From the IMG/VR virus record IMGVR_UViG_2718217713_000004, positions 1 to 33,279 of that record: a DNA stretch of 33,279 nucleotides. The stretch is one strand, 5' to 3'. This DNA comes from a virus (taxonomy: Duplodnaviria > Heunggongvirae > Uroviricota > Caudoviricetes). Position 1 is the first letter of the stretch. The number at the start of each line of letters is the position of its first letter. The position numbers were made by a program, and so were the translations under genes. Shown here piece by piece: positions 1 through 33,279 of this stretch. The notes under the pieces were generated by a model. It was given only the letters and a program-made list of their open reading frames with translations, was not told the DNA's origin and ran no database searches.

Positions 1-903
1 TTATGAAAGCATAGACCGTTTACCCTCCCTGGGTACGACGGAACAGGGGTCCTGATGGATAATTACATCCGATCCCGGAAAACGCCGTAAAATAGCCTGC
101 TCTACCTGATCCGCCACCATATGTGCCTGAACCAAAGGCAGAGAGTCTTCCATTTCCAAATGAATCTGAATAAAGCGGGTCGGCCCTGACTGCCGCGTGC
201 GAAGATCGTGAGCGCCGCTAACACCCGGCCAGGAAGTCACGATATCAATAATTTCTTGCCGTTCCTCATCAGGCAATGCGCGATCCAGTAATGACTGTAC
301 CGCCTCATATCCCATGCGTAACGCGCTATATAAAATATAGATGCCGATTCCCAATGCAAACAGAGCATCGGCGCGATGCCAGCCGTACCAGGACAACCCC
401 AGCGCCAGCAGAATTGCGCCGTTCATCATAACATCAGACTGGTAATGTAGCATATCAGCCCGCACCGCCTGGCTTTGCGTCCGGCGCACCACCCAACGCT
501 GAAACGAGACAAGGATAATCGTACAAATTAGCGCCACAATTGTCACGATAACCCCGACGCCTGGATCTGTCATCGGTGTTGGAGATATCAGATGTTGAAT
601 ACCCGTCAAAAACAGGAATAGTGCTGAACCGGAGATAAACATACTTTGCGCCAGCGCCGCGAGGGACTCAGCTTTACCGTGACCAAACGAGTGATTATCG
701 TCGGCAGGTTGCAGGGAATATCGCACCACCAGTAAATTCGTCAACGACGCGCCGATATCCACCAGCGAATCCACCAGCGCGGCGAGAATACTCACCGACC
801 CGGTATACCACCATGCAAAAATTTTAATCAGCAATAGCAGCGAAGCCATCGCCGTCGCAGCAATCGCCGCCCGACTGACCAGCCGTCCATAAGATTGATT
901 CAT
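1..903 (-). CDS. fieF: Cation-diffusion-facilitator family Fe(II)/Zn(II) efflux transporter FieF (YiiP), complete, host gene
   Basis: Translation from [36 protein letters not shown] ... to ... [16 protein letters not shown] is 300 aa and matches E. coli FieF as I remember it; the ORF track's upstream MIAGVF extension rejected in favour of ATG at 903. Confidence 0.9.
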
Positions 904-984
904 AAATACTCCCGCTATCAACTGACGCTAGTATAACGGAAGCAAATCATCTGCAATGCATTAAGCAGCAGGCAAATTGAGGAT

Positions 985-1011
985 AAAAAAAACCCCCACA
1001 TCATGTGGGGG
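985..1011 (-). terminator. Rho-independent terminator acting on minus-strand transcripts (GC stem cccccaca/tgtggggg 993..1011, followed on the minus strand by a T8 run 985..992)
   Basis: Perfect 8-bp GC-rich stem with 3-nt loop and T-tract, read directly from the sequence; lies in the host/prophage junction upstream of fieF. Confidence 0.6.
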
Positions 1012-1020
1012 AAGACAGGG

Positions 1021-1100
1021 ATGGTGTCACAAAAAAGCACCTAACCTGATGATATAAATGGATTTATATCAAGCACTGTCCACATAGCGTCCACATCGAC
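1021..1100. other. Prophage attachment region on the ogr side (phage arm plus probable core): two direct repeats matching the P2 Int arm-type site TGTGGACA on the minus strand (1077..1084 and 1088..1095) and a 20-bp palindrome gatataaat-gg-atttatatc (1051..1070)
   Basis: Repeats and palindrome read directly; position between ogr and host fieF matches where P2 places attP next to ogr; arm consensus recalled from P2 Int literature. Confidence 0.5.
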
Positions 1101-1136
1101 CATAAATAAAGCCCCTTAACTGAGGGGCTATTTTTG
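1101..1136. terminator. Bidirectional hairpin terminator immediately downstream of ogr (stem agcccct/aggggct 1110..1129, T-rich runs on both sides)
   Basis: Perfect 7-bp stem with 6-nt loop followed by ATTTTTG on the plus strand and TTATTTATG on the minus strand. Confidence 0.6.
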
Positions 1137-1139
1137 TGA

Positions 1140-1358
1140 TCACATCCACATAATTTGCTGCCCTGACGGCAACGGGTGCGGTCTTACAGCGTGGACTTCT
1201 CCCGGCTTCACGATGTATCGCTGTACCGACTCATAAGTGATGAACGTGGCGCTGCAATTCACGTTCTGGCACTGGTGATAACGCTCTTTTGTCGTGTCAG
1301 TGATATAGCGGCTTGTACGCGCATGTGCGGCATGCTGGCATAAAGGACAATGAAACAT
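1140..1358 (-). CDS. ogr: Late-gene transcriptional activator Ogr (zinc-finger, 72 aa)
   Basis: MFHCPLCQHAAHARTSRYITDTTKERYHQCQNVNCSATFITYESVQRYIVKPGEVHAVRPHPLPSGQQIMWM with four-Cys zinc finger; start placed at the internal ATG (1358), not the upstream ORF-track start at 1421. Confidence 0.9.
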   Translation of the reverse strand: MFHCPLCQHAAHARTSRYITDTTKERYHQCQNVNCSATFITYESVQRYIVKPGEVHAVRPHPLPSGQQIMWM

Positions 1359-1439
1359 CGCGAGCACCTCTTCCGGTTTTGTTGATGGTGCCATTTTAGT
1401 TAATTTATCCTTATAAAACAAACAGATAAAATAAAAACA

Positions 1440-2603
1440 TCACTCATCACCTTCTGTTTCGTACTCCACATCAGAAAGCCTGACCTCAAGCTCCAAGGAC
1501 GTCGTGAAGCCGCTATTATTCAGAAAATGTGTCACCTTAGTGATTGTCCAGTCCTGCTCGTCTATGACGCGCTTAAAGCCTGACACTTTAACCGGTGTTT
1601 CCGTGTAAATATCAGCACGACCGGTAGCCAGACTGATGGAGAACTCCGCAACGCCCCGTTGCAGCTTATCCCACTTCGCCTGAGCGGCGCGCATGGCCTG
1701 CGCTTTCGTGGCATATACCGTGGTCAGGGCAAAAACGTTGTCAGCCTCACCGGCCATGTATTCACCTTCACGCGCTTCCGGTACTTTAGGCGCTTTCTTC
1801 TGCCTGACCGGTTTCGCTTTCGGGTGCTCCAGTGCGCGCAGGTGTTTCTCTTTCTTTTTGCGTTTCAGTTTTACCTTCTGCTTTTGCGGCTTCGGGTCTT
1901 TGGTGTGAAGCCACTTTGCCGTTACGCCGGTATAGGCTCCACGGTCAGCAATCGCAAAATGGTGGCGGTCGCCGTCGCTGCGGGTTATGGTGACCTGCGG
2001 GATTTTTTTACCGCTGGCCGTCACCCCCTGCCCCGCTTTGAGAAACAACAGTTTTCCCATTTTTACCGAGACCTCACCGCCGTTGCGTTCTGCAAGACGG
2101 GTCAGGAATTTCGCATCAGACTCCTGCGACTGGTCGATGTGCGGAATTTTAATTCCGGCCAGTGACGGAGCGACACTGGCTTCCAGCCTGTTACGGGAGG
2201 CTATCGCCTCAACAATCGCACCGAGCGTGGTGTCATGCCATGAGCCTTCCCGGCGGGAATTGAGCGTCCCGCGAAAATCTGCACTCCGGGCGCGGATGGT
2301 AACCACATCCGGCGCGCCCCGGTGTTCAACCTCATCAACGGTGAATTTCCCTTTGCATACCAGGGCAAAACCTTTCCAGCCGATATACACCGTCAGGACA
2401 GCGCCACGAACCGGCAGCCCGACCTGCCCGTCGGCATCGTTCAGTTCAATATCAAGCTGGTCAGCCTCAAAGCCCCGGTTATCCGTCAGGGTCATGCTCA
2501 TCAGACGGTCGCTGATATTGCCGGTAATATCCCTGCTGTCGAGCATCAGCATATAATCCGGCGTCAGTGTACTGCCTGCATCAAATGTCAGCGCATCCAG
2601 CAT
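1440..2603 (-). CDS. D: Tail protein gpD (387 aa)
   Basis: Length and sequence match P2 gpD; lysine-rich KPQKQKVKLKRKKKEK central region; position between ogr and U. Confidence 0.9.
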   Translation of the reverse strand: MLDALTFDAGSTLTPDYMLMLDSRDITGNISDRLMSMTLTDNRGFEADQLDIELNDADGQVGLPVRGAVLTVYIGWKGFALVCKGKFTVDEVEHRGAPDVVTIRARSADFRGTLNSRREGSWHDTTLGAIVEAIASRNRLEASVAPSLAGIKIPHIDQSQESDAKFLTRLAERNGGEVSVKMGKLLFLKAGQGVTASGKKIPQVTITRSDGDRHHFAIADRGAYTGVTAKWLHTKDPKPQKQKVKLKRKKKEKHLRALEHPKAKPVRQKKAPKVPEAREGEYMAGEADNVFALTTVYATKAQAMRAAQAKWDKLQRGVAEFSISLATGRADIYTETPVKVSGFKRVIDEQDWTITKVTHFLNNSGFTTSLELEVRLSDVEYETEGDE

Positions 2604-3082
2604 TATCCCGCCCCCGTCATACCCGTGAATCTGGTCGCCATACTGCCAGCCTTACCGATGAGCGATTCCGCCTGTTTACCGATATCGCCATAAAGCGCGG
2701 CCAGTGATTCATCAACGCGGGTGAGTGACAGCGTAAAATCAATTTTCCGGGGTGTGCCGTCTGCAAAGAAAATACTCCCTGTTTCACTCACCCTGCTGAT
2801 GACATACATGCCGTAAATCATGCCGGTGCCATCCAGCAACGGCCACGCCCGTCCCTCCTCTGCCATCAGCCTGAGCGTGGTCATCGTCAGCTTGCCGCCG
2901 GTCAGTTCGGGATAAAGCACACCGGCCAGCGTCATGTTTTCCTCACCCACACCGAGAAACTGGTAGGCATCCCGTTTACCGATACGGGAATTTGACGGCC
3001 AGCGATAATCTGATTCACGCTGCATGGTCTGGTGTGGCAGCGTCTGGCGCATAAAAACAAACATACCTAACGCGAGCATCAT
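2603..3082 (-). CDS. U: Tail protein gpU (159 aa)
   Basis: Length, position and sequence match P2 gpU; 1-nt stop/start overlap with D. Confidence 0.9.
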   Translation of the reverse strand: MMLALGMFVFMRQTLPHQTMQRESDYRWPSNSRIGKRDAYQFLGVGEENMTLAGVLYPELTGGKLTMTTLRLMAEEGRAWPLLDGTGMIYGMYVISRVSETGSIFFADGTPRKIDFTLSLTRVDESLAALYGDIGKQAESLIGKAGSMATRFTGMTGAG

Positions 3083-3096
3083 TTTTCGTCACCTCC

Positions 3097-5544
3097 TTAA
3101 CCGTCATGCATCATGCTGGCACGGGCGCGCGCACGTTTATCCCGCTCGTATTTTTCGAGCGCATCCTGTAACTGGCGGTCGAGCTGAGTCCCCGGCGCAG
3201 TACCGCCCGTCAGACTGATGTGATATTCGTTTTTACTCTGGTCCACATAAGAGCGGCCAGCCGGTGCCGTGACCGGCTGATAAGCCTGATAGCCTGCATA
3301 AGAGCTGGTCGCCGGAATATAACCACCGGTGCCATACGTGGCGGCATGAGTCCTTGCTGCGGTCTGGTCAAGTGTGTCTGACTCTTTGTTGATAACACCG
3401 AGTTTTTCCAGTACCCAGTCAATACCGCTGCGCAGTTTGTTGAACGCATTAAGCGGCAGCATCAGCGCGTCAGCCAGTGCCTGCCCGAACATGACCCCCG
3501 TGTCACGGCAACGGTTTAGGGTGTCCTGGGTGGCTTTGACCGGGGCAATCAGGTTTTTAAACCACTGCCACGCGGCCTGTAACTTTTCGCCCAGCCAGTC
3601 AAACACCGGCTTAAGTGGCGTGAACAGTTCCCCCACCGGCGCAAATGCCGCTTTCAGCCCTTCCACCACACCGCCAAAGAATGCGCTGACAGGCTCCCAG
3701 TATTTACGGATAAGCAACGCCCCGGCGACAATGGCGGCCACCACAGCCACAACCGGCCAGCTAATTGCCCCGATGGCCGTCATAACAGCACTGCCTATCG
3801 TCGTGAAGATTGCCCCCATTGCGCCTGCTGCCGCGATAATGGCATTGATGCCGGTGATAACCGGCCAGGCTACGAGGCCAATGGCACCGATGATGCCAGT
3901 AAGCGCCAGCGCGCCACCGACAATGAGGCCGATGGTTGACGCCAGTGATTTGTTTTTCTGGATCCAGCCGTCGAGTTTTAACACATACTTTGTGGCCGTC
4001 TGAGTGAGCTTACGCAGTGCGCCTTCCTGCTGGTCAAACAGGTCTGTCCCCACCGCCTCATAAGCGGACTGAAACTCCTTAAAGTCACCGCCGAGGTTGT
4101 CCTGCATGATATTTACCAGCTCGGCAGTCTTCCCGTCTGAGGCTTTAAACGCAGCGGTCAGTTTGTCCAGCTTTCCGGTTGAGGCGGCAGTCATCAGCAC
4201 GGCGGCGGCTGAGCTGGCCTCCTCCCCGAAAATAGTTTTCATGTATTCAGCCTGCTGGGCAGTACCGAGCCGGTTTTTCTCAAAACTGGCCTGCATTTCT
4301 TTCAGAATGGTAAATATTGGCCGGGTGTTTCCCTTACTGTCTGAGGTTTTCACTCCAAGCTCTTTGAGTGCATCCCATGCTTTTCCCGTCGGTGCCTGCA
4401 GGCGGCTTAACACGGCACGGCTTCCCGTCCCCGCCATTGAGCCTGTGATTTTTGCATCATGCAGCGCCCCGACCATTGCGGCGGTTTCTTCAATGCTGAC
4501 ACCGGCATTTTTTGCCACAGGTGCGGCATAGGTCAGCGCATCGCTCATGCCGTCAAAATCGGCGGCGGTTTTGTTCATCGTCATGGAGAGAACATCCCCG
4601 ATATGAGCGACCTTATCGTTTGAAAGCTGAAAGGCGGATTTCATCCCCATCAGCAGGGCAGCGTTTTCTTCCATCGTGCGACGGTTCGCCAGCGCCATAT
4701 TCAGCGTGACCGGCGTTGCCGCCTGAATGGCATCAACATCCCCACCGGCTTTCGCAATAATAATCTGCGCACCGGCTGCATCATCTGCCGAGGCGGCGGT
4801 ATTGTCGCCGAGCTGGCGCGCCTGTTTGCGTAGTGCAGCCATTTCGGCGGAGTCTTTTGCCACTCCGAGCACGGCCTGCAATTCTGAGTTTTTCTGCGCA
4901 AACTCATAACCGGGCATCAGCAGCTTAACTCCGGCCATCGTTCCCGCCGCCGCAATCCCCACACCGGCAGCGCCCACCGAGGCCATATTTCCTGCCAGTT
5001 CCTTTCCGGCCTGATAACGCTGTTTTACTGCGTTAAGTTTTGCCTGTTGTGCACTGACACGCGCCAGTGCGTCGCGCTGACGGTTAAGCTGTGCGGTGGT
5101 TTCACTGATACGGTTTTTCAGCCCCTGCTCATCATGTGCAAGATTGCGGGTATTAATTCCCACAGCGGCCAGTTCCCGCTGCTGGCGCTTAACGGAATCC
5201 GTCAGGCGGTTATATTTCGCCTGTAAGTCCTCCGCCGCACGCTTTGCGGATTCCAGCACTTTCGCCTGAGCACGGGTCGGACGTTCAGTGTTTTTAAACT
5301 GTGTGGCAAGGGCTTCGGCCTCCTGCCGTGCCTTTTCAAGTGCATGACCAGTCACGGCGAGCTGTGCGCTGGTCTTGCGAAATCCCTCAATACGGGATGC
5401 CTGACCATTCAGCTCGCGCAGTGATTTTTGTGTTTCCCGGATATCCCCCGACAGCGACTTGCTCGCTGTGCGGATGGATTTAAACGGGCGGGATGCCTGG
5501 TCAACAGCCCTGAGCAATACCTGTAATTTTACATTGTTACTCAT
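3097..5544 (-). CDS. T: Tail tape-measure protein gpT (815 aa)
   Basis: Long coiled-coil-rich N-terminus, Ala/Gly-rich hydrophobic central segments, 815 aa as in P2 gpT; start ATG overlaps the E' stop (ATGAGTAA). Confidence 0.9.
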   Translation of the reverse strand: MSNNVKLQVLLRAVDQASRPFKSIRTASKSLSGDIRETQKSLRELNGQASRIEGFRKTSAQLAVTGHALEKARQEAEALATQFKNTERPTRAQAKVLESAKRAAEDLQAKYNRLTDSVKRQQRELAAVGINTRNLAHDEQGLKNRISETTAQLNRQRDALARVSAQQAKLNAVKQRYQAGKELAGNMASVGAAGVGIAAAGTMAGVKLLMPGYEFAQKNSELQAVLGVAKDSAEMAALRKQARQLGDNTAASADDAAGAQIIIAKAGGDVDAIQAATPVTLNMALANRRTMEENAALLMGMKSAFQLSNDKVAHIGDVLSMTMNKTAADFDGMSDALTYAAPVAKNAGVSIEETAAMVGALHDAKITGSMAGTGSRAVLSRLQAPTGKAWDALKELGVKTSDSKGNTRPIFTILKEMQASFEKNRLGTAQQAEYMKTIFGEEASSAAAVLMTAASTGKLDKLTAAFKASDGKTAELVNIMQDNLGGDFKEFQSAYEAVGTDLFDQQEGALRKLTQTATKYVLKLDGWIQKNKSLASTIGLIVGGALALTGIIGAIGLVAWPVITGINAIIAAAGAMGAIFTTIGSAVMTAIGAISWPVVAVVAAIVAGALLIRKYWEPVSAFFGGVVEGLKAAFAPVGELFTPLKPVFDWLGEKLQAAWQWFKNLIAPVKATQDTLNRCRDTGVMFGQALADALMLPLNAFNKLRSGIDWVLEKLGVINKESDTLDQTAARTHAATYGTGGYIPATSSYAGYQAYQPVTAPAGRSYVDQSKNEYHISLTGGTAPGTQLDRQLQDALEKYERDKRARARASMMHDG

Positions 5545-5964
5545 TCGTGTTCCCGCTTCGCCGGAGCGCCTTTTCGCGCCATGTGATGAGTTCGGTCAGG
5601 CTCATGGGATACAGTTCTGATGGCGGCCAGTGAAATATCACTGCCACATCCGCCATCAGGTCATCGACCGACAGATTTTTCGGAAACGTCACTGCACCGA
5701 GTTCGGCGACAAAAAACCGACCACCTTACCGGCCAGCGCCACAAGGTCAGGCAGTTCCAGTGCGGCAACTTCCTGCTCGGTCAGCATCGGTGCCGTCATG
5801 CGCGGCAACACCTTAATTAGTGCATCAACTTCAGAGTTTGCGACCGCTGCCAGACTGACACCGCGCAGCGTCCCGGCATTGGGTTTCATCAGCGTGACCT
5901 GTTCGATGACCTGCTCACCACGCTTGACCGGATTTTCCAGGGTAATGACATTTTCTTTGTTCAT
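5537..5964 (-). CDS. E+E': gpE+E' fusion produced by programmed -1 ribosomal frameshift at T-TTT-TTG (minus strand, plus coordinates 5710..5716); the E' extension ends ...ITWREKALRRSGNTNE and its stop overlaps the T start
   Basis: Slippery heptamer near the 3' end of E and an open -1 frame running to 5537 read directly from the sequence; E/E' frameshifting is established for P2 and analogous to lambda G/GT. Confidence 0.8.
5689..5964 (-). CDS. E: Tail assembly chaperone gpE (91 aa, zero-frame product)
   Basis: MNKENVITLENPVKRGEQVIEQVTLMKPNAG ... 91 aa, matching P2 gpE. Confidence 0.9.
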   Translation of the reverse strand: MNKENVITLENPVKRGEQVIEQVTLMKPNAGTLRGVSLAAVANSEVDALIKVLPRMTAPMLTEQEVAALELPDLVALAGKVVGFLSPNSVQ

Positions 5965-6020
5965 GGTTTTCTCACTTCTGAATCAGGGTTAACCGGTCAG
6001 CCTGGCTGACCGGATGAAAA

Positions 6021-6539
6021 TCACAGGCCGATATTGCGGCGGTGTTGCTCCAGCCGGTCGACGCCGTTCACCTTCTCAATCATGTTGATGGTGTCGATTT
6101 CGACCAGCTCCTTACCGTCCATCGTCAGCCGGAAATAGGTGCAGACCACGGAGATTTTCGACTCGGTGTCTTCTCCCTGTTTACCCTCACCGGTGTCGAT
6201 TTCTTTCTGACGGCCACGCATGACCACTTCGACGGCCACCGTTTCGCCGGTATCGTCGCGCTGGTAAGAGCCTGCAAAACGAATCGGCACGGCATCCACG
6301 CCGGTTGCGGCGTAAAGCTCCCAGATAACCGAATCCGGGAAGCCACCGAGCGACCACTCCATTGACAGCGCATCGTCATCAAGGCCGAGGTCTACCGGTG
6401 CGCTGCCGTTCATCCCCGCACCGCGATAGTTTTCGAGCTTACGGGTCAGTTTTGGCAGCGTGACGGACTTCGCGACGCCCTGATAGCTGTAGCCGTTCAG
6501 AAAGACGTTCATTAACTTGAGTTTGCGCGGCATTGCCAT
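6021..6539 (-). CDS. FII: Tail tube protein gpFII (172 aa)
   Basis: Length, position and sequence match P2 FII. Confidence 0.9.
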   Translation of the reverse strand: MAMPRKLKLMNVFLNGYSYQGVAKSVTLPKLTRKLENYRGAGMNGSAPVDLGLDDDALSMEWSLGGFPDSVIWELYAATGVDAVPIRFAGSYQRDDTGETVAVEVVMRGRQKEIDTGEGKQGEDTESKISVVCTYFRLTMDGKELVEIDTINMIEKVNGVDRLEQHRRNIGL

Positions 6540-6551
6540 CGGTCAGGCTCC

Positions 6552-7742
6552 TTAATTGCTGTTAACCGAGGTGACCAGATTTGCCAGGTATTTATCGGTA
6601 ATACGCTGGCGCAGGGTCAGGTTTTCGAGAGGAGGCACCGGTGTATAGTCGTAGTCGATATACAGTTTTCCGGCCTTGAGGGTTTCCGCATCGTTGGATT
6701 CTTCGCTGAACCAGCATGAGCCATCCACGATATAGCCGTTTGTTTTCAGCTCACGGAATTTGGCATTGATGCCGTCAACGATATCGCGAATCAGCGTTGC
6801 GGTGATGGGCTTGTCCACCGCCCACATGTGCGCCTCAGCCATCGTGTCGGCCAGCACCTGCGCGGTGCGGGTGTAGTTTTCAAAGAGAAACAGTGGGTCA
6901 TCAGAGCAGGTACGGTTACCCCAGAAGCGGAAACCGTCGCGGCGAATCAGCGTAGTGACGCCTGACTCATTAAGCAGGTCAGCATCAGTGCCGGGCTTCT
7001 GCAAATCCCAGAAGACGGATGCACTGATGCCGGTAACACCGTTCACCCCGACGTTGGACAGCGTTTTATGCCAGCCCTGCTCCTGGTCGATTTTAGCGCG
7101 CAGACCCAGCGCACGGGCGGTGGCATACGCGGTGGCGGTGGTACTGGTAACCGTATCCCATGCGAGGAAATCCGGCCAGATGACCATCAGCTCACGCTGG
7201 CTGAAATTCTGGCGGTAGGCTTTCACCTCGGAAATGGTTTTACAACCCCATGCGCTGATATACCCGAAGGCATTCAGTTCCTGGCATACCGATGCCAGTG
7301 CGACGGCGACCTCTTTGGTGTCCAGTCCCGGTACGCCGAGAATACGCGGTTTAACGCCGGTAACCGACTCAGCGCCCATCAGGGCTTTCAGTCCGGTGTA
7401 CTGACCGTTTTCGTCAGTGGTGCCGATGATATTGGAAACGGTCTGCGCGAGTTTCGTTTCTTCGTCGTCGCCTGTTCCGTCTTCCACGCGCACGACAACG
7501 GTGACCGGTTTTGACTGGTCACCGATTGCCTGCAACGATGCCGCCAGCGTGCCTTTTTTACCGGCCTTTGCAATCGCGCTCTGCACATTGGTGATCAGCA
7601 CCGGTTTATTGACGGGGAAGGTTTCCGCATCCGCATCGCTGGCCGTGCAGACCATGCCAACAATGGCGGTGGATACGGTGGAAATGACGCGGGTGCCGTC
7701 GTTAATCTCCAGCACCTGCACGCCGTGATGATAGTCACTCAT
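6552..7742 (-). CDS. FI: Contractile tail sheath protein gpFI (396 aa)
   Basis: Length, position and sequence match P2 FI. Confidence 0.9.
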   Translation of the reverse strand: MSDYHHGVQVLEINDGTRVISTVSTAIVGMVCTASDADAETFPVNKPVLITNVQSAIAKAGKKGTLAASLQAIGDQSKPVTVVVRVEDGTGDDEETKLAQTVSNIIGTTDENGQYTGLKALMGAESVTGVKPRILGVPGLDTKEVAVALASVCQELNAFGYISAWGCKTISEVKAYRQNFSQRELMVIWPDFLAWDTVTSTTATAYATARALGLRAKIDQEQGWHKTLSNVGVNGVTGISASVFWDLQKPGTDADLLNESGVTTLIRRDGFRFWGNRTCSDDPLFLFENYTRTAQVLADTMAEAHMWAVDKPITATLIRDIVDGINAKFRELKTNGYIVDGSCWFSEESNDAETLKAGKLYIDYDYTPVPPLENLTLRQRITDKYLANLVTSVNSN

Positions 7743-7783
7743 CCGTTTAACTCCGTGGTTAATGGGTGAGTGATATTTTCAGT

Positions 7784-7799
7784 TGTGCCGGAGATGTCA
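7784..7799 (-). promoter_or_regulatory. Candidate Ogr-responsive late promoter element upstream of FI (minus-strand TGACATCTCCGGCACA; shares TGWCA-N5-GGCACA with the element upstream of V)
   Basis: Partial dyad about 50 nt upstream of the FI start codon, nearly identical in form and spacing to the one upstream of V. Confidence 0.4.
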
Positions 7800-7801
7800 G
7801 G

Positions 7802-8395
7802 CTATTTGTCCCGGTTGGCTAAGGGATGACACAATTTATTCTTTGTCGCTGATGAGGGGAATTTTTTATAGAGCGTGGACAGGCCAATATCAAAAATCAG
7901 CGCCACACGTTGACGAGATTCCCCCGCAGCCAGCAACCGTCCGACCTGCTCCCACTCACCCGCAGTGAGTTTCGGTCGTCTGCCACCAATACGACCTTTG
8001 GCTCTGGCCGCTTCCAGTCCGGCGCGTGTCCGCTCGACAATGAGTTCTCGCTCCATTTCAGCCAGGGCACCCATCACATGAAAGAAAAAACGCCCCATCG
8101 GCGTGCTGGTATCAATAGCATCCGTCAGGCTGCGAAAATTAACGCCGCGTTCGCGCAGTTCCTCAACCAGAATGACCAGATGCCGCATACTACGCCCCAG
8201 CCTGTCCAGCTTCCAGACCACCAGTGTATCCCCCTCAGATAATGTTCTGAGCAGTTTTTTCAGTCCCGGTCGGTCGGACTTTGTGCCGCTGATTTTATCC
8301 TCAAAAATCAGCTCACATCCTGCACACTCCAGCGCATTACGCTGCAATTCCGTATTCTGGTCATTTGTTGATACGCGGACATAGCCAATAAGCAT
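7802..8395 (-). CDS. Serine recombinase, DNA invertase of the Hin/Gin/Cin/Pin family (197 aa)
   Basis: N-terminus MLIGYVRVSTNDQ with catalytic Ser in RVST, resolvase/invertase core and C-terminal HTH region (GLSTLYKKF); sits adjacent to an invertible tail-fibre segment. Confidence 0.9.
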   Translation of the reverse strand: MLIGYVRVSTNDQNTELQRNALECAGCELIFEDKISGTKSDRPGLKKLLRTLSEGDTLVVWKLDRLGRSMRHLVILVEELRERGVNFRSLTDAIDTSTPMGRFFFHVMGALAEMERELIVERTRAGLEAARAKGRIGGRRPKLTAGEWEQVGRLLAAGESRQRVALIFDIGLSTLYKKFPSSATKNKLCHPLANRDK

Positions 8396-8450
8396 GATGG
8401 ATCCCCTGAATAAAAACCAGAGATGATGCCACTTGCCCGTTATCTCTGCA

Positions 8451-8476
8451 TTTTCATAAACGTTGGTTTGGGAGAA
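8451..8476. repeat. Invertase crossover site, right copy (ttttcataaacg-tt-ggtttgggagaa), hix/gix-like 26-bp site
   Basis: Two 12-bp half-sites around a 2-bp core; half-site pattern TTnTCnnAAACC is my summary of Hin-family sites; inverted copy at 10314..10339 shares 14 identical bp. Confidence 0.7.
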
Positions 8477-8839
8477 GCGGCAAAACTTGGCGCTGCTGTA
8501 GGGGTAACGGGTAATACCGGGAGAATATTGATCCCGGCTTTAATTGGTGGGGTTGAACAAAATATCATTTTCCAGTGGGTCTCTGGATTTCTTTCCGATT
8601 CGACTGGAGTAGCAACCGTGACATTACCTATGGCATTTCCTAACGCTCTGTTTCATGCCACTGCGATTGACTCAGGTGCTTCTGCTAGCTCGTGGAATGG
8701 ATCGGCCGGCACAACGTGGGGCTTCGATATTGGTGGCTCTACCAGAACGACAGTCAAAGTTCGTGTTTTAAGAACAACTAATGGGACTTCATGGGCGGGT
8801 GCTTCAGCTGCCGGTTGTTTATTCGCAATAGGTTATTAA
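8477..8839 (+). CDS. Silent alternative tail-fibre C-terminal domain (Sv'); promoterless and startless, in frame with the fibre constant region after inversion
   Basis: Reading frame ...GLGE-AAKLGAAVGVTGNTG... is continuous through the crossover site and shares the GLGE junction with gene H; the ORF-track N-terminus (MMPLARYLCIF) is not a real start. Confidence 0.7.
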   Translation, partial: AAKLGAAVGVTGNTGRILIPALIGGVEQNIIFQWVSGFLSDSTGVATVTLPMAFPNALFHATAIDSGASASSWNGSAGTTWGFDIGGSTRTTVKVRVLRTTNGTSWAGASAAGCLFAIGY

Positions 8840-8840
8840 C

Positions 8841-9272
8841 ATGAAAACAAGATACTTTTATGACGCCGTTGATAACGGATTTTATATTGAACCTGAAAGC
8901 AGGTTTATTCCTGAATCAGCTATTGAAATCAGTGTTAACCTCTACAACCAATTTGCTGGTATTGCCTGGCCTGAAGGTAAAATGCTTGGTGCAGATAGCA
9001 CTGGACTGCCCGCTTGGGTCGATGCGCCGCCTCCAACGCATGAAGAGCTTATTGAAATTACTCAATCAGAAAGACAGCTACTAATTAACCAGGCCAACGA
9101 ATACATGAACAGTAAACAATGGCCCGGTAAAGCCGCTATTGGTCGTCTGAAAGGTGACGAACTGGCGCAATATAATTTGTGGCTGGATTATCTGGACGCA
9201 CTGGAACTGGTTGATACTTCCGGTGCGCCAGATATTGAATGGCCTACGCCTCCGGCAGTTCAGGCCAGATGA
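8841..9272 (+). CDS. Alternative tail-fibre assembly chaperone (Tfa', 143 aa)
   Basis: Conserved Tfa C-terminus ...LWLDYLDALELVDTSGAPDIEWPTPP; 3' end convergent with and overlapping the minus-strand Tfa. Confidence 0.8.
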   Translation: MKTRYFYDAVDNGFYIEPESRFIPESAIEISVNLYNQFAGIAWPEGKMLGADSTGLPAWVDAPPPTHEELIEITQSERQLLINQANEYMNSKQWPGKAAIGRLKGDELAQYNLWLDYLDALELVDTSGAPDIEWPTPPAVQAR

Positions 9273-9846
9273 CATCCGGCGCGGTGCTGGTATCTGTTGC
9301 CGTCAACGCGTCAATATAATCCAGCGCAGCGTTAAGCCGGGTGGTTTCTGCCTGCGTCAGCTTCCGCCCGGCCTGCAATTTCAACTGAATCAGACTAATG
9401 GAAACCATTGCAGCATCAATCAGTGACTGACGCTGTGCTTCTGCCGCGTCTACTGCGGCGCTATGCTGTGCCTCGGTATCTGTCACCCATTTCTCACCAT
9501 CCCATTTATCGTATGGAGATAAAGGGGCGATAGTGGTTGTATTTTCAGGGTAATCACCCGGAGATGTGATTTCTTTTGATTCTCCTGTTTCGGTGCTATA
9601 GACGATTTCACCGCGATGGTCTGGCACATATTCCCATGAGTTAAAATCTGCAGAACGGCGGATAACATAACCCTCCCTATGTATACCAGGTGCATCCAGG
9701 CAGGAATATGCCGGGATACCAACACCAACGGCAAGATATTCACTTGAAGTGGAAATATATTCCCGAGTTTCACCATCATAGTTATAAACAGTAATATCCC
9801 CTGCCTTCGTAGCAATAAACTCGCTATTTAATACAGCGTTATCCAT
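9244..9846 (-). CDS. G: Tail-fibre assembly chaperone (gpG-like Tfa, 200 aa), currently in the expressed orientation
   Basis: C-terminus ...LNAALDYIDALTATDTSTAPDVIWPELP typical of Tfa/gpU(Mu)/gpG(P2) family; TAATG stop/start overlap with H. Confidence 0.85.
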   Translation of the reverse strand: MDNAVLNSEFIATKAGDITVYNYDGETREYISTSSEYLAVGVGIPAYSCLDAPGIHREGYVIRRSADFNSWEYVPDHRGEIVYSTETGESKEITSPGDYPENTTTIAPLSPYDKWDGEKWVTDTEAQHSAAVDAAEAQRQSLIDAAMVSISLIQLKLQAGRKLTQAETTRLNAALDYIDALTATDTSTAPDVIWPELPEA

Positions 9847-11153
9847 TATGCAGCCCTCACAATGTAGTTAAATGCAACGTTCACCGGGCGAGTTTCATTG
9901 GCGGTATTTGCCACCCTTGACATATCGAAATCAAATGTTGTGACACCATGCCCTCCACTACCTACGCCTGTAACCGCTGTTAATCCAGTAGTCAGATAGT
10001 TATTACCGTTATGACGAAATGGACCACTGGTAACTAAATCTTTAAAAAGCTGAATTTTCCCTATTGAACCAGTGACGTTTTGCATTGCATGCTCCTGTGA
10101 AGCCAATAGAATCCTTCCGGGGTCAATGCCTCTCCCGTCATCCCAGCCACGAATAAACTCACCGCGTAAATCAGGCAATTTATTTGTCGGGTAAGCCTTT
10201 GCCAGTTCCGGGTATTCTTCAGCAGAAAATGCCGCACCGTTGCATTTCAGCCAGCCTGTTGGCGGAGTGGCGGAAGGCCACGGAACAGGCACACCAACGG
10301 GTAATGCCGAACCTTCTCCCAAACCAAGGTATGCGAGAAGACCAGCTACATCCTTTCCACTCAAATGAGTCAGCGTCTCATCCAGTGGCTGCTTACCTGA
10401 CAGCGCATTGTTAATGGTGGTGCTGAATTTCGGGTCATTGTTAATGGCCGCGGCAATTTCTTTCAGTGTGTCCAGCGTGGCTGGCGCACCATTAATCAGA
10501 GCGGTAATAGCAGCCTGAACAAACGCAGTGGTCGCAATCCGCGTGGTGTTATTTCCTGCGGCAGGCGTCGGCGCTTTTGGTTCTCCGGTAAATGTCGGAT
10601 TATGTTTCTGCGCATACTGGGTATGAGGATCCTGTGCGGCAATGTGGTTTCTCATCTGGTCATCCACATACAGCCTTAATTCCAGGACTTCATCATCCAC
10701 GTATTTACGGGTCGCCAGTACCACCGACGGGTCGATTTTCAGCGTGATGGCTTCGGTATTCGTGACAACCAGAATCATGCGGATAGTCTGGGTACGACCA
10801 CTGCCTTCCTGCAACTGCGGTTTGTACGTTTCCGGGCAGTTCGCCACCGCAATGAGTACGCCTTCATCATCATAAAGCCCAATCTCACGGATCCAGAATC
10901 CGCCCTCGTTCTCAGGGATGATTTGCTCCGCAATAATCTGGCTCTGGTTGTTCGGGTCAACACTCAGAAGATTCAGCGGCGCGATGCGTTTCTGGTTAAT
11001 CAGTTTTGTCTGTGCCGGGTCTGGTGTCGGCAAGACACCATTCGCATCACCAACGGCCATTTGCGTCAGATTCAGCTTACTGCCGAGCATCGTCGCGTTA
11101 GCCAGCCGTGCAGCGCCCTGATTAGTCAGAATGGCGTAGTATTTCACTGTCAT
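9846..11153 (-). CDS. H: Tail-fibre protein gpH (435 aa): constant N-terminal part (about 10340..11153) fused to the currently expressed variable C-terminus (9846..10313)
   Basis: Fibre-like sequence with collar-type motif PVGVPVPWP...WLKCNGA; crossover site lies inside the gene at the LLAYLGLGE junction. Confidence 0.85.
   Translation of the reverse strand: MTVKYYAILTNQGAARLANATMLGSKLNLTQMAVGDANGVLPTPDPAQTKLINQKRIAPLNLLSVDPNNQSQIIAEQIIPENEGGFWIREIGLYDDEGVLIAVANCPETYKPQLQEGSGRTQTIRMILVVTNTEAITLKIDPSVVLATRKYVDDEVLELRLYVDDQMRNHIAAQDPHTQYAQKHNPTFTGEPKAPTPAAGNNTTRIATTAFVQAAITALINGAPATLDTLKEIAAAINNDPKFSTTINNALSGKQPLDETLTHLSGKDVAGLLAYLGLGEGSALPVGVPVPWPSATPPTGWLKCNGAAFSAEEYPELAKAYPTNKLPDLRGEFIRGWDDGRGIDPGRILLASQEHAMQNVTGSIGKIQLFKDLVTSGPFRHNGNNYLTTGLTAVTGVGSGGHGVTTFDFDMSRVANTANETRPVNVAFNYIVRAA
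10314..10339. repeat. Invertase crossover site, left copy (ttctcccaaacc-aa-ggtatgcgagaa), inverted relative to 8451..8476
   Basis: Fourteen bp (ttctcccaaaccaa) identical to the reverse complement of the right site; located inside H at the constant/variable boundary. Confidence 0.7.
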
Positions 11154-11761
11154 GCGTTTACTCTCAGGTTATCAATTAAATGAATGGCCGAGGCCGGGAA
11201 ATAATCCCCTCCGACAATAATGGCCTCCGGGGTGTAGGGATAAACCGTCAGGGCGTCGCCGTGATAGCATCCCGCACCGGCAAAAATGTTGCCGGTTGTA
11301 CTTAAACTGATAGCCAGTCCCGTCAGATGGCGGCTTGCCGGTTTTGCATCAGCAACGAGGCGCTCCAGCTCCTGATACATTTCCTCGGTAATACCCTGCT
11401 CAAGCACGCCAACAACGATACGGAACGTCCCCGGCTCCTCGTTGAATTGCCACCACTCCCTCACCTCAATCAGATAGCCGAGCGGCTCCACCACACGGCG
11501 AATCGCACCAATAGTGCCCTTATGGCAGTGAATGAAATACGCATCGCGGATAACAGCGCGTTTGGTCGCTTCCGGCCATTTATCATCCAACCTGTCAACC
11601 GAAAATGACCACGCCAGCCACGGCAGCAGATTTGCCGGACAGGTATCCGGGTTCCACAGCTCACGAATACTGACCGGCGTTTTTTCAATTTCCGCACAGG
11701 CTTTTGCGGCGGCGACTTCAAGCGGTGATGAGCCGGTCGGCAGCAGTCGCGAATCACTCAT
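11150..11761 (-). CDS. I: Baseplate assembly protein gpI
   Basis: Sequence and position match P2 gpI; overlaps the H start. Confidence 0.85.
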   Translation of the reverse strand: MSDSRLLPTGSSPLEVAAAKACAEIEKTPVSIRELWNPDTCPANLLPWLAWSFSVDRLDDKWPEATKRAVIRDAYFIHCHKGTIGAIRRVVEPLGYLIEVREWWQFNEEPGTFRIVVGVLEQGITEEMYQELERLVADAKPASRHLTGLAISLSTTGNIFAGAGCYHGDALTVYPYTPEAIIVGGDYFPASAIHLIDNLRVNA

Positions 11762-11762
11762 C

Positions 11763-12662
11763 CTAGCCTCCGGTCACGACGCGGTATTCAGTACAGAAAG
11801 ACGCCTGCGTACTGTTGAGCACGATGTCAGCCAGCGGTGCAGCCAGTTCGACACGCTGCACACCTTCCACATGCAAAGCGGCATAAATGGCAGACAGACG
11901 GATGTCGCGCCCCAGCCGGTGCTGTGCCGTGATATATGCTTCCAGTTTTTTCACGGCGGCAGCGCGGATGGGTTCTCTTTCGGGGCCAGGGTAAAGGTAA
12001 AGCGTGGCGTTTATCTGGTATTCAACAATGGCGGCAGACTGCACGGTCACACGGTCAGCCACCGGCCTGACGTCCTCACCATTAAGGGCGTTACGCACCA
12101 CAGCCAGCAGGTCTTCGGATGCGACACCGTTATTTTCACGTGACAGCACGGAGATGGTGACGCAGGCAGGAGACGGACTGGTAACAGAGATATCCGCGAC
12201 ACGCCCGTCAGCACTGCGACCATGATACTGATAGGCACCCACCGACCCGGCGACGCTTAAGCCCTCAAACGCCTGCTGAATACGCAGACGATAATCGGTG
12301 TCAGACTCCATCACTGCCGGTGTCGGCGGGAGGGTCGAATCATCTGCCGGGGTGATAATCAGGCGCGTGGTGTTGTAATTGGCACCAATCACATCAAGGT
12401 CATTACCGGCGGCACAGGCCAGCATTACCGCCCGTGCGGCCTCATTCACACGCTGACGCCAGATAAGCTCACGATAAGCATTTTCCTCCAGCAGTTTGAC
12501 GAGAGGCTCGGATTCCAGCGTCAGGGTACGGGCAACCGCCTCCTGCTGGTCTTCCGGGTAAAGGGAAATCAGTGTCGCCTTGCGTTCGGCAAGAATGGTT
12601 TCAAAGTCCAGCTCCTCGACCACATCCGGTGCGGGTAGCTGGTTCAGGTCGATAATCGGCAT
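11763..12662 (-). CDS. J: Baseplate wedge protein gpJ (299 aa)
   Basis: Sequence and position match P2 gpJ. Confidence 0.9.
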   Translation of the reverse strand: MPIIDLNQLPAPDVVEELDFETILAERKATLISLYPEDQQEAVARTLTLESEPLVKLLEENAYRELIWRQRVNEAARAVMLACAAGNDLDVIGANYNTTRLIITPADDSTLPPTPAVMESDTDYRLRIQQAFEGLSVAGSVGAYQYHGRSADGRVADISVTSPSPACVTISVLSRENNGVASEDLLAVVRNALNGEDVRPVADRVTVQSAAIVEYQINATLYLYPGPEREPIRAAAVKKLEAYITAQHRLGRDIRLSAIYAALHVEGVQRVELAAPLADIVLNSTQASFCTEYRVVTGG

Positions 12663-12666
12663 GGTT

Positions 12667-13014
12667 TCAACTCACAGGGATGGTTAACGAAAGTGGCTGG
12701 CCGGTATCGTTGTGCTGGCCGGTTAACGTGACCGTCATTCGCCCGTCAAAACTGCGCTCAGTGGTGACGGATGACAGGGTGACGCGGGGTTCCCATTTCA
12801 GCACCGCCATGTAACAGGCGACCTTAATCTGCAACTCAAGCGCCGGGGTCTGCGGCTGGTCAATCATTGACGCCAGCAACGAGCCGTAATCACGACGCAT
12901 CACCCGTGAGCCGACCGGTGTGCGCAGGATATCGCCGATACTCTGGCTGATATGCTCAAGGTCAGTGACCGTCAGGCCATCACTGCGATTCATTCCGAGA
13001 TAACGCGCTGTCAT
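12667..13014 (-). CDS. W: Baseplate protein gpW (115 aa, GPW/gp25 family)
   Basis: Length and sequence match P2 gpW. Confidence 0.9.
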   Translation of the reverse strand: MTARYLGMNRSDGLTVTDLEHISQSIGDILRTPVGSRVMRRDYGSLLASMIDQPQTPALELQIKVACYMAVLKWEPRVTLSSVTTERSFDGRMTVTLTGQHNDTGQPLSLTIPVS

Positions 13015-13646
13015 AGAGGACTCCCGGTTGTGCCGCCGCTGTCGCCGGGGTGTTTATGGGTATGCAGTACCTTACCGTTTGATGAGAGTTCACCGCCGGT
13101 GTGTTCAATGTTGCCGCGCATCGTCCCGCCCTTCTGCACTTCCAGCGTGCCGGTAATCAGCCTGTTGGTGCAGACCACCTCCGGTGTGTCCAGGGTGACG
13201 CGGGTTGATGCTTTCACCGTGACCACCGGCACCGTGGCAGTAACAGAATCAGAAGCCGTCACGCTGGCCGTTTTAATTCCGCTTACCGTGAGTGCACTGG
13301 TTTCCGGTTCATACTCAATCACCGCCCCGTCAGGGAAACGGATATGCAGGGCATCCGCCGACACAGACGGCGAGGGGTTATCGCCGGAATAAATCCCCGG
13401 CAGAACGAACGCCGTGTCGAGTTCACCACCCACGGCCAGAATCAGCACCTGTTCCCCCACGGAAGGTGCCCACCATGTGCGCGAACGTCCTGCGCGATGG
13501 GTCAGCCACTGAAGCCAGTCGGTGCACATGCCGCCGGTCTGCACACGGCAGCGACCGGCGTTAAGGTCGGTTTCGACGACAAGGCCGGTGCGAATCATGT
13601 TGCGCAGTGCGCGCGCGAGTTCCTGAATATTTGCGAGAGTGTTCAT
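13011..13646 (-). CDS. V: Baseplate spike protein gpV (211 aa)
   Basis: Length and sequence match P2 gpV. Confidence 0.9.
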   Translation of the reverse strand: MNTLANIQELARALRNMIRTGLVVETDLNAGRCRVQTGGMCTDWLQWLTHRAGRSRTWWAPSVGEQVLILAVGGELDTAFVLPGIYSGDNPSPSVSADALHIRFPDGAVIEYEPETSALTVSGIKTASVTASDSVTATVPVVTVKASTRVTLDTPEVVCTNRLITGTLEVQKGGTMRGNIEHTGGELSSNGKVLHTHKHPGDSGGTTGSPL

Positions 13647-13695
13647 AACGGGAAGGATGCCGCCGGGTCATACCGGCGGCAATGTGACGATGAGG

Positions 13696-13711
13696 TGTCA
13701 GGAATGGCACA
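13696..13711 (-). promoter_or_regulatory. Candidate Ogr-responsive late promoter element upstream of V (plus strand TGTCAGGAATGGCACA, a TGT-N10-ACA dyad)
   Basis: Dyad centred about 57 nt upstream of the V start codon in the S-V intergenic gap, where P2 has its V promoter. Confidence 0.45.
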
Positions 13712-13712
13712 A

Positions 13713-14165
13713 CTAACGGTCGAGGTGAGCCAGGATAATCTCTTCAATCATCTGCACATCCTCACTGGTAAAGCCGAGCAGAGGACGCGCCGGATAATCA
13801 ATTTTCTTACCGTCTTTCCGGTTTTCTTCCGACAGACCGAACTGATGCACGCTGGCGATTTTCGGTGACTTCCCGCCGTAAAACTCCATTGATGCCTGTT
13901 CCGGGCTGGCGCGGATATGCAAAAAACGACTGGTGATAAGTTTCGCAAACATTTTTCGCTTAACACGACCAGTCTTTTTTCTGGCGCTCTGCTGCTGGCG
14001 TGGCGCGTAGGGTGTGCCGTCCGGGGCTTTCTGAGCCATCACCCGACGCTGCTGACTCTGCCGCAGACGTTTCGCCAGTTCGGCGCTCAGTCGCCGACGC
14101 CCTGACGGTGACAGCGATTCAATCAGTCCGGTCAGCCGGTCTTCAAAACGCTTAAACTCATTCAT
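13713..14165 (-). CDS. S: Tail completion protein gpS (150 aa)
   Basis: Length and sequence match P2 gpS. Confidence 0.9.
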   Translation of the reverse strand: MNEFKRFEDRLTGLIESLSPSGRRRLSAELAKRLRQSQQRRVMAQKAPDGTPYAPRQQQSARKKTGRVKRKMFAKLITSRFLHIRASPEQASMEFYGGKSPKIASVHQFGLSEENRKDGKKIDYPARPLLGFTSEDVQMIEEIILAHLDR

Positions 14166-14625
14166 CCCACTTGCTCACCAGTTCGCCATTGATATAAAGC
14201 TCCACCGGGCGGGTGACCGGCTCCGGCGGCGTGGGTTCCGGGATATTCTTCACATGCAGTGCGCCGTCCACCTCACTGACCAGCGTGCGCTCGGTCAGCA
14301 TCAGGCTGATGCTGATATCAAAGCTGCTGTCATTGTTGATGTCTGCATAAAACGTGAAGCCCTTTTTCTGGCCTGCGTCGGTGGTCATGATGTCGGGCTG
14401 ATTTTCCCGCAGCCACGCCAGCACCGGCACGATGAGCAGGTCAAAATCACCGGTAAAGTCGGTCACAATCACATTGAGCGTGTAACGCTTTTCGAATGAC
14501 AGCGACGTCGCCAGTGTGGAGGCAATACTCCCGTTATCCACGAATATCCGCAGCATCTCGGGGCTGGTTTTCAGCACCGTGACGGCATCAGTCAGCGCCC
14601 TGCGCAGGCTGTCGGGTTTGAGCAT
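14158..14625 (-). CDS. R: Tail completion protein gpR (155 aa)
   Basis: Length and sequence match P2 gpR. Confidence 0.9.
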   Translation of the reverse strand: MLKPDSLRRALTDAVTVLKTSPEMLRIFVDNGSIASTLATSLSFEKRYTLNVIVTDFTGDFDLLIVPVLAWLRENQPDIMTTDAGQKKGFTFYADINNDSSFDISISLMLTERTLVSEVDGALHVKNIPEPTPPEPVTRPVELYINGELVSKWDE

Positions 14626-14878
14626 CGTTTTCGTCCTGACAGTGTTTAATCATTTTTACCTGGCTGGCACAGCGTGCCAGCGCGTTCTCAAGCTGCCGGA
14701 TATCGGCACTTAAATCGCCGTTTGTCTCCGGGTCACTGCCCGGCATCGGGCAAAGGCTCACTTTCGGGCAGGCGTTGGGGACAATCACTGGCGTCGGTGC
14801 AGGCCGGGCGCTGGTGCAACCGGCGCACAGCATCAGGCAGGCCAGCGCCGTACCAGCGGCGAAAATCTTCGTTTTCAT
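14588..14878 (-). CDS. lysC: LysC, outer-membrane lipoprotein spanin (Rz1-like o-spanin, 96 aa), largely embedded out of frame in lysB and running into R
   Basis: Signal peptide with lipobox LCAGC|T, Pro-rich mature part; nested in the +1 frame of lysB as in P2. Confidence 0.8.
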   Translation of the reverse strand: MKTKIFAAGTALACLMLCAGCTSARPAPTPVIVPNACPKVSLCPMPGSDPETNGDLSADIRQLENALARCASQVKMIKHCQDENDAQTRQPAQGAD

Positions 14879-15158
14879 TCAGTAACCTCGTGATGGTTTT
14901 CTCGCGCTGTGCTTCACGCTTCGCGGCATTCTCCAGTTCCTGACGCAGTGCCACCTGCGCCAGCTCGTTTTTGTCTGCTCTGGTGATGGCAACATGAAGC
15001 TGATTTTTCAGCATGGTGATGGTCGTCTGCTGTTCACTGGCGACGTTATTCGCCCTGTCCAGCGAGGCGCGCAGGCTGGCGTTTTCATGCTTCGCCAGAA
15101 ACAGACCGGCCACCGCCAGTGATAACAACACAACCAGCACAATCATCAGCTTTGACAT
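14733..15158 (-). CDS. lysB: LysB, inner-membrane spanin (Rz-like i-spanin, 141 aa)
   Basis: N-terminal transmembrane segment followed by coiled-coil region; length and position as P2 lysB. Confidence 0.85.
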   Translation of the reverse strand: MSKLMIVLVVLLSLAVAGLFLAKHENASLRASLDRANNVASEQQTTITMLKNQLHVAITRADKNELAQVALRQELENAAKREAQREKTITRLLNENEDFRRWYGAGLPDAVRRLHQRPACTDASDCPQRLPESEPLPDAGQ

Positions 15159-15571
15159 GGTTCCCGCCCCTCAAAACGCTGACGACAGGCCGTGCGTATC
15201 AACCGGAAGAACACCAACGCCACGAGGTAAATCAGCGCGGTAAAAATCCACCCGGCAGCGACCAGCGAGATAAACGTCGCCACCATCACCACCAGAGCCG
15301 CCGCCCGTCTGCGCCACGGCACCGGCTGCAAAAACAGCGACGCGACAATCTTCACGGCCAGCGATTCCGGCGGCAGCTCCCGCCCGTAGCGTTCCAGCAC
15401 ATACTCAGTGGCATACACGCCGACACCACCGGCAACCACACAGATAACCGTCGCCAGAATCGCCCAGGCGGCGACAAAATTGACGGCCACGCTCTGCGGG
15501 TAAATCAGGGACTGTGCCAGCATCAGCGCCAGCGACACGTTCAGCATCAGTGAAAGGGATAATTTCTTCAT
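15146..15571 (-). CDS. lysA: LysA, multi-pass membrane lysis-timing protein (141 aa)
   Basis: Hydrophobic, several predicted TM helices; length and position as P2 lysA. Confidence 0.85.
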   Translation of the reverse strand: MKKLSLSLMLNVSLALMLAQSLIYPQSVAVNFVAAWAILATVICVVAGGVGVYATEYVLERYGRELPPESLAVKIVASLFLQPVPWRRRAAALVVMVATFISLVAAGWIFTALIYLVALVFFRLIRTACRQRFEGREPCQS

Positions 15572-15585
15572 GGTGTTTACTCCGT

Positions 15586-16083
15586 TTAAGCCGGTACGCC
15601 TCCAGCGGTACGCCAGACGGTGACCAGTTTTTCCAGTGAATGCTCACGCTGACCGTAACCGGCACCCGGCAGGGACGCCCAGATATTGCGACAGCGTGAA
15701 ATGGCGCGCTCAATGCGTCCCGCCCGGATGTCATCCAGTGCACCGCGTTCGCGGATCAACTGAATGGCAAGTCTGTCCTGTGACAACGGACTGAAATCCG
15801 GCAGGGCAAGCTGTTTGCGGTAGTGCGGCCAGAACAGGTAAAGCTGCTGATAGCGACCGGAGGCCGTGGATTTTTCACCGCGACGGTTAAACACCTTCGC
15901 CGGTCGGCCATGCGCGAACGGGTGGTCACTGTAGTCAGTGAAAATTTCCGGCTTCCCGTCCAGTCCGGTGACTATCACGTCATAGCCCCGGTTTTTCGTC
16001 AGCGGATGATTCGCCGTCCCTTCGGACACGGCCAGCATGTCGAGAAAGGCCGCGATATTCTGATGCGTGTTAATAACCGGCAT
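15586..16083 (-). CDS. K: Endolysin gpK (165 aa)
   Basis: Length and sequence match P2 gpK; follows holin Y. Confidence 0.9.
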   Translation of the reverse strand: MPVINTHQNIAAFLDMLAVSEGTANHPLTKNRGYDVIVTGLDGKPEIFTDYSDHPFAHGRPAKVFNRRGEKSTASGRYQQLYLFWPHYRKQLALPDFSPLSQDRLAIQLIRERGALDDIRAGRIERAISRCRNIWASLPGAGYGQREHSLEKLVTVWRTAGGVPA

Positions 16084-16364
16084 TACGGTTTCCCCCTACC
16101 CTTAAAGCGGCGCTGAATGGCAATCTCAATCACCTGATAACCGGCGATACCCAGCATGGAGCCGATACCGCACACCGCAGGCAGTGACAGGTCAGGAAAC
16201 TGCACCAGAACAACACCGGCAACCATCGAGACAAAACCACCGAGCAACATGCGCCCGATAAACAGACGCGGGGTGATGGGTTCACCACCGGCAAGCACCT
16301 TGCCGACAACAATCAGCACCCCAATCATGAAAAGCGACAGGACGCTTTTTTCTTCTGCTGTCAT
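16083..16364 (-). CDS. Y: Holin gpY (93 aa)
   Basis: Small protein with transmembrane segments and charged C-terminus (RRFKGRGKP); length and position as P2 Y. Confidence 0.9.
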   Translation of the reverse strand: MTAEEKSVLSLFMIGVLIVVGKVLAGGEPITPRLFIGRMLLGGFVSMVAGVVLVQFPDLSLPAVCGIGSMLGIAGYQVIEIAIQRRFKGRGKP

Positions 16365-16367
16365 GCG

Positions 16368-16571
16368 TTACTCCCACAGATTGACAGTTTCAGCCACGGG
16401 CGCGGTCTGAACGTCGGGCAGTTCGACGGCGATGCCGTGTGGCAGCACCGCACCCAGTTCAGCCAGTCCCGGATTTGCGGCGAGCACGGTCTCAACCACG
16501 CCCTCAGTGCGCCCGTAATACCGGACACAAATGGCGTCGAGCGTGTCGCCCTGTAGCGCAAAGGTCTTCAT
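16368..16571 (-). CDS. X: Tail protein gpX (67 aa)
   Basis: MKTFALQGDTLDAICVRYYGRTEGVVETVLAANPGLAELGAVLPHG... matches P2 gpX; start taken at the internal ATG that overlaps the L stop (ATGA), not the ORF-track start at 16640. Confidence 0.85.
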   Translation of the reverse strand: MKTFALQGDTLDAICVRYYGRTEGVVETVLAANPGLAELGAVLPHGIAVELPDVQTAPVAETVNLWE

Positions 16572-17080
16572 CAGATTTGACTCACGATGCAGCGCGGCTT
16601 GTCCTGGATGCGCGCCACTGCCCAGCGCATATCCCGCCACAGCTCATCAATGGTGCTGTCAATGCTGTCGGCCTTCTTGTCGCCTTTCGCACTGGCATCC
16701 ACACCGCGATAACGTTCATAAAGCGACGCGGTCGCCATCGCACACACGGCGCGCTCGTAGTAAAAAACTTTGATGCTTTCACCGTCGATGTCGTCCGCCG
16801 GGACGTCCGCCAGACGCGTAAAACCGGCGGCAATTTTCTGTTCGCGGTACTCGTACAGCTCCGCATTCGTCTCCGCCATGCCTGACTTGATGGCCTCACG
16901 CAGACGGGCGGGGGCGACGGTCTGCTCAAGGCGCATACGTTCCCGGACGCGCTTCGGGTCGATATCGGGAAAAAAGAACGTGTTTTTAATCACCGGCTCG
17001 TCGCCTGCCGGTTGCGGGATGACCACCGTACCCTCACCAGACACGGGAGCCTCCTTTCGCGGAATAATCAGCGTCATCAT
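16571..17080 (-). CDS. L: Head completion/stabilisation protein gpL
   Basis: Sequence from MMTLIIPRKEAPVSGEG... matches P2 gpL; internal Met start chosen over the upstream ORF-track start at 17140. Confidence 0.8.
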   Translation of the reverse strand: MMTLIIPRKEAPVSGEGTVVIPQPAGDEPVIKNTFFFPDIDPKRVRERMRLEQTVAPARLREAIKSGMAETNAELYEYREQKIAAGFTRLADVPADDIDGESIKVFYYERAVCAMATASLYERYRGVDASAKGDKKADSIDSTIDELWRDMRWAVARIQDKPRCIVSQI

Positions 17081-17179
17081 GACTACCTCTGAAAAGTCGG
17101 GCGGTGGACGCCGGTGCAGTGTCAGGTGATTCACCCTCACTGACCGGCGTGCCGCCCTGGCGCGGGGCGCATTCGGTTG

Positions 17180-17923
17180 TTAACTGGCTTTCTTTTTCGG
17201 GCGTCCACGTTTTGCCGGTGTCACGCTCCGGGTCTTACGCGGGGCGCGGGTGGCCGCTTTGGGCTGCGGCTCCGGCTTCGGTTTCAGCTCCCGCTCCAGT
17301 CGTTCAATCTCTTTTTTGACGCCTGCCTGACAGTCGAGCTGTGTCGCACGTTGCAGGTGAGCCAGCGCACCGGCGGCATCACCACCGTCACGCAGAAACA
17401 GACCGGTAATTTTGTGCAGCTTTGCGCGTACTTCATCAGGCATGTCAGCCGTGGCGGTCAGTTCAAGGGTCTCCGTCAGCAGGCGGGTATCCACAGACTC
17501 ACCGGCAGCGTGAGCGCGCATGGCCGCAAGCGCTACCTCCTCGGTGAACATGTACGGCGGGGTACGGCGGTGTTTACCCGGCATGGTCAGACCGTACTTC
17601 AGGGCATAACGGGCAATCTCCAGCGCACCGGCAATATCGCCGGTATCCAGACGCCACAGCATGACCGTCATCAGAATGTCATCCTGTGCACCTTTGCCCT
17701 GCTCCAGCACGCCGTTCACCCACGGCAACCAGAACGGCAGCAGTTCGCGTTTTTTCGCGGCCTTCAGCTCTTTTGAATAAATCGCTTTCAGTGTGCGCTG
17801 GTCTGCGGCGAGCTTAACCAGCATCTGCTCATAGACAGTTGCATGTCGCAGCGGGGCGGCTTCCCGCTGCGCGGTCATCGCTGCCGAGACCCGCATCATG
17901 TGGCGCTGTGCGGGACTCGTCAT
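17180..17923 (-). CDS. M: Terminase endonuclease (small) subunit gpM (247 aa)
   Basis: Length and sequence match P2 gpM; basic C-terminal tail. Confidence 0.9.
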   Translation of the reverse strand: MTSPAQRHMMRVSAAMTAQREAAPLRHATVYEQMLVKLAADQRTLKAIYSKELKAAKKRELLPFWLPWVNGVLEQGKGAQDDILMTVMLWRLDTGDIAGALEIARYALKYGLTMPGKHRRTPPYMFTEEVALAAMRAHAAGESVDTRLLTETLELTATADMPDEVRAKLHKITGLFLRDGGDAAGALAHLQRATQLDCQAGVKKEIERLERELKPKPEPQPKAATRAPRKTRSVTPAKRGRPKKKAS

Positions 17924-17926
17924 CGG

Positions 17927-19000
17927 TTACGCTCCCGGCTCTGCGGTCGCTTTAGCCAGTGTGGAGAAATCACCGACCTTAATTTTTTCCACCAGACAAC
18001 CGGCGGCGTAGTCTTCCACCACGTAATCAATGTTCATTGACTCGTAGTTCTCCACGCGGTCGAGTTTCGGGTTTTCCTCAATCACGCGGCGATGGCTGTC
18101 ATCCATGTAGTAGATGGACAGGTTTTCCAGCTTTGTGATGAGCATCGCATCCGCCGGGAAGTACGGGACGCGTACCGCCGGCAGGTTACCGATGCGTTTC
18201 TGGCTGGTGATGACGTCAGCGGCCAGCATTTCGCTGTTGTCCTGCTCCTTGTTGACGATGGGAAAATACTTGTCCGCCAGTAGCTGACGTCCCACAATCA
18301 CCACAAGGTCAGGGTCTTCCTGATACCACGGCTCAATCAGGTTGTTGGTCGCATCCATCACCAGTGCGTCAAGGCTGGCATAATCACCGCCCTTACCCAC
18401 GCGGATAACCTCAGAGGTGGTGTGCCCTTCCTCGTCAGTGACCTTGCTCATCACGCGCGCCGGTGCTTCATTGCGGTATTTCTGCAGCCAGCCGACCGCC
18501 ACATCCTGTAGCATCGGATTACTGCTGCGGTCAGAGGTTTCGGCACGCCTCACGCCGTTAAAACCGGCCATGATGAAATCAAGGGACTGGCGTTTGATAA
18601 TGGCGTTACGGACACGGAGCTGGAAATCCTGATAACGCGCCCACAGGTCAAGCGTTTTGTAGCGGATATAAAAATCGAAGTTAATCTGGTCGCATTCGTA
18701 CTTGTTTGACGCCAGCTTCGAGAAGTCCTTCGGCTGACGCTCGGTGCCACCGGCGGTGTCGGTGGTGCTGGCGATGGAGCCGGTGACACCGATGCCAATT
18801 TTTTCCCCTTTCATTTCGCTGACCGGCACAATGTTGATGCGGGTCAGAAAGTCAGAGGACTCCTGCATGGTGTTCATCAGGGTCTGGGTGACCGACGGTT
18901 CAACGGTGAATTTTTTCGACACATCACCGGCGTCGATGCCGTTCAGTTCGGCAACACGGGACAGGTAAGCATTAAATTTAAAGCGGGTTTCCTGGCGCAT
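17927..19000 (-). CDS. N: Major capsid protein gpN (357 aa)
   Basis: Length and sequence match P2 gpN. Confidence 0.9.
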   Translation of the reverse strand: MRQETRFKFNAYLSRVAELNGIDAGDVSKKFTVEPSVTQTLMNTMQESSDFLTRINIVPVSEMKGEKIGIGVTGSIASTTDTAGGTERQPKDFSKLASNKYECDQINFDFYIRYKTLDLWARYQDFQLRVRNAIIKRQSLDFIMAGFNGVRRAETSDRSSNPMLQDVAVGWLQKYRNEAPARVMSKVTDEEGHTTSEVIRVGKGGDYASLDALVMDATNNLIEPWYQEDPDLVVIVGRQLLADKYFPIVNKEQDNSEMLAADVITSQKRIGNLPAVRVPYFPADAMLITKLENLSIYYMDDSHRRVIEENPKLDRVENYESMNIDYVVEDYAAGCLVEKIKVGDFSTLAKATAEPGA

Positions 19001-19058
19001 AGTTTTTCCTGAAATTAAGGGTTAATCGTGAAGGTTTTCCCGGACTGACTGACGCCGG

Positions 19059-19913
19059 TTAGCAGTTCGTCATCAGGGCGTCACCGCCACCGCCGGTGGC
19101 TTTACTGCGGCGCTGCTGGGTCAGACTTTCGGTGTGGTCGAGACTGTTTTTCAGGCGGGTGAATGCCTGACTGGTTTCATCCGCCCTGTCAGTCACATCC
19201 TGCTTAAGTGCGGAAAAGGCGGTTTCCATCTCAGCAAGGCGCTGCTCAGTGGCGCTCAGTTTTTCCTGCACATGCTCAGCGACAGCGGTCACCGCTTCAT
19301 GCACGTCATTCAGACGGGCGTCATCGCTGGCCTGTTTACGGCCAAAAATGGATTTCACCTTTTCGGTCAGGGCGGTGAACACGGTTTCAGGCAGGTCTTC
19401 AAATTCCAGCTCAACAGGCGTTGCCACTGAAATCAGGTTTTCAGGGCTTAATTTGAAGCGGTTCAGAGGGTTGTGTTTTGCCGTGCGGCAGAATTCCAGG
19501 TATTCCGTGCCGAGGCTTGCCGGGTCATCGGTGACGGCCAGACCCACCAGATAACATTTGCCGGTATTGGCAAAGTTCGGCTGAATTTCCATTGAGGTAT
19601 AGACCTTCTGCGCGGCCTTGTTCATCGCGATAAGGTCATCGGTCGGGGTGATTTTCGCAAACAGCGCCCATTTGCCTTTCAGCGCCGAATCATCGTCAAT
19701 CTTTTCGGCCTTCAGTTCGACCACATCGCCATAACGCTTAAAAATACCGTCAGGCAGGATGCCGCGCAGATGTTCCAGGTTAATGCGGCAACCATAGACA
19801 CGCGGGTCAAAGGTTTCGGCCATTTCCTGAATATCCTGCGCACTGATGACACGCCCGTCACAGGTGTCACCCTCAACGCCGATACGAAAGAATTTTGAGA
19901 CTTTTTTTGCCAT
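19059..19913 (-). CDS. O: Capsid scaffolding protein gpO
   Basis: Sequence from MAKKVSKFFRIGVEGDTCDGR... matches P2 gpO; ATG at 19911..19913 chosen over the ORF-track start at 19979. Confidence 0.85.
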   Translation of the reverse strand: MAKKVSKFFRIGVEGDTCDGRVISAQDIQEMAETFDPRVYGCRINLEHLRGILPDGIFKRYGDVVELKAEKIDDDSALKGKWALFAKITPTDDLIAMNKAAQKVYTSMEIQPNFANTGKCYLVGLAVTDDPASLGTEYLEFCRTAKHNPLNRFKLSPENLISVATPVELEFEDLPETVFTALTEKVKSIFGRKQASDDARLNDVHEAVTAVAEHVQEKLSATEQRLAEMETAFSALKQDVTDRADETSQAFTRLKNSLDHTESLTQQRRSKATGGGGDALMTNC

Positions 19914-20086
19914 TGTCAGGAGTCCTGAATAGTGATTAGAGGAGTCACATGTCGGCATCAGTTTCCCGACGATGCGCATCCTCCGCCATCAGTCCCGGAT
20001 GGCTTATCACTGATACAACAGCACCTTAGCGAATCGCGGGGCGCGACTCAGTAGCCTTGCCGTGTATTCATCACGGCGAGGTATTC
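19914..20086. promoter_or_regulatory. Divergent late promoter region between O and P, with a dyad (t-gtcgg-N10-ccgac-g, 19950..19971) about 47 nt upstream of the O start
   Basis: Intergenic gap between divergently transcribed late operons as in P2; dyad read from the sequence; exact -10/-35 elements not resolved. Confidence 0.4.
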
Positions 20087-21859
20087 ATGACCATCACCAC
20101 AGACACCACTCTTTTACACGACCCGCGTCGTCAGGCGGCGCTGCTGTACTGGCAGGGGTTTTCCGTGCCGCAGATTGCCGCCATGTTGCAGATGAAACGC
20201 CCGACGGTGCAGAGCTGGAAACAGCGCGACGGCTGGGACAGCGTTGCCCCCATCAGCCGTGTCGAAATGAGTCTGGAAGCGCGGCTGACCCAGCTCATCA
20301 TCAAACCGCAGAAAACCGGCGGGGACTTCAAGGAAATTGACCTGCTGGGACGCCAGATTGAACGACTGGCACGGGTCAACCGTTACAGCCAGACCGGCAA
20401 CGAGGCAGACCTTAATCCGAACATCGCTAACCGCAACAAAGGCGGGCGTCGCAAACCGAAAAAGAATTTTTTCAGTGACGAGGCCATCGAAAAGCTGGAG
20501 CAGATTTTCTTTGAGCAGTCTTTCGAATATCAGTTGCACTGGTATCGCGCCGGGCTTGAGCACCGCATCCGCGATATCCTGAAATCCCGCCAGATTGGCG
20601 CGACGTTTTATTTTTCCCGCGAGGCGCTGCTGCGCGCCCTGAAAACCGGTCATAACCAGATTTTTCTGTCGGCCAGTAAAACGCAGGCGTATGTGTTCCG
20701 CGAATACATCATCGCCTTTGCCCGGCTGGTTGACGTTGACCTGACCGGTGACCCGATTGTCCTGGGCAATAACGGCGCAAAACTGATTTTTCTCGGCACC
20801 AACTCCAACACCGCGCAGAGCCATAACGGCGACCTGTACGTCGACGAGATTTTCTGGATCCCGAATTTTCAGGTACTGCGTAAGGTGGCATCAGGTATGG
20901 CCTCACAGAGTCACCTGCGCTCGACCTATTTCTCCACCCCGTCCACACTGGCGCACGACGCCTACCCGTTCTGGTCGGGTGAACTGTTCAACCGGGGACG
21001 CGCCAGCGCCGCCGAACGCGTGGAAATCGACGTCAGTCATAACGCCCTTGCCGGAGGTCTTCTCTGTGCGGACGGCCAGTGGCGGCAGATTGTCACCATT
21101 GAGGACGCCCTGAAAGGTGGCTGCACACTGTTCGACATTGAGCAGCTCAAACGTGAAAACAGCGCCGACGATTTTAAAAACCTGTTCATGTGTGAATTTG
21201 TTGACGACAAGGCGTCGGTGTTCCCGTTCGAGGAGCTGCAACGCTGCATGGTCGACACGCTGGAAGAATGGGAAGACTATGCGCCGTTTGCCGCCAATCC
21301 GTTCGGCTCACGCCCGGTATGGATTGGTTACGATCCGTCACACCGTGGCGACAGCGCCGGATGCGTGGTACTGGCACCGCCGGTGGTGGCCGGTGGCAAA
21401 TTCAGGATCCTTGAGCGTCACCAGTGGAAAGGCATGGACTTTGCCACTCAGGCTGAATCCATCCGCAAACTCACCGAAAAATACAACGTCGAATACATCG
21501 GTATTGATGCCACCGGCCTCGGTGTCGGCGTGTTCCAGCTCGTGCGCTCGTTCTATCCCGCCGCGCGCGACATCCGCTACACGCCGGAAATGAAAACCGC
21601 AATGGTGCTCAAGGCAAAAGACGTTATTCGCCGTGGCTGTCTGGAATATGACGTCAGCGCCACCGACATCACCAGCTCGTTTATGGCTATCCGCAAGACC
21701 ATGACCAGCAGCGGACGCAGCGCCACCTATGAGGCCAGCCGCAGCGAGGAAGCCAGCCACGCCGACCTCGCCTGGGCGACCATGCACGCCCTGTTAAATG
21801 AGCCACTCACCGCCGGTATCAGCACCCCGCTGACATCCACCATTCTGGAGTTTTACTGA
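20087..21859 (+). CDS. P: Terminase ATPase (large) subunit gpP
   Basis: Sequence from MTITTDTTLLHDPRRQAALLYWQGFSVPQIAAMLQMKRPTVQSW... matches P2 gpP; ATG at 20087 chosen over the ORF-track start at 20057. Confidence 0.9.
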   Translation: MTITTDTTLLHDPRRQAALLYWQGFSVPQIAAMLQMKRPTVQSWKQRDGWDSVAPISRVEMSLEARLTQLIIKPQKTGGDFKEIDLLGRQIERLARVNRYSQTGNEADLNPNIANRNKGGRRKPKKNFFSDEAIEKLEQIFFEQSFEYQLHWYRAGLEHRIRDILKSRQIGATFYFSREALLRALKTGHNQIFLSASKTQAYVFREYIIAFARLVDVDLTGDPIVLGNNGAKLIFLGTNSNTAQSHNGDLYVDEIFWIPNFQVLRKVASGMASQSHLRSTYFSTPSTLAHDAYPFWSGELFNRGRASAAERVEIDVSHNALAGGLLCADGQWRQIVTIEDALKGGCTLFDIEQLKRENSADDFKNLFMCEFVDDKASVFPFEELQRCMVDTLEEWEDYAPFAANPFGSRPVWIGYDPSHRGDSAGCVVLAPPVVAGGKFRILERHQWKGMDFATQAESIRKLTEKYNVEYIGIDATGLGVGVFQLVRSFYPAARDIRYTPEMKTAMVLKAKDVIRRGCLEYDVSATDITSSFMAIRKTMTSSGRSATYEASRSEEASHADLAWATMHALLNEPLTAGISTPLTSTILEFY

Positions 21860-22893
21860 TGAGCAAGAAAAAAGGGAAAACACCGCAACCTGCGGCAAAA
21901 AAAATGACCGCCAGCGCCCCGAAAATGGAGGCATTCACCTTTGGTGAGCCGGTGCCGGTACTCGACCGCCGTGACATTCTGGATTACGTCGAATGCATCA
22001 GTAACGGCAGATGGTATGAGCCACCGGTCAGCTTTACCGGTCTGGCAAAAAGCCTGCGTGCTGCCGTGCATCACAGCTCACCGATTTACGTCAAACGTAA
22101 TATTCTGGCCTCGACATTTATCCCGCATCCGTGGCTTTCCCAGCAGGATTTCAGCCGCTTTGTGCTGGATTTTCTGGTTTTCGGTAATGCGTTTCTGGAA
22201 AAGCGTTACAGCACCACCGGTAAGGTCATCAGACTGGAAACCTCACCGGCAAAATATACCCGCCGTGGCGTGGAGGAGGATGTTTACTGGTGGGTGCCGT
22301 CCTTCAACGAGCCGACAGCCTTCGCGCCCGGCTCCGTGTTTCACCTGCTGGAGCCGGATATCAATCAGGAGCTGTACGGCCTGCCGGAATATCTCAGCGC
22401 CCTTAACTCTGCCTGGCTGAATGAGTCAGCCACGCTGTTCCGCCGCAAGTATTACGAAAACGGCGCGCATGCCGGATACATCATGTACGTCACCGATGCC
22501 GTGCAGGACCGCAACGATATCGAAACGCTTCGCGAAAACATGGTGAAGTCGAAAGGCCGCAACAACTTTAAAAACCTGTTTCTCTATGCGCCGCAGGGGA
22601 AAGCCGACGGCATAAAAATTATCCCGCTCAGTGAAGTGGCAACGAAAGACGATTTTTTTAATATCAAAAAAGCCAGCGCCGCTGACCTGCTGGACGCGCA
22701 CCGTATCCCCTTTCAGTTGATGGGCGGCAAGCCGGAGAACGTCGGGTCACTGGGAGATATTGAGAAAGTGGCAAAGGTCTTTGTCCGCAATGAGCTTATC
22801 CCGTTACAGGACAGAATTCGGGAAATAAACGGCTGGCTCGGTCAGGAGGTCATCCGCTTTAAAAACTACTCACTGGACACTGACAACGGTTGA
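21859..22893 (+). CDS. Q: Portal (capsid) protein gpQ (344 aa)
   Basis: Length and sequence match P2 gpQ; start overlaps the P stop. Confidence 0.9.
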   Translation: MSKKKGKTPQPAAKKMTASAPKMEAFTFGEPVPVLDRRDILDYVECISNGRWYEPPVSFTGLAKSLRAAVHHSSPIYVKRNILASTFIPHPWLSQQDFSRFVLDFLVFGNAFLEKRYSTTGKVIRLETSPAKYTRRGVEEDVYWWVPSFNEPTAFAPGSVFHLLEPDINQELYGLPEYLSALNSAWLNESATLFRRKYYENGAHAGYIMYVTDAVQDRNDIETLRENMVKSKGRNNFKNLFLYAPQGKADGIKIIPLSEVATKDDFFNIKKASAADLLDAHRIPFQLMGGKPENVGSLGDIEKVAKVFVRNELIPLQDRIREINGWLGQEVIRFKNYSLDTDNG

Positions 22894-22898
22894 ACATC

Positions 22899-22920
22899 GC
22901 CGCCTGCTGGCGGCTTTTTT
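22899..22920 (+). terminator. Rho-independent terminator downstream of Q (stem gccgcc/ggcggc, T6 run)
   Basis: GC hairpin gccgcctgctggcggc followed by tttttt, beginning 6 nt after the Q stop. Confidence 0.75.
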
Positions 22921-23062
22921 ACACCCCGTCATCACGCCCTCACACGCTCACCACCGCAAAAAACACCCCGCAGACACACCAACGCCTCAACGGGCAGACT
23001 AAGCGCCGTCACGACGCGCTGAGACGCTGAAAAAATAAAATCAGCACCACCGCCAGCGCGCA

Positions 23063-23081
23063 GTGCTTTCCCCGCCTCGCC
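23063..23081. other. cos: cos cohesive-end site (19 nt; reverse complement reads GGCGAGGCGGGGAAAGCAC)
   Basis: Exact match to the 19-nt P2 cohesive end as I recall it, located just beyond Q as in P2. Confidence 0.7.
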
Positions 23082-23324
23082 CGCCCGCTTCATGGGGCGG
23101 TTTTAATGCAGTTGCACAGCCATGTCAAAGCCATGTCAACACTAGCAGTATGTAAAAAGAGCAGATATAAGAAACAAATGCAGTTTCATGCAAAAAGCGA
23201 CACACATCATGTCATGAAACAAAGCCGCTAATGAACACTTGCTTTGGTTATCTTAAGGTTTTATCTTCAGCCTAACCTATTGATTGCATGAAACTAAAAT
23301 GAACTCTCAGCAAGGAACGACTAT

Positions 23325-25283
23325 ATGTCAGATTTCGAAATTAAAATTGATTTGAATGTGCTAAATCACCTAGGGATGAGTCTCTATTCCAATACTCCCG
23401 CGGTACTAACTGAGATTATATCAAATGCATGGGATGCAGATGCTCAAAATGTAGAAATTACACTTGATGTTGAGAAAGGAGAGGTCATCATTAAAGATGA
23501 TGGTCATGGCATGTCTAAAGATGACATTATTAATAAGTTCCTAAAAGTCGGTTATGCTCGCAGGGAACATGGAAGAGCCAAAAGCGATCATCTAAAACGT
23601 CAAGTTATGGGCAGAAAAGGTATTGGTAAGCTTGCCATGTTTTCACTTGCCAATAAAATCCAAGTTTATTCGTACAAAAAGGGGGAACAGCCTCAGGCCT
23701 TTGAGGTAGATGTCAAAGATTTACAGCAAAGTATCAAAGAATCAAAAAACTATATTGCTGACTCCCTTGAAATACCCGAAAATCTTGCTTACGGCACTAC
23801 AATTAAATTATTTGAACTAAAAAAAGCCATTGATAGGACTCAAACTTACCTCAGAAAGCGAATAGCTCGTCGATTTAGCATTATTGGCCCCAACCATAAC
23901 TTTACAGTTAAAATTAATGGGACCGATATTACACCGGCAGATAGAGATTTCCTTTCAGATCTCGAGTTCATTTGGGAATTTGGCGAATCCGACCCTGAAA
24001 GGATAAAATCCTGCACAAACATCACACAAAAAAACATATTACCAAATACTATTACCTTTGAAGGAAAAGATGTAAAAGTTAGTGGGTACATTGGCAGTGT
24101 AGTTAAGCCATCACAGTTAAAGAAAGACCCTGAAATATCTAACAACAGCATTACTGTAATCTCTCACGGACGTGTTTTTGAGGAGGACATATTATTAGAA
24201 TTTGGAAGTGCTAAAGTATTCACCAATTATCTGGTCGGTGAAATAGTCGCCGATTTTCTAGATGATAACGAAAAGCCTGATATGGCAACATCTTCTCGTC
24301 AAAAACTACAACAGAATGATCCAAGATACCCTGTACTTAAAGGTTTTCTGGAAAGAACGCTACAACTAATCGATAAAGATTGGGATAAATGGAGACGCGA
24401 AAAAGGAGTAAATGAAGTTAAAAGTAATACTCCAATAGTAAGTGAATGGCTGAATTCTCTCAAAAAACATGAGAGAGAAAGTGCCGAAAAGTTAATTGGA
24501 CGAGTAAACACATTCCGTTTTTCTGGTAATGAGGAAGAACAAAAAGCAGCAAGAAAAACCGTATTAAAAAATACGGTATTAGCCTTTGAAAGACTTAGAA
24601 TTCAAGACAACCTTGATGCATTAGATAAAATAAGCAACCTTCAATCAGAAAATTTTAAAGATGTATTTGCATCTGTCAATGACATTGAAGCAAGCATGTT
24701 TTATGAAATTACTTCGCAACGCCTTAAAGTAATTGAAAAATTCCAAAAAATAACTGATGAAAATCAGCTTGAAAGAGCTGTACAAATGTATTTATATGAT
24801 CATTTATGGTTATTGGATCCTTCATGGGAAAGAGTCACAGGCACATCTGTTATGGAGCAAACATTGACCAAGGAACTAAAACAGATAAACCCTGATGCTG
24901 CTAGCGGTGCTCGTATTGATATCGCTTTCAAAACCGTTTCTGGCAAGCATGTAATTATTGAGATGAAACGACCTAAAGTGCACCCAGATATAATGAACCT
25001 AGTCGCACAAGGTAATAAATATGTACAGGCAACGACACAATGGTTCTCCAATAACCCTAAAAATTGCCCAGGTGGAAATATACCGCATATAGAAGTAATA
25101 TTCCTGGTTGGCTCTGGATATTTACAAGAGAACCAACACTTTATAAATATGCAATTACTTTCTATCAATGGAAAAATATTGACATATAATGACCTAATCG
25201 TGCAATCAAAACAAGCCTATGCTGAATATCAAGACAAAAAGAATGATGCAGCTAGAATTATGAAAATAGTTGAGGGAATCTAA
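23325..25283 (+). CDS. Hypothetical GHKL-family ATPase (HATPase_c / Bergerat fold, MutL-MORC-like N-terminal domain) with a C-terminal PD-(D/E)xK-like nuclease motif, 652 aa; candidate restriction or defence effector
   Basis: N box EIISNAWDA, G1 box IIKDDGHGM, G2 box GRKGIGKLAMF near the N-terminus; C-terminal ARIDIAF...HVIIEMKRPK fits D...(D/E)xK; Shine-Dalgarno aagga upstream of ATG; AT-rich codon usage unlike the phage backbone. Confidence 0.6.
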   Translation: MSDFEIKIDLNVLNHLGMSLYSNTPAVLTEIISNAWDADAQNVEITLDVEKGEVIIKDDGHGMSKDDIINKFLKVGYARREHGRAKSDHLKRQVMGRKGIGKLAMFSLANKIQVYSYKKGEQPQAFEVDVKDLQQSIKESKNYIADSLEIPENLAYGTTIKLFELKKAIDRTQTYLRKRIARRFSIIGPNHNFTVKINGTDITPADRDFLSDLEFIWEFGESDPERIKSCTNITQKNILPNTITFEGKDVKVSGYIGSVVKPSQLKKDPEISNNSITVISHGRVFEEDILLEFGSAKVFTNYLVGEIVADFLDDNEKPDMATSSRQKLQQNDPRYPVLKGFLERTLQLIDKDWDKWRREKGVNEVKSNTPIVSEWLNSLKKHERESAEKLIGRVNTFRFSGNEEEQKAARKTVLKNTVLAFERLRIQDNLDALDKISNLQSENFKDVFASVNDIEASMFYEITSQRLKVIEKFQKITDENQLERAVQMYLYDHLWLLDPSWERVTGTSVMEQTLTKELKQINPDAASGARIDIAFKTVSGKHVIIEMKRPKVHPDIMNLVAQGNKYVQATTQWFSNNPKNCPGGNIPHIEVIFLVGSGYLQENQHFINMQLLSINGKILTYNDLIVQSKQAYAEYQDKKNDAARIMKIVEGI

Positions 25284-25288
25284 TTATA

Positions 25289-25312
25289 CCCCCCTGTTTT
25301 TTGACAGGGGGG
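25289..25312. terminator. Hairpin between the convergent GHKL and methyltransferase genes (stem cccccctgt/acagggggg, U-rich loop); terminator-like, bidirectional
   Basis: Perfect 9-bp GC stem read from the sequence; no clean post-stem T-tract, so terminator function is tentative. Confidence 0.45.
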
Positions 25313-25324
25313 ATGACATAAGTT

Positions 25325-26374
25325 TTAAATATTCATTTCTGACAAATGTTTTAAAATAGTTTCACCTACGACCTCACCAAGCCTAACAGGAACAGCATTA
25401 CCTATTAAACGCGCAACTGTTCTCATTTCAATTTTTACATCATCAGGCCAAAACTCATACTTTTCTGGGAATGACTGTAATAGCGCAGCCTCTCTTAAAC
25501 TTAATGCTCTATTTTGGACAGGGTGCCCAAAGCGTCCATTCCCATATCCAATACATTGAGTTGTAATTGTCGGTCCAAGTTTATCCCAACACATTCTCCC
25601 ATATACAGCAGTATATGTAGAACCACTTTCTTTTGTATGACATTTTGCTCTTAGCTCTTCTGGCCAATCACGCCATGTTCCACCAGGTTTTGATGCCATT
25701 ATTCTTTTTATATTAATATCAGATAATGATGCAGAGCGATGTAGTTTATCTCCAGCGTGAACAGCACCGGCACTAATTTCAGGAAGATTACCGATTATAT
25801 CTCGCACCGTTTTATAATCATTCTTCTCATGAGTTGGTGGAATTATTTCTATTTCTCCATATTTTGATGCCAATAACACTAATCTTGAACGACTTTGTGC
25901 CATTCCATAGTCTGGACAAAACACCACCCCATACCAAACAAAATAGCCATCATTTTTAAGAGACTTAATGAAGTCCTTAAAAACCTTATGATTCACCACT
26001 CGGGGAACGTTTTCCATTGTAATAATATCTGGCTTTGCAAATTTAATTTGCTTAGCAAAGCTATAAAGCAAAGACCATCTTTTATCTTTTGAACGTACTA
26101 CCCCTAATTTAGCACTATTGGTATAGCTTGAAAAAGGTTGGCATGGGGCACAACCAGCCAAAACTCGAACCTTCGCTCCTTCGAAATATTTAACTAATTC
26201 GCCGTCCTCAATGTCTGTAACACTTTTCTGGACAAAGAGTGATTTATTATTTGTCTCATAGGCAAATCGACAGGCTGCATCTATATCATAACCTGCAACT
26301 ACATTAAGCCCCGACTTCTGAAGACCGTGAGTCAAGCCACCCGCGCCACAGAATAAATCAACAACCTTAATCAA
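25325..26374 (-). CDS. DNA (cytosine-5)-methyltransferase, Dcm-type
   Basis: Motif I DLFCGAGG, motif IV PCQPFS, motif VI ENV, C-terminal GNAVP in canonical order; start assigned to TTG at 26374..26372, preceded by AAGGAGG with 6-nt spacing (ORF track begins further upstream at 26476, also TTG). Confidence 0.85.
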   Translation of the reverse strand: MIKVVDLFCGAGGLTHGLQKSGLNVVAGYDIDAACRFAYETNNKSLFVQKSVTDIEDGELVKYFEGAKVRVLAGCAPCQPFSSYTNSAKLGVVRSKDKRWSLLYSFAKQIKFAKPDIITMENVPRVVNHKVFKDFIKSLKNDGYFVWYGVVFCPDYGMAQSRSRLVLLASKYGEIEIIPPTHEKNDYKTVRDIIGNLPEISAGAVHAGDKLHRSASLSDINIKRIMASKPGGTWRDWPEELRAKCHTKESGSTYTAVYGRMCWDKLGPTITTQCIGYGNGRFGHPVQNRALSLREAALLQSFPEKYEFWPDDVKIEMRTVARLIGNAVPVRLGEVVGETILKHLSEMNI

Positions 26375-26440
26375 GATAAACCTCCTTCTAATGCTGTGGG
26401 GATTGTAGCATTGTTCTTTCTCATCATCGATGTTTACTTG

Positions 26441-26471
26441 ATGCTTGATTTGTGAATACAAAATCAAGCAT
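26441..26471. promoter_or_regulatory. 31-bp palindrome ATGCTTGATTT-N9-AAATCAAGCAT overlapping a promoter-like TTGACA upstream of the methyltransferase; candidate operator
   Basis: Perfect 11-bp inverted arms read from the sequence; AT-rich with no T-tract (not terminator-like); on the minus strand TTGACA overlaps the first arm. Confidence 0.45.
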
Positions 26472-26485
26472 GTCAATCATTATTG

Positions 26486-28765
26486 TTAGTTTGTTTCAAA
26501 TCCCGCCCAACCATCAGAAATCGGATATGAAAACGTTTTCCCATCATAATTTACGGTCGCGCCACGCGCCAGCGCCTCAAGCTCCCATCGCTGCGGCCTG
26601 ATACCGTTCTGAGCAAGGTCAACGCGGATACGGGTAATTTGCATTCGTTCCGACCGGGCCAGTCTGGCCGATGGTGCAATTTCATGTGGTTTTAACGAGC
26701 TTCCGTTTCTTTGCTGACGATTTGGCGTTCTCCGACCGTGTTTTAATGCACCTCTGAGCGCCCTCACGACCTCCGGGTCACTCCATTCGATAACACTGTC
26801 ATCAACCAGATTAAGCACTGCTGCGGCGTGCTCAGAAGGTGTGGGAGCCGGTAACGAAGTATCACCACCGGTGAGTTTTCCACAGTTATTGACAGGACTC
26901 CGAGGCGCGGCGATGCCGCTTTTTAAAGTCAAAGGCTCAACGACCGGCACTTTCGGCACAATGCGCCAGTCCGTCGTTCTGGTGATATGAATATGACGCG
27001 CGCCGAGATGCGGCGCGTAAATGCCGACCACTCTCTCGACTTCTTCCTCGTACTCGTTAACGTCATCCGACGGGCTACGGGCAACCCTGACAGTCTGACA
27101 ATCGCGCGGAACATTTGCCCCACCCTGCGCGCTGATATACAACGCAAAATCACCACTGTCTGCGGCAGCGCGTGCAGCCTCGACGCGTTCGTCAAACTCA
27201 TCAGCAATGCTGACGCCGCGAGGCAATTTGCGTAGTTCACGGTAAGCCCCCATTGTCGGCAGGCCAACCGTTTTAAATTGCGGAATGCGCCACGTTGACG
27301 CCCATGCGGTAACAGCCGCGGCAGTGTCTTTCAGCGGCCTGCCGGTATCGTTATCGAGCTGACCATCCAGTGCATAGCCATCGATGTTTTTTGAAATGTA
27401 TTTCGCGATATACCCCGCAGCACCGCCCCGGTTAAGGTGTTTTGCCTGAAAACGGTTTCGCGCAGCTCCTCTTTCGTCGCCATCCTCTTTGAGCGCGTAG
27501 CGACGCATGATTTCAATAATCTGGTTACGCTGGCGTGGATTACAAAAAAGCATCATATGCCAGTGCGGCGTTCCGTCGTGGTGTGGCTCGACGACTCGCA
27601 AACCGTAGACCTGTAAATCATTATCCTTGAATGCCGTGCGCATCAGGCTCCAGATACGGCAGAGATAACGCTGCGCATCCTTTGGATTAAATGCCTCATC
27701 GTTCCAGCCGTGATTTAGCTGGACGGTTTTACTTTCTCCTTTTCCGACCTGACGTGTCGGGTGATACTTTGACGGCGCGGTCAGCGTGATAAACATCCCC
27801 ACATCACCCTCTGCTGCGGCGTAACGCTCAATACCGGCGATGGTGTTCATCAGCTCCATCCGGCGAATTTCTGGATTAGAAATACTGCCCATCACCTTAC
27901 TGATAAGGTCGATGCGCTCGCCGGTTTCCTTGTTTTCAAGGTCACACGATTTAAGAAACTCCAGATTTGCCTGGCGGCGCGCACGCACATCACGAATGGC
28001 ATGTTTACTGGCATAAGGAGAACGGTCTTTATTGACCTCCCCGACAGCAATCAGTAACGCCTCATGCCAGCGCATACGCTGGCCTTTAAGCTGATGAGTC
28101 CACCACTCATCGTTAAACAGACGGGCAATGGCAGAATATGCCTGCCTCGTGGTTATCTGTCCTTTACGGTATTTTTTCCAGTAGAGCGGGGAAATATTGA
28201 AAGCACGTGCAGCGCCAGCAACATGACCATACAGGTGAGTCTGCGCCTCATCCGTAAACAGCGATTCTTTTTCGCCATGTGCATCAACCCATGCATCGCA
28301 GAGTTCCTCATACATCATGAAAAGCTGCGATGAGATACGGGCGGCAAACTTTTTCAGCTCCTTGTCATTCATTCCAGGCAGGCGCGCATAGTGGTCACGC
28401 TCTGCCAGAAACAGCAACGACGCGTCGGTGTTCATTTCATGGCGCTGATTCACGCGCTCAATGCGCGGCCATAAACGACGCTGAAAAGTAGATGTGAGGA
28501 AATAAAACCCGTGCACCGGGCTTTTATTGCGCCGGATGTAGTCATAGCGTGAAGTAAACAGCGAGCGCAAAAAGTAAGGCAGGCGGTTAATCGTGGATAA
28601 AACACCTTGCACCTGACGCATCTCGTCACGTGTAAGGGGTCTTTCGCGCCCGACGGCCTCGCGTGGCGCGTTCCATGCATAAGCACCGGTAAACGCCTTA
28701 CCGGTGCCTGCAGCAAATGCTGACGGAGGTACGCAGGTGTATTGCTCCTGGAAAGAATGACTCAT
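26486..28765 (-). CDS. A: Replication initiation protein gpA (rolling-circle nicking endonuclease, 759 aa)
   Basis: Length and sequence match P2 gpA; start overlaps the stop of the upstream gene (ATGA). Confidence 0.9.
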   Translation of the reverse strand: MSHSFQEQYTCVPPSAFAAGTGKAFTGAYAWNAPREAVGRERPLTRDEMRQVQGVLSTINRLPYFLRSLFTSRYDYIRRNKSPVHGFYFLTSTFQRRLWPRIERVNQRHEMNTDASLLFLAERDHYARLPGMNDKELKKFAARISSQLFMMYEELCDAWVDAHGEKESLFTDEAQTHLYGHVAGAARAFNISPLYWKKYRKGQITTRQAYSAIARLFNDEWWTHQLKGQRMRWHEALLIAVGEVNKDRSPYASKHAIRDVRARRQANLEFLKSCDLENKETGERIDLISKVMGSISNPEIRRMELMNTIAGIERYAAAEGDVGMFITLTAPSKYHPTRQVGKGESKTVQLNHGWNDEAFNPKDAQRYLCRIWSLMRTAFKDNDLQVYGLRVVEPHHDGTPHWHMMLFCNPRQRNQIIEIMRRYALKEDGDERGAARNRFQAKHLNRGGAAGYIAKYISKNIDGYALDGQLDNDTGRPLKDTAAAVTAWASTWRIPQFKTVGLPTMGAYRELRKLPRGVSIADEFDERVEAARAAADSGDFALYISAQGGANVPRDCQTVRVARSPSDDVNEYEEEVERVVGIYAPHLGARHIHITRTTDWRIVPKVPVVEPLTLKSGIAAPRSPVNNCGKLTGGDTSLPAPTPSEHAAAVLNLVDDSVIEWSDPEVVRALRGALKHGRRTPNRQQRNGSSLKPHEIAPSARLARSERMQITRIRVDLAQNGIRPQRWELEALARGATVNYDGKTFSYPISDGWAGFETN

Positions 28766-29769
28766 TCACATACACCGGCATAGACACTACTGCAAACTGA
28801 CTTATCATTCACCGAAGCCAGCAAATCAAACTGTGCCCCGCCACGCGTGGTCATCGCCCAGTCACGATAAGACTCAATTCCGTAAGCATCGACAGTAATA
28901 ATATCAATGCGGCGTTCCGCACGACGCGGGTCATGAGTTGACGGGAAGAAAGTAGAATTTCCGCGTCTGGAGCATGCGGCGACAAGTCGCTCCCATTCCG
29001 CAACACGCTTAACCTCTTCCGGCCAGCGACTAAAAATTTCAGCTAATTCAGACTTTCTGGCGTGGATGCAGGGCATACAACCGACACGACTGCATCCCTG
29101 CTGGTATAACGGATTAGGTTTAATTCCATGACGTCTTGCAAATGCAAATACCTCCTCATGCGTCCAGTTCAGAATAGGACGGTATACATGGAGCCCGGGC
29201 GTATTGTCCGCATCCTCTTCCCAGGCAGGCAGACCCGCGCGCGCAGGAGACTCCTGAGCGCGAACCCCCTGCCAGCTAATTACCTCATCAAACTCATTAA
29301 GCGCAGGTAACACGACCTGAGTACGTACTGGCTCATGTTTAAGGTCAAAAGTGCAAAATCTGGCTTTAGTGGAAGGAAATCGCCCTTTCCACATGCACAA
29401 ATCAAGAAATGGGATACCAGTAGGCTTGAGAATTTCCAGCGCACAATTGATGCGCTCTGCCGCTTCCCCCGGAGACATTCCGCACTCTTCAACCAGAGAA
29501 ACAGGCCATTTCTCAGCAATAAACTTGCGCTTACCTTCAATCTGTCGGGAGAAGTCAGCTTTAACCCGTTTAACCGGCCCGAGTCGGTTCTCCAGATAAT
29601 CGAGATACTCCATTGTCTGCGGATGCTCATGCCCGGTGTCTGCAAAAACCGGCAAAAAATGCACACCGCTTTCAATACCAACAAGCCATTGAGCAAGGCT
29701 ATCCTTTCCGCCAGAAACAGAAATAATATTGATAGAGCTTTCAGCTCGGCAGCGGGTATCAACTATCAT
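28762..29769 (-). CDS. PP-loop ATP pyrophosphatase, PAPS-reductase-like family protein (335 aa); accessory gene absent from the P2 reference early operon
   Basis: PP-loop ISVSGGKDS near the N-terminus and Cys cluster CSRVGCMPC near the C-terminus; ATGA overlaps with orf83 (29766..29769) and A (28762..28765). Confidence 0.7.
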   Translation of the reverse strand: MIVDTRCRAESSINIISVSGGKDSLAQWLVGIESGVHFLPVFADTGHEHPQTMEYLDYLENRLGPVKRVKADFSRQIEGKRKFIAEKWPVSLVEECGMSPGEAAERINCALEILKPTGIPFLDLCMWKGRFPSTKARFCTFDLKHEPVRTQVVLPALNEFDEVISWQGVRAQESPARAGLPAWEEDADNTPGLHVYRPILNWTHEEVFAFARRHGIKPNPLYQQGCSRVGCMPCIHARKSELAEIFSRWPEEVKRVAEWERLVAACSRRGNSTFFPSTHDPRRAERRIDIITVDAYGIESYRDWAMTTRGGAQFDLLASVNDKSVCSSVYAGVCE

Positions 29770-30047
29770 TTAGATTTCCCCGCACAGAGAAACGCAGTCA
29801 GACACTGCTGACCGAGCTGCTCAACCTGAGAGCTCAGCGCCTCAAAAGAGACAGCGTTACCGCTCAAAATATCGTGATGGATCAGACCGGAAACGAGCTG
29901 GTTTAATTTGGGGTAATAGCCGACAACATCCAGCCACTCTTTACCGGCATTCTTCCCGGTTTCAGCGGTCTTTCTCTCCTGCAAAATGAACTGAAAACGG
30001 TCATTTGTGACGACATAACGCTCGCCAATCTCAATACGAATGCTCAT
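29766..30047 (-). CDS. P2 orf83-like early protein (93 aa)
   Basis: Position and sequence as P2 orf83. Confidence 0.75.
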   Translation of the reverse strand: MSIRIEIGERYVVTNDRFQFILQERKTAETGKNAGKEWLDVVGYYPKLNQLVSGLIHHDILSGNAVSFEALSSQVEQLGQQCLTAFLCAGKSK

Positions 30048-30268
30048 GCCATTCTCCGGTAATGCTTGTTTTTTGCTTCAAAGACTGACTGGCAGGAAAC
30101 ACAACGCGTGGCTGACGGATAAGCCGCACGACGGGCAGCAGGTATTGGCGCGTCACACTCTTCGCAAACCAGCGCAGAAACACCGCAATGTTTTACCCTT
30201 GCCGCGTTAATCTGGCGCTCCAGTAATTCAGCCTGTTGTTCCTGAATAAAATCCTCGTTGTCCGGCAT
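30044..30268 (-). CDS. P2 orf82-like TraR/DksA-family C4 zinc-finger protein (74 aa)
   Basis: Four Cys in CEEC...CVSC arrangement; position as P2 orf82. Confidence 0.75.
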   Translation of the reverse strand: MPDNEDFIQEQQAELLERQINAARVKHCGVSALVCEECDAPIPAARRAAYPSATRCVSCQSVFEAKNKHYRRMA

Positions 30269-30573
30269 TACCAGCTCCTTTTGTCGTTCAGTTTCTTAAA
30301 TTCATCAGCGCAATAGCTGGCGATTTCTGTCGTTAATTTTGTCAGTTCATCCACGGAGGAAATTTGCTTGTGAAATACAGCGCGTTTAACAAGTAAATTG
30401 ACCACATCAGACAGGAGATTTAATTCGTTCTGATAAATCGCGATAACAGATTCAGTTATGTCGCGTTTTTCTTTATCAAGACAAAGTTGAATAAGAGACA
30501 AATCGCCATTTTTCATAACGGCGATTTTTAAGGCGTTATTCAGTAACACAACTGAATGAGAACAGGACATCAA
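30268..30573 (-). CDS. P2 orf81-like early protein (101 aa)
   Basis: Position and sequence as P2 orf81. Confidence 0.7.
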
Positions 30574-30794
30574 AGCACCTCCCCGCGAGACAATCCGATA
30601 TTGTGAAATTTTTCCGACTCCTGACTAAGCAGCTCGACTATCTCCACGCGGGATAACTCCGCCTTTGTGATATGGCGAATCATGGCGTCAAGATGAGAAG
30701 AAAAGCGCGTCGCAGCGTCGGCCTGTGCTTCGGTTCTGGCCTGTTGCAGCAGTAATGCGTATTTACCGCACTGATTTTCAGAAACTGTATGCAT
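30570..30794 (-). CDS. P2 orf80-like early protein (74 aa)
   Basis: Position and sequence as P2 orf80. Confidence 0.7.
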
Positions 30795-30857
30795 GACTTT
30801 CTCCGGGCAAAAAGAAGCCCCGCACGATTAAGCGCGTTAAAAACTCTGGTTAATTAC

Positions 30858-31364
30858 TTAATGCAGATATTGCTCTGGTTTTACCGACGTCAGAATTGTC
30901 GGTGCATACTCAAACAGGCTGAATAATTCACGTAATGCACGGAATAAAGCATCACGCCAGTAACATGATTCTTCATTAATTCGCCAGTATGGCTGGTTGA
31001 ATTCTTTTTCAGTCAATCCGGCATGCATAAATAAAGTACGGCGCTGACTGACAGTTAAAAAGCTAATATATGCATACTCACTTGCACCGACCTGACGGCG
31101 TTTTGAGAATGCCCCACGCAGTTCATCAATTGCACAAACCAGCCGTTCACGTTCGACGTCGTTCATTTCTTCAAAACGCATCGTTGCGTGACGCTGTTTT
31201 AACTGCGCATGGAAGCAAACCGTTAGCCGTTCGCGTTCCATCATCTGATTATAATAATCGCATGTCTCCTGCCAGCGAGGGACGGCCAGATGCTTACCAA
31301 TTATCCGGCGCATAGTTGCTGGCTGTTTTTCAACGAGATTGAGCGTCATCACTGTCATTTCCAT
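30858..31364 (-). CDS. B: Replication protein gpB (helicase-loader-like, 168 aa)
   Basis: Near-identical to P2 gpB as recalled (MTVMTLNLVEKQPA...PEQYLH). Confidence 0.9.
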   Translation of the reverse strand: MEMTVMTLNLVEKQPATMRRIIGKHLAVPRWQETCDYYNQMMERERLTVCFHAQLKQRHATMRFEEMNDVERERLVCAIDELRGAFSKRRQVGASEYAYISFLTVSQRRTLFMHAGLTEKEFNQPYWRINEESCYWRDALFRALRELFSLFEYAPTILTSVKPEQYLH

Positions 31365-31525
31365 ACCCTCCGGCTTTTCAGAAAGGTCAGAGCCTTTTTT
31401 AACGGACTCTGTTTTTTGGTGCGGATAATGATTCCCTTGCGTCCCTTCCCGTGGGTGATGGTGAAGTCAATCGCCCTGGGGCTTTCGTTACGCAGTAACT
31501 GAGCAATACAACGCGGCTCATTCAT
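31355..31525 (-). CDS. P2 orf78-like small early protein; start uncertain (ATG at 31525 just after the cox stop, or ORF-track start at 31552 overlapping cox)
   Basis: Small basic ORF between cox and B as in P2; GGGG upstream of the 31525 ATG. Confidence 0.5.
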   Translation of the reverse strand: MNEPRCIAQLLRNESPRAIDFTITHGKGRKGIIIRTKKQSPLKKALTFLKSRRVWK

Positions 31526-31527
31526 AA

Positions 31528-31800
31528 TCACAACCCCATCCACAAAAGCCATGCATCACGCTGTTCAACCGGTCGGTTATAAAACGCCTCACGTACAGCG
31601 CGATTAAACTCTGGAATGAAAACCCATTTCTCACCGGCGCGGGCCTTCGGCTTATTTGGATCTCGAAGCTCGATAACCGGTAGCTTGTTAGCCTTTATCA
31701 TTTCTGTAACTGCGGTTTTTGGTTTACCCAATAAATCTGCAAACTTTTCCGCATGTACCGCATCAAGCGGGTACTTAATCACATAATCATTAACTTCCAT
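31528..31800 (-). CDS. cox: Cox: excisionase / directionality factor and early-switch repressor (90 aa)
   Basis: C-terminal ...EQRDAWLLWMGL and central KLPVIEL...GEKWVFIPEFN resemble P2 Cox; divergent from C. Confidence 0.8.
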   Translation of the reverse strand: MEVNDYVIKYPLDAVHAEKFADLLGKPKTAVTEMIKANKLPVIELRDPNKPKARAGEKWVFIPEFNRAVREAFYNRPVEQRDAWLLWMGL

Positions 31801-31905
31801 CTATGTTACCCTCATAGGATCCAGCCCCTTAAAAACCGCTTGGAACCGTTTAAGCGGCGCTGGACTCACGCCCGAAAAGGTTCTGGATTAATGACCTTCT
31901 CGGGG

Positions 31906-31935
31906 AATATAGTCATTAAGTCAGGACTATGTCAA
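31906..31935 (-). promoter_or_regulatory. Early (lytic) promoter Pe: minus-strand -35 TTGACA (31930..31935), 18-bp spacer, -10 TATATT (31906..31911); the -35 abuts the C start codon
   Basis: Strong sigma-70 consensus read directly from the sequence; TGACT direct repeats in the spacer are candidate C operator half-sites. Confidence 0.6.
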
Positions 31936-32229
31936 ATGAATATCGCACAGAAATTAAGAGCAATAAGACAATCGGAAGGGCTAACTCAAGCAAAATTCAG
32001 TGAAATCAGCGGTATAGCGTTAGGAACGCTAAAGAATTACGAAGGAGGCCATCAAGACCCTGGCATCCAAGTTGTGTTGCAGGTCACCAATGCACCTCAG
32101 TTCCAAAAATACACACTATGGCTCATGACAGATAAAACAGCGCCGGAAGCGGGACAAATCGCACCGGCTCTCGCGCACATTGGGCCAGAGTCAACAGAAT
32201 CCGACCACTCCGCGAAAAGGATTGGCTAA
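31936..32229 (+). CDS. C: Immunity repressor C (HTH, 97 aa)
   Basis: MNIAQKLRAIRQSEGLTQAKFSEISGIALGTLKNYEGG... with C-terminal QFQKYTLWLMTDKTAPEAGQIAPALAHIG matching P2 C; internal ATG at 31936 chosen over the ORF-track start at 31753. Confidence 0.85.
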   Translation: MNIAQKLRAIRQSEGLTQAKFSEISGIALGTLKNYEGGHQDPGIQVVLQVTNAPQFQKYTLWLMTDKTAPEAGQIAPALAHIGPESTESDHSAKRIG

Positions 32230-32298
32230 CTCTATATAAAAATTACATTTTCACCATTTGCCACCAAAATGGTGAATACAGCGCCGGAGGGCTTTCTT

Positions 32299-33279
32299 AT
32301 GGCAATTAAGAAGCTCGATGATGGTCGCTATGAAGTGGACATTAGACCTCGCGGTCGCGACGGAAAACGCATCCGCAGGAAATTTGAAAGAAAAGCTGAA
32401 GCACTAGCATTTGAGCGATACACAATCGCCAATGCCAGTCAGAAAGAATGGGGAGGCCAGCGAGCAGACCGCCGAACTTTGACAGAATTGCTCGACATCT
32501 GGTGGAAATACCACGGGCAAAACCACGAGCATGGGACAAAAGAGTTTAATCATCTGCTCAAAACCATCAGCGGCATAGGTGATATACCAGTGAGCCGGAT
32601 GAACAAAAGGGCTTTGATGGATTATCGCTCCATGCGACTACGTGATGGCATCAGTGCTGCAACGATAAACCGCGACATGTACCGATTATCCGGCATGTTC
32701 ACAAAATTAATTCAATTGGATGAATTTTCCGGGCAACACCCAATTCACGGACTGCCGCCACTGACGGAGGCTAACCCTGAAATGACGTTCCTGGAAAAAG
32801 CAGAAATCGAAAAACTGCTAAATGTTTTGACTGGTGATGACTTACTTGTCGCGCTTTTATGTCTGAGCACTGGAGGAAGATGGACGGAAGTTGCCACGCT
32901 AAAACCAGCACAGATTACAAGTTGCAGGGTTACCTTCCTGAAAACCAAAAACGGTAAAAAGCGAACAGTGCCGATTTCTGAGGAACTGGAGAAAAAAGTT
33001 AAAGAGGAGGCCAGCGCCAAATTGTTCAAGGTAGATTATGAGAAGTTTTGCGGGATTTTACGCAGAGTGAAACCTGATATACCTCCCAATCAGGCAACCC
33101 ACATTCTGCGGCATACATTCGCAAGCCATTTCATGATGAATGGGGGCAACATAATTGCACTGCAACAGATTCTGGGGCATGCGAGCATTCAGCAGACAAT
33201 GACCTATGCGCACCTTGCGCCTGACTACCTGCAGAACGCCGTCGCTCTGAATCCACTAAAAGGCGGAGTGACGTTATAA
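32299..33279 (+). CDS. int: Tyrosine integrase (P2 Int family); stop codon is the last three bases of the window
   Basis: MAIKKLDDGRYEVDIRPRGRDGKRIRRKF... N-terminus and C-terminal HILRHTFASHFMMNGGNIIALQQILGH...YAHLAP catalytic region match P2 Int; ATG at 32299 chosen over the ORF-track start at 32269. Confidence 0.9.
   Translation: MAIKKLDDGRYEVDIRPRGRDGKRIRRKFERKAEALAFERYTIANASQKEWGGQRADRRTLTELLDIWWKYHGQNHEHGTKEFNHLLKTISGIGDIPVSRMNKRALMDYRSMRLRDGISAATINRDMYRLSGMFTKLIQLDEFSGQHPIHGLPPLTEANPEMTFLEKAEIEKLLNVLTGDDLLVALLCLSTGGRWTEVATLKPAQITSCRVTFLKTKNGKKRTVPISEELEKKVKEEASAKLFKVDYEKFCGILRRVKPDIPPNQATHILRHTFASHFMMNGGNIIALQQILGHASIQQTMTYAHLAPDYLQNAVALNPLKGGVTL

Follow-up and report, generated by a model that had tools for sequence, protein, structure and literature searches.

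The fieF-ogr gap of an Escherichia coli P2-family prophage as a WΦ-type attR whose core copies the cpxP/CpxQ terminator

The window, i.e. the whole stretch of 33,279 nucleotides analysed here, opens on the host gene fieF, which encodes a CDF cation efflux transporter, continues with the late-gene activator gene ogr, after which come the P2-type late and early genes, and closes on the tyrosine integrase gene int, its edges being the fieF stop codon at 1 and the int stop codon at 33279. It matches E. coli C11 (NZ_CP010133.1) at 100% identity, and there the prophage lies between fieF and cpxP. The gap separating fieF from ogr is 236 bp long and holds every junction element listed in the original prediction, namely a pair of arm-type repeats, a palindrome and two hairpins, all of them present with coordinates that were exact or within 1 bp (Table 1). 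Most P2-like IMG/VR contigs are likewise cut at the int stop codon, and attL together with the P' arm consequently falls outside such predicted prophage regions. As almost all of the IMG/VR loci fetched by Int end there, complete E. coli genomes were used for attL/attR pairs; the attL side was taken from a locus of E. coli C11 that runs past the int stop codon (L001) and the empty site from the uninterrupted cpxP-fieF region of strain FCI55 (L002).

Table 1. Features of the junction and of the neighbouring genes, in window coordinates.
Feature	Positions	Strand	Basis
fieF (CDF cation efflux transporter, host, B' side)	1..903	-	Pfam Cation_efflux and ZT_dimer; RefSeq annotation in identical and empty-site genomes
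Host B' flank (fieF upstream region)	904..981		FCI55 empty site identical up to the core
Common core (O) of attR, 47 bp	982..1028		Exact copy at attL, one copy in the empty site
Intrinsic terminator of the cpxP mRNA/CpxQ sRNA, fieF-side copy	985..1011	-	Terminator scan and RNA fold
Strand-exchange interval (inferred)	1002..1028		Loop allele sorting at 1001; end of identity at 1028
Predicted IHF site, P arm	1034..1071	-	Palindrome 1050-1071 and consensus match at 1054-1042
Two Int arm-type sites, P arm (TGTGGACA, 1084-1077; TGTGGACG, 1095-1088)	1077..1095	-	Aligned to P2 'Int, P arm'
Terminator of ogr and the late F operon	1110..1129	-	Terminator scan; aligned to P2 terminator feature
ogr (late-gene activator, 72 aa)	1140..1358	-	Pfam Ogr_Delta zinc finger; RefSeq name ogrK
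int (tyrosine integrase, WΦ specificity)	32299..33279	+	Pfam Int_N and Phage_integrase; stop codon ends the window

Three-way alignment of the window, the C11 attL side and the FCI55 empty site delimits the common core, GATAAAAAAAACCCCCACATCATGTGGGGGAAGACAGGGATGGTGTC, which is duplicated at both prophage ends, with an exact second copy at 2213-2259 of L001, 116 bp past the int stop codon, and which occurs once in the uninterrupted host. The identity between attR, attL and attB stops exactly at the core edges, with zero extra bases on either side, and this sets the prophage boundary at 982..1028, neither at the palindrome nor at the ogr terminator. Since the arm adjoining ogr is the P arm, the fieF-side junction is the attR (P-O-B'), and the assignment of positions 922..1139 to the attR of a WΦ-type prophage of the P2 family can be made with high confidence. 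The original prediction of a host-prophage junction of a P2-type phage was thus borne out by the empty site and by the other junction: the uninterrupted host reference locates the junction where it had been proposed, and the duplicated core expected to flank arm repeats at the opposite prophage end was found there. In C11 itself the two core copies are identical, so that the host or phage origin of each is not directly readable in that genome.

The core coincides with a transcription terminator. The first hairpin of the gap, on the minus strand, spans 1011-993, its 8-pair stem closing a 3-nt loop, and runs into U8 at 992-985; it was recognised as terminator-like by the scan and is a strong match to an intrinsic terminator as defined by a G+C-rich stem-loop with a U-tract. 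On the cpxP strand of the empty site, the core extends from 23 to 70 nt past the cpxP stop codon, the terminator portion taking up 23-67 nt; it combines a short single-stranded segment with the stem-loop and U-tract of the terminator and 3 nucleotides more. The cpxP 3' UTR gives rise to CpxQ, an Hfq-dependent sRNA of about 60 nt freed by RNase E (PMC9438474; PMC4817254), which covers almost the entire 3' UTR (PMC9438474). The phage core reproduces the final 44 nt of CpxQ plus 3 nt and, as it corresponds to the end of the cpxP 3' UTR and hence to CpxQ, the phage targets the 3' end of cpxP/CpxQ. The hairpin next to fieF had been suspected of being the native cpxP 3' terminator and the phage of having integrated at the 3' end of that locus; the empty site and the other junction establish the former and agree on the latter.

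Of note, the copy in the window is a partial duplicate and not a CpxQ gene, because it holds the 3' 44 nt of CpxQ only and is preceded by phage P-arm DNA instead of cpxP; the complete CpxQ element is found at attL and at empty sites. An Rfam scan by E-value of positions 800-1500 and of the empty site returned no match to a CpxQ family, nor did an Rfam scan of the entire window at gathering thresholds return any match. The sole signal, on the opposite strand, was from the Rfam family Hrs1 (RF02628, 'Hfq-regulated sRNA 1'), which stayed below its gathering cut-off of 56.4 bits, with 31.8 for attR and 44.5 for the empty site. These matches are antisense to cpxP, at 2786-2858 of the FCI55 locus (+ strand) and 985-1051 of the window (+ strand), and the Hrs1 consensus, which opens with A7 and goes on to a hairpin, has the look of a reverse-complemented terminator; judging from this arrangement, Hrs1 may represent a CpxQ homologue for which the model was built on the wrong strand. 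In addition, a relic of the CpxQ 5' end was looked for by eye in the P-arm segment beside the core (GGTGCTTTTTTGT), with nothing convincing.

Beyond the core, each junction element can be named through its homology to the mapped attP of P2. On the plus strand, the arm repeats read TGTCCACA at 1077-1084 and CGTCCACA at 1088-1095, 11 bp from start to start, and their P2 counterpart in the alignment of P2 with the window is CGTCCACAcatTGACCACA. A single arm octamer is not unusual, with 3 matches in the window vs. 2.0 expected, and the tandem GTCCACAN4GTCCACA occurs once vs. 0.01 expected from shuffled sequences. The P' arm at attL carries GTGTCCACAtaGTGTCCACA at about 2112-2131 of L001, oriented alike and likewise spaced by 11 bp, so that each arm bears two direct repeats in one orientation that fit the arm consensus tgTGGaCa published for P2-type phages (PMC3448106). 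The proposal that the repeats are P2-type Int arm sites was accordingly upheld by their alignment with the Int site of the P2 RefSeq record and by the matching pair in the other arm.

The second hairpin, 1110-1129, comes directly after the ogr stop codon, and the P2 sequence aligned with it is annotated as 'rho-independent terminator for ogr transcript and F operon'; with its interrupted U-tract, TTATTTATGG, it is a weaker terminator match than the 1011-993 stem with its U8. In IMG/VR prophages, one and the same module, made of ogr, the arm sites and the A/T palindrome, adjoins any of three cores, of the P2 type, of the WΦ type or of a third type, which shows these att sites to be modular in build. 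The IMG/VR loci fetched by Ogr all encode a 100% identical Ogr, and this sample is therefore not diverse. The third specificity was seen in four IMG/VR loci (L026, L057, L064 and L083), about 90-130 nt past the ogr stop codon, where the shared module of ogr, arm sites and palindrome adjoins ...TTTCATGTAATTAGATATCAAAAAATGTCACCAATAACTGACATTGCGG..., which likewise has the look of a terminator.

The palindrome between the arm sites and the core had been offered as either the core or an accessory-factor site, and only the latter part of this proposal stood. It is in fact 22 bp long, TGATATAAAT-gg-ATTTATATCA, and extends over 1050-1071, the 20 bp at 1051-1070 having been reported originally. That it would be the recombination core or crossover site could be argued from its dyad symmetry, as in many core sites, and from its position between the arm sites and host DNA; yet it is absent from the empty host site, where the identity with the host ends at 1028, it has no second copy at attL, the same module is joined to three unrelated cores in P2-like prophages, and the homologous sequence of P2 is annotated as an IHF site and not as the core. 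The comparison of attL, attR and attB refutes this reading, the chance of which is practically nil. The palindrome region aligns instead with the IHF protein_bind feature of P2 (NC_001895, 24324-24357), the palindrome itself falling on P2 GAAATAAAAGGATTTATTTC inside the IHF footprint, and TATCATCAGGTTA (1054-1042, minus strand) is the sole match to the IHF consensus WATCAANNNNTTR within one mismatch in 1025-1100, with TTTCAATTTATTG at the equal relative position in P2. On the basis of the alignment to the annotated P2 footprint and of this consensus match with one mismatch, the palindrome is predicted to be an accessory-factor (IHF) site of the P arm. A dyad recognised by a dimeric phage protein, Cox or C, or a hairpin in RNA or DNA, in place of an IHF site, would account for the perfect 10+10 inverted repeat, which is uncommon by chance (the window has 3 perfect inverted repeats whose arms reach 10 or more and whose loop is no longer than 4, vs. 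a mean of 0.33 in Markov-1 random sequences), and for the one symmetrical difference between the P2 and WΦ types (GAAATAAA/TTTATTTC vs. GATATAAAT/ATTTATATC), in which the symmetry is kept. Against it, natural variants are altered in one arm without compensation, with TATGTCA in one arm in L-413C and strain M217 and GATATGAAT in the other arm in strain O157:H16 98-3133; these two uncompensated variants disfavour a strict dyad requirement, and perfect symmetry seems dispensable from such natural variation. Besides, the RNA of the palindrome folds weakly (-7.3 kcal/mol, z = -1.6) and the Cox sites of P2 are annotated on the opposite side of the core, all of which leaves the dyad or hairpin very improbable next to the predicted IHF site.

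A further reading concerns the core itself, which could be regarded as a phage-borne CpxQ 3' module, transcription reading through from ogr and yielding a putative chimeric CpxQ-like regulator or Hfq competitor. The 44-nt CpxQ 3' part with its Hfq-type terminator indeed lies downstream of ogr and in the ogr orientation in both attP and attR, the chimeric RNA of 67 nt is predicted to fold stably (-24.3 kcal/mol, z = -3.55), and the U-tract of the ogr terminator is interrupted. If true, the att core would double as a regulatory RNA module, and read-through RNA from late expression would perturb the Cpx envelope-stress circuit or titrate Hfq. However, the scan of 800-1500 found no sigma-70-like promoter on either strand, the single-stranded CpxQ segment would be masked in the predicted fold by its pairing with the P arm, and the long core identity is fully explained by the rebuilding of the 3' end of the target gene, as for tRNA-integrating phages. 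A regulatory role of this kind is thus highly unlikely.

The continuity of this attachment site in free phage supports the attR assignment. When the phage sides of attL and attR were joined into a rebuilt attP of 867 bp, matches over at least 80% of its length were obtained in 40 phage records, including WΦ (93%), L-413C (96%), P24B2, P37 and fiAA91-ss, so that a contiguous attP (P-O-P') exists in packaged phage genomes; the attP of the free phages WΦ and L-413C contains the identical 47-bp core with near-identical P arms. The P' arm is adjoined by its cognate tyrosine integrase (32299-33279), 97% identical to the Int of WΦ and 52% identical to that of P2, the first 35 or so residues, i.e. the arm-binding end, being nearly identical to P2 Int. 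A near-identical N-terminus with a divergent remainder fits arm sites in common with P2 and a different core.

In a BLAST survey of 5426 complete E. coli genomes, 690 matched at least 80% of a 751-bp query running from fieF through the junction to ogr, 785 at least 80% of an 89-bp attR query and 803 to 820 at least 80% of 89-bp attL queries. About 15% of complete E. coli genomes thereby have the WΦ-type junction, many of the lysogens being clonal, so that genome counts do not amount to independent events. In the M217/CFS3273 lineage, the prophage at this site carries IS66-family elements, joined in the 44-kb prophage of strain M217 (L168) by IS150 and IS21-family insertions, the IS21-family one splitting the replication endonuclease gene; from such IS-carrying prophages it follows that at least some of the approximately 800 lysogens are defective, vertically inherited elements.

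The terminator loop is polymorphic at 1001, with T or G on the plus strand, i.e. an RNA loop UGA or UGC, and this natural variation allows the side of strand exchange to be read. The C (UGC) allele lies beside cpxP in 896 genomes, about 19% of non-lysogens, and beside fieF in about 1050, the excess of about 120-154 corresponding to lysogens with C at attR. At attL, no C allele was seen for three P'-flank types among the matches listed, the best being 98.9% identical; these attL allele counts derive from BLAST identity bands and top-ranked rows, and rarer P' flanks in lysogens could hide a C allele. A C-allele attP was found in none of 43 phage records. In two lysogens of different phage lineages read directly, M217 and O157:H16 98-3133, attR has C and attL has A. 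The loop base is thus host DNA at attR and phage DNA at attL and, because the identity ends at 1028, the exchange takes place within 1002..1028, on the cpxP-proximal side of the loop. The exchange interval would be consistent with the 27-bp core of P2, which takes up offsets 6-32 counted from the IHF element and, in the WΦ type, overlaps 1010-1028. No reliable polymorphism within 1002-1028 was found to bound the exchange from the cpxP side, a single IMG/VR draft contig (L038) having T1025G together with an adjacent P-arm change. Natural allele sorting between attL and attR hence places strand exchange computationally and without biochemistry, and constitutes a small addition to a known site.

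With the exchange in this interval, lysogens use a CpxQ terminator supplied by the phage; the target being a 3'-UTR-derived sRNA, every such lysogen terminates cpxP/CpxQ with phage DNA and, in hosts with the C loop allele, lysogeny alters one base of the CpxQ loop. In the mechanism proposed here, the phage attP would present its 47-bp copy, with the single-stranded region, stem-loop and U-tract that end CpxQ plus 3 nt, to the host site, the N-terminal domain of Int would bind the two arm-type sites of each arm, and the P arm would be bent by IHF at the A/T-rich palindrome that separates its arm sites from the core. Strand exchange would then proceed in the cpxP-proximal 27 bp of the core, with the cleavage positions predicted to fall within this stretch. 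After integration, cpxP would retain a complete CpxQ with the phage-supplied terminator at attL, and the original terminator of the host would be left stranded beside fieF, fused to the phage P arm, as the attR of the window. This prophage may still be able to excise.

Besides the attachment site, cargo genes are found at two places. Between the portal gene and the replication gene of the window (23325-26476), a 652-aa GHKL-ATPase protein matches PADLOC models of type II restriction enzymes (E = 2e-91) and its gene is adjoined by a convergent one for a 382-aa C-5 cytosine methyltransferase; by these matches, the pair resembles a type II R-M module carried by the phage, at the accessory hotspot usual for P2. 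In other WΦ-type lysogens, a gene for a 212-aa protein is inserted exactly past the P-arm Int sites (equivalent to window position 1098) and before ogr, at 456-1097 in the M217 locus (L168), 3412-4053 in L003 and 461-1102 in L170; the protein matches PADLOC PD-T4-10_B (E = 2e-34) and no Pfam family. IS150 is also inserted at this slot in M217 and EC-16-35, and the recurrence of insertions there suggests a putative second cargo slot beside attP.

Taken as a whole, the junction is ordinary, that of a known phage type at an already published site. A WΦ prophage occupies cpxP-fieF in E. coli W (PMC3032704, Table 2), and WΦ and L-413C have one site and one core, at MG1655 position 4104392 (PMC3448106, Table 1 and text). 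The window prophage shares with these two phages the chromosomal site along with the core and a nearly identical P arm, at about 93-96% nucleotide identity over int-attP-ogr, and differs from them in its cargo genes; its P' segment beside the core is unlike that of WΦ and resembles that of L-413C. With P2, the order of elements is kept, the RefSeq attP (NC_001895) running through ogr, its terminator, the Int P arm, IHF, the Int attP core, Cox and the Int P' arm, the last of which overlaps the 3' end of int, and a base-for-base alignment is obtained for the terminator, the arm sites and the A/T-rich module of the predicted IHF site. In contrast, the P2 core of 27 bp, AAAAAATAAGCCCGTGTAAGGGAGATT, is unrelated to the present one and belongs to another chromosomal site, the inner arm site lies 48 bp from the boundary of identity here vs. 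40 bp in P2, and the core-binding and catalytic regions of the two integrases are only about 50% identical.

Integration at the 3' ends of RNA genes is a familiar strategy, phage 186 being found at tRNA-Ile, Fels-2 at ssrA and ΦW104 at ryeB. As in these tRNA-, tmRNA- and sRNA-integrating phages, the identity stretches from the region of exchange as far as the transcript end, here stopping 3 nt past the U-tract, and the replacement 3' end comes from the phage. Small RNA genes are recognised integration targets (PMC7380047), and E. coli W has other P2-like prophages at rybB and cyaR (PMC3032704); in the literature searched, no link of CpxQ to an integrase or attachment site was found. Unlike in those phages, the sRNA targeted at cpxP has no free-standing gene but originates in the 3' UTR of a protein-coding mRNA.

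Follow-up and report, generated by a model that had tools for sequence, protein, structure and literature searches.

Close described relatives of the locus analysed here include the G segment of phage Mu, with its invertase Gin, and the C segment of phage P1, with its invertase Cin. In this type of system a crossover site within the fibre open reading frame divides a constant N-terminal part of the tail fibre from a variable C-terminal part, and each of two opposed cassettes encodes a fibre tip together with an assembly protein of its own. The H-G pair of P2 is fixed, and the gene order there is H-G-terminator-fun(Z)-pF-FI. Several P2-like phage records annotate the switch architecture with a DNA invertase, and for P2-like prophages of EPEC sequencing and PCR have demonstrated inversions of ~1.8 and 2.2 kb (PMC4272514, where carotovoricin Er is cited as a host-range precedent). 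A preprint describes invertases as common in the Z/fun hotspot, with inversion of adjacent genes; a study of the P2-like coliphages P88 and pro147 makes no mention of an invertase (PMC5285337). The invertible loci nearest to ours are those of EPEC E2348/69, of KC618326 (‘Escherichia phage P2’ from O157:H43 T22), of pro483 and of an O157:H7 P2-like prophage. They share the G-FI position and the gene set, at 93-96% nucleotide identity over 48-78% of the query. The arrangement is not new, being already documented for P2-like prophages, and what follows is a clean, well-delimited case of a textbook mechanism that adds little to it.

The stretch of DNA analysed (the window, 33,279 nt) is a complete and apparently functional P2-like prophage of Escherichia coli strain C10, located between fieF and cpxP. 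We are highly confident that its tail fibre is controlled by a two-state site-specific inversion switch of the Gin/Cin type. The relevant features are:

7743..7835, minus strand: late promoter pF of the P2 type with its activator-site region, lying upstream of sheath gene FI and overlapping the last invertase codons
7802..8395, minus strand: DNA invertase of the Gin/Cin type, 197 aa (Pfam Resolvase, 2e-52, and HTH_7, 1.2e-12)
8306..8377, minus strand: putative Fis-binding region and recombinational enhancer, within the invertase gene (nt 19-90)
8451..8476, plus strand: left 26-bp crossover site, TTTTCATAAACG TT GGTTTGGGAGAA, with the central dinucleotide at 8463-8464
8464..10326, no strand: invertible segment, 1863 bp, whose in-silico inversion reproduces the sequence of strain C11
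8465..8839, plus strand: silent alternative fibre tip (Sv'), with a gp53-like C-terminal domain (Pfam Gp53-like_C, 5.2e-9)
8841..9272, plus strand: silent tail-fibre assembly (chaperone) gene, 143 aa (Pfam Caudo_TAP, 6.7e-29)
9244..9846, minus strand: active tail-fibre assembly gene (tfaE-like), 200 aa (Pfam Caudo_TAP, 5.1e-32)
9846..10325, minus strand: active variable fibre tip (Sv), residues 277-435 (Pfam Collar, 3.5e-15, residues 287-334)
9846..11153, minus strand: tail fibre in the window orientation, 435 aa (Pfam Phage_tail_fib and Collar)
10314..10339, minus strand: right 26-bp crossover site, located within the fibre gene, TTCTCGCATACC TT GGTTTGGGAGAA on the minus strand, with the plus-strand central AA at 10326-10327
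10327..11153, minus strand: constant N-terminal fibre part (Sc), residues 1-276 (Pfam Phage_tail_fib, 2.6e-62)

The late genes of the prophage are in the same order as in P2, and the pF region is near-identical over the interval that begins at the annotated site of activator binding and includes the start of FI. In contrast to the fixed pair of P2, this prophage has two alternative cassettes. The original prediction had assigned the switch to the Z/fun position, and this placement is borne out: fun(Z) is replaced by the silent cassette and the invertase, and homology to P2 picks up again at ~7835, at the pF activator site within the 3' end of the invertase gene.

The invertase had been attributed to the Hin/Gin family, and we confirm this. 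The protein has the features of the small serine recombinases Gin/Hin/Cin/Pin (Din), namely an N-terminal catalytic domain, whose nucleophilic serine is near residue 9-10, and a helix-turn-helix at the C-terminus. Its open reading frame is intact, and the translation includes R7, S9, D64, R65 and R68, which we take to be the catalytic set of serine recombinases. Over 180 compared codons, amino-acid identity is 79% with Gin of Mu and 81% with Cin of P1. The Gin structure in PDB (3UJ3) matches at E 8e-94, with residues 1-182 aligned ungapped and S9 conserved. Like Mu gin, the gene is oriented away from the invertible segment, whereas P1 cin reads towards its segment and has a stop codon that overlaps cixL. 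The flank between crossover site and invertase start is conserved with Mu, including the ribosome-binding site. Promoter-like sites are no commoner in positions 7700-11300 than in shuffled sequence, and a promoter and terminator scan of this region recognised no invertase promoter between the gene and the left site; visual inspection of the flank revealed none either.

For Gin and Cin, a cis-acting enhancer with two Fis sites lies towards the 5' end of the gene that encodes the invertase. Here, part of the 5' coding region of the invertase (8306..8377) aligns ungapped with the enhancer annotated in P1 cin (78% nucleotide identity), at a homologous position, and with the same part of gin. It includes Fis-like candidate cores of the form G-N13-C at nt 22-36 and 71-85 of the gene, 49 nt apart. 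These likenesses suggest an enhancer role and Fis dependence, although coding constraint alone could explain the conservation; synonymous conservation relative to gin is 0.52 in this stretch and 0.49 in the rest of the gene, and thus not clearly higher.

Inverted crossover sites sharing 14 identical bp had been proposed at 8451-8476 and 10314-10339. The two sites indeed align with each other and with gixL/R of Mu and cixL/R of P1, with 14 invariant columns among all of them. They form most of an inverted repeat with 27-nt arms (8451-8477 and 10313-10339, 81% complementary, 1835 nt apart), the longest inverted repeat in positions 6500-11500. The arms share an identical core of 15 nt (8463-8477), of which 14 nt fall within the 26-bp limits; the repeat here is imperfect, in contrast to the perfect 31-nt repeat of KC618326. 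As in gix/cix/hix-type pairs, the two 26-bp sites are inverted and their central dinucleotides match, the left TT and the right AA being compatible for inversion. The central TT, which cixL and cixR share, falls where the crossover is annotated in P1. In its outer half (TTTTCATAAACG) the left site diverges from the gix/cix consensus. A degenerate gix/cix-like pattern finds exactly two matches in the whole window, both of them these sites, with 0.04 expected by chance.

The right site encodes LGLGE, residues 276-280 of the 435-aa fibre, and lies within the fibre open reading frame at the boundary between the constant N-terminal and the variable C-terminal part, as in Mu G and P1 C. Beyond it lie two opposed cassettes, each of which pairs a fibre tip with an assembly protein. 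This agrees with the prediction of two alternative fibre C-termini (of the Collar and Gp53-like_C types) and of two convergent, overlapping assembly genes (both Caudo_TAP). The overlap is 29 bp, and the two assembly proteins are 35% identical over the C-terminal 80 residues. The silent tip was also said to be in frame through the crossover site and to share the junction GLGE (residues 277-280), which is common to both tips, and an in-silico flip yields an uninterrupted, in-frame 400-aa fibre. The accompanying statement that the silent tip lacks a start codon is correct only in part: there is none inside the invertible segment, but the frame is open to an ATG ATG at 8423/8426 in the fixed flank.

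How close is the locus to its relatives in detail? With Mu it shares the order of constant fibre part, tip, chaperone, chaperone', tip' and then an outward-reading invertase, as well as homologous 26-bp sites. The Mu segment is larger (~3 kb, against 1.86 kb here), its chaperone genes are separated rather than overlapping, and the host phage here is P2-like, not Mu-like. The P1 C segment, at 4.2 kb, is larger than the 1863 bp here and its cassettes are unrelated, without sequence homology between our cassettes and P1 S. The constant fibre part shares repeat elements, at 62-74% identity, with the constant part of P1 S, and it is 39-42% identical to P2 H. BLASTP searches with the cassette proteins other than the active tip found nothing in Mu S, U, U' and S' at 1e-3; the fibre tip had no significant match to P2 H, the active assembly protein had a marginal match to P2 G (E 0.029) and the silent one had none. 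At the BLASTP level, we therefore rejected the cassettes as homologues of those of Mu or P2.

Does the segment invert? Strain C11, a second cow isolate, has the prophage at the same fieF/cpxP locus in the opposite orientation. Inverting positions 8464-10326 of the window in silico gives 0 mismatches to C11 over 33,279 nt, and thus both orientations exist in nature. The 2-kb flanks on each side are also identical, so the inversion is the sole difference across 37,279 nt between C10 and C11, which are two assemblies, not one population. The left breakpoint falls within 8463-8477, and the breakpoints are inside the predicted sites. The predicted flipped junction matches C11 at 100% identity over 900 nt, and in C11 the tip that is silent here continues the constant part in frame, as a 400-aa phage tail protein (WP_249531589.1). 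The invertase protein is identical in the two strains (WP_019841968.1). The original prediction was to be abandoned if deep sequencing only ever detected one orientation and the invertase was inactive as well; the other orientation is present in C11, in an otherwise base-identical prophage. The pair constitutes a neat natural control, 37 kb of DNA that is identical but for the inversion. Among more distant relatives, strains 1409 and 210221272 have the orientation of the window and SOI121 is flipped. The pairing of a collar-type with a gp53-like tip is rare, occurring in ~5 complete E. coli genomes at a minimum of 88% identity (900-nt junction queries).

We considered whether the locus could be a frozen relic in which invertase or sites are inactive, the C10/C11 difference going back to one ancient event or to exchange through general recombination. 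The diverged outer half of the left site, the lack of a detected invertase promoter and the presence of the exact prophage in only two assemblies (C10 and C11) would fit such a history. However, the inversion must be younger than any point mutation, because it is the only difference in 37,279 nt. The invertase reading frame is intact with all catalytic residues in place. General recombination is also disfavoured by the shared core of only 15 nt; such a core is too short for efficient RecA-dependent recombination. A relic is very improbable.

In the preferred reading, that of a working two-state switch, late transcription would enter the segment from the constant fibre part, by analogy with the V-W-J-I-H-G operon of P2, and the promoter arrangement of the switch is probably of this kind. 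In the window orientation this would yield the 435-aa fibre, consisting of constant residues 1-276 and the collar-type tip, followed by the 200-aa assembly protein. The invertase would bind the two inverted 26-bp sites, probably assisted by an enhancer that binds Fis and lies in the 5' part of its own coding sequence, and cut at the central TT/AA (8463-8464 and 10326-10327), so that the 1863 bp between the cuts are inverted. The constant part would then be joined at LGLGE to the gp53-like tip, giving the 400-aa fibre and next the 143-aa assembly protein. We infer that each assembly protein is specific for the tip with which it is paired. As tip and assembly protein would be swapped together, a lysogen population would release two kinds of particles that differ in receptor specificity. 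A change of host range upon inversion is suggested by the unrelated tip domains and by the precedents of Mu, P1 and carotovoricin Er.

The ATG in the fixed flank is in frame with whichever cassette is in the silent position. PGAP annotates the open reading frame from 8423/8426 in C10 as a CDS of 138 aa; the annotated counterpart in C11 has 172 aa. Mu has the same feature (Mup52). After inversion by PinQ, StfE2 of e14 was reported to block adsorption of other phages (PMC12529663). By analogy, the fixed-flank ATG could give the switch a dual role, with a short fragment of the silent cassette acting as a phase-variable adsorption block. This is a long shot, but if true the switch would contribute to host defence as well as to the host range of the phage. 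It is more doubtful still that the switch mainly serves the host, with the open reading frame expressed in the lysogen and a free receptor-binding fragment blocking adsorption of other phages. The in-frame start in both orientations and its counterpart in Mu speak for this reading, but upstream of 8423 we found neither a good ribosome-binding site (Shine-Dalgarno) nor a promoter-like site. Moreover, only 14 codons lie in the flank, so the open frame is unremarkable, and in a complete prophage that appears functional a host-range role for the phage is sufficient. Multi-state, shufflon-like systems with more than two variants, such as Min of p15B or the three-repeat EPEC locus, do occur in P2-like prophages, but for this locus the probability is negligible: multiple inversion involves at least three crossover sites, no third site exists in the 33-kb window even with up to 3 mismatches allowed, and the only other inverted repeat in the segment (9182-9199 and 9308-9325) is inside the convergent assembly genes and unlike a crossover site.

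Host-range prediction for P2-like prophages should count both tips. In automated annotation the silent cassette appears as a gene in its own right and the invertase only as a “recombinase family protein”, and because of this, fibre variants of the kind described here can easily be mistaken for separate phages or strains.

The window spans one complete P2-like prophage, inserted between fieF and cpxP, and is identical to the corresponding sequence of E. coli strain C10 (cow isolate, NZ_CP010132.1). Host gene fieF (1-903, minus strand) opens the window, and the end of the integrase gene closes it. The prophage encodes an integrase, a C-like repressor, Cox, replication gene A, capsid and lysis modules, baseplate V-W-J-I, fibre, sheath, tube, tape measure, U, D and Ogr. 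The region of interest comprises five genes:

7802-8395, minus strand, serine recombinase gene (197 aa; Resolvase and HTH_7)
8423-8839, plus strand, ORF with a Gp53-like C-terminal fibre domain, between the 200-aa assembly gene and the recombinase gene
8841-9272, plus strand, second tail-fibre assembly gene (143 aa; Caudo_TAP)
9244-9846, minus strand, tail-fibre assembly gene (200 aa; Caudo_TAP)
9846-11153, minus strand, fibre gene (435 aa; Pfam Phage_tail_fib N-terminus; Collar domain at residues 287-334)

The assembly genes are convergent, with 29 bp in common, and their products share 35% identity over the C-terminal 80 residues. A second inverted repeat inside the segment (9182-9199 / 9308-9325, 18 nt, 89% complementary) sits in these genes, whose C-terminal parts are homologous, and is unlike a crossover site.

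Within 6500-11500, the longest inverted repeat pairs 8451-8477 with 10313-10339 (27 nt, 81% complementary) and has an identical core of 15 nt (8463-8477). A degenerate pattern derived from this repeat matches the 33-kb window twice, at these two sites, versus 0.04 matches expected by chance. Alignment reveals an AAACC-TT-GGTTT core common to both sites, Mu gixL/gixR and P1 cixL/cixR, and the central TT (8463-8464; plus-strand AA at 10326-10327) is the dinucleotide annotated as the crossover point in the P1 record. The related P2-like phage KC618326 has a perfect 31-nt inverted repeat (3760-3790 / 5624-5654). Beside its invertase stands a complete copy of the fibre-gene site and, after it, what is left of an outer half-site of the window type, an arrangement suggesting that the invertase-proximal site was rebuilt in one lineage.

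Both orientations exist in nature. We inverted 8464-10326 and searched 5,426 complete E. coli genomes for the novel junctions; strain C11 (also a cow isolate, NZ_CP010133.1) contains both, with 100% identity across 900 nt. Compared base by base, C11 and the flipped window have 0 mismatches over all 33,279 bases, the locus is fieF/cpxP in both strains, and the flanking chromosome is the same for 2 kb in either direction, so the inversion is the sole difference between two copies of one prophage. Against the unflipped window, mismatches first appear at 8478 and last at 10312, which places the breakpoints within the predicted sites, in their 15-nt cores. Among more distant relatives, strains 1409 (94-95% identity) and 210221272 (88%) carry the window orientation and SOI121 (90%) the flipped one.

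Fibre reading frames are preserved in both states. The inner half-site, the same in both copies, codes for GLGE, and the central TT sits in the codon just before it. In the fibre this is a Leu codon because its first base, C, is supplied by the constant N-terminal side, and both fusions thus read ...LAYLGLGE.... In the C11 annotation the fibre is a 400-aa protein and the collar-type tip is the silent ORF. The original prediction of a Hin/Gin-family invertase, inverted crossover sites and alternative tips joined in frame at GLGE is borne out, except that the silent tip, described there as lacking a start codon, belongs to an ORF that starts at ATG 8423 in the fixed flank. The ATG ATG of this flank (8423-8464) is in frame with whichever cassette is silent, which accounts for the PGAP CDS there in both C10 and C11. 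A homologous flank ATG in Mu is the Mup52 start. A host-defence role for the silent ORF is improbable: a receptor-binding fragment reported to block phage adsorption provides precedent (PMC12529663), but no clear ribosome-binding site or promoter upstream of ATG 8423 supports it.

Over Gin residues 1-182, the recombinase aligns gap-free with the Mu protein (PDB 3UJ3, E 8e-94). Across 180 codons its identity is 79% with Gin and 81% with P1 Cin, and it retains nucleophile S9 and R7, D64, R65 and R68. The start of its gene is 55 nt away from the left site, and the gene is transcribed away from the segment, as in Mu and unlike P1; the flank from site to invertase start codon, ribosome-binding site included, is conserved with Mu. 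Gene nt 19-90 (window 8306-8377) align gap-free, at 78% identity, to the enhancer annotated in P1 cin, with Fis-like G-N13-C cores at nt 22-36 and 71-85. This agrees with, but does not prove, a Fis-dependent enhancer, as this stretch also codes for the protein's most conserved portion and shows no clear rise in synonymous conservation.

A two-state Gin-type switch best explains these observations. That it is a dead relic is unlikely, given an intact invertase and an inversion more recent than any point mutation across 37 kb. The shared 15-nt core is too short for efficient RecA-mediated exchange, and a multi-state shufflon is excluded because the window holds only two sites. In the two-state switch, invertase dimers would occupy both crossover sites, probably together with enhancer-bound Fis, and would cut the central dinucleotide and exchange strands, swapping the fibre tip and downstream chaperone read from the late operon. 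By analogy with Mu, P1 and P2 biology, transcription probably starts at the late promoter upstream of V, inversion is likely Fis dependent, chaperones may be specific for their tips, and the orientations would differ in receptor and host range.

In P2 the order is H, G, terminator, fun(Z) on the opposite strand, pF activator site and promoter, and FI. Here the silent cassette and invertase replace fun(Z), the predicted position. P2 homology restarts at about 7835, the pF activator site, and continues near-unchanged into FI; the invertase gene thus has its last dozen or so codons, and its stop, within P2-type promoter DNA. The ORF extends about 15 residues past the Gin and Cin ends; its end (7802-7840) enters DNA near-identical to the P2 pF activator-binding site, with the stop codon in the FI late promoter region. 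The constant fibre part is related to P2 H (39-42%) and has a repeat element in common with the P1 S constant part (62-74% identical). Mu S/U/U'/S' have no detectable similarity to either tip or either assembly protein, and comparisons with P1 S, P2 H and P2 G gave no significant match in tip or either assembly protein.

The finding is ordinary. Switches of this kind have textbook examples in Mu G/Gin, P1 C/Cin and e14 P/Pin, programmed inversions are known to target phage tail genes as a class (PMC9881135), and the literature already describes the switch in P2-like prophages. Goldberg et al. 2014 described inversions in two P2-like prophages of EPEC E2348/69, one a simple two-variant switch, with a four-variant locus confirmed by PCR (PMC4272514). 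The P2 Z/fun hotspot often codes for a DNA invertase, accompanied by inversion of adjacent genes and tail-fibre gene swapping (2024 preprint, 10.1101/2024.10.15.618418), and the gene arrangement seen here, including an annotated DNA invertase, recurs in several P2-like phage records.

A second invertase and gp53-like cassette, 93% similar, occur elsewhere in the C11 chromosome (NZ_CP010133.1, 3818117-3818894). One invertase of this family could conceivably invert, in trans, the segment that belongs to another. In some prophages, Z0117EC0148 among them (see NZ_CP098178.1, 1779801-1782634), a collar-type start adjoins both the constant part and the invertase, implying much longer inverted repeats. 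A type II restriction-modification pair (23325-26374) occupies the P2 old/tin hotspot, flanked by replication gene A and the portal gene:

23325-25283, plus strand, BbrUII/HgiDII-family restriction enzyme
25325-26374, minus strand, DNA cytosine methyltransferase

A phosphoadenosine-phosphosulfate reductase family gene (28762-29769, minus strand) lies in the early region, directly upstream of the replication endonuclease gene.

Follow-up and report, generated by a model that had tools for sequence, protein, structure and literature searches.

An AT-rich island at 23083-26485 of the window (the whole stretch of 33,279 nucleotides that was analysed) very probably encodes, in two genes, a type II restriction-modification system that belongs to the HgiDII/BbrUII family and is carried as cos-gpA cargo by a P2-like prophage; we put the probability of this reading at about 0.85. 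It is built on the family membership of the proteins, their intact catalytic motifs and fold, the linkage of the two genes, their foreign composition and their position at a phage hotspot. The nuclease and the methyltransferase each have their own gene, and helicase, specificity and translocase subunits are absent, which is the type II arrangement. The cassette is thus a real, imported defence module in a P2-like E. coli prophage, and the kind of system is one that already has a name. A preliminary description had presented it as a candidate uncharacterised system matching no named one, a view that is not sustained, as the larger protein is a full-length member of NF050001, PADLOC assigns the pair to REase_II and MTase_II, a RefSeq family name exists, and the exact protein pair is already listed at the P2 hotspot by Rousset et al. 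2022 (Table S5A). Nor is its architecture without a match, as had been thought: the combination of GHKL and restriction-endonuclease (RE) folds is that of paraMORC3 (2008), and R.HgiDII was reported in 2008 as a GHKL type II restriction enzyme. The features of the locus are as follows.

23064-23082: P2-type cos sequence GTGCTTTCCCCGCCTCGCC, directly read; left landmark of the hotspot, abutting the island
23083-23119: last backbone bases after cos, conserved in peduoviruses with other cargo
23312-23316, + strand: ribosome-binding site AAGGA of the restriction gene, read from the sequence
23325-25283, + strand: restriction endonuclease gene (R), 652 aa, BbrUII/HgiDII family, paraMORC3 architecture (NF050001, PADLOC, RefSeq)
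23325-23819, + strand: GHKL (Bergerat-fold) ATPase domain, residues 1-165
23841-24263, + strand: S5-like transducer (middle) domain, residues ~173-313
24324-24752, + strand: all-helical linker, residues ~334-476, from secondary structure and pLDDT of the model
24759-25280, + strand: PD-(D/E)xK nuclease domain of Shedu (SduA_C/DUF4263) type, residues ~479-652
25289-25312: GC-rich hairpin with a perfect 9-bp stem (CCCCCCTGT, 6 nt, ACAGGGGGG), located between the stop codons of R and M
25325-26374, - strand: C5-cytosine DNA methyltransferase gene (M), 349 aa, M.HgiDII-like (PF00145, PADLOC, motifs)
26381-26386, - strand: ribosome-binding site AGGAGG, six bases upstream of the TTG, read from the sequence
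26402-26410, - strand: TGCTACAAT, candidate extended -10 element of a methyltransferase promoter, a consensus match only
26441-26471: inverted repeat with perfect 11-bp arms (ATGCTTGATTT, 9 nt, AAATCAAGCAT) just past the gene A stop codon

The left boundary of the island is given by GTGCTTTCCCCGCCTCGCC, which we take to be the P2 cohesive-end (cos) sequence, and the right boundary by the stop of gene A at 26486, in agreement with the cos-A hotspot location proposed earlier. Within 23083-26485, only query positions 1-34 or 1-37 are common to peduoviruses carrying different cargo; as only the bases to 23119 match such phages, the imported DNA begins at about 23120. The interval from cos to gene A contains two genes only, in the RefSeq annotation as well, and these form the convergent pair that had been described, at 23325..25283 (+, 652 aa) and 25325..26476 (-), with stop codons 41 bp apart. 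The GC content of the island is 0.371, against 0.538 in the remaining window; in 500-nt steps it stays at 0.35-0.42 across 23001-26500, whereas the flanks on both sides lie at 0.51-0.58. Third-position GC follows the same trend, at 0.286 (R) and 0.257 (M) as compared with 0.71 for the terminase, 0.65 for the portal and 0.54 for gene A. The AT-rich sequence and A/T-ending codons noted earlier are therefore borne out, and the foreign composition, together with placement as cargo in the gpQ/cos-gpA hotspot known from P2-like phages, upholds horizontal acquisition.

The 652-aa protein scores 751.4 bits (cutoff 550) against the NCBIfam equivalog NF050001 (BbrUII/HgiDII family restriction enzyme), with residues 4-651 aligned end to end on model positions 1-658 of 659, and is called REase_II by PADLOC (E 2.3e-91). 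The exact protein is WP_001279022 of RefSeq, found in E. coli genomes under the name BbrUII/HgiDII family restriction enzyme. Its gene is preceded by CAAGGA before the ATG, a feature kept in four related cassettes. The proposed architecture, an N-terminal Bergerat-fold ATPase with a C-terminal PD-(D/E)xK motif, holds at both ends. At the N-terminus, HATPase_c_3 matches residues 26-149 (E 2.3e-25), and the GHKL motifs E30, N34, D37, DxGxG (58-62) and GxxGxG (96-101) show no variation among 31 homologues (44-82% identity). An S5-fold domain follows, as in paraMORC3 proteins, and leads into the helical linker, whose final third is the least confident region of the model (pLDDT <50 at residues 449-462). 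At the C-terminus, the E-D-ExK signature of the RE fold is present as E483, D532, E546 and K548, and these catalytic candidates (E483, D532, E546-x-K548), with Q562, are likewise invariant in the 31 homologues; structural matches of the domain include SduA, NucS, BspD6I and FokI. A sequence search of the PDB returned no solved relative except the Hsp90 N-domain (~E 1e-8). In agreement with the earlier statement that the protein is not Old, Tin, Gabija, PARIS or Septu, PADLOC gave no match to any such model for either gene. The PADLOC matches of the nuclease were confined to REase_II models and a marginal one to MzaB of the MZA system (17 bits); MzaB was considered and rejected, the NCBIfam MzaB score being 31.7 against a cutoff of 850.

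The second gene encodes a canonical C5-cytosine methyltransferase, as first described: Pfam DNA_methylase (PF00145) matches over model positions 1-323 of 324 (E 1.3e-55), PADLOC returns MTase_II (E 3e-88), and all six m5C motifs occur in canonical order (FxGxG F8, PC 77-78, ENV 121, QxRxR 160, RE 294 and GNAV 325), with the variable region between motifs VIII and IX. The start codon is most likely the TTG at 26374 (349 aa), which has AGGAGG six bases upstream and agrees with the RefSeq annotation, while the first in-frame TTG at 26476 (383 aa) is probably not the start. Of five aligned related cassettes, three (L020, L022 and L070) keep GGAGG/GGGAGG, and in the same three the element TG-n-TACAAT accompanies the cassette on diverged phage backbones.

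The hairpin between the stop codons is a candidate two-way terminator, judged by its sequence, and has no canonical T-run. The 11-bp inverted repeat beyond gene A could mark the end of the A transcript or be an operator; it is not conserved among the related cassettes aligned, so that no operator is assigned upstream of the methyltransferase. A sigma-70 promoter scan gave 9 sites against 10.8 in shuffled sequence, and no promoter is claimed for the nuclease gene. Inspection by eye revealed no evident controller (C) protein gene, a point against the assignment, with RefSeq listing two genes only from cos to gene A. In the record of phage PhiR44_1, a hypothetical ORF (locus 3024-3149) is annotated upstream of R; it is probably spurious.

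The cassette occurs in 30 of 5,426 complete E. coli genomes (~0.5%), where the two genes bear the RefSeq names 'BbrUII/HgiDII family restriction enzyme' and 'DNA cytosine methyltransferase', and is identical in the isolated phage PhiR44_1, where the annotation reads 'ParaMORC3' beside 'Dcm protein'. An m5C methyltransferase adjoins the relative of the 652-aa protein in 79 of 80 viral loci (24-100% identity), across two gene orders and many genomic contexts. The same adjacency is seen in five further contexts, namely an Alcanivorax chromosome, a gammaproteobacterial MAG in which a Vsr gene lies between the pair, and prophages of Shewanella, Proteus and Gallibacterium. The linkage survey that had been called for thus finds the pairing kept, consistent with the logic of a modification enzyme and a nuclease partner from which the earlier proposal started. 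At least two further diverged pairs are found at the same E. coli P2 hotspot, and the cassette has clearly moved among P2-like phages of several genera. Such mobility, and residence in a mobile element, would also suit a mainly selfish cassette, an addiction module that kills cells losing the prophage rather than a defence against phages; type II restriction-modification systems do cause post-segregational killing. We consider this possible, if doubtful. The hotspot is dominated by anti-phage systems, which speaks against it, and the question concerns selective benefit rather than identity, so that addiction is compatible with the assignment to a type II restriction-modification system.

Among the closest known systems is that of Herpetosiphon (R.HgiDII and M.HgiDII; GTCGAC, m5C): NF050001, named after HgiDII, matches the 652-aa protein over its full length and above cutoff, and the comparison draws on this family model and on published descriptions. 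R.HgiDII was described in 2008 as a type II restriction enzyme with an N-terminal GHKL domain, like the 652-aa protein, although its C-terminal domain was then called unassigned, whereas that of the 652-aa protein is clearly of the PD-(D/E)xK Shedu-type fold. M.HgiDII is a characterised m5C methyltransferase acting on GTCGAC, and a Vibrio homologue of the cassette methyltransferase (P0207, 58% identical) carries the similarity-based source label 'methyltransferase HgiDII'. Host phylum and setting differ, the cassette being P2-like prophage cargo. The other NF050001 namesake, BbrUII (BbrII) of Bifidobacterium breve UCC2003, is a functional barrier to transformation whose methyltransferase has been used to pre-methylate plasmids, and published accounts differ on the base that M.BbrUII methylates (N6-adenine or C5-cytosine); the BbrUII system is chromosomal and actinobacterial, unlike the E. 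coli prophage cargo. P2 old and tin, and the EcoO109I type II system of P4-like satellites, encode proteins unrelated to those of the cassette.

By homology with HgiDII, the target site is most likely GTCGAC. In agreement with this, the target-recognition region of the methyltransferase is conserved like the catalytic parts within the family (47-68%), as compared with 35-39% in a sister family. BbrUII and HgiDII, from Actinobacteria and Chloroflexi, respectively, reportedly share GTCGAC specificity, which would likewise argue against a different site. A member of the BbrUII/HgiDII family with another recognition sequence nevertheless has some points in its favour, and we regard it as unlikely: NF050001 spans proteins just 31-37% identical to the 652-aa protein, all above cutoff, the diverged pairs at the hotspot may reflect diversification of specificity, and restriction-enzyme specificity can shift inside one family. 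Avoidance of the site was tried as a test and set aside. GTCGAC occurs 3 times in the window against 10.6 expected, but this depletion is not diagnostic because several other palindromes show equal or stronger depletion (among them GGCGCC, 0 against 17.7 expected; CAGCTG, 1 against 15.6; CCATGG, 0 against 6.0).

The paraMORC3 class of Iyer, Abhiman and Aravind (2008) has the same architecture as the 652-aa protein, GHKL and S5 domains followed by a C-terminal RE-fold nuclease with E-D-ExK, and was found in proteobacterial restriction-modification contexts. It is an architectural class that includes stand-alone members, and the name is silent on sequence specificity. VcSduA of Vibrio cholerae (Shedu type I-D), for which anti-phage activity is proven (Adams et al. 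2025), likewise combines a GHKL ATPase with a downstream DUF4263 PD-(D/E)xK nuclease and is of similar size; by motif position, E30 and K548 of the 652-aa protein are presumably the counterparts of its catalytic E27 and K557, the layouts being compared by description. A V. cholerae homologue (P0047) was considered as VcSduA itself and rejected, as it lies in a K139/P2-like prophage next to cI and not in VSP-II. Such relationships raise the alternative that the 652-aa protein is a type I-D Shedu nuclease sensing infection through its GHKL domain, with the methyltransferase doing a separate job, such as shielding phage DNA against restriction by the host, and no restriction-modification pair at all. 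The nuclease domain is of Shedu type, VcSduA with the same layout defends alone and loses defence on E27A or K557A substitution, Gu et al. count GHKL-Shedu proteins as sensor-regulated nucleases, and Iyer et al. noted stand-alone paraMORC3 genes. As VcSduA defends without a methyltransferase, the nuclease class by itself does not imply methylation-sensitive, site-specific cutting. We nevertheless judge this alternative highly improbable, given the methyltransferase adjacency in 79 of 80 loci over 24-100% identity and two gene orders, the Vsr gene between the pair at one locus, a model named for two characterised type II enzymes whose curated cutoff the protein exceeds, and no match to the PADLOC Shedu models at E up to 0.1. 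Descriptions of VcSduA make no mention of a methyltransferase or cytosine methylase, and the SduA proteins of Bacillus cereus and E. coli are single-gene tetramers with different N-terminal sensor domains, whereas the cassette has a methyltransferase beside its nuclease. The 652-aa protein itself does not reach Pfam SduA_C (PF14082) at E up to 0.1.

A housekeeping identity as a MutL-type repair factor or HtpG/Hsp90 chaperone is effectively refuted: the N-terminal matches to MutL models (20-25 bits), the HtpG model (31 bits) and Hsp90 structures, and the homologue source records reading 'High temperature protein G' and 'DNA mismatch repair protein', are set against cutoffs of 180-937 for MutL and 371 for HtpG, matches confined to the ATP-binding domain, a C-terminal nuclease of a different fold class, foreign composition, the prophage hotspot and the methyltransferase linkage. 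A sensor kinase was ruled out on score and architecture, and so neither of the non-defence families named in the preliminary description accounts for the protein.

As a type II restriction-modification system, the cassette would act through 5-methylation of cytosine in a short palindrome, by which the chromosome and prophage would be protected, and through cleavage of unmarked DNA, such as that of superinfecting phages and plasmids, by the C-terminal PD-(D/E)xK domain. The GHKL and S5 module would probably dimerise on ATP and form a clamp or gate linking DNA binding to the activation of the nuclease, a step modelled on the proposal for the related stand-alone nuclease VcSduA. The target sequence, the ATP requirement, dimerisation into a clamp and any advantage for the lysogen are inferred; such an advantage may consist of the exclusion of other phages and possibly of prophage stabilisation by post-segregational killing. 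The literature searched yielded neither experiments on the E. coli 652-aa enzyme nor a biochemical demonstration of an ATP-gated clamp nuclease for any HgiDII-family member. More tentatively, HgiDII-family enzymes may differ from orthodox type IIP restriction enzymes and be ATP-gated, MORC-like DNA clamps joined to a Shedu-type nuclease, and the cassette a methylation-controlled Shedu. If so, stand-alone GHKL-Shedu nucleases such as VcSduA would be linked with classical restriction-modification, restriction in vivo would depend on the binding or hydrolysis of ATP by E30 and the residues of motifs I-III, and the enzyme might require two sites or entrap DNA topologically before cutting.

The finding mostly confirms an existing annotation, adding another P2-like prophage with restriction-modification in its cos-proximal hotspot. 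The residual interest lies less in the locus than in the enzyme class, namely in what a GHKL and S5 ATPase contributes to type II restriction; Shedu-type systems use the same nuclease module without a methyltransferase. Identical in PhiR44_1 and 30 complete genomes, the cassette provides a convenient model for the role of the ATPase. In the ~0.5% of E. coli strains carrying it, the cassette can affect which phages and plasmids gain entry.

The stretch opens with the host gene fieF (1-903), which is followed by a complete P2-like prophage running from ogr to int and integrated between fieF and cpxP, and it matches the chromosome of E. coli strain C11 with 100% identity over the 3.5-kb stretch compared. 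The GC content is 0.35-0.42 in all 500-nt windows across 23001-26500 versus 0.51-0.58 on either side, with a sharp break, and the island as a whole has a GC content of 0.371 against 0.538 in the rest of the window. The two cargo genes have GC3 values of 0.286 and 0.257, compared with 0.71 in terminase, 0.65 in portal and 0.54 in gene A, and two convergent open reading frames, 23325..25283 (+, 652 aa) and 25325..26476 (-), fill the island. The AT-rich two-gene insert of the preliminary description is thus confirmed by GC, GC3 and open reading frames. We take GTGCTTTCCCCGCCTCGCC at 23064-23082 to be the P2 cos sequence. The flanking genes and the elements of the cassette are as follows:

Features in and around the cassette
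22893, plus strand: end of the terminase (gpP) and portal (gpQ) genes
23064-23082: P2-type cos, read from the sequence
25289-25312: perfect 9-bp GC-rich hairpin between the stop codons of the nuclease and methyltransferase genes
26402-26410, minus strand: extended -10-like element TGCTACAAT for the methyltransferase, which moves with the cassette in related phages
26486, minus strand: stop of replication gene A (Pfam Phage_GPA, E 4e-124)

The positions of terminase/portal, cos and gene A place the cassette exactly within the gpQ/cos-gpA interval. This hotspot is already described; it carries variable, mostly defensive cargo, and in phage P2 itself it is occupied by old and tin (Rousset et al. 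2022). As other peduoviruses share with the island only the first 34-37 bases after cos, the imported DNA begins at ∼23120. Two tandem copies of an 11-nt unit, AGCCATGTCAA, lie at 23118-23139, exactly at the junction of backbone and imported AT-rich DNA, and may be the scar of a recombination event or serve as a binding site. Elsewhere in the prophage, a gene for a 335-aa PAPS-reductase-family protein (28762-29769, minus strand; PF01507, E 1.4e-35) immediately precedes gene A in the early operon with a 4-base overlap, and its product might have a DNA-modification or anti-defence function in this P2-like phage. A recombinase-family gene (7802-8395, minus strand) adjoins oppositely oriented tail-fibre and tail-fibre-assembly genes, and the arrangement in 7802-11153 resembles an invertible host-range segment such as Mu G or P1 C.

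In the 652-aa protein, Pfam recognizes only an N-terminal HATPase_c_3 domain (residues 26-149, E 2.3e-25), and the NCBIfam equivalog model NF050001 (‘BbrUII/HgiDII family restriction enzyme’) matches it full-length, with residues 4-651 on model positions 1-658 of 659 at 751.4 bits versus a curated cutoff of 550. PADLOC assigns the protein to REase_II (E 2.3e-91) with a marginal match to MzaB, and its models for Old, Gabija, PARIS, Septu and Shedu give no match, which bears out the earlier view that the protein is not Old, Gabija, PARIS or Septu. Housekeeping functions of the MutL or HtpG kind are ruled out; the corresponding models score 20-31 bits versus cutoffs of 180-937 and cover the ATP-binding domain only. 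In an alignment of 31 homologues (44-82% identity), the GHKL motifs (E30, N34, D37; D58-G60-G62; G96-R-K-G99-I-G101) are invariant, as is the nuclease signature E483, D532, E546-x-K548 and Q562; this latter invariance indicates that the PD-(D/E)xK-like motif first proposed by eye is real and under selection. An AlphaFold2 model built from the same alignment has a mean pLDDT of 79 and a pTM of 0.64. Pfam SduA_C is reached by 7 of the 31 family members (best E 2.6e-6), but not by the window protein.

The methyltransferase most likely starts at TTG 26374, giving 349 aa; this codon lies 6 bases after AGGAGG, is the start annotated in RefSeq and marks the point where the Pfam domain begins. The DNA_methylase match is nearly end to end (E 1.3e-55), and the canonical motifs are complete and ordered (FxGxG 8, PC 77, ENV 121, QxRxR 160, RE 294, GNAV 325). 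PADLOC assigns it to the type II MTases (E 3e-88), with comparable matches to the DrmMII and DruM models, likewise m5C enzymes. Like the 652-aa protein, the methyltransferase is an intact member of its family and retains every catalytic residue.

The preliminary description had read the island, the domains and the restriction-modification logic correctly; its view that the architecture matched no named system and was uncharacterised gives way to the full-length equivalog match, and the cassette is a previously named, catalogued type II system of the HgiDII/BbrUII family, with paraMORC3 architecture and a Shedu-type nuclease. R.HgiDII was described as a type II enzyme made up of two domains, GHKL at the N-terminus and a C-terminal one that could not be assigned to a fold at the time (Orlowski and Bujnicki 2008). 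The paraMORC3 family was defined by GHKL, S5 and a C-terminal RE-fold with E-D-ExK; its members belong to restriction-modification systems or, in some cases, stand alone (Iyer, Abhiman and Aravind 2008). GHKL-containing Shedu proteins have been listed, with 602 Shedu genes within restriction-modification loci (Gu et al. 2023). The cassette itself occurs at ≥99.9% identity in 30 of 5,426 complete E. coli genomes, where PGAP applies the family name to the nuclease gene in the majority of the records listed and calls it ‘ATP-binding protein’ in the others, and the isolated phage PhiR44_1 carries it annotated as ‘ParaMORC3’ and ‘Dcm protein’. In RefSeq the nuclease is WP_001279022, and the identical protein pair had already been recorded at this hotspot by Rousset et al. 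2022 (Table S5A). M.HgiDII is a characterised m5C enzyme with the site GTCGAC. BbrUII is one of three functional restriction barriers in B. breve UCC2003; the base modified by M.BbrUII is disputed, N6-adenine versus 5mC (PMC5829577 against PMC5867850), and papers may differ in how they number the three systems.

Among methyltransferases of NF050001-type nucleases, the target region between motifs VIII and IX is 47-68% identical, as conserved as the catalytic parts, and it is only 35-39% identical in a sister group with nucleases that score under the NF050001 cutoff. Both characterised namesakes, from distant phyla, reportedly recognise GTCGAC. Judged from the protein sequences, the recognition site of the window pair is probably GTCGAC (we put this at roughly 0.6-0.7), and a different site within the same family is the rather unlikely alternative. 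The number of GTCGAC sites in the window (3 observed versus 10.6 expected) is uninformative, because other palindromes are depleted more strongly. Relative to Markov expectation, GGCGCC occurs 0 times versus 17.7 and CAGCTG once versus 15.6, and over the whole window CCATGG (0 versus 6.0), GAGCTC (1 versus 8.1) and CTGCAG (5 versus 13.5) are also depleted; such under-representation fits a phage backbone that has long been avoiding restriction.

Conserved linkage of the two genes, on which the preliminary description had staked its interpretation, is found in five separate contexts, seen on contigs encoding homologues of 44-68% identity:

Contexts of the pair in relatives
Alcanivorax chromosome: same convergent pair
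Gammaproteobacterial MAG: pair with a Vsr gene between nuclease and methyltransferase genes (L010:6035-6436)
Shewanella baltica: pair between repressor and integrase of a P2-like prophage
Proteus mirabilis: pair in a P2-like prophage, at the portal-gpA position as in the window
Gallibacterium: pair flanked by the lysogeny module and tail gene D of an HP1/P2-like prophage

Vsr (very-short-patch repair) is a usual companion of m5C methyltransferases, and those loci of the IMG/VR set below that have gaps of ∼440-540 bp between the two genes may also hold a Vsr gene. A scan of IMG/VR gave 80 loci encoding relatives of the 652-aa protein (24-100% identity), and in 79 of them tblastn with the window methyltransferase finds a homologue directly adjacent, usually within 120 bp. 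The gene order is convergent in relatives of at least 44% identity and mostly tandem, methyltransferase then nuclease, in more distant ones. Cassettes of this type lie in P2-like prophages of Gallibacterium, Vibrio cholerae, Shewanella and Proteus (loci L005-L007, L009, L011 and L012-L013), beside the repressor in those of Shewanella and V. cholerae, and the differing positions suggest repeated capture by the P2-like phage group. Two further, strongly diverged GHKL-nuclease and m5C-methyltransferase pairs occupy the gpQ-gpA hotspot of other E. coli P2-like phages, whose gpA and gpQ are 97% and 99% identical to those of the window:

Diverged pairs in the hotspot
Loci L049 and L051: nuclease gene 6001-7932, methyltransferase gene 4914-5933
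Locus L083: nuclease gene 6001-7863, methyltransferase gene 4929-5954

These pairs are in tandem, methyltransferase then nuclease, in the orientation opposite to the window cassette; one nuclease is 37% identical and within NF050001 (783 bits), and the other is 26% identical and below the cutoff (325 bits). Linkage over 24-100% identity, in two gene orders and many contexts, is what would be expected of a functional restriction-modification pair and speaks against genes that act independently of each other. The two genes form a conserved, foreign-derived module within a defence hotspot. VcSduA, a GHKL and DUF4263 protein formerly annotated as paraMORC3, does act alone, protecting against phages in a manner abolished by E27A and K557A (Adams et al. 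2025), but a stand-alone Shedu-like sensor nuclease beside an unrelated methyltransferase is unlikely here because the linkage is conserved.

A strong ribosome-binding site precedes the methyltransferase gene, and as this gene lies 111 bp downstream of gene A and is co-directional with it, early-operon read-through might, speculatively, lead to methyltransferase-first expression on infection. The promoter scan gives nothing that could be claimed as a promoter of the nuclease gene, and the cassette has no evident gene for a controller protein. Between the stop codon of gene A and the promoter region of the methyltransferase there is a perfect 11-bp inverted repeat (26441-26471; 9-nt loop) that lacks a T-run and is not kept in related cassettes. 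A further inverted repeat, GTTTCATG / CATGAAAC (23183-23220), precedes the nuclease gene, and a TTCATGCAG-like element there is kept in four related cassettes with diverged backbones (alignment A4 of related cassettes); the conserved element or inverted repeat may be a regulatory site.

From what is known of the family, the methyltransferase would mark host and prophage DNA and the nuclease would cleave unmarked incoming DNA; an addiction role is compatible with this restriction-modification function rather than an alternative to it. The fold, by analogy to MORC, MutL and VcSduA, suggests that ATP-driven dimerisation of the GHKL and S5 module may gate or position the nuclease. We found no biochemical test of such gating in the literature for any HgiDII/BbrUII family member, and the cassette would be a convenient model for what the ATPase does in these enzymes.

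What the first reader, a model, noticed from the sequence alone, without database searches (positions are those of the whole stretch)
25325..26476. m5C methyltransferase with a non-ATG (TTG) start and strong Shine-Dalgarno, positioned directly downstream of replication gene A
The only in-frame initiator placed sensibly before motif I (DLFCGAGG) is TTG at 26374..26372, preceded by AAGGAGG at optimal spacing; the ORF track's longer reading also begins at a TTG. The gene is co-directional with A and the early operon, so it could be expressed with phage replication (self-protection of phage DNA) as well as from its own promoter, while the partner ATPase/nuclease gene has a separate promoter on the other strand. 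This arrangement fits either a complete R-M-like module or an orphan anti-restriction methyltransferase combined with an unrelated effector.
Basis: partly seen in the sequence, partly recalled or inferred. Interest (0 to 1): 0.5.

Follow-up and report, generated by a model that had tools for sequence, protein, structure and literature searches.

The report
Prophage restriction-modification methylase, TTG start
The gene is the cytosine methylase half of an ordinary two-gene restriction-modification system (HgiDII/BbrUII family) carried in the known defence hotspot of a P2-like prophage, and it does start at the proposed TTG, as public annotation already says.

Summary
The TTG at 26374-26372 lies 6 nt after AAGGAGG and 5 codons before motif I. 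It is the only canonical in-frame start with a ribosome-binding site. RefSeq (WP_000598783.1) and a GenBank phage record already annotate this 349-aa product.

Seven diverged copies of the module (66-89% protein identity) keep the TTG. In two of them an in-frame stop just upstream leaves no other canonical start.

The convergent 652-aa neighbour is not an unrelated effector. It scores 751 bits (cut-off 550) on NCBI's equivalog model for BbrUII/HgiDII restriction enzymes. All 10 related modules fetched by protein look-up, 7 from P2-like hotspots and 3 from other prophage positions, keep it convergent with the methylase. So this is a complete Type II R-M cassette, with GTCGAC/5mC predicted by family only.

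The cassette is a low-GC, 3.4-kb cargo next to cos, in the published gpA-gpQ hotspot. 30 of 5,426 complete E. coli genomes carry it.

One small extra: the methylase promoter is conserved. It has an extended -10 (TGnTACAAT) and an 8-bp palindrome, CATCGATG, at the -35 position, and no controller gene is present. Interest is low.

The parts
25325..26374 (-). m5C DNA methyltransferase CDS (349 aa, TTG start, TAA stop); the M gene of the R-M cassette
   Evidence: PF00145 E = 9.2e-56 over model positions 1-323/324. Same CDS in RefSeq as WP_000598783.1 and in PV340563.1. Catalytic motifs are invariant in 35 relatives: F8-G10-G12, P77-C78-Q79, E121-N122-V123, Q160-R162-R164, G325-N326-A327-V328-P329.
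26381..26387 (-). Shine-Dalgarno AAGGAGG, 6 nt before the TTG
   Evidence: Sequence. Anti-SD duplex of -11.2 kcal/mol. A GGAGG-type core is kept in 8 of 8 P2-hotspot copies.
26402..26410 (-). Predicted extended -10 promoter element TGcTACAAT of the methylase gene
   Evidence: TG(C/T)TACAAT is invariant in 8 copies whose surrounding intergenic DNA has diverged. TGgTACACT and TGATAGAAT sit at the same place in the Vibrio and Photobacterium copies. Promoter function is inferred.
26425..26432 (.). Conserved palindrome CATCGATG, 17 nt upstream of the -10 hexamer (the -35 position); candidate operator
   Evidence: Present in 9 of 11 prophage-borne GHKL-type modules including the window (L088 has CATCGAAG, L095 lacks it). 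Absent upstream of the methylase in 69 loci with other partners (38 + 25 + 6) and in the 11 distant GHKL-type loci. Function unknown.
26441..26471 (.). Perfect 11-nt inverted repeat (ATGCTTGATTT N9 AAATCAAGCAT) in the A-M spacer
   Evidence: It folds as a hairpin but has no U-tract, and the scan does not call it a terminator. It is not conserved in the related modules.
25289..25312 (.). G+C-rich hairpin (CCCCCCTGT N6 ACAGGGGGG) between the convergent stop codons; putative bidirectional terminator
   Evidence: Every related module has a different G+C-rich hairpin at this position.
23325..25283 (+). Restriction enzyme gene (652 aa): N-terminal GHKL ATPase plus middle domain, C-terminal PD-(D/E)xK-type nuclease
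   Evidence: NF050001 'BbrUII/HgiDII family restriction enzyme' equivalog, 751.4 bits against a cut-off of 550, over model positions 1-658/659. PADLOC REase_II, E = 2.3e-91. PF13589, E = 2.3e-25. E30, N34, D37, D58, G60, G62, G96-G101, E483, D498, D532, E546 and K548 are invariant in 43 homologues. AF2 model has pLDDT 79.5 and its best PDB matches are Hsp90/TRAP1 N+M domains.
23117..26497 (.). Low-GC cargo island (about 3.4 kb) holding the R-M cassette
   Evidence: GC is 31-40% inside against 50-59% in the flanks. Homology to other P2-like phages stops at 23114-23116 and resumes at 26498-26512.
23063..23081 (-). P2-type cos cohesive-end sequence GGCGAGGCGGGGAAAGCAC, 36 bp from the cargo boundary
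   Evidence: Exact match, with 0 expected by chance. The sequence itself was recalled from my own knowledge of P2.
26486..28765 (-). Replication gene A, co-directional and 111 nt upstream of the methylase start
   Evidence: PF05840, E = 4.4e-124. Annotated as 'replication endonuclease'.
21859..22893 (+). Portal gene Q, the other border of the hotspot
   Evidence: PF04860. Annotated as 'phage portal protein'.

Best explanation
The gene encodes the modification subunit (a C5-cytosine DNA methyltransferase of 349 aa) of a two-gene Type II restriction-modification cassette of the HgiDII/BbrUII family. The cassette is carried as cargo in the cos-proximal gpA-gpQ hotspot of a P2-like prophage.

Shown here:
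- Translation most likely starts at TTG 26374, 6 nt after AAGGAGG.
- The catalytic motifs of the methylase and of the convergent restriction enzyme (GHKL ATPase plus PD-(D/E)xK nuclease) are intact.
- The two genes stay linked and convergent in all 10 related modules fetched by protein look-up, which sit in several different prophage backbones.

Inferred:
- The methylase marks host and prophage DNA, probably at GTCGAC, the site of the two characterised family members.
- The restriction enzyme cuts unmethylated incoming DNA, which protects the lysogen against other phages.
- In the lysogen the P2 early operon is repressed, so the methylase must run from its own conserved promoter: the extended -10 TGcTACAAT, with the palindrome CATCGATG at the -35 position.
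- After infection of a new host, transcription of the early operon through A may read into the methylase gene, since no terminator is detected. That would give modification a head start over restriction.
- The conserved weak start codon (TTG or GTG) behind a strong Shine-Dalgarno probably sets the methylase level.
For: Start codon:
- It is the only in-frame start with a ribosome-binding site.
- PGAP and GenBank annotate the same start.
- 50 of 120 homologues begin exactly 5 residues before DLFCGAGG, and most of the others within a few more residues.
- TTG is invariant in 8 modules with 66-100% protein identity.
- In-frame stops lie 10 codons (L087) and 7 codons (L090) before motif I, which leaves TTG as the only canonical start there.
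- 1-nt indels upstream of the TTG break the long reading frame.

Complete R-M system:
- NF050001 equivalog, 751 bits against a cut-off of 550. PADLOC REase_II and MTase_II.
- A convergent 652-679-aa GHKL partner is present in all 10 related modules fetched.
- Across the seven P2-type copies the restriction enzyme is 77-89% identical and the methylase 66-89%, while gpA is only 31-66% identical.
- R.HgiDII has a GHKL N-terminal domain (PMC2441816). M.HgiDII and M.BbrUII are 5mC methylases, with GTCGAC as the site (PMC5867850, PMC5005818).

Hotspot:
- GC profile, homology boundaries, cos match, and the published hotspot (PMC9122126, PMC13586616).

Promoter and read-through:
- Conserved promoter elements.
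- No terminator-like site between A and the methylase.
Against: - There is no experimental evidence here for the start, for methylation or for restriction.
- GTCGAC is a family-level prediction. I could not compare directly with M.HgiDII or M.BbrUII, and GTCGAC counts in the window (3 against 6.8 +/- 2.4 expected) are uninformative.
- Methylases 52-60% identical to this one pair with other effectors in 63 of 80 genomes, so the linkage is not universal for the methylase family.
- Stand-alone GHKL-Shedu nucleases defend without a methylase (PMC12137116).
- The flanking ATC and ATT codons cannot be formally excluded as rare starts.
- The promoter, the role of the palindrome and the read-through from A are all inferred.
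Confidence: 0.85

Rival explanations
1. The methylase is an orphan or anti-restriction enzyme. The neighbouring GHKL-nuclease is an independent Shedu-like (paraMORC3) defence effector that does not read the methyl mark.
For: 12 of 43 family members hit PF14082 SduA_C. The phage record PV340563.1 labels the protein 'ParaMORC3'. Stand-alone paraMORC3/VcSduA proteins defend on their own (PMC12137116, PMC2292703). The methylase family combines with three different effector sets.
Against: The nuclease passes NCBI's equivalog model for a family with two characterised restriction enzymes. All 10 related modules fetched by protein look-up keep the methylase and nuclease adjacent and convergent across different prophage backbones and hotspots. 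11 of the 80 distant methylase loci also carry a GHKL homologue next to the methylase. A nuclease of this kind without cognate protection would be expected to damage the host (inference).
Confidence: 0.08
2. The protein is the long 383-aa form that starts at TTG 26476, or at the TTGs at 26467 or 26461.
For: This is the mechanical longest ORF. Gene callers produced long forms for two relatives, P0002 and P0003.
Against: These TTGs have no Shine-Dalgarno: duplex energies are +0.6, +0.6 and +3.4 kcal/mol. The extension is not conserved as protein, since 1-nt indels and in-frame stops occur in relatives. It would contain the conserved -10 element and the palindrome. The Pfam domain is already complete in the short form. 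The first TTG is part of a TTGACA hexamer.
Confidence: 0.02
3. Initiation uses a neighbouring non-canonical codon (ATC 26377-26375 or ATT 26371-26369) rather than the TTG, which would shift the N-terminus by one residue.
For: One NCBI record of a relative (P0010, 'MLIKVV...') starts one codon upstream, where the DNA reads ATT. Both codons share the same Shine-Dalgarno.
Against: TTG is invariant in 8 of 8 copies, while the flanking codons vary: ATC or ATT before, and ATT, ATA or GTT after. Two more distant copies have GTG at the same position. ATT and ATC are very rare initiators in E. coli (general knowledge).
Confidence: 0.05

Closest known systems
HgiDII (Herpetosiphon) and BbrUII (Bifidobacterium breve UCC2003) Type II R-M systems, site GTCGAC, 5mC methylase
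   Same: A two-gene system: a Dcm-type methylase plus a restriction enzyme of about 650 aa with an N-terminal GHKL ATPase domain. The nuclease passes the NF050001 equivalog model over its full length (PMC2441816, PMC5867850, PMC5005818).
   Different: This copy sits on a P2-like prophage of E. coli. Its specificity and activity are untested. I did not make a direct sequence comparison with the two prototypes. Distant GHKL-type relatives in the fetched genomes are only 27-41% (nuclease) and 53-57% (methylase) identical.
Cargo of the gpA-gpQ (cos-proximal) defence hotspot of P2-like phages (Rousset et al. 2022, PMC9122126; PMC13586616)
   Same: Same position between A and Q, next to cos. Low GC. 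Replaced by other cargo (Fic/VbhT, DUF4209, retron, old/tin) in related phages.
   Different: I did not find this particular cassette named in the text of those papers. The supplementary tables were not checked.
paraMORC3 / GHKL-type Shedu nucleases (Iyer et al. 2008, PMC2292703; VcSduA, PMC12137116)
   Same: A GHKL ATPase, a middle domain and a C-terminal RE-fold nuclease with a conserved E...D...ExK pattern. Some family members hit SduA_C. The GenBank phage record calls the protein ParaMORC3.
   Different: VcSduA works alone, whereas this enzyme is strictly paired with a methylase. The window's own protein does not reach SduA_C at E <= 0.1.
Dcm-type methylases of DISARM (DrmMII) and Druantia (DruM)
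   Same: These are the best PADLOC profile hits for the methylase: DrmMII 1.1e-90 and DruM 6.8e-74. Relatives at 52-60% identity sit next to Vsr plus an SNF2 helicase.
   Different: No helicase, DUF1998, PLD or Vsr gene is present here. The cargo holds only the M and R genes.

Membership tests
C5-cytosine DNA methyltransferase (PF00145 / TIGR00675 dcm) | Full-length match to the family profile above its curated cut-off | tested here: met
   PF00145: 190.1 bits (cut-off 22), model positions 1-323/324. TIGR00675: 130.2 bits (cut-off 100.65).
C5-cytosine DNA methyltransferase (PF00145 / TIGR00675 dcm) | Catalytic motifs I (FxGxG), IV (PCQ with the catalytic Cys), VI (ENV), VIII (QxRxR) and X (GNAVP) | tested here: met
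   F8/G10/G12, P77-C78-Q79, E121-N122-V123, Q160/R162/R164 and G325-N326-A327-V328-P329 are all present, and all are invariant in 35 relatives.
C5-cytosine DNA methyltransferase (PF00145 / TIGR00675 dcm) | Transfers a methyl group to C5 of cytosine in a defined DNA site | not testable with these tools
   Needs bisulfite, EM-seq or nanopore 5mC mapping, or a SalI-protection assay.
HgiDII/BbrUII-family Type II R-M system | The restriction enzyme matches the family's equivalog model above its cut-off | tested here: met
   NF050001: 751.4 bits against 550, covering model positions 1-658/659. UniRef and NCBI give close relatives the same name.
HgiDII/BbrUII-family Type II R-M system | The restriction enzyme is genetically linked to a 5mC methylase | tested here: met
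   The genes are adjacent and convergent here and in all 10 related modules fetched by protein look-up. A GHKL homologue also lies next to the methylase in 11 distant loci.
HgiDII/BbrUII-family Type II R-M system | Recognition sequence GTCGAC (SalI isoschizomer) | not testable with these tools
   Predicted from family membership only (PMC5867850, PMC5005818). The TRD is as conserved as the catalytic core across the methylase family, which is compatible with one shared specificity. The site count in the window is uninformative.
paraMORC3 / GHKL-type Shedu nuclease | GHKL ATP-binding motifs together with a C-terminal RE-fold nuclease motif (E-D-ExK) | tested here: met
   E30, N34, D37, D58xG60xG62, G96-G101, and E483, D498, D532, E546xK548 are invariant in 43 homologues. 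PF13589, E = 2.3e-25.
paraMORC3 / GHKL-type Shedu nuclease | The C-terminal domain matches DUF4263 / SduA_C (PF14082) | tested here: inconclusive
   The window protein has no hit at E <= 0.1-1. 12 of 43 family members do hit, best E = 2.6e-06. Sequence and fold searches of the PDB returned only GHKL/Hsp90 matches.
P2-like gpA-gpQ hotspot cargo | Lies between gpA and gpQ next to cos, in a segment that differs between related phages | tested here: met
   PMC9122126.
Orphan (solitary) phage methyltransferase | No cognate restriction gene is linked to the methylase | tested here: not met
   A restriction-enzyme gene of a characterised family is convergent, 41 bp away, and the linkage is conserved.
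C-protein-controlled R-M system | A small HTH controller gene within the cassette | tested here: not met
   The only ORFs of 50 aa or more in 23117-26497, other than R and M, are antisense ORFs inside those two genes. RefSeq annotates two genes only.
DISARM / Druantia methylase module | Accompanying helicase, DUF1998 or PLD genes (DrmA/B/C or DruE-type) | tested here: not met
   Only the methylase profile matches. No such genes lie in the cargo.

The most novel reading that the evidence does not exclude
This prophage-borne clade of HgiDII-type cassettes may control itself without a controller protein. The methylase gene combines an invariant extended -10, an 8-bp palindrome (CATCGATG, which shares the TCGA core of GTCGAC) exactly at the -35 position, and an obligatorily weak start codon (TTG or GTG). 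The methylase or the nuclease might bind, or perhaps methylate, this near-cognate site to set the M:R ratio while the phage establishes in a new host. A related point: the 'classical' Type II enzyme family R.HgiDII would be an ATP-driven, Shedu-type nuclease whose self/non-self decision is delegated to 5mC. That would link Shedu defence with orthodox R-M.
Probability: 0.2. Interest if true: 0.45.

Novelty: already known. Interest (0 to 1): 0.17.

Why it matters
The practical value is mostly housekeeping. The analysis confirms that the RefSeq start (TTG, 349 aa) is right and that the 383-aa ORF is an artefact. It also settles that this prophage carries a complete restriction-modification system, not a stray methylase.

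For phage biology this is one more example of a P2-like prophage arming its host through the gpA-gpQ hotspot. The cassette also turns up at other prophage positions in Vibrio, Photobacterium and Pasteurellaceae.

The only part a specialist might follow up is the conserved promoter architecture: the palindrome at -35, the extended -10 and the non-ATG start, with no controller gene. It offers a simple, testable model for how a mobile R-M cassette without a C protein times methylation against restriction.

Tried and rejected
- **Long 383-aa reading.** Rejected: no SD, the frame is broken in relatives, and stops lie upstream.
- **Intrinsic terminator between A and M.** None was predicted. The 11-nt inverted repeat folds but has no U-tract, and the whole spacer folds no better than shuffles (z = -1.4).
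- **Known RNA families in 22700-26700.** None at E <= 0.1.
- **Controller (C) gene in the cargo.** None found.
- **GTCGAC avoidance as a test of specificity.** Uninformative: 3 sites against 6.8 +/- 2.4 by shuffling. A Markov estimate gives 10.6, but many other palindromes are far more depleted, which is a general feature of this genome.
- **Assigning the nuclease domain through solved structures.** Sequence and profile searches of the PDB, and Foldseek with the full-length AF2 model, returned only Hsp90/MutL-type GHKL hits. I did not model the C-terminal domain on its own.
- **Direct comparison with M.HgiDII and M.BbrUII.** Their sequences were not obtainable with these tools. The O'Connell Motherway 2009 paper is not held.
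- **A publication for phage PhiR44_1 (PV340563.1).** None found.
- **Papers on GHKL restriction enzymes together with cytosine methylases in phages.** The search found nothing.
- **CATCGATG as a family-wide operator of the methylase.** Rejected: it is confined to the Enterobacterales/Vibrionaceae prophage clade.

Full report
**Observation**

The window is a P2-like (Peduovirus) prophage. The flagged ORF is 25325..26476 on the minus strand, 383 aa, opening with a TTG. The minus strand reads AAGGAGG (26387-26381), TTTATC, then TTG (26374-26372) ATT AAG GTT GTT GAT TTA TTC TGT GGC GCG GGT GGC. That translates to M-I-K-V-V-D-L-F-C-G-A-G-G, so the proposed start lies 5 codons before motif I and 6 nt after a full-consensus Shine-Dalgarno.

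Between the nearest upstream in-frame stop (40 codons before motif I) and motif I there is no ATG or GTG, only four TTGs. The proposed one has a predicted anti-SD duplex of -11.2 kcal/mol. The three distal ones give +0.6, +0.6 and +3.4.

The 349-aa product aligns to PF00145 over model positions 1-323 of 324 (E = 9.2e-56), so nothing is missing from the short form. Gene A (PF05840, E = 4.4e-124) is on the same strand and ends 111 nt upstream. The only correction is that 26375-26476 is not coding.

**The start is already the annotated one**

RefSeq/PGAP annotates this same 1,050-nt CDS as WP_000598783.1, 'DNA cytosine methyltransferase'. In window coordinates it runs from 26374 to 25325. The GenBank record of Escherichia phage PhiR44_1 (PV340563.1), 99.2% identical over 4.3 kb, does the same.

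**Comparative test of the start**

- Among the 120 closest homologues, 50 begin exactly 5 residues before DLFCGAGG and most of the others within 6-8 residues.
- I fetched the DNA of seven diverged copies of the module, with methylase identities of 66-89%, and aligned the upstream regions.
- The TTG is invariant in all eight sequences, and a GGAGG-type Shine-Dalgarno is kept.
- 1-nt indels upstream of the TTG destroy the long frame.
- In L087 and L090 an in-frame stop lies only 10 and 7 codons before motif I. That leaves the TTG as the only canonical initiator.
- Two more distant copies, from Vibrio and Photobacterium, carry GTG at that position. A Pasteurellaceae copy carries ATG.
- In 80 distant family members the best-supported start is ATG in 66, GTG in 11 and TTG in 3. 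It usually lies 6-8 codons before motif I.

The short form with a TTG start is therefore well supported, and the weak start codon is a conserved trait of this prophage-borne clade.

**The partner gene**

The convergent 652-aa gene (23325-25283, +) is not an 'unrelated effector'.

- It scores 751.4 bits (cut-off 550) over the whole of NCBIfam NF050001, the equivalog model 'BbrUII/HgiDII family restriction enzyme'. It also matches PADLOC REase_II at 2.3e-91. RefSeq and UniRef use the same name.
- R.HgiDII is known to have an N-terminal GHKL domain (PMC2441816). M.HgiDII is a 5mC methylase for GTCGAC, and M.BbrUII is a 5mC methylase reported to recognise GTCGAC (PMC5867850, PMC5005818).
- In 43 homologues the GHKL motifs (E30, N34, D37, D58xGxG62, G96-G101) and a nuclease pattern (E483, D498, D532, E546xK548) are invariant.
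- An AF2 model (pLDDT 79.5) matches the Hsp90/TRAP1 N-terminal plus middle domains.
- 12 of the 43 homologues hit PF14082 (SduA_C, the Shedu nuclease), best E = 2.6e-06. The window protein itself does not. This fits the 'paraMORC3' class of Iyer et al. (PMC2292703), which is the label used in PV340563.1.

All seven P2-type relatives carry the same convergent gene of 652-657 aa. The nuclease is 77-89% identical and the methylase 66-89%, while gpA is only 31-66% and gpQ 62-78% identical. Three further copies in other prophage contexts keep the same arrangement. The methylase's catalytic motifs are intact. This is a complete, conserved R-M cassette.

**Context**

- The cassette is a low-GC island: 31-40% GC against 50-59% in the flanks.
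- Homology to other P2-like phages stops at 23114-23116 and resumes at 26498-26512. The cargo is therefore about 23117-26497, and it includes the last few codons of A.
- The P2 cohesive-end sequence has an exact match at 23063-23081, 36 bp from the cargo boundary. The sequence was recalled from my own knowledge.
- This is the gpA-gpQ, cos-proximal defence hotspot described by Rousset et al. (PMC9122126; also PMC13586616).
- Related phages hold Fic/VbhT, DUF4209, a retron or other genes at this position.
- 30 of 5,426 complete E. coli genomes carry the whole cassette.

**Expression (inferred)**

Upstream of the TTG, all eight P2-type copies keep TG(C/T)TACAAT (window 26410-26402), an extended -10. 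Seventeen nt further upstream lies the palindrome CATCGATG (26432-26425), which is conserved in 7 of the 8.

The Vibrio and Photobacterium copies sit between an integrase and a CI repressor. They keep CATCGATG at the same 17-nt distance from their own -10. The palindrome is absent upstream of the methylase in 69 loci with other partners and in the 11 distant GHKL-type loci.

The cargo holds no controller gene. The methylase has no N-terminal extension that could be an HTH. In a lysogen the P2 early operon is repressed (established P2 biology), so an own promoter is needed to keep the chromosome methylated.

Between the A stop and the TTG no terminator-like site is predicted. There is only an AT-rich perfect 11-nt inverted repeat without a U-tract (26441-26471), which the relatives lack.

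The convergent genes are separated by a G+C-rich hairpin (25289-25312). Every relative has a different hairpin at that place.

**Specificity**

GTCGAC is a prediction from family membership only. Across 88 family methylases the TRD region (residues 185-290) is at least as conserved as the catalytic core. Mean pairwise identities between partner classes are 0.57-0.64 for the TRD against 0.48-0.56 for the core. This fits one shared specificity. Site counts in the window are uninformative.

**Comparison with what is known, and verdict**

The gene is a bona fide Dcm-type methylase and the M half of an HgiDII/BbrUII-family Type II R-M system sitting in a published prophage hotspot. Its start codon, product name and partner family are already in RefSeq.

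It is not an orphan methylase, not a C-protein-controlled system, and not part of DISARM or Druantia, despite profile similarity of the methylase alone.

The modest new points are three: the conserved weak start codon, the conserved promoter with a palindrome at -35, and the recurrence of the cassette in several prophage hotspots. Novelty: already known. Interest: low (0.17).

Noticed in passing
L004-L083 (80 genomes); window 25325-26374: Methylases 52-60% identical to this one sit next to three alternative effector sets. These are GmrSD_N (DUF262) plus HEPN_MAE_28990 in 38 loci, Vsr plus an SNF2-type helicase of about 1,050 aa in 25 loci, and the GHKL restriction enzyme in 11 loci. The TRD is as conserved across the three classes as the catalytic core, so one methylation specificity may be shared by three different nuclease or helicase modules.
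   Followed up: partly
window 26425-26432: The palindrome CATCGATG lies exactly 17 nt upstream of the methylase's -10 hexamer. It is conserved in 9 of 11 prophage-borne GHKL-type cassettes, including the window and copies in unrelated prophage contexts, and is absent from other family loci. It shares the TCGA core with GTCGAC. Its function is unknown.
   Followed up: partly
window 28762-29769 (-): A 335-aa PAPS-reductase-family gene overlaps the start of A by 4 nt. It has profile similarity to SspD (8.6e-22), BrxP and DndC. In PhiR44_1 this position holds orf80-83, and in L087 a Dam-type methylase. It looks like a second variable slot in the early operon.
   Followed up: no
window 23118-23139: A tandem direct repeat, AGCCATGTCAA twice, begins right at the junction between backbone and cargo (homology to other P2-like phages ends at 23114-23116).
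   Followed up: no
window 26441-26471: A perfect 11-nt inverted repeat (ATGCTTGATTT N9 AAATCAAGCAT) lies between the A stop and the methylase promoter. It overlaps a TTGACA hexamer, has no U-tract, and is not conserved in the related modules.
   Followed up: partly
window 26486-26512: Homology to other P2-like phages resumes only at 26498-26512, that is 4-8 codons before the A stop. The C-terminal tip of gpA therefore travels with the variable segment.
   Followed up: no
L094, L096 (Vibrio, Photobacterium); L095 (Ursidibacter): The same convergent M-R cassette sits between an integrase and a CI repressor in the Vibrionaceae prophages. In the Pasteurellaceae prophage it sits between P2-type gpD and a repressor. 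The cassette therefore moves between different prophage hotspots.
   Followed up: partly
L087-L089: In the Pantoea-, Enterobacter- and Rosenbergiella-type copies, a 62-64-aa ORF and a DinI-family gene lie between A and the methylase. 'Directly downstream of A' is therefore specific to this E. coli lineage.
   Followed up: no
window 23178-23192: The motif ATGCA-N5-ATGCA, about 135 nt upstream of the restriction gene's ATG, is recognisable in 6 of 8 P2-type copies. It may belong to the backbone or be a regulatory element.
   Followed up: no
whole window: Several 6-bp palindromes are strongly depleted relative to a Markov expectation: GGCGCC 0 against 17.8, GCCGGC 2 against 30.4, TGGCCA 1 against 16.5, CCATGG 0 against 6.0. 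This is probably the general E. coli-type palindrome avoidance and not something tied to this cassette.
   Followed up: no

Follow-up and report, generated by a model that had tools for sequence, protein, structure and literature searches.

The gene and its place in the early operon

The DNA analyzed here (33,279 nucleotides, referred to below as the window) is a P2-type prophage whose nonstructural cargo consists of an m5C methyltransferase, a GHKL restriction-enzyme-like protein, and an invertase. On its minus strand, at positions 28762 to 29769, lies a gene for a 335-aa PAPS-reductase-like PP-loop protein, the ortholog of orf84 of coliphage 186, recognized from the ORF list, Pfam and PHROG matches, and identity to the 186 protein. 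The initial annotation had reported a 335-aa gene here, and the ORF is indeed present, with a Pfam PAPS_reduct match at an E value of 1.4e-35; this match and a low dN/dS ratio indicate that it is a real gene. The ratio is 0.044 against 186 orf84 and 0.08 against L024, and the gene is under strong purifying selection (dN/dS of about 0.04 to 0.08). Its GC content (0.50) resembles that of the phage (0.52), whereas that of the restriction-modification cargo in the window is 0.36 to 0.38. Composition therefore gives no mark of recent cargo.

Upstream, at 29766 to 30047 on the minus strand, is an orf83-like gene (DUF5405; Pfam PF17399), whose product shares 65 of 93 residues with Wphi gp83 and 47 of 93 with 186 Orf83. 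Downstream, at 26486 to 28765 on the same strand, is the gene for the replication initiator A, a rolling-circle nickase (Pfam Phage_GPA; E value of 4e-124). The ATGA overlaps initially described on both sides are found as tcat on the plus strand, one joining the orf83-like stop to the PAPS-like gene start (29766 to 29769, minus strand) and the other joining the PAPS-like gene stop to the A start (28762 to 28765, minus strand). Their reading as tight coupling to A still stands, but 4-nt overlaps are also found at orf80/81 and orf82/83, in addition to orf83/PAPS-like gene and PAPS-like gene/A, so that they represent an operon-wide style and no special mark of this gene.

A strong sigma-70-like promoter (TTGACA-18-TATATT; 11 of 12 matches) is located upstream of cox at 31906 to 31935 on the minus strand and outranks any other promoter-like site on the coding strand between 26000 and 32300. 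The sole other promoter-like site (31275 to 31248) is inside B, far upstream of the PAPS-like gene, and the scan of this strand and region found no strong site just upstream of the gene itself. The site upstream of cox is thus likely, judging from these scans, to drive the whole operon, including the PAPS-like gene, as an early promoter. An Rfam scan of the window returned no RNA family.

The protein is 82.3% identical over residues 2 to 335 to 186 Orf84 (CP84; GenBank U32222/AAC34185). The gene order Orf83-Orf84-A, the 4-nt overlaps, the PP-loop, and five cysteines at conserved positions are common to both phages. At the nucleotide level, only the gene is shared with 186 (74.8% identity; 29771 to 28762), whereas the flanks in the window are of the P2/Wphi type (94 to 98%). 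The P2-type phage Wphi matches the window at 94 to 98% from 31400 to 29814 and from 28732 to 26900, with no match between. Besides the entire PAPS-like gene, the cassette absent from Wphi (28733 to 29813, minus strand) takes in the final ~16 codons of the orf83-like gene and the initial ~11 of A, and its boundaries are clean. In Wphi, which lacks the PAPS-like gene, gp83 overlaps gpA, and among 75 P2-like phage records, the gene is present in 4 while the flanks alone match in 71. The earlier statement that orf83 is directly followed by A in P2 is consistent with these results. It overlooked the long-known order Orf83-Orf84-A of 186 (82% identity), and the arrangement is not new. As this order is known and 186 Orf84 is annotated as "not essential" (GenBank U32222), the gene can count neither as a new insertion nor as part of the phage core; its presence in 4 of 75 P2-like records speaks against the conserved core gene that the initial annotation had named as an alternative. 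Taken together, these comparisons show that it is the counterpart of coliphage 186 orf84 in the P2 lineage (Peduovirus) and an accessory gene, probably nonessential as in 186. Among 5426 complete Escherichia coli genomes, 14 carry the gene at an identity of at least 99% and 53 at 73 to 79% (nucleotides), about 67 in total.

Apart from the words "not essential," the annotation of 186 Orf84 deals solely with coupling: translation of A in 186 appears to need translation to the end of orf84 (GenBank U32222). Just ahead of the A start, moreover, there is no more than a weak Shine-Dalgarno-like sequence. The coding sequence might thus serve mainly to adjust how much of the cis-acting A protein is made, with the enzyme being dispensable baggage. 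We consider this highly improbable. P2-type phages couple A from orf83 without a PAPS-like gene, and homologs in phages without gpA retain the motifs. Moreover, the strong purifying selection noted above and the near invariance of the catalytic residues over hundreds of clusters show that selection acts on the PAPS-like protein itself. The early lytic operon ends with a slot for variable cargo, which the gene occupies immediately ahead of A; to A, it is translationally coupled in 186 and, as the overlap suggests, in the window.

Family membership, conserved motifs, and fold

The initial assignment to the PAPS-reductase superfamily of PP-loop proteins is borne out by a score of 123.3 bits to Pfam PF01507 (PAPS_reduct), for which the cutoff is 22.5 (residues 15 to 236). 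Matches to PHROG 424 (E value of 2e-84) and PHROG 15238 (E value of 5.9e-88) place the protein in the group of 186 Orf84. Scores for CysH models are far below their cutoffs (PRK02090, 66.8 versus 154; TIGR00434, 45.6 versus 165.1; TIGR02057, 41.7 versus 254.2), as are those for assimilatory APS reductases of the Fe-S type (TIGR02055, 55.2 versus 235.3; TIGR00424, 14.9 versus 553.2) and for DndC (TIGR03183, 22.6 versus 290.4), with PADLOC DndC models giving 16 to 27 bits. The best PADLOC matches are SspD (E value of 8.6e-22; 76 bits), BrxP (1.1e-15; 55 bits), and DndC (6.5e-7; 27 bits). The SspD match is partial, consisting of two stretches, the better of which covers profile positions 72 to 202 of 277, and the window contains no Ssp partners. 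BrxP of type 4 BREX is a protein of about 780 aa with a DUF4007 fusion and with PglZ and BrxC as BREX neighbors; the 335-aa protein matches positions 212 to 336 of the 779-position model only and has no BREX genes nearby. Of the HMM classes first proposed, PAPS_reduct is thus above its cutoff, while DndC is below and SspD is partial. On the basis of these profiles, the orf84 clade is neither CysH, APS reductase, nor DndC, and the protein likely represents a distinct clade in the PAPS-reductase branch of PP-loop enzymes.

The PP-loop noted earlier is present as S19-G-G-K-D-S24 (29698 to 29715, minus strand; reverse complement TCTGGCGGAAAGGATAGC), an ATP pyrophosphatase signature. Its SGGxDS motif is intact, as in active-type ATP pyrophosphatases. 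The family comprises 351 clusters (50% identity, E value of ≤1e-30), and in 131 family sequences with 35 to 55% identity, every position of the loop is kept in 116 to 125 members. Cys139, in the motif RFCTxxLK (29353 to 29355, minus strand), is kept in 131/131. Cys231-Met-Pro-Cys234 (29068 to 29079, minus strand), in RVGCMPC, is likewise retained (C231 in 131/131 and C234 in 128/131). These three cysteines are predicted Fe-S ligands. Cys334 (28768 to 28770, minus strand) is kept in 126 members and is a predicted mobile catalytic or persulfide-carrying residue. It lies in a C-terminal tail that ends in YAGVCE, the family consensus being YGLCE, and the preceding C326 is kept in 103 of the 131. 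The PP-loop, Cys139, Cys231-x-x-Cys234, and Cys334 are thus features of the orf84 family as a whole. The "C-terminal cysteine cluster" of the initial annotation, CSRVGCMPC, exists at residues 226 to 234 but sits in the core domain. Of its cysteines, only C231 and C234 are conserved, Met being usual at position 226. The other conserved cysteines are C139 and, at the actual C terminus, C334.

The CxxC of RVGCMPC aligns with SIGCEPCT of 2goy and SIGCAPCT of 7lhr, the [4Fe-4S] ligands of APS reductase. The motif of Cys139 falls at what we take to be the Cys-Cys...RKxEPL segment of APS reductase; the HMM alignment begins a few residues downstream, at IEPL, and the orf84-type protein has a single Cys (F138-C139) at the presumed Cys-Cys site. 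Other APS-reductase elements, DTG, the Arg-rich GVRxxES..R, and the C-terminal Cys, also have counterparts. Among solved folds, those of APS and PAPS reductases come closest to an AlphaFold2 model of the protein (pLDDT of 93.4, with lower values of 63 to 82 in the C-terminal tail). The labels obtained in a BFVD fold search were all generic, namely, "PAPS reductase" and QueC. One PDB match, "PptA" (21fy_C; E value of 3e-5), was taken as spurious, with no stretch significant alone, and a literature search for it found nothing.

The correspondence of each motif, the similarity in fold, the classification of PHROG 424 as "auxiliary metabolic gene," and the reductase implied by the database name would all be consistent with a working PAPS/APS reductase that raises the supply of sulfite and cysteine during infection. 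We nevertheless regard a role in sulfur assimilation as improbable. In addition to the profile scores, the protein has a canonical, ATP-type SGGKDS loop, whereas that of APS reductases (Pseudomonas aeruginosa 2GOY and Mycobacterium tuberculosis 7LHR) and CysH (1SUR and 6VPU) is degenerate, with SSFGIQA aligned in solved CysH chains and SGAED also found among these reductases. The tail carries GLCE rather than ECGLH, the defining C-terminal catalytic motif of CysH. About 160 residues are additional, and only about 175 of 334 superpose on APS/PAPS reductases; the helical insert and the C-terminal region of ~100 aa are family specific. Furthermore, the neighbors are DNA and nucleotide enzymes, and sulfur-metabolism genes never occurred among them in the related phage loci surveyed.

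Gene neighborhoods and related systems

In all 33 related loci with gpA, the gene is no more than two ORFs upstream of A. A DNA methyltransferase-like ORF (D12 Dam, C5, or another ORF with [DNS]PP[YFW], some being confirmed N6_N4 methylases) is found within 1.5 kb of the gene in 36 of 80 related phage loci, often abutting it. In P2/186-like loci, the immediate neighbor is in many cases Dam, and phiE125 has overlapping genes in the order methyltransferase, PAPS-like, ParB-like. ParB-like genes also adjoin other relatives, such as that of Riah. Dam was rejected as an obligate partner, as Dam is followed by A without a PAPS-like gene in 60 of 73 informative loci of a Dam-centered sample; 186 and the window have the PAPS-like gene without Dam. 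The adjacency may mean no more than that a single early slot takes up both as cargo. Dnd-type genes (dndD/dndE and dndA/iscS) were found neither in the annotated twin P37 nor in scans of the window, and DndD/E or SspB/C partners are absent from the window and from 186. The search for partner genes suggested at the outset thus yielded nearby methyltransferases but neither an obligate Dam nor Dnd, Ssp, or BREX partners. Domain fusions were rejected as Rosetta-stone evidence: longer relatives display PAPS_reduct alone, except for P0256, which has a weak N-terminal Methyltransf_23 match below the cutoff.

In some phages, the neighbors include DUF4406 (nucleoside deoxyribosyltransferase-like), dUTPase_2, and HD-like proteins. 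As PP-loop enzymes such as GMP synthase, QueC, TilS, and NAD synthetase perform many adenylation-substitution reactions, such neighbors could point to a hypermodification of DNA or nucleotides that does not involve sulfur, in which a base carbonyl or nucleotide is adenylated and an amine or other nucleophile is substituted, as in amidotransferase-, QueC-, or TilS-type reactions, with the cysteines being structural or regulatory. This appears rather unlikely, since the four near-invariant cysteines match the cluster and tail-Cys layout of APS reductase and therefore indicate sulfur or redox chemistry, and the related loci show no conserved partner beside the gene, such as a glutaminase, that would donate nitrogen.

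DndC, SspD, and BrxP use adenylation and sulfur chemistry to modify the DNA backbone, and TtuA and TtcA use it on tRNA. With the former, its best PADLOC matches, the orf84-type protein has in common the Pfam superfamily, the canonical SGGKDS, a DNA-modification theme in the genome, and, going by the literature, a Cys-rich core of the Fe-S type. It differs in being phage encoded, expressed early, and stand-alone, with no DndA/D/E, SspA/B/C, or BREX partners, and in a helical insert of its own and the GLCE at the end of its C-terminal tail. The [4Fe-4S] tRNA thiolases TtuA, NcsA, and TtcA belong to another PP-loop subfamily. A TtcA/TtuA-like enzyme acting on RNA might tune translation or shield tRNAs from anticodon nucleases early in infection, but we judge this unlikely: the protein is closer to the PAPS-reductase/DndC/SspD branch, its scores are below the cutoffs for ATP_bind_3 (15.3 bits versus 27) and TilS (15 versus 93.6), no recognized RNA-binding domain (THUMP or PUA) was matched in a Pfam scan, and the genome context consists mainly of DNA methyltransferases, ParB-like proteins, and replication genes.

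IbrA/IbrB, a PAPS-reductase/DUF3440 protein and its ParB-like partner, are described as coactivators of prophage eib genes, and the IbrA type is defined by the C-terminal DUF3440 domain and an adjacent ParB-like IbrB. Judged from the description of IbrA, the two systems resemble each other in having a PAPS-reductase-like protein in a prophage and, in some relatives of our gene, ParB-like neighbors. The orf84-type protein, however, has no DUF3440 match at an E value of ≤0.1, and the window has no ParB-like gene.

To our knowledge, experiments have hinted at what phage PAPS-like genes do in one case only, that of p0018 of Vibrio phage P5a_red. This PAPS-domain/Dam fusion was linked to escape from host Dnd through an engineered swap of two genes (Piel et al.; bioRxiv 10.1101/2021.05.05.442762), and because two genes were exchanged, the result does not separate out what the PAPS domain contributes. 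p0018 resembles the orf84-type genes as a phage-encoded PAPS-reductase domain in association with a DNA methyltransferase; it differs in being an apparently distant, 479-aa fusion with a short PAPS domain (aa 4 to 175). PAPS reductases also occur in Aca-regulated operons for which an antidefense role has been proposed (PMC13551039). JSS1_004, a published anti-Dnd protein, is a kinase and unrelated.

Proposed function and significance

Early expression beside replication genes and the presence of orphan methyltransferase, ParB-like, and nucleotide-metabolism neighbors in many unrelated phages make nucleic acid the likeliest substrate, and counterdefense is most likely the benefit. We consider it close to an even chance that orf84-type genes encode an early Fe-S ATP pyrophosphatase that transfers sulfur, probably in counterdefense. 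The canonical PP-loop would bind ATP and adenylate an oxygen of the substrate, releasing pyrophosphate. A [4Fe-4S] cluster would be held by Cys139, Cys231, and Cys234, and the mobile Cys334 would deliver sulfur, displacing AMP, with the host cysteine desulfurase IscS as the ultimate source. The enzyme could thereby protect phage DNA by marking it with sulfur or subvert host restriction that is based on phosphorothioate. From sequence and context, we infer Fe-S binding, ATP pyrophosphatase activity, sulfur transfer, a DNA target, and counterdefense alike. The role in DNA modification or counterdefense put forward initially is in line with circumstantial evidence (the early operon, the methyltransferase, ParB-like, and nucleotide-metabolism neighbors, and the anti-Dnd precedent), although Dam is not obligate.

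A bolder possibility is that this single phage gene, without partners of the DndD/E or SspB/C type, marks phage DNA with sulfur, as a phosphorothioate or a thio-base, perhaps on nicked or single-stranded DNA made by the cotranslated nickase A. We find this doubtful. The phosphorothioate writers that we know of need DndD/E or SspB/C, and a stand-alone writer would therefore be unprecedented. If true, it would be the first stand-alone virus-encoded DNA-thiolation enzyme and would define a new "orphan" class of antirestriction modification beside orphan methyltransferases.

The locus itself is an ordinary example of a known, uncharacterized gene. PAPS-reductase-like genes are among the most common "metabolic" annotations of temperate phages, and the 351 clusters of the orf84 family alone are routinely mislabeled as sulfur-assimilation genes. 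The clade combines an ATP-type PP-loop with APS-reductase-like cysteines and travels as early-operon cargo beside orphan DNA methyltransferases. Coliphage 186 and P2-type phages appear able to dispense with the gene, which makes them ideally suited to genetic work. If the protein acts in counterdefense or thiolates DNA, many phage genes would need to be reannotated, and a new single-gene tool for modification would follow.

The orf84-type gene upstream of replication gene A

The window is an integrated P2-like prophage with one junction inside it, as a host cation-efflux gene of the zinc-transporter type (1-921; Cation_efflux and ZT_dimer) lies at its left end and is followed by ogr (1140-1421). 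On the minus strand, an ORF of 335 codons encoding a PAPS reductase-like protein (28762..29769) is flanked upstream by an orf83-like gene (29766..30047, minus strand; DUF5405) and downstream by replication gene A (26486..28765, minus strand; Pfam Phage_GPA, E value of 4e-124). Because the plus strand reads tcat at 29766-29769 and 28762-28765, both junctions are ATGA on the coding strand; the stop of the orf83-like gene shares the former four bases with the start of the PAPS-like gene, whose own stop shares the latter with the start of A. The overlaps noted on both sides in the initial annotation are thus present, as is the PP-loop SGGKDS (residues 19-24); the sequence CSRVGCMPC occupies residues 226-234. 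This ORF is a genuine gene, as indicated by its match to Pfam PAPS_reduct (123 bits, E value of 1.4e-35), by dN/dS values of 0.044 against the 186 homologue and 0.08 against a second prophage copy, and by an AlphaFold2 model built with 57 relatives (mean pLDDT of 93.4). Four-base overlaps run through the operon (orf80/81, orf82/83, orf83/PAPS-like, and PAPS-like/A), the top promoter-like site on the coding strand is found upstream of cox (31906-31935), and a scan of the same strand found none near the PAPS-like gene. This suggests that the gene is most likely transcribed within the early lytic transcript.

A tblastn search with the protein identified Orf84 of coliphage 186 over its full length (82% identity), and the 186 gene order, Orf83-Orf84-A, puts it at the same position. 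We consider it nearly certain that the window gene is phage 186 orf84 in a P2-type backbone. The 186 GenBank record describes Orf84 as "unknown function; not essential" and adds that [quoted passage not shown] The coupled insertion between orf83 and A is therefore real but not new, the arrangement and the inferred coupling having already been described for 186. That the gene is a mere translational coupler seems very improbable to us; its PP-loop and cysteine motifs are intact and under purifying selection. The gene is an accessory one of the early operon, coupled to A and nonessential in 186.

In Wphi, a P2-type phage without the gene, gp83 directly overlaps gpA, in agreement with the claim that orf83 runs straight into A in P2 itself. 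Wphi aligns to the window with 94 to 98% identity up to 29814 and resumes at 28732, while 186 matches 29771-28762 alone (74.8% nucleotide identity). By these pairwise alignments the gene lies in a clean cassette that, relative to Wphi, takes the place of the final ~16 codons of orf83 and the initial ~11 of A. Among 75 P2-like phage records, 4 harbor the gene and the remaining 71 match its flanks only; Yersinia phage P37 is 99.9% identical to the window over the region compared (28400-30300). The window allele occurs in 14 of 5426 complete Escherichia coli genomes and divergent alleles (73 to 79% nucleotide identity, approximately the distance of the 186 gene) occur in 53 others, with all copies chromosomal. 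The gene is thus accessory and not a conserved core gene of the lineage. The family itself, 186 orf84 or PHROG 424, is already known, and RefSeq annotates it as "phosphoadenosine phosphosulfate reductase family protein."

Family placement and conserved residues

When 1.84 billion cluster representatives were searched exhaustively, 3056 clusters were retrieved at E values of ≤1e-3 and 351 at ≤1e-30; most of the 150 matches listed extend to the last residue of the protein. Matches to PHROG 424 and 15238 were strong. The curated NCBIfam models all scored far below their cut-offs: CysH (PRK02090, 66.8 versus 154), APS reductase (TIGR02055, 55.2 versus 235.3), TIGR00434 (45.6 versus 165.1), PAPS reductase (TIGR02057, 41.7 versus 254.2), and DndC (TIGR03183, 22.6 versus 290.4). 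The closest defense proteins in PADLOC were SspD (76 bits, partial), BrxP (55), and DndC (27). Of the classes weighed in the initial annotation, the PAPS_reduct superfamily is retained, but neither DndC nor SspD describes the protein. It represents a distinct clade of the superfamily, outside CysH, APS reductase, DndC, SspD, BrxP, and IbrA. We regard a genuine sulfur assimilation enzyme as improbable.

We aligned the window protein with 4 phage homologs and 126 representatives, mostly 35 to 55% identical to it (n = 131). The PP-loop positions are kept in 116 to 125 sequences, Cys139 (RFCTxxLK) and Cys231 in all 131, Cys234 in 128, Cys334 (in the C-terminal YGLCE) in 126, and Cys326 in 103. The proposed cysteine cluster thus holds for Cys231 and Cys234, but the position of Cys226 is usually Met in relatives. 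In a PDB profile search, RVGCMPC aligned with SIGCEPCT of the Pseudomonas aeruginosa APS reductase and SIGCAPCT of the Mycobacterium tuberculosis enzyme, whose cysteines are [4Fe-4S] ligands. The FC...K..P motif of the family presumably corresponds to the Cys-Cys...RKxEPL segment of these two enzymes. The loop of the phage family is the canonical one of ATP-pyrophosphatases, unlike those of CysH and APS reductase, where SSFGIQA and SGAED are aligned. The family thus combines an ATP-adenylating PP-loop, an APS reductase/DndC-like cysteine set, which could hold a cluster on three cysteines, and a conserved cysteine on a flexible C-terminal tail.

A variable cargo slot upstream of A

A gpA homolog is present in 33 of 80 related viral loci, where the PAPS-like gene is always ≤2 ORFs upstream of A. 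In 36 of the 80, a DNA methyltransferase-like ORF lies ≤1.5 kb away, often abutting; this count includes D12 Dam, C5-cytosine methylases, and other ORFs with a [DNS]PP[YFW] motif, part of which were confirmed as N6_N4 methylases (one a ParB_N-methylase fusion). In Burkholderia phage phiE125, an N6_N4 methylase gene, the PAPS-like gene, and a ParB-like gene follow one another with overlaps; in Serratia phage Parlo, dam is two genes downstream. In Pseudomonas phage Riah, a ParB-like gene lies upstream and a DUF4406 gene (nucleoside deoxyribosyltransferase-like; 5991-6527 of its locus) abuts downstream. Other recurrent neighbors are Rv2179c-like/RNase_T exonucleases, a dUTPase_2 protein (abutting at 6882-7640 in locus L052), and SAD/SRA-like proteins whose C-terminal motif is HNH-like.

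In two unrelated viral contigs (L054 and L062), a protein of 397 to 455 aa is encoded directly downstream; its SAD/SRA-like region scores 26.2 bits in Pfam, under the cut-off of 30.7, its HNH-like motif was seen by eye, and it resembles modification-dependent (type IV) nucleases. In locus L056, a C5-methylase ORF of 739 aa (6818-9037) begins within the PAPS-like match (6001-6936), at its 3' end, and ORF calling over 6001-9037 gave no intact PAPS-like ORF; a fusion, a frameshift, or an assembly error may account for this. One relative of 560 aa (P0256) has an N-terminal extension of ~225 residues with a weak match to the SAM-methyltransferase model Methyltransf_23, below the cut-off (E value of 2.7e-4), and may be a methyltransferase/PAPS-like fusion belonging to the family itself.

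Among 73 informative loci recovered with a prophage Dam as the query, 60 lack the PAPS-like gene and have A after Dam, and the other 13 contain both; 186 and the window have the PAPS-like gene without Dam. Dam as an obligate partner is therefore ruled out. The position immediately before A is thus an early-expressed slot for variable cargo, with neither gene, one of them, or both.

Within the early operon of P2/186-like prophages (L011-L051 and L087-L165), it acts as a third site of variable cargo: empty in P2 and Wphi, and otherwise with the PAPS-like gene, Dam, or both, sometimes accompanied by Rv2179c-like or RNase_T exonucleases or a C5 methylase. Separate from this slot is 23325-26476, in the tin/old-type hotspot downstream of A, which looks like a restriction-modification pair: an m5C DNA methyltransferase gene (25325-26476, minus strand) starting 9 nt past the end of A, and a plus-strand gene for a 652-aa GHKL-ATPase protein (23325-25283) matching PADLOC type II restriction enzyme models, both with a GC content of 0.36 to 0.38 (window, 0.52). 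The window also contains an invertible tail-fiber module (7802-11153), comprising a serine invertase (7802-8395; Resolvase and HTH_7), an alternative fiber C-terminal segment (8423-8839; Gp53-like_C), oppositely oriented assembly genes (8841-9272, plus; 9244-9846, minus), and fiber gene H (9846-11153), with short inverted repeats only (e.g., 9182-9199/9308-9325).

Possible role of the PAPS-like protein

The protein is probably an active Fe-S ATP-pyrophosphatase. It would bind ATP and adenylate an oxygen of its substrate, which would then be exchanged for sulfur supplied by host IscS, with a [4Fe-4S] cluster carried by Cys139, Cys231, and Cys234 and with the aid of Cys334. This is the replacement carried out by DndC/SspD/BrxP on the DNA backbone and by TtuA/TtcA on tRNA. 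Timing and neighbors point to a nucleic acid substrate, most likely DNA, and a counterdefense role; a tRNA thiolase or modifier is unlikely, as is a non-sulfur hypermodification enzyme. The enzyme may mark phage DNA as "self," like the orphan methyltransferases beside it, or alternatively interfere with phosphorothioate-dependent restriction. To our knowledge, every phosphorothioate writer requires DNA recognition and ATPase partners; their absence here is the main weakness of this proposal, and a stand-alone viral DNA-thiolating enzyme is doubtful.

No function has been assigned to 186 orf84 or P2-type copies in the literature searched. DndC, SspD, and BrxP are PAPS reductase-like parts of three phosphorothioation systems (PMC12707154; PMC12839542). 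Piel et al. showed that a Vibrio podovirus could infect a Dnd-carrying host once two genes had been swapped in, one of which encodes a fusion of a PAPS domain and Dam (bioRxiv 10.1101/2021.05.05.442762). PAPS reductases were found within Aca-regulated operons in a 2026 study that proposed an antidefense role (PMC13551039), and a Thermus phage paper states that such proteins "deserve further investigation" (PMC11437467).

Our overall reading, held tentatively, is an Fe-S ATP-pyrophosphatase that transfers sulfur to nucleic acid in counterdefense; a DNA-directed role in counterdefense, taken by itself, is a possibility we hold with somewhat less confidence. To the known family, this analysis adds the cassette boundaries, the exclusion from the six named enzyme families, the conservation of the PP-loop together with three cluster-type cysteines and the tail cysteine, and a cargo slot upstream of A that is common to the PAPS-like gene and Dam.
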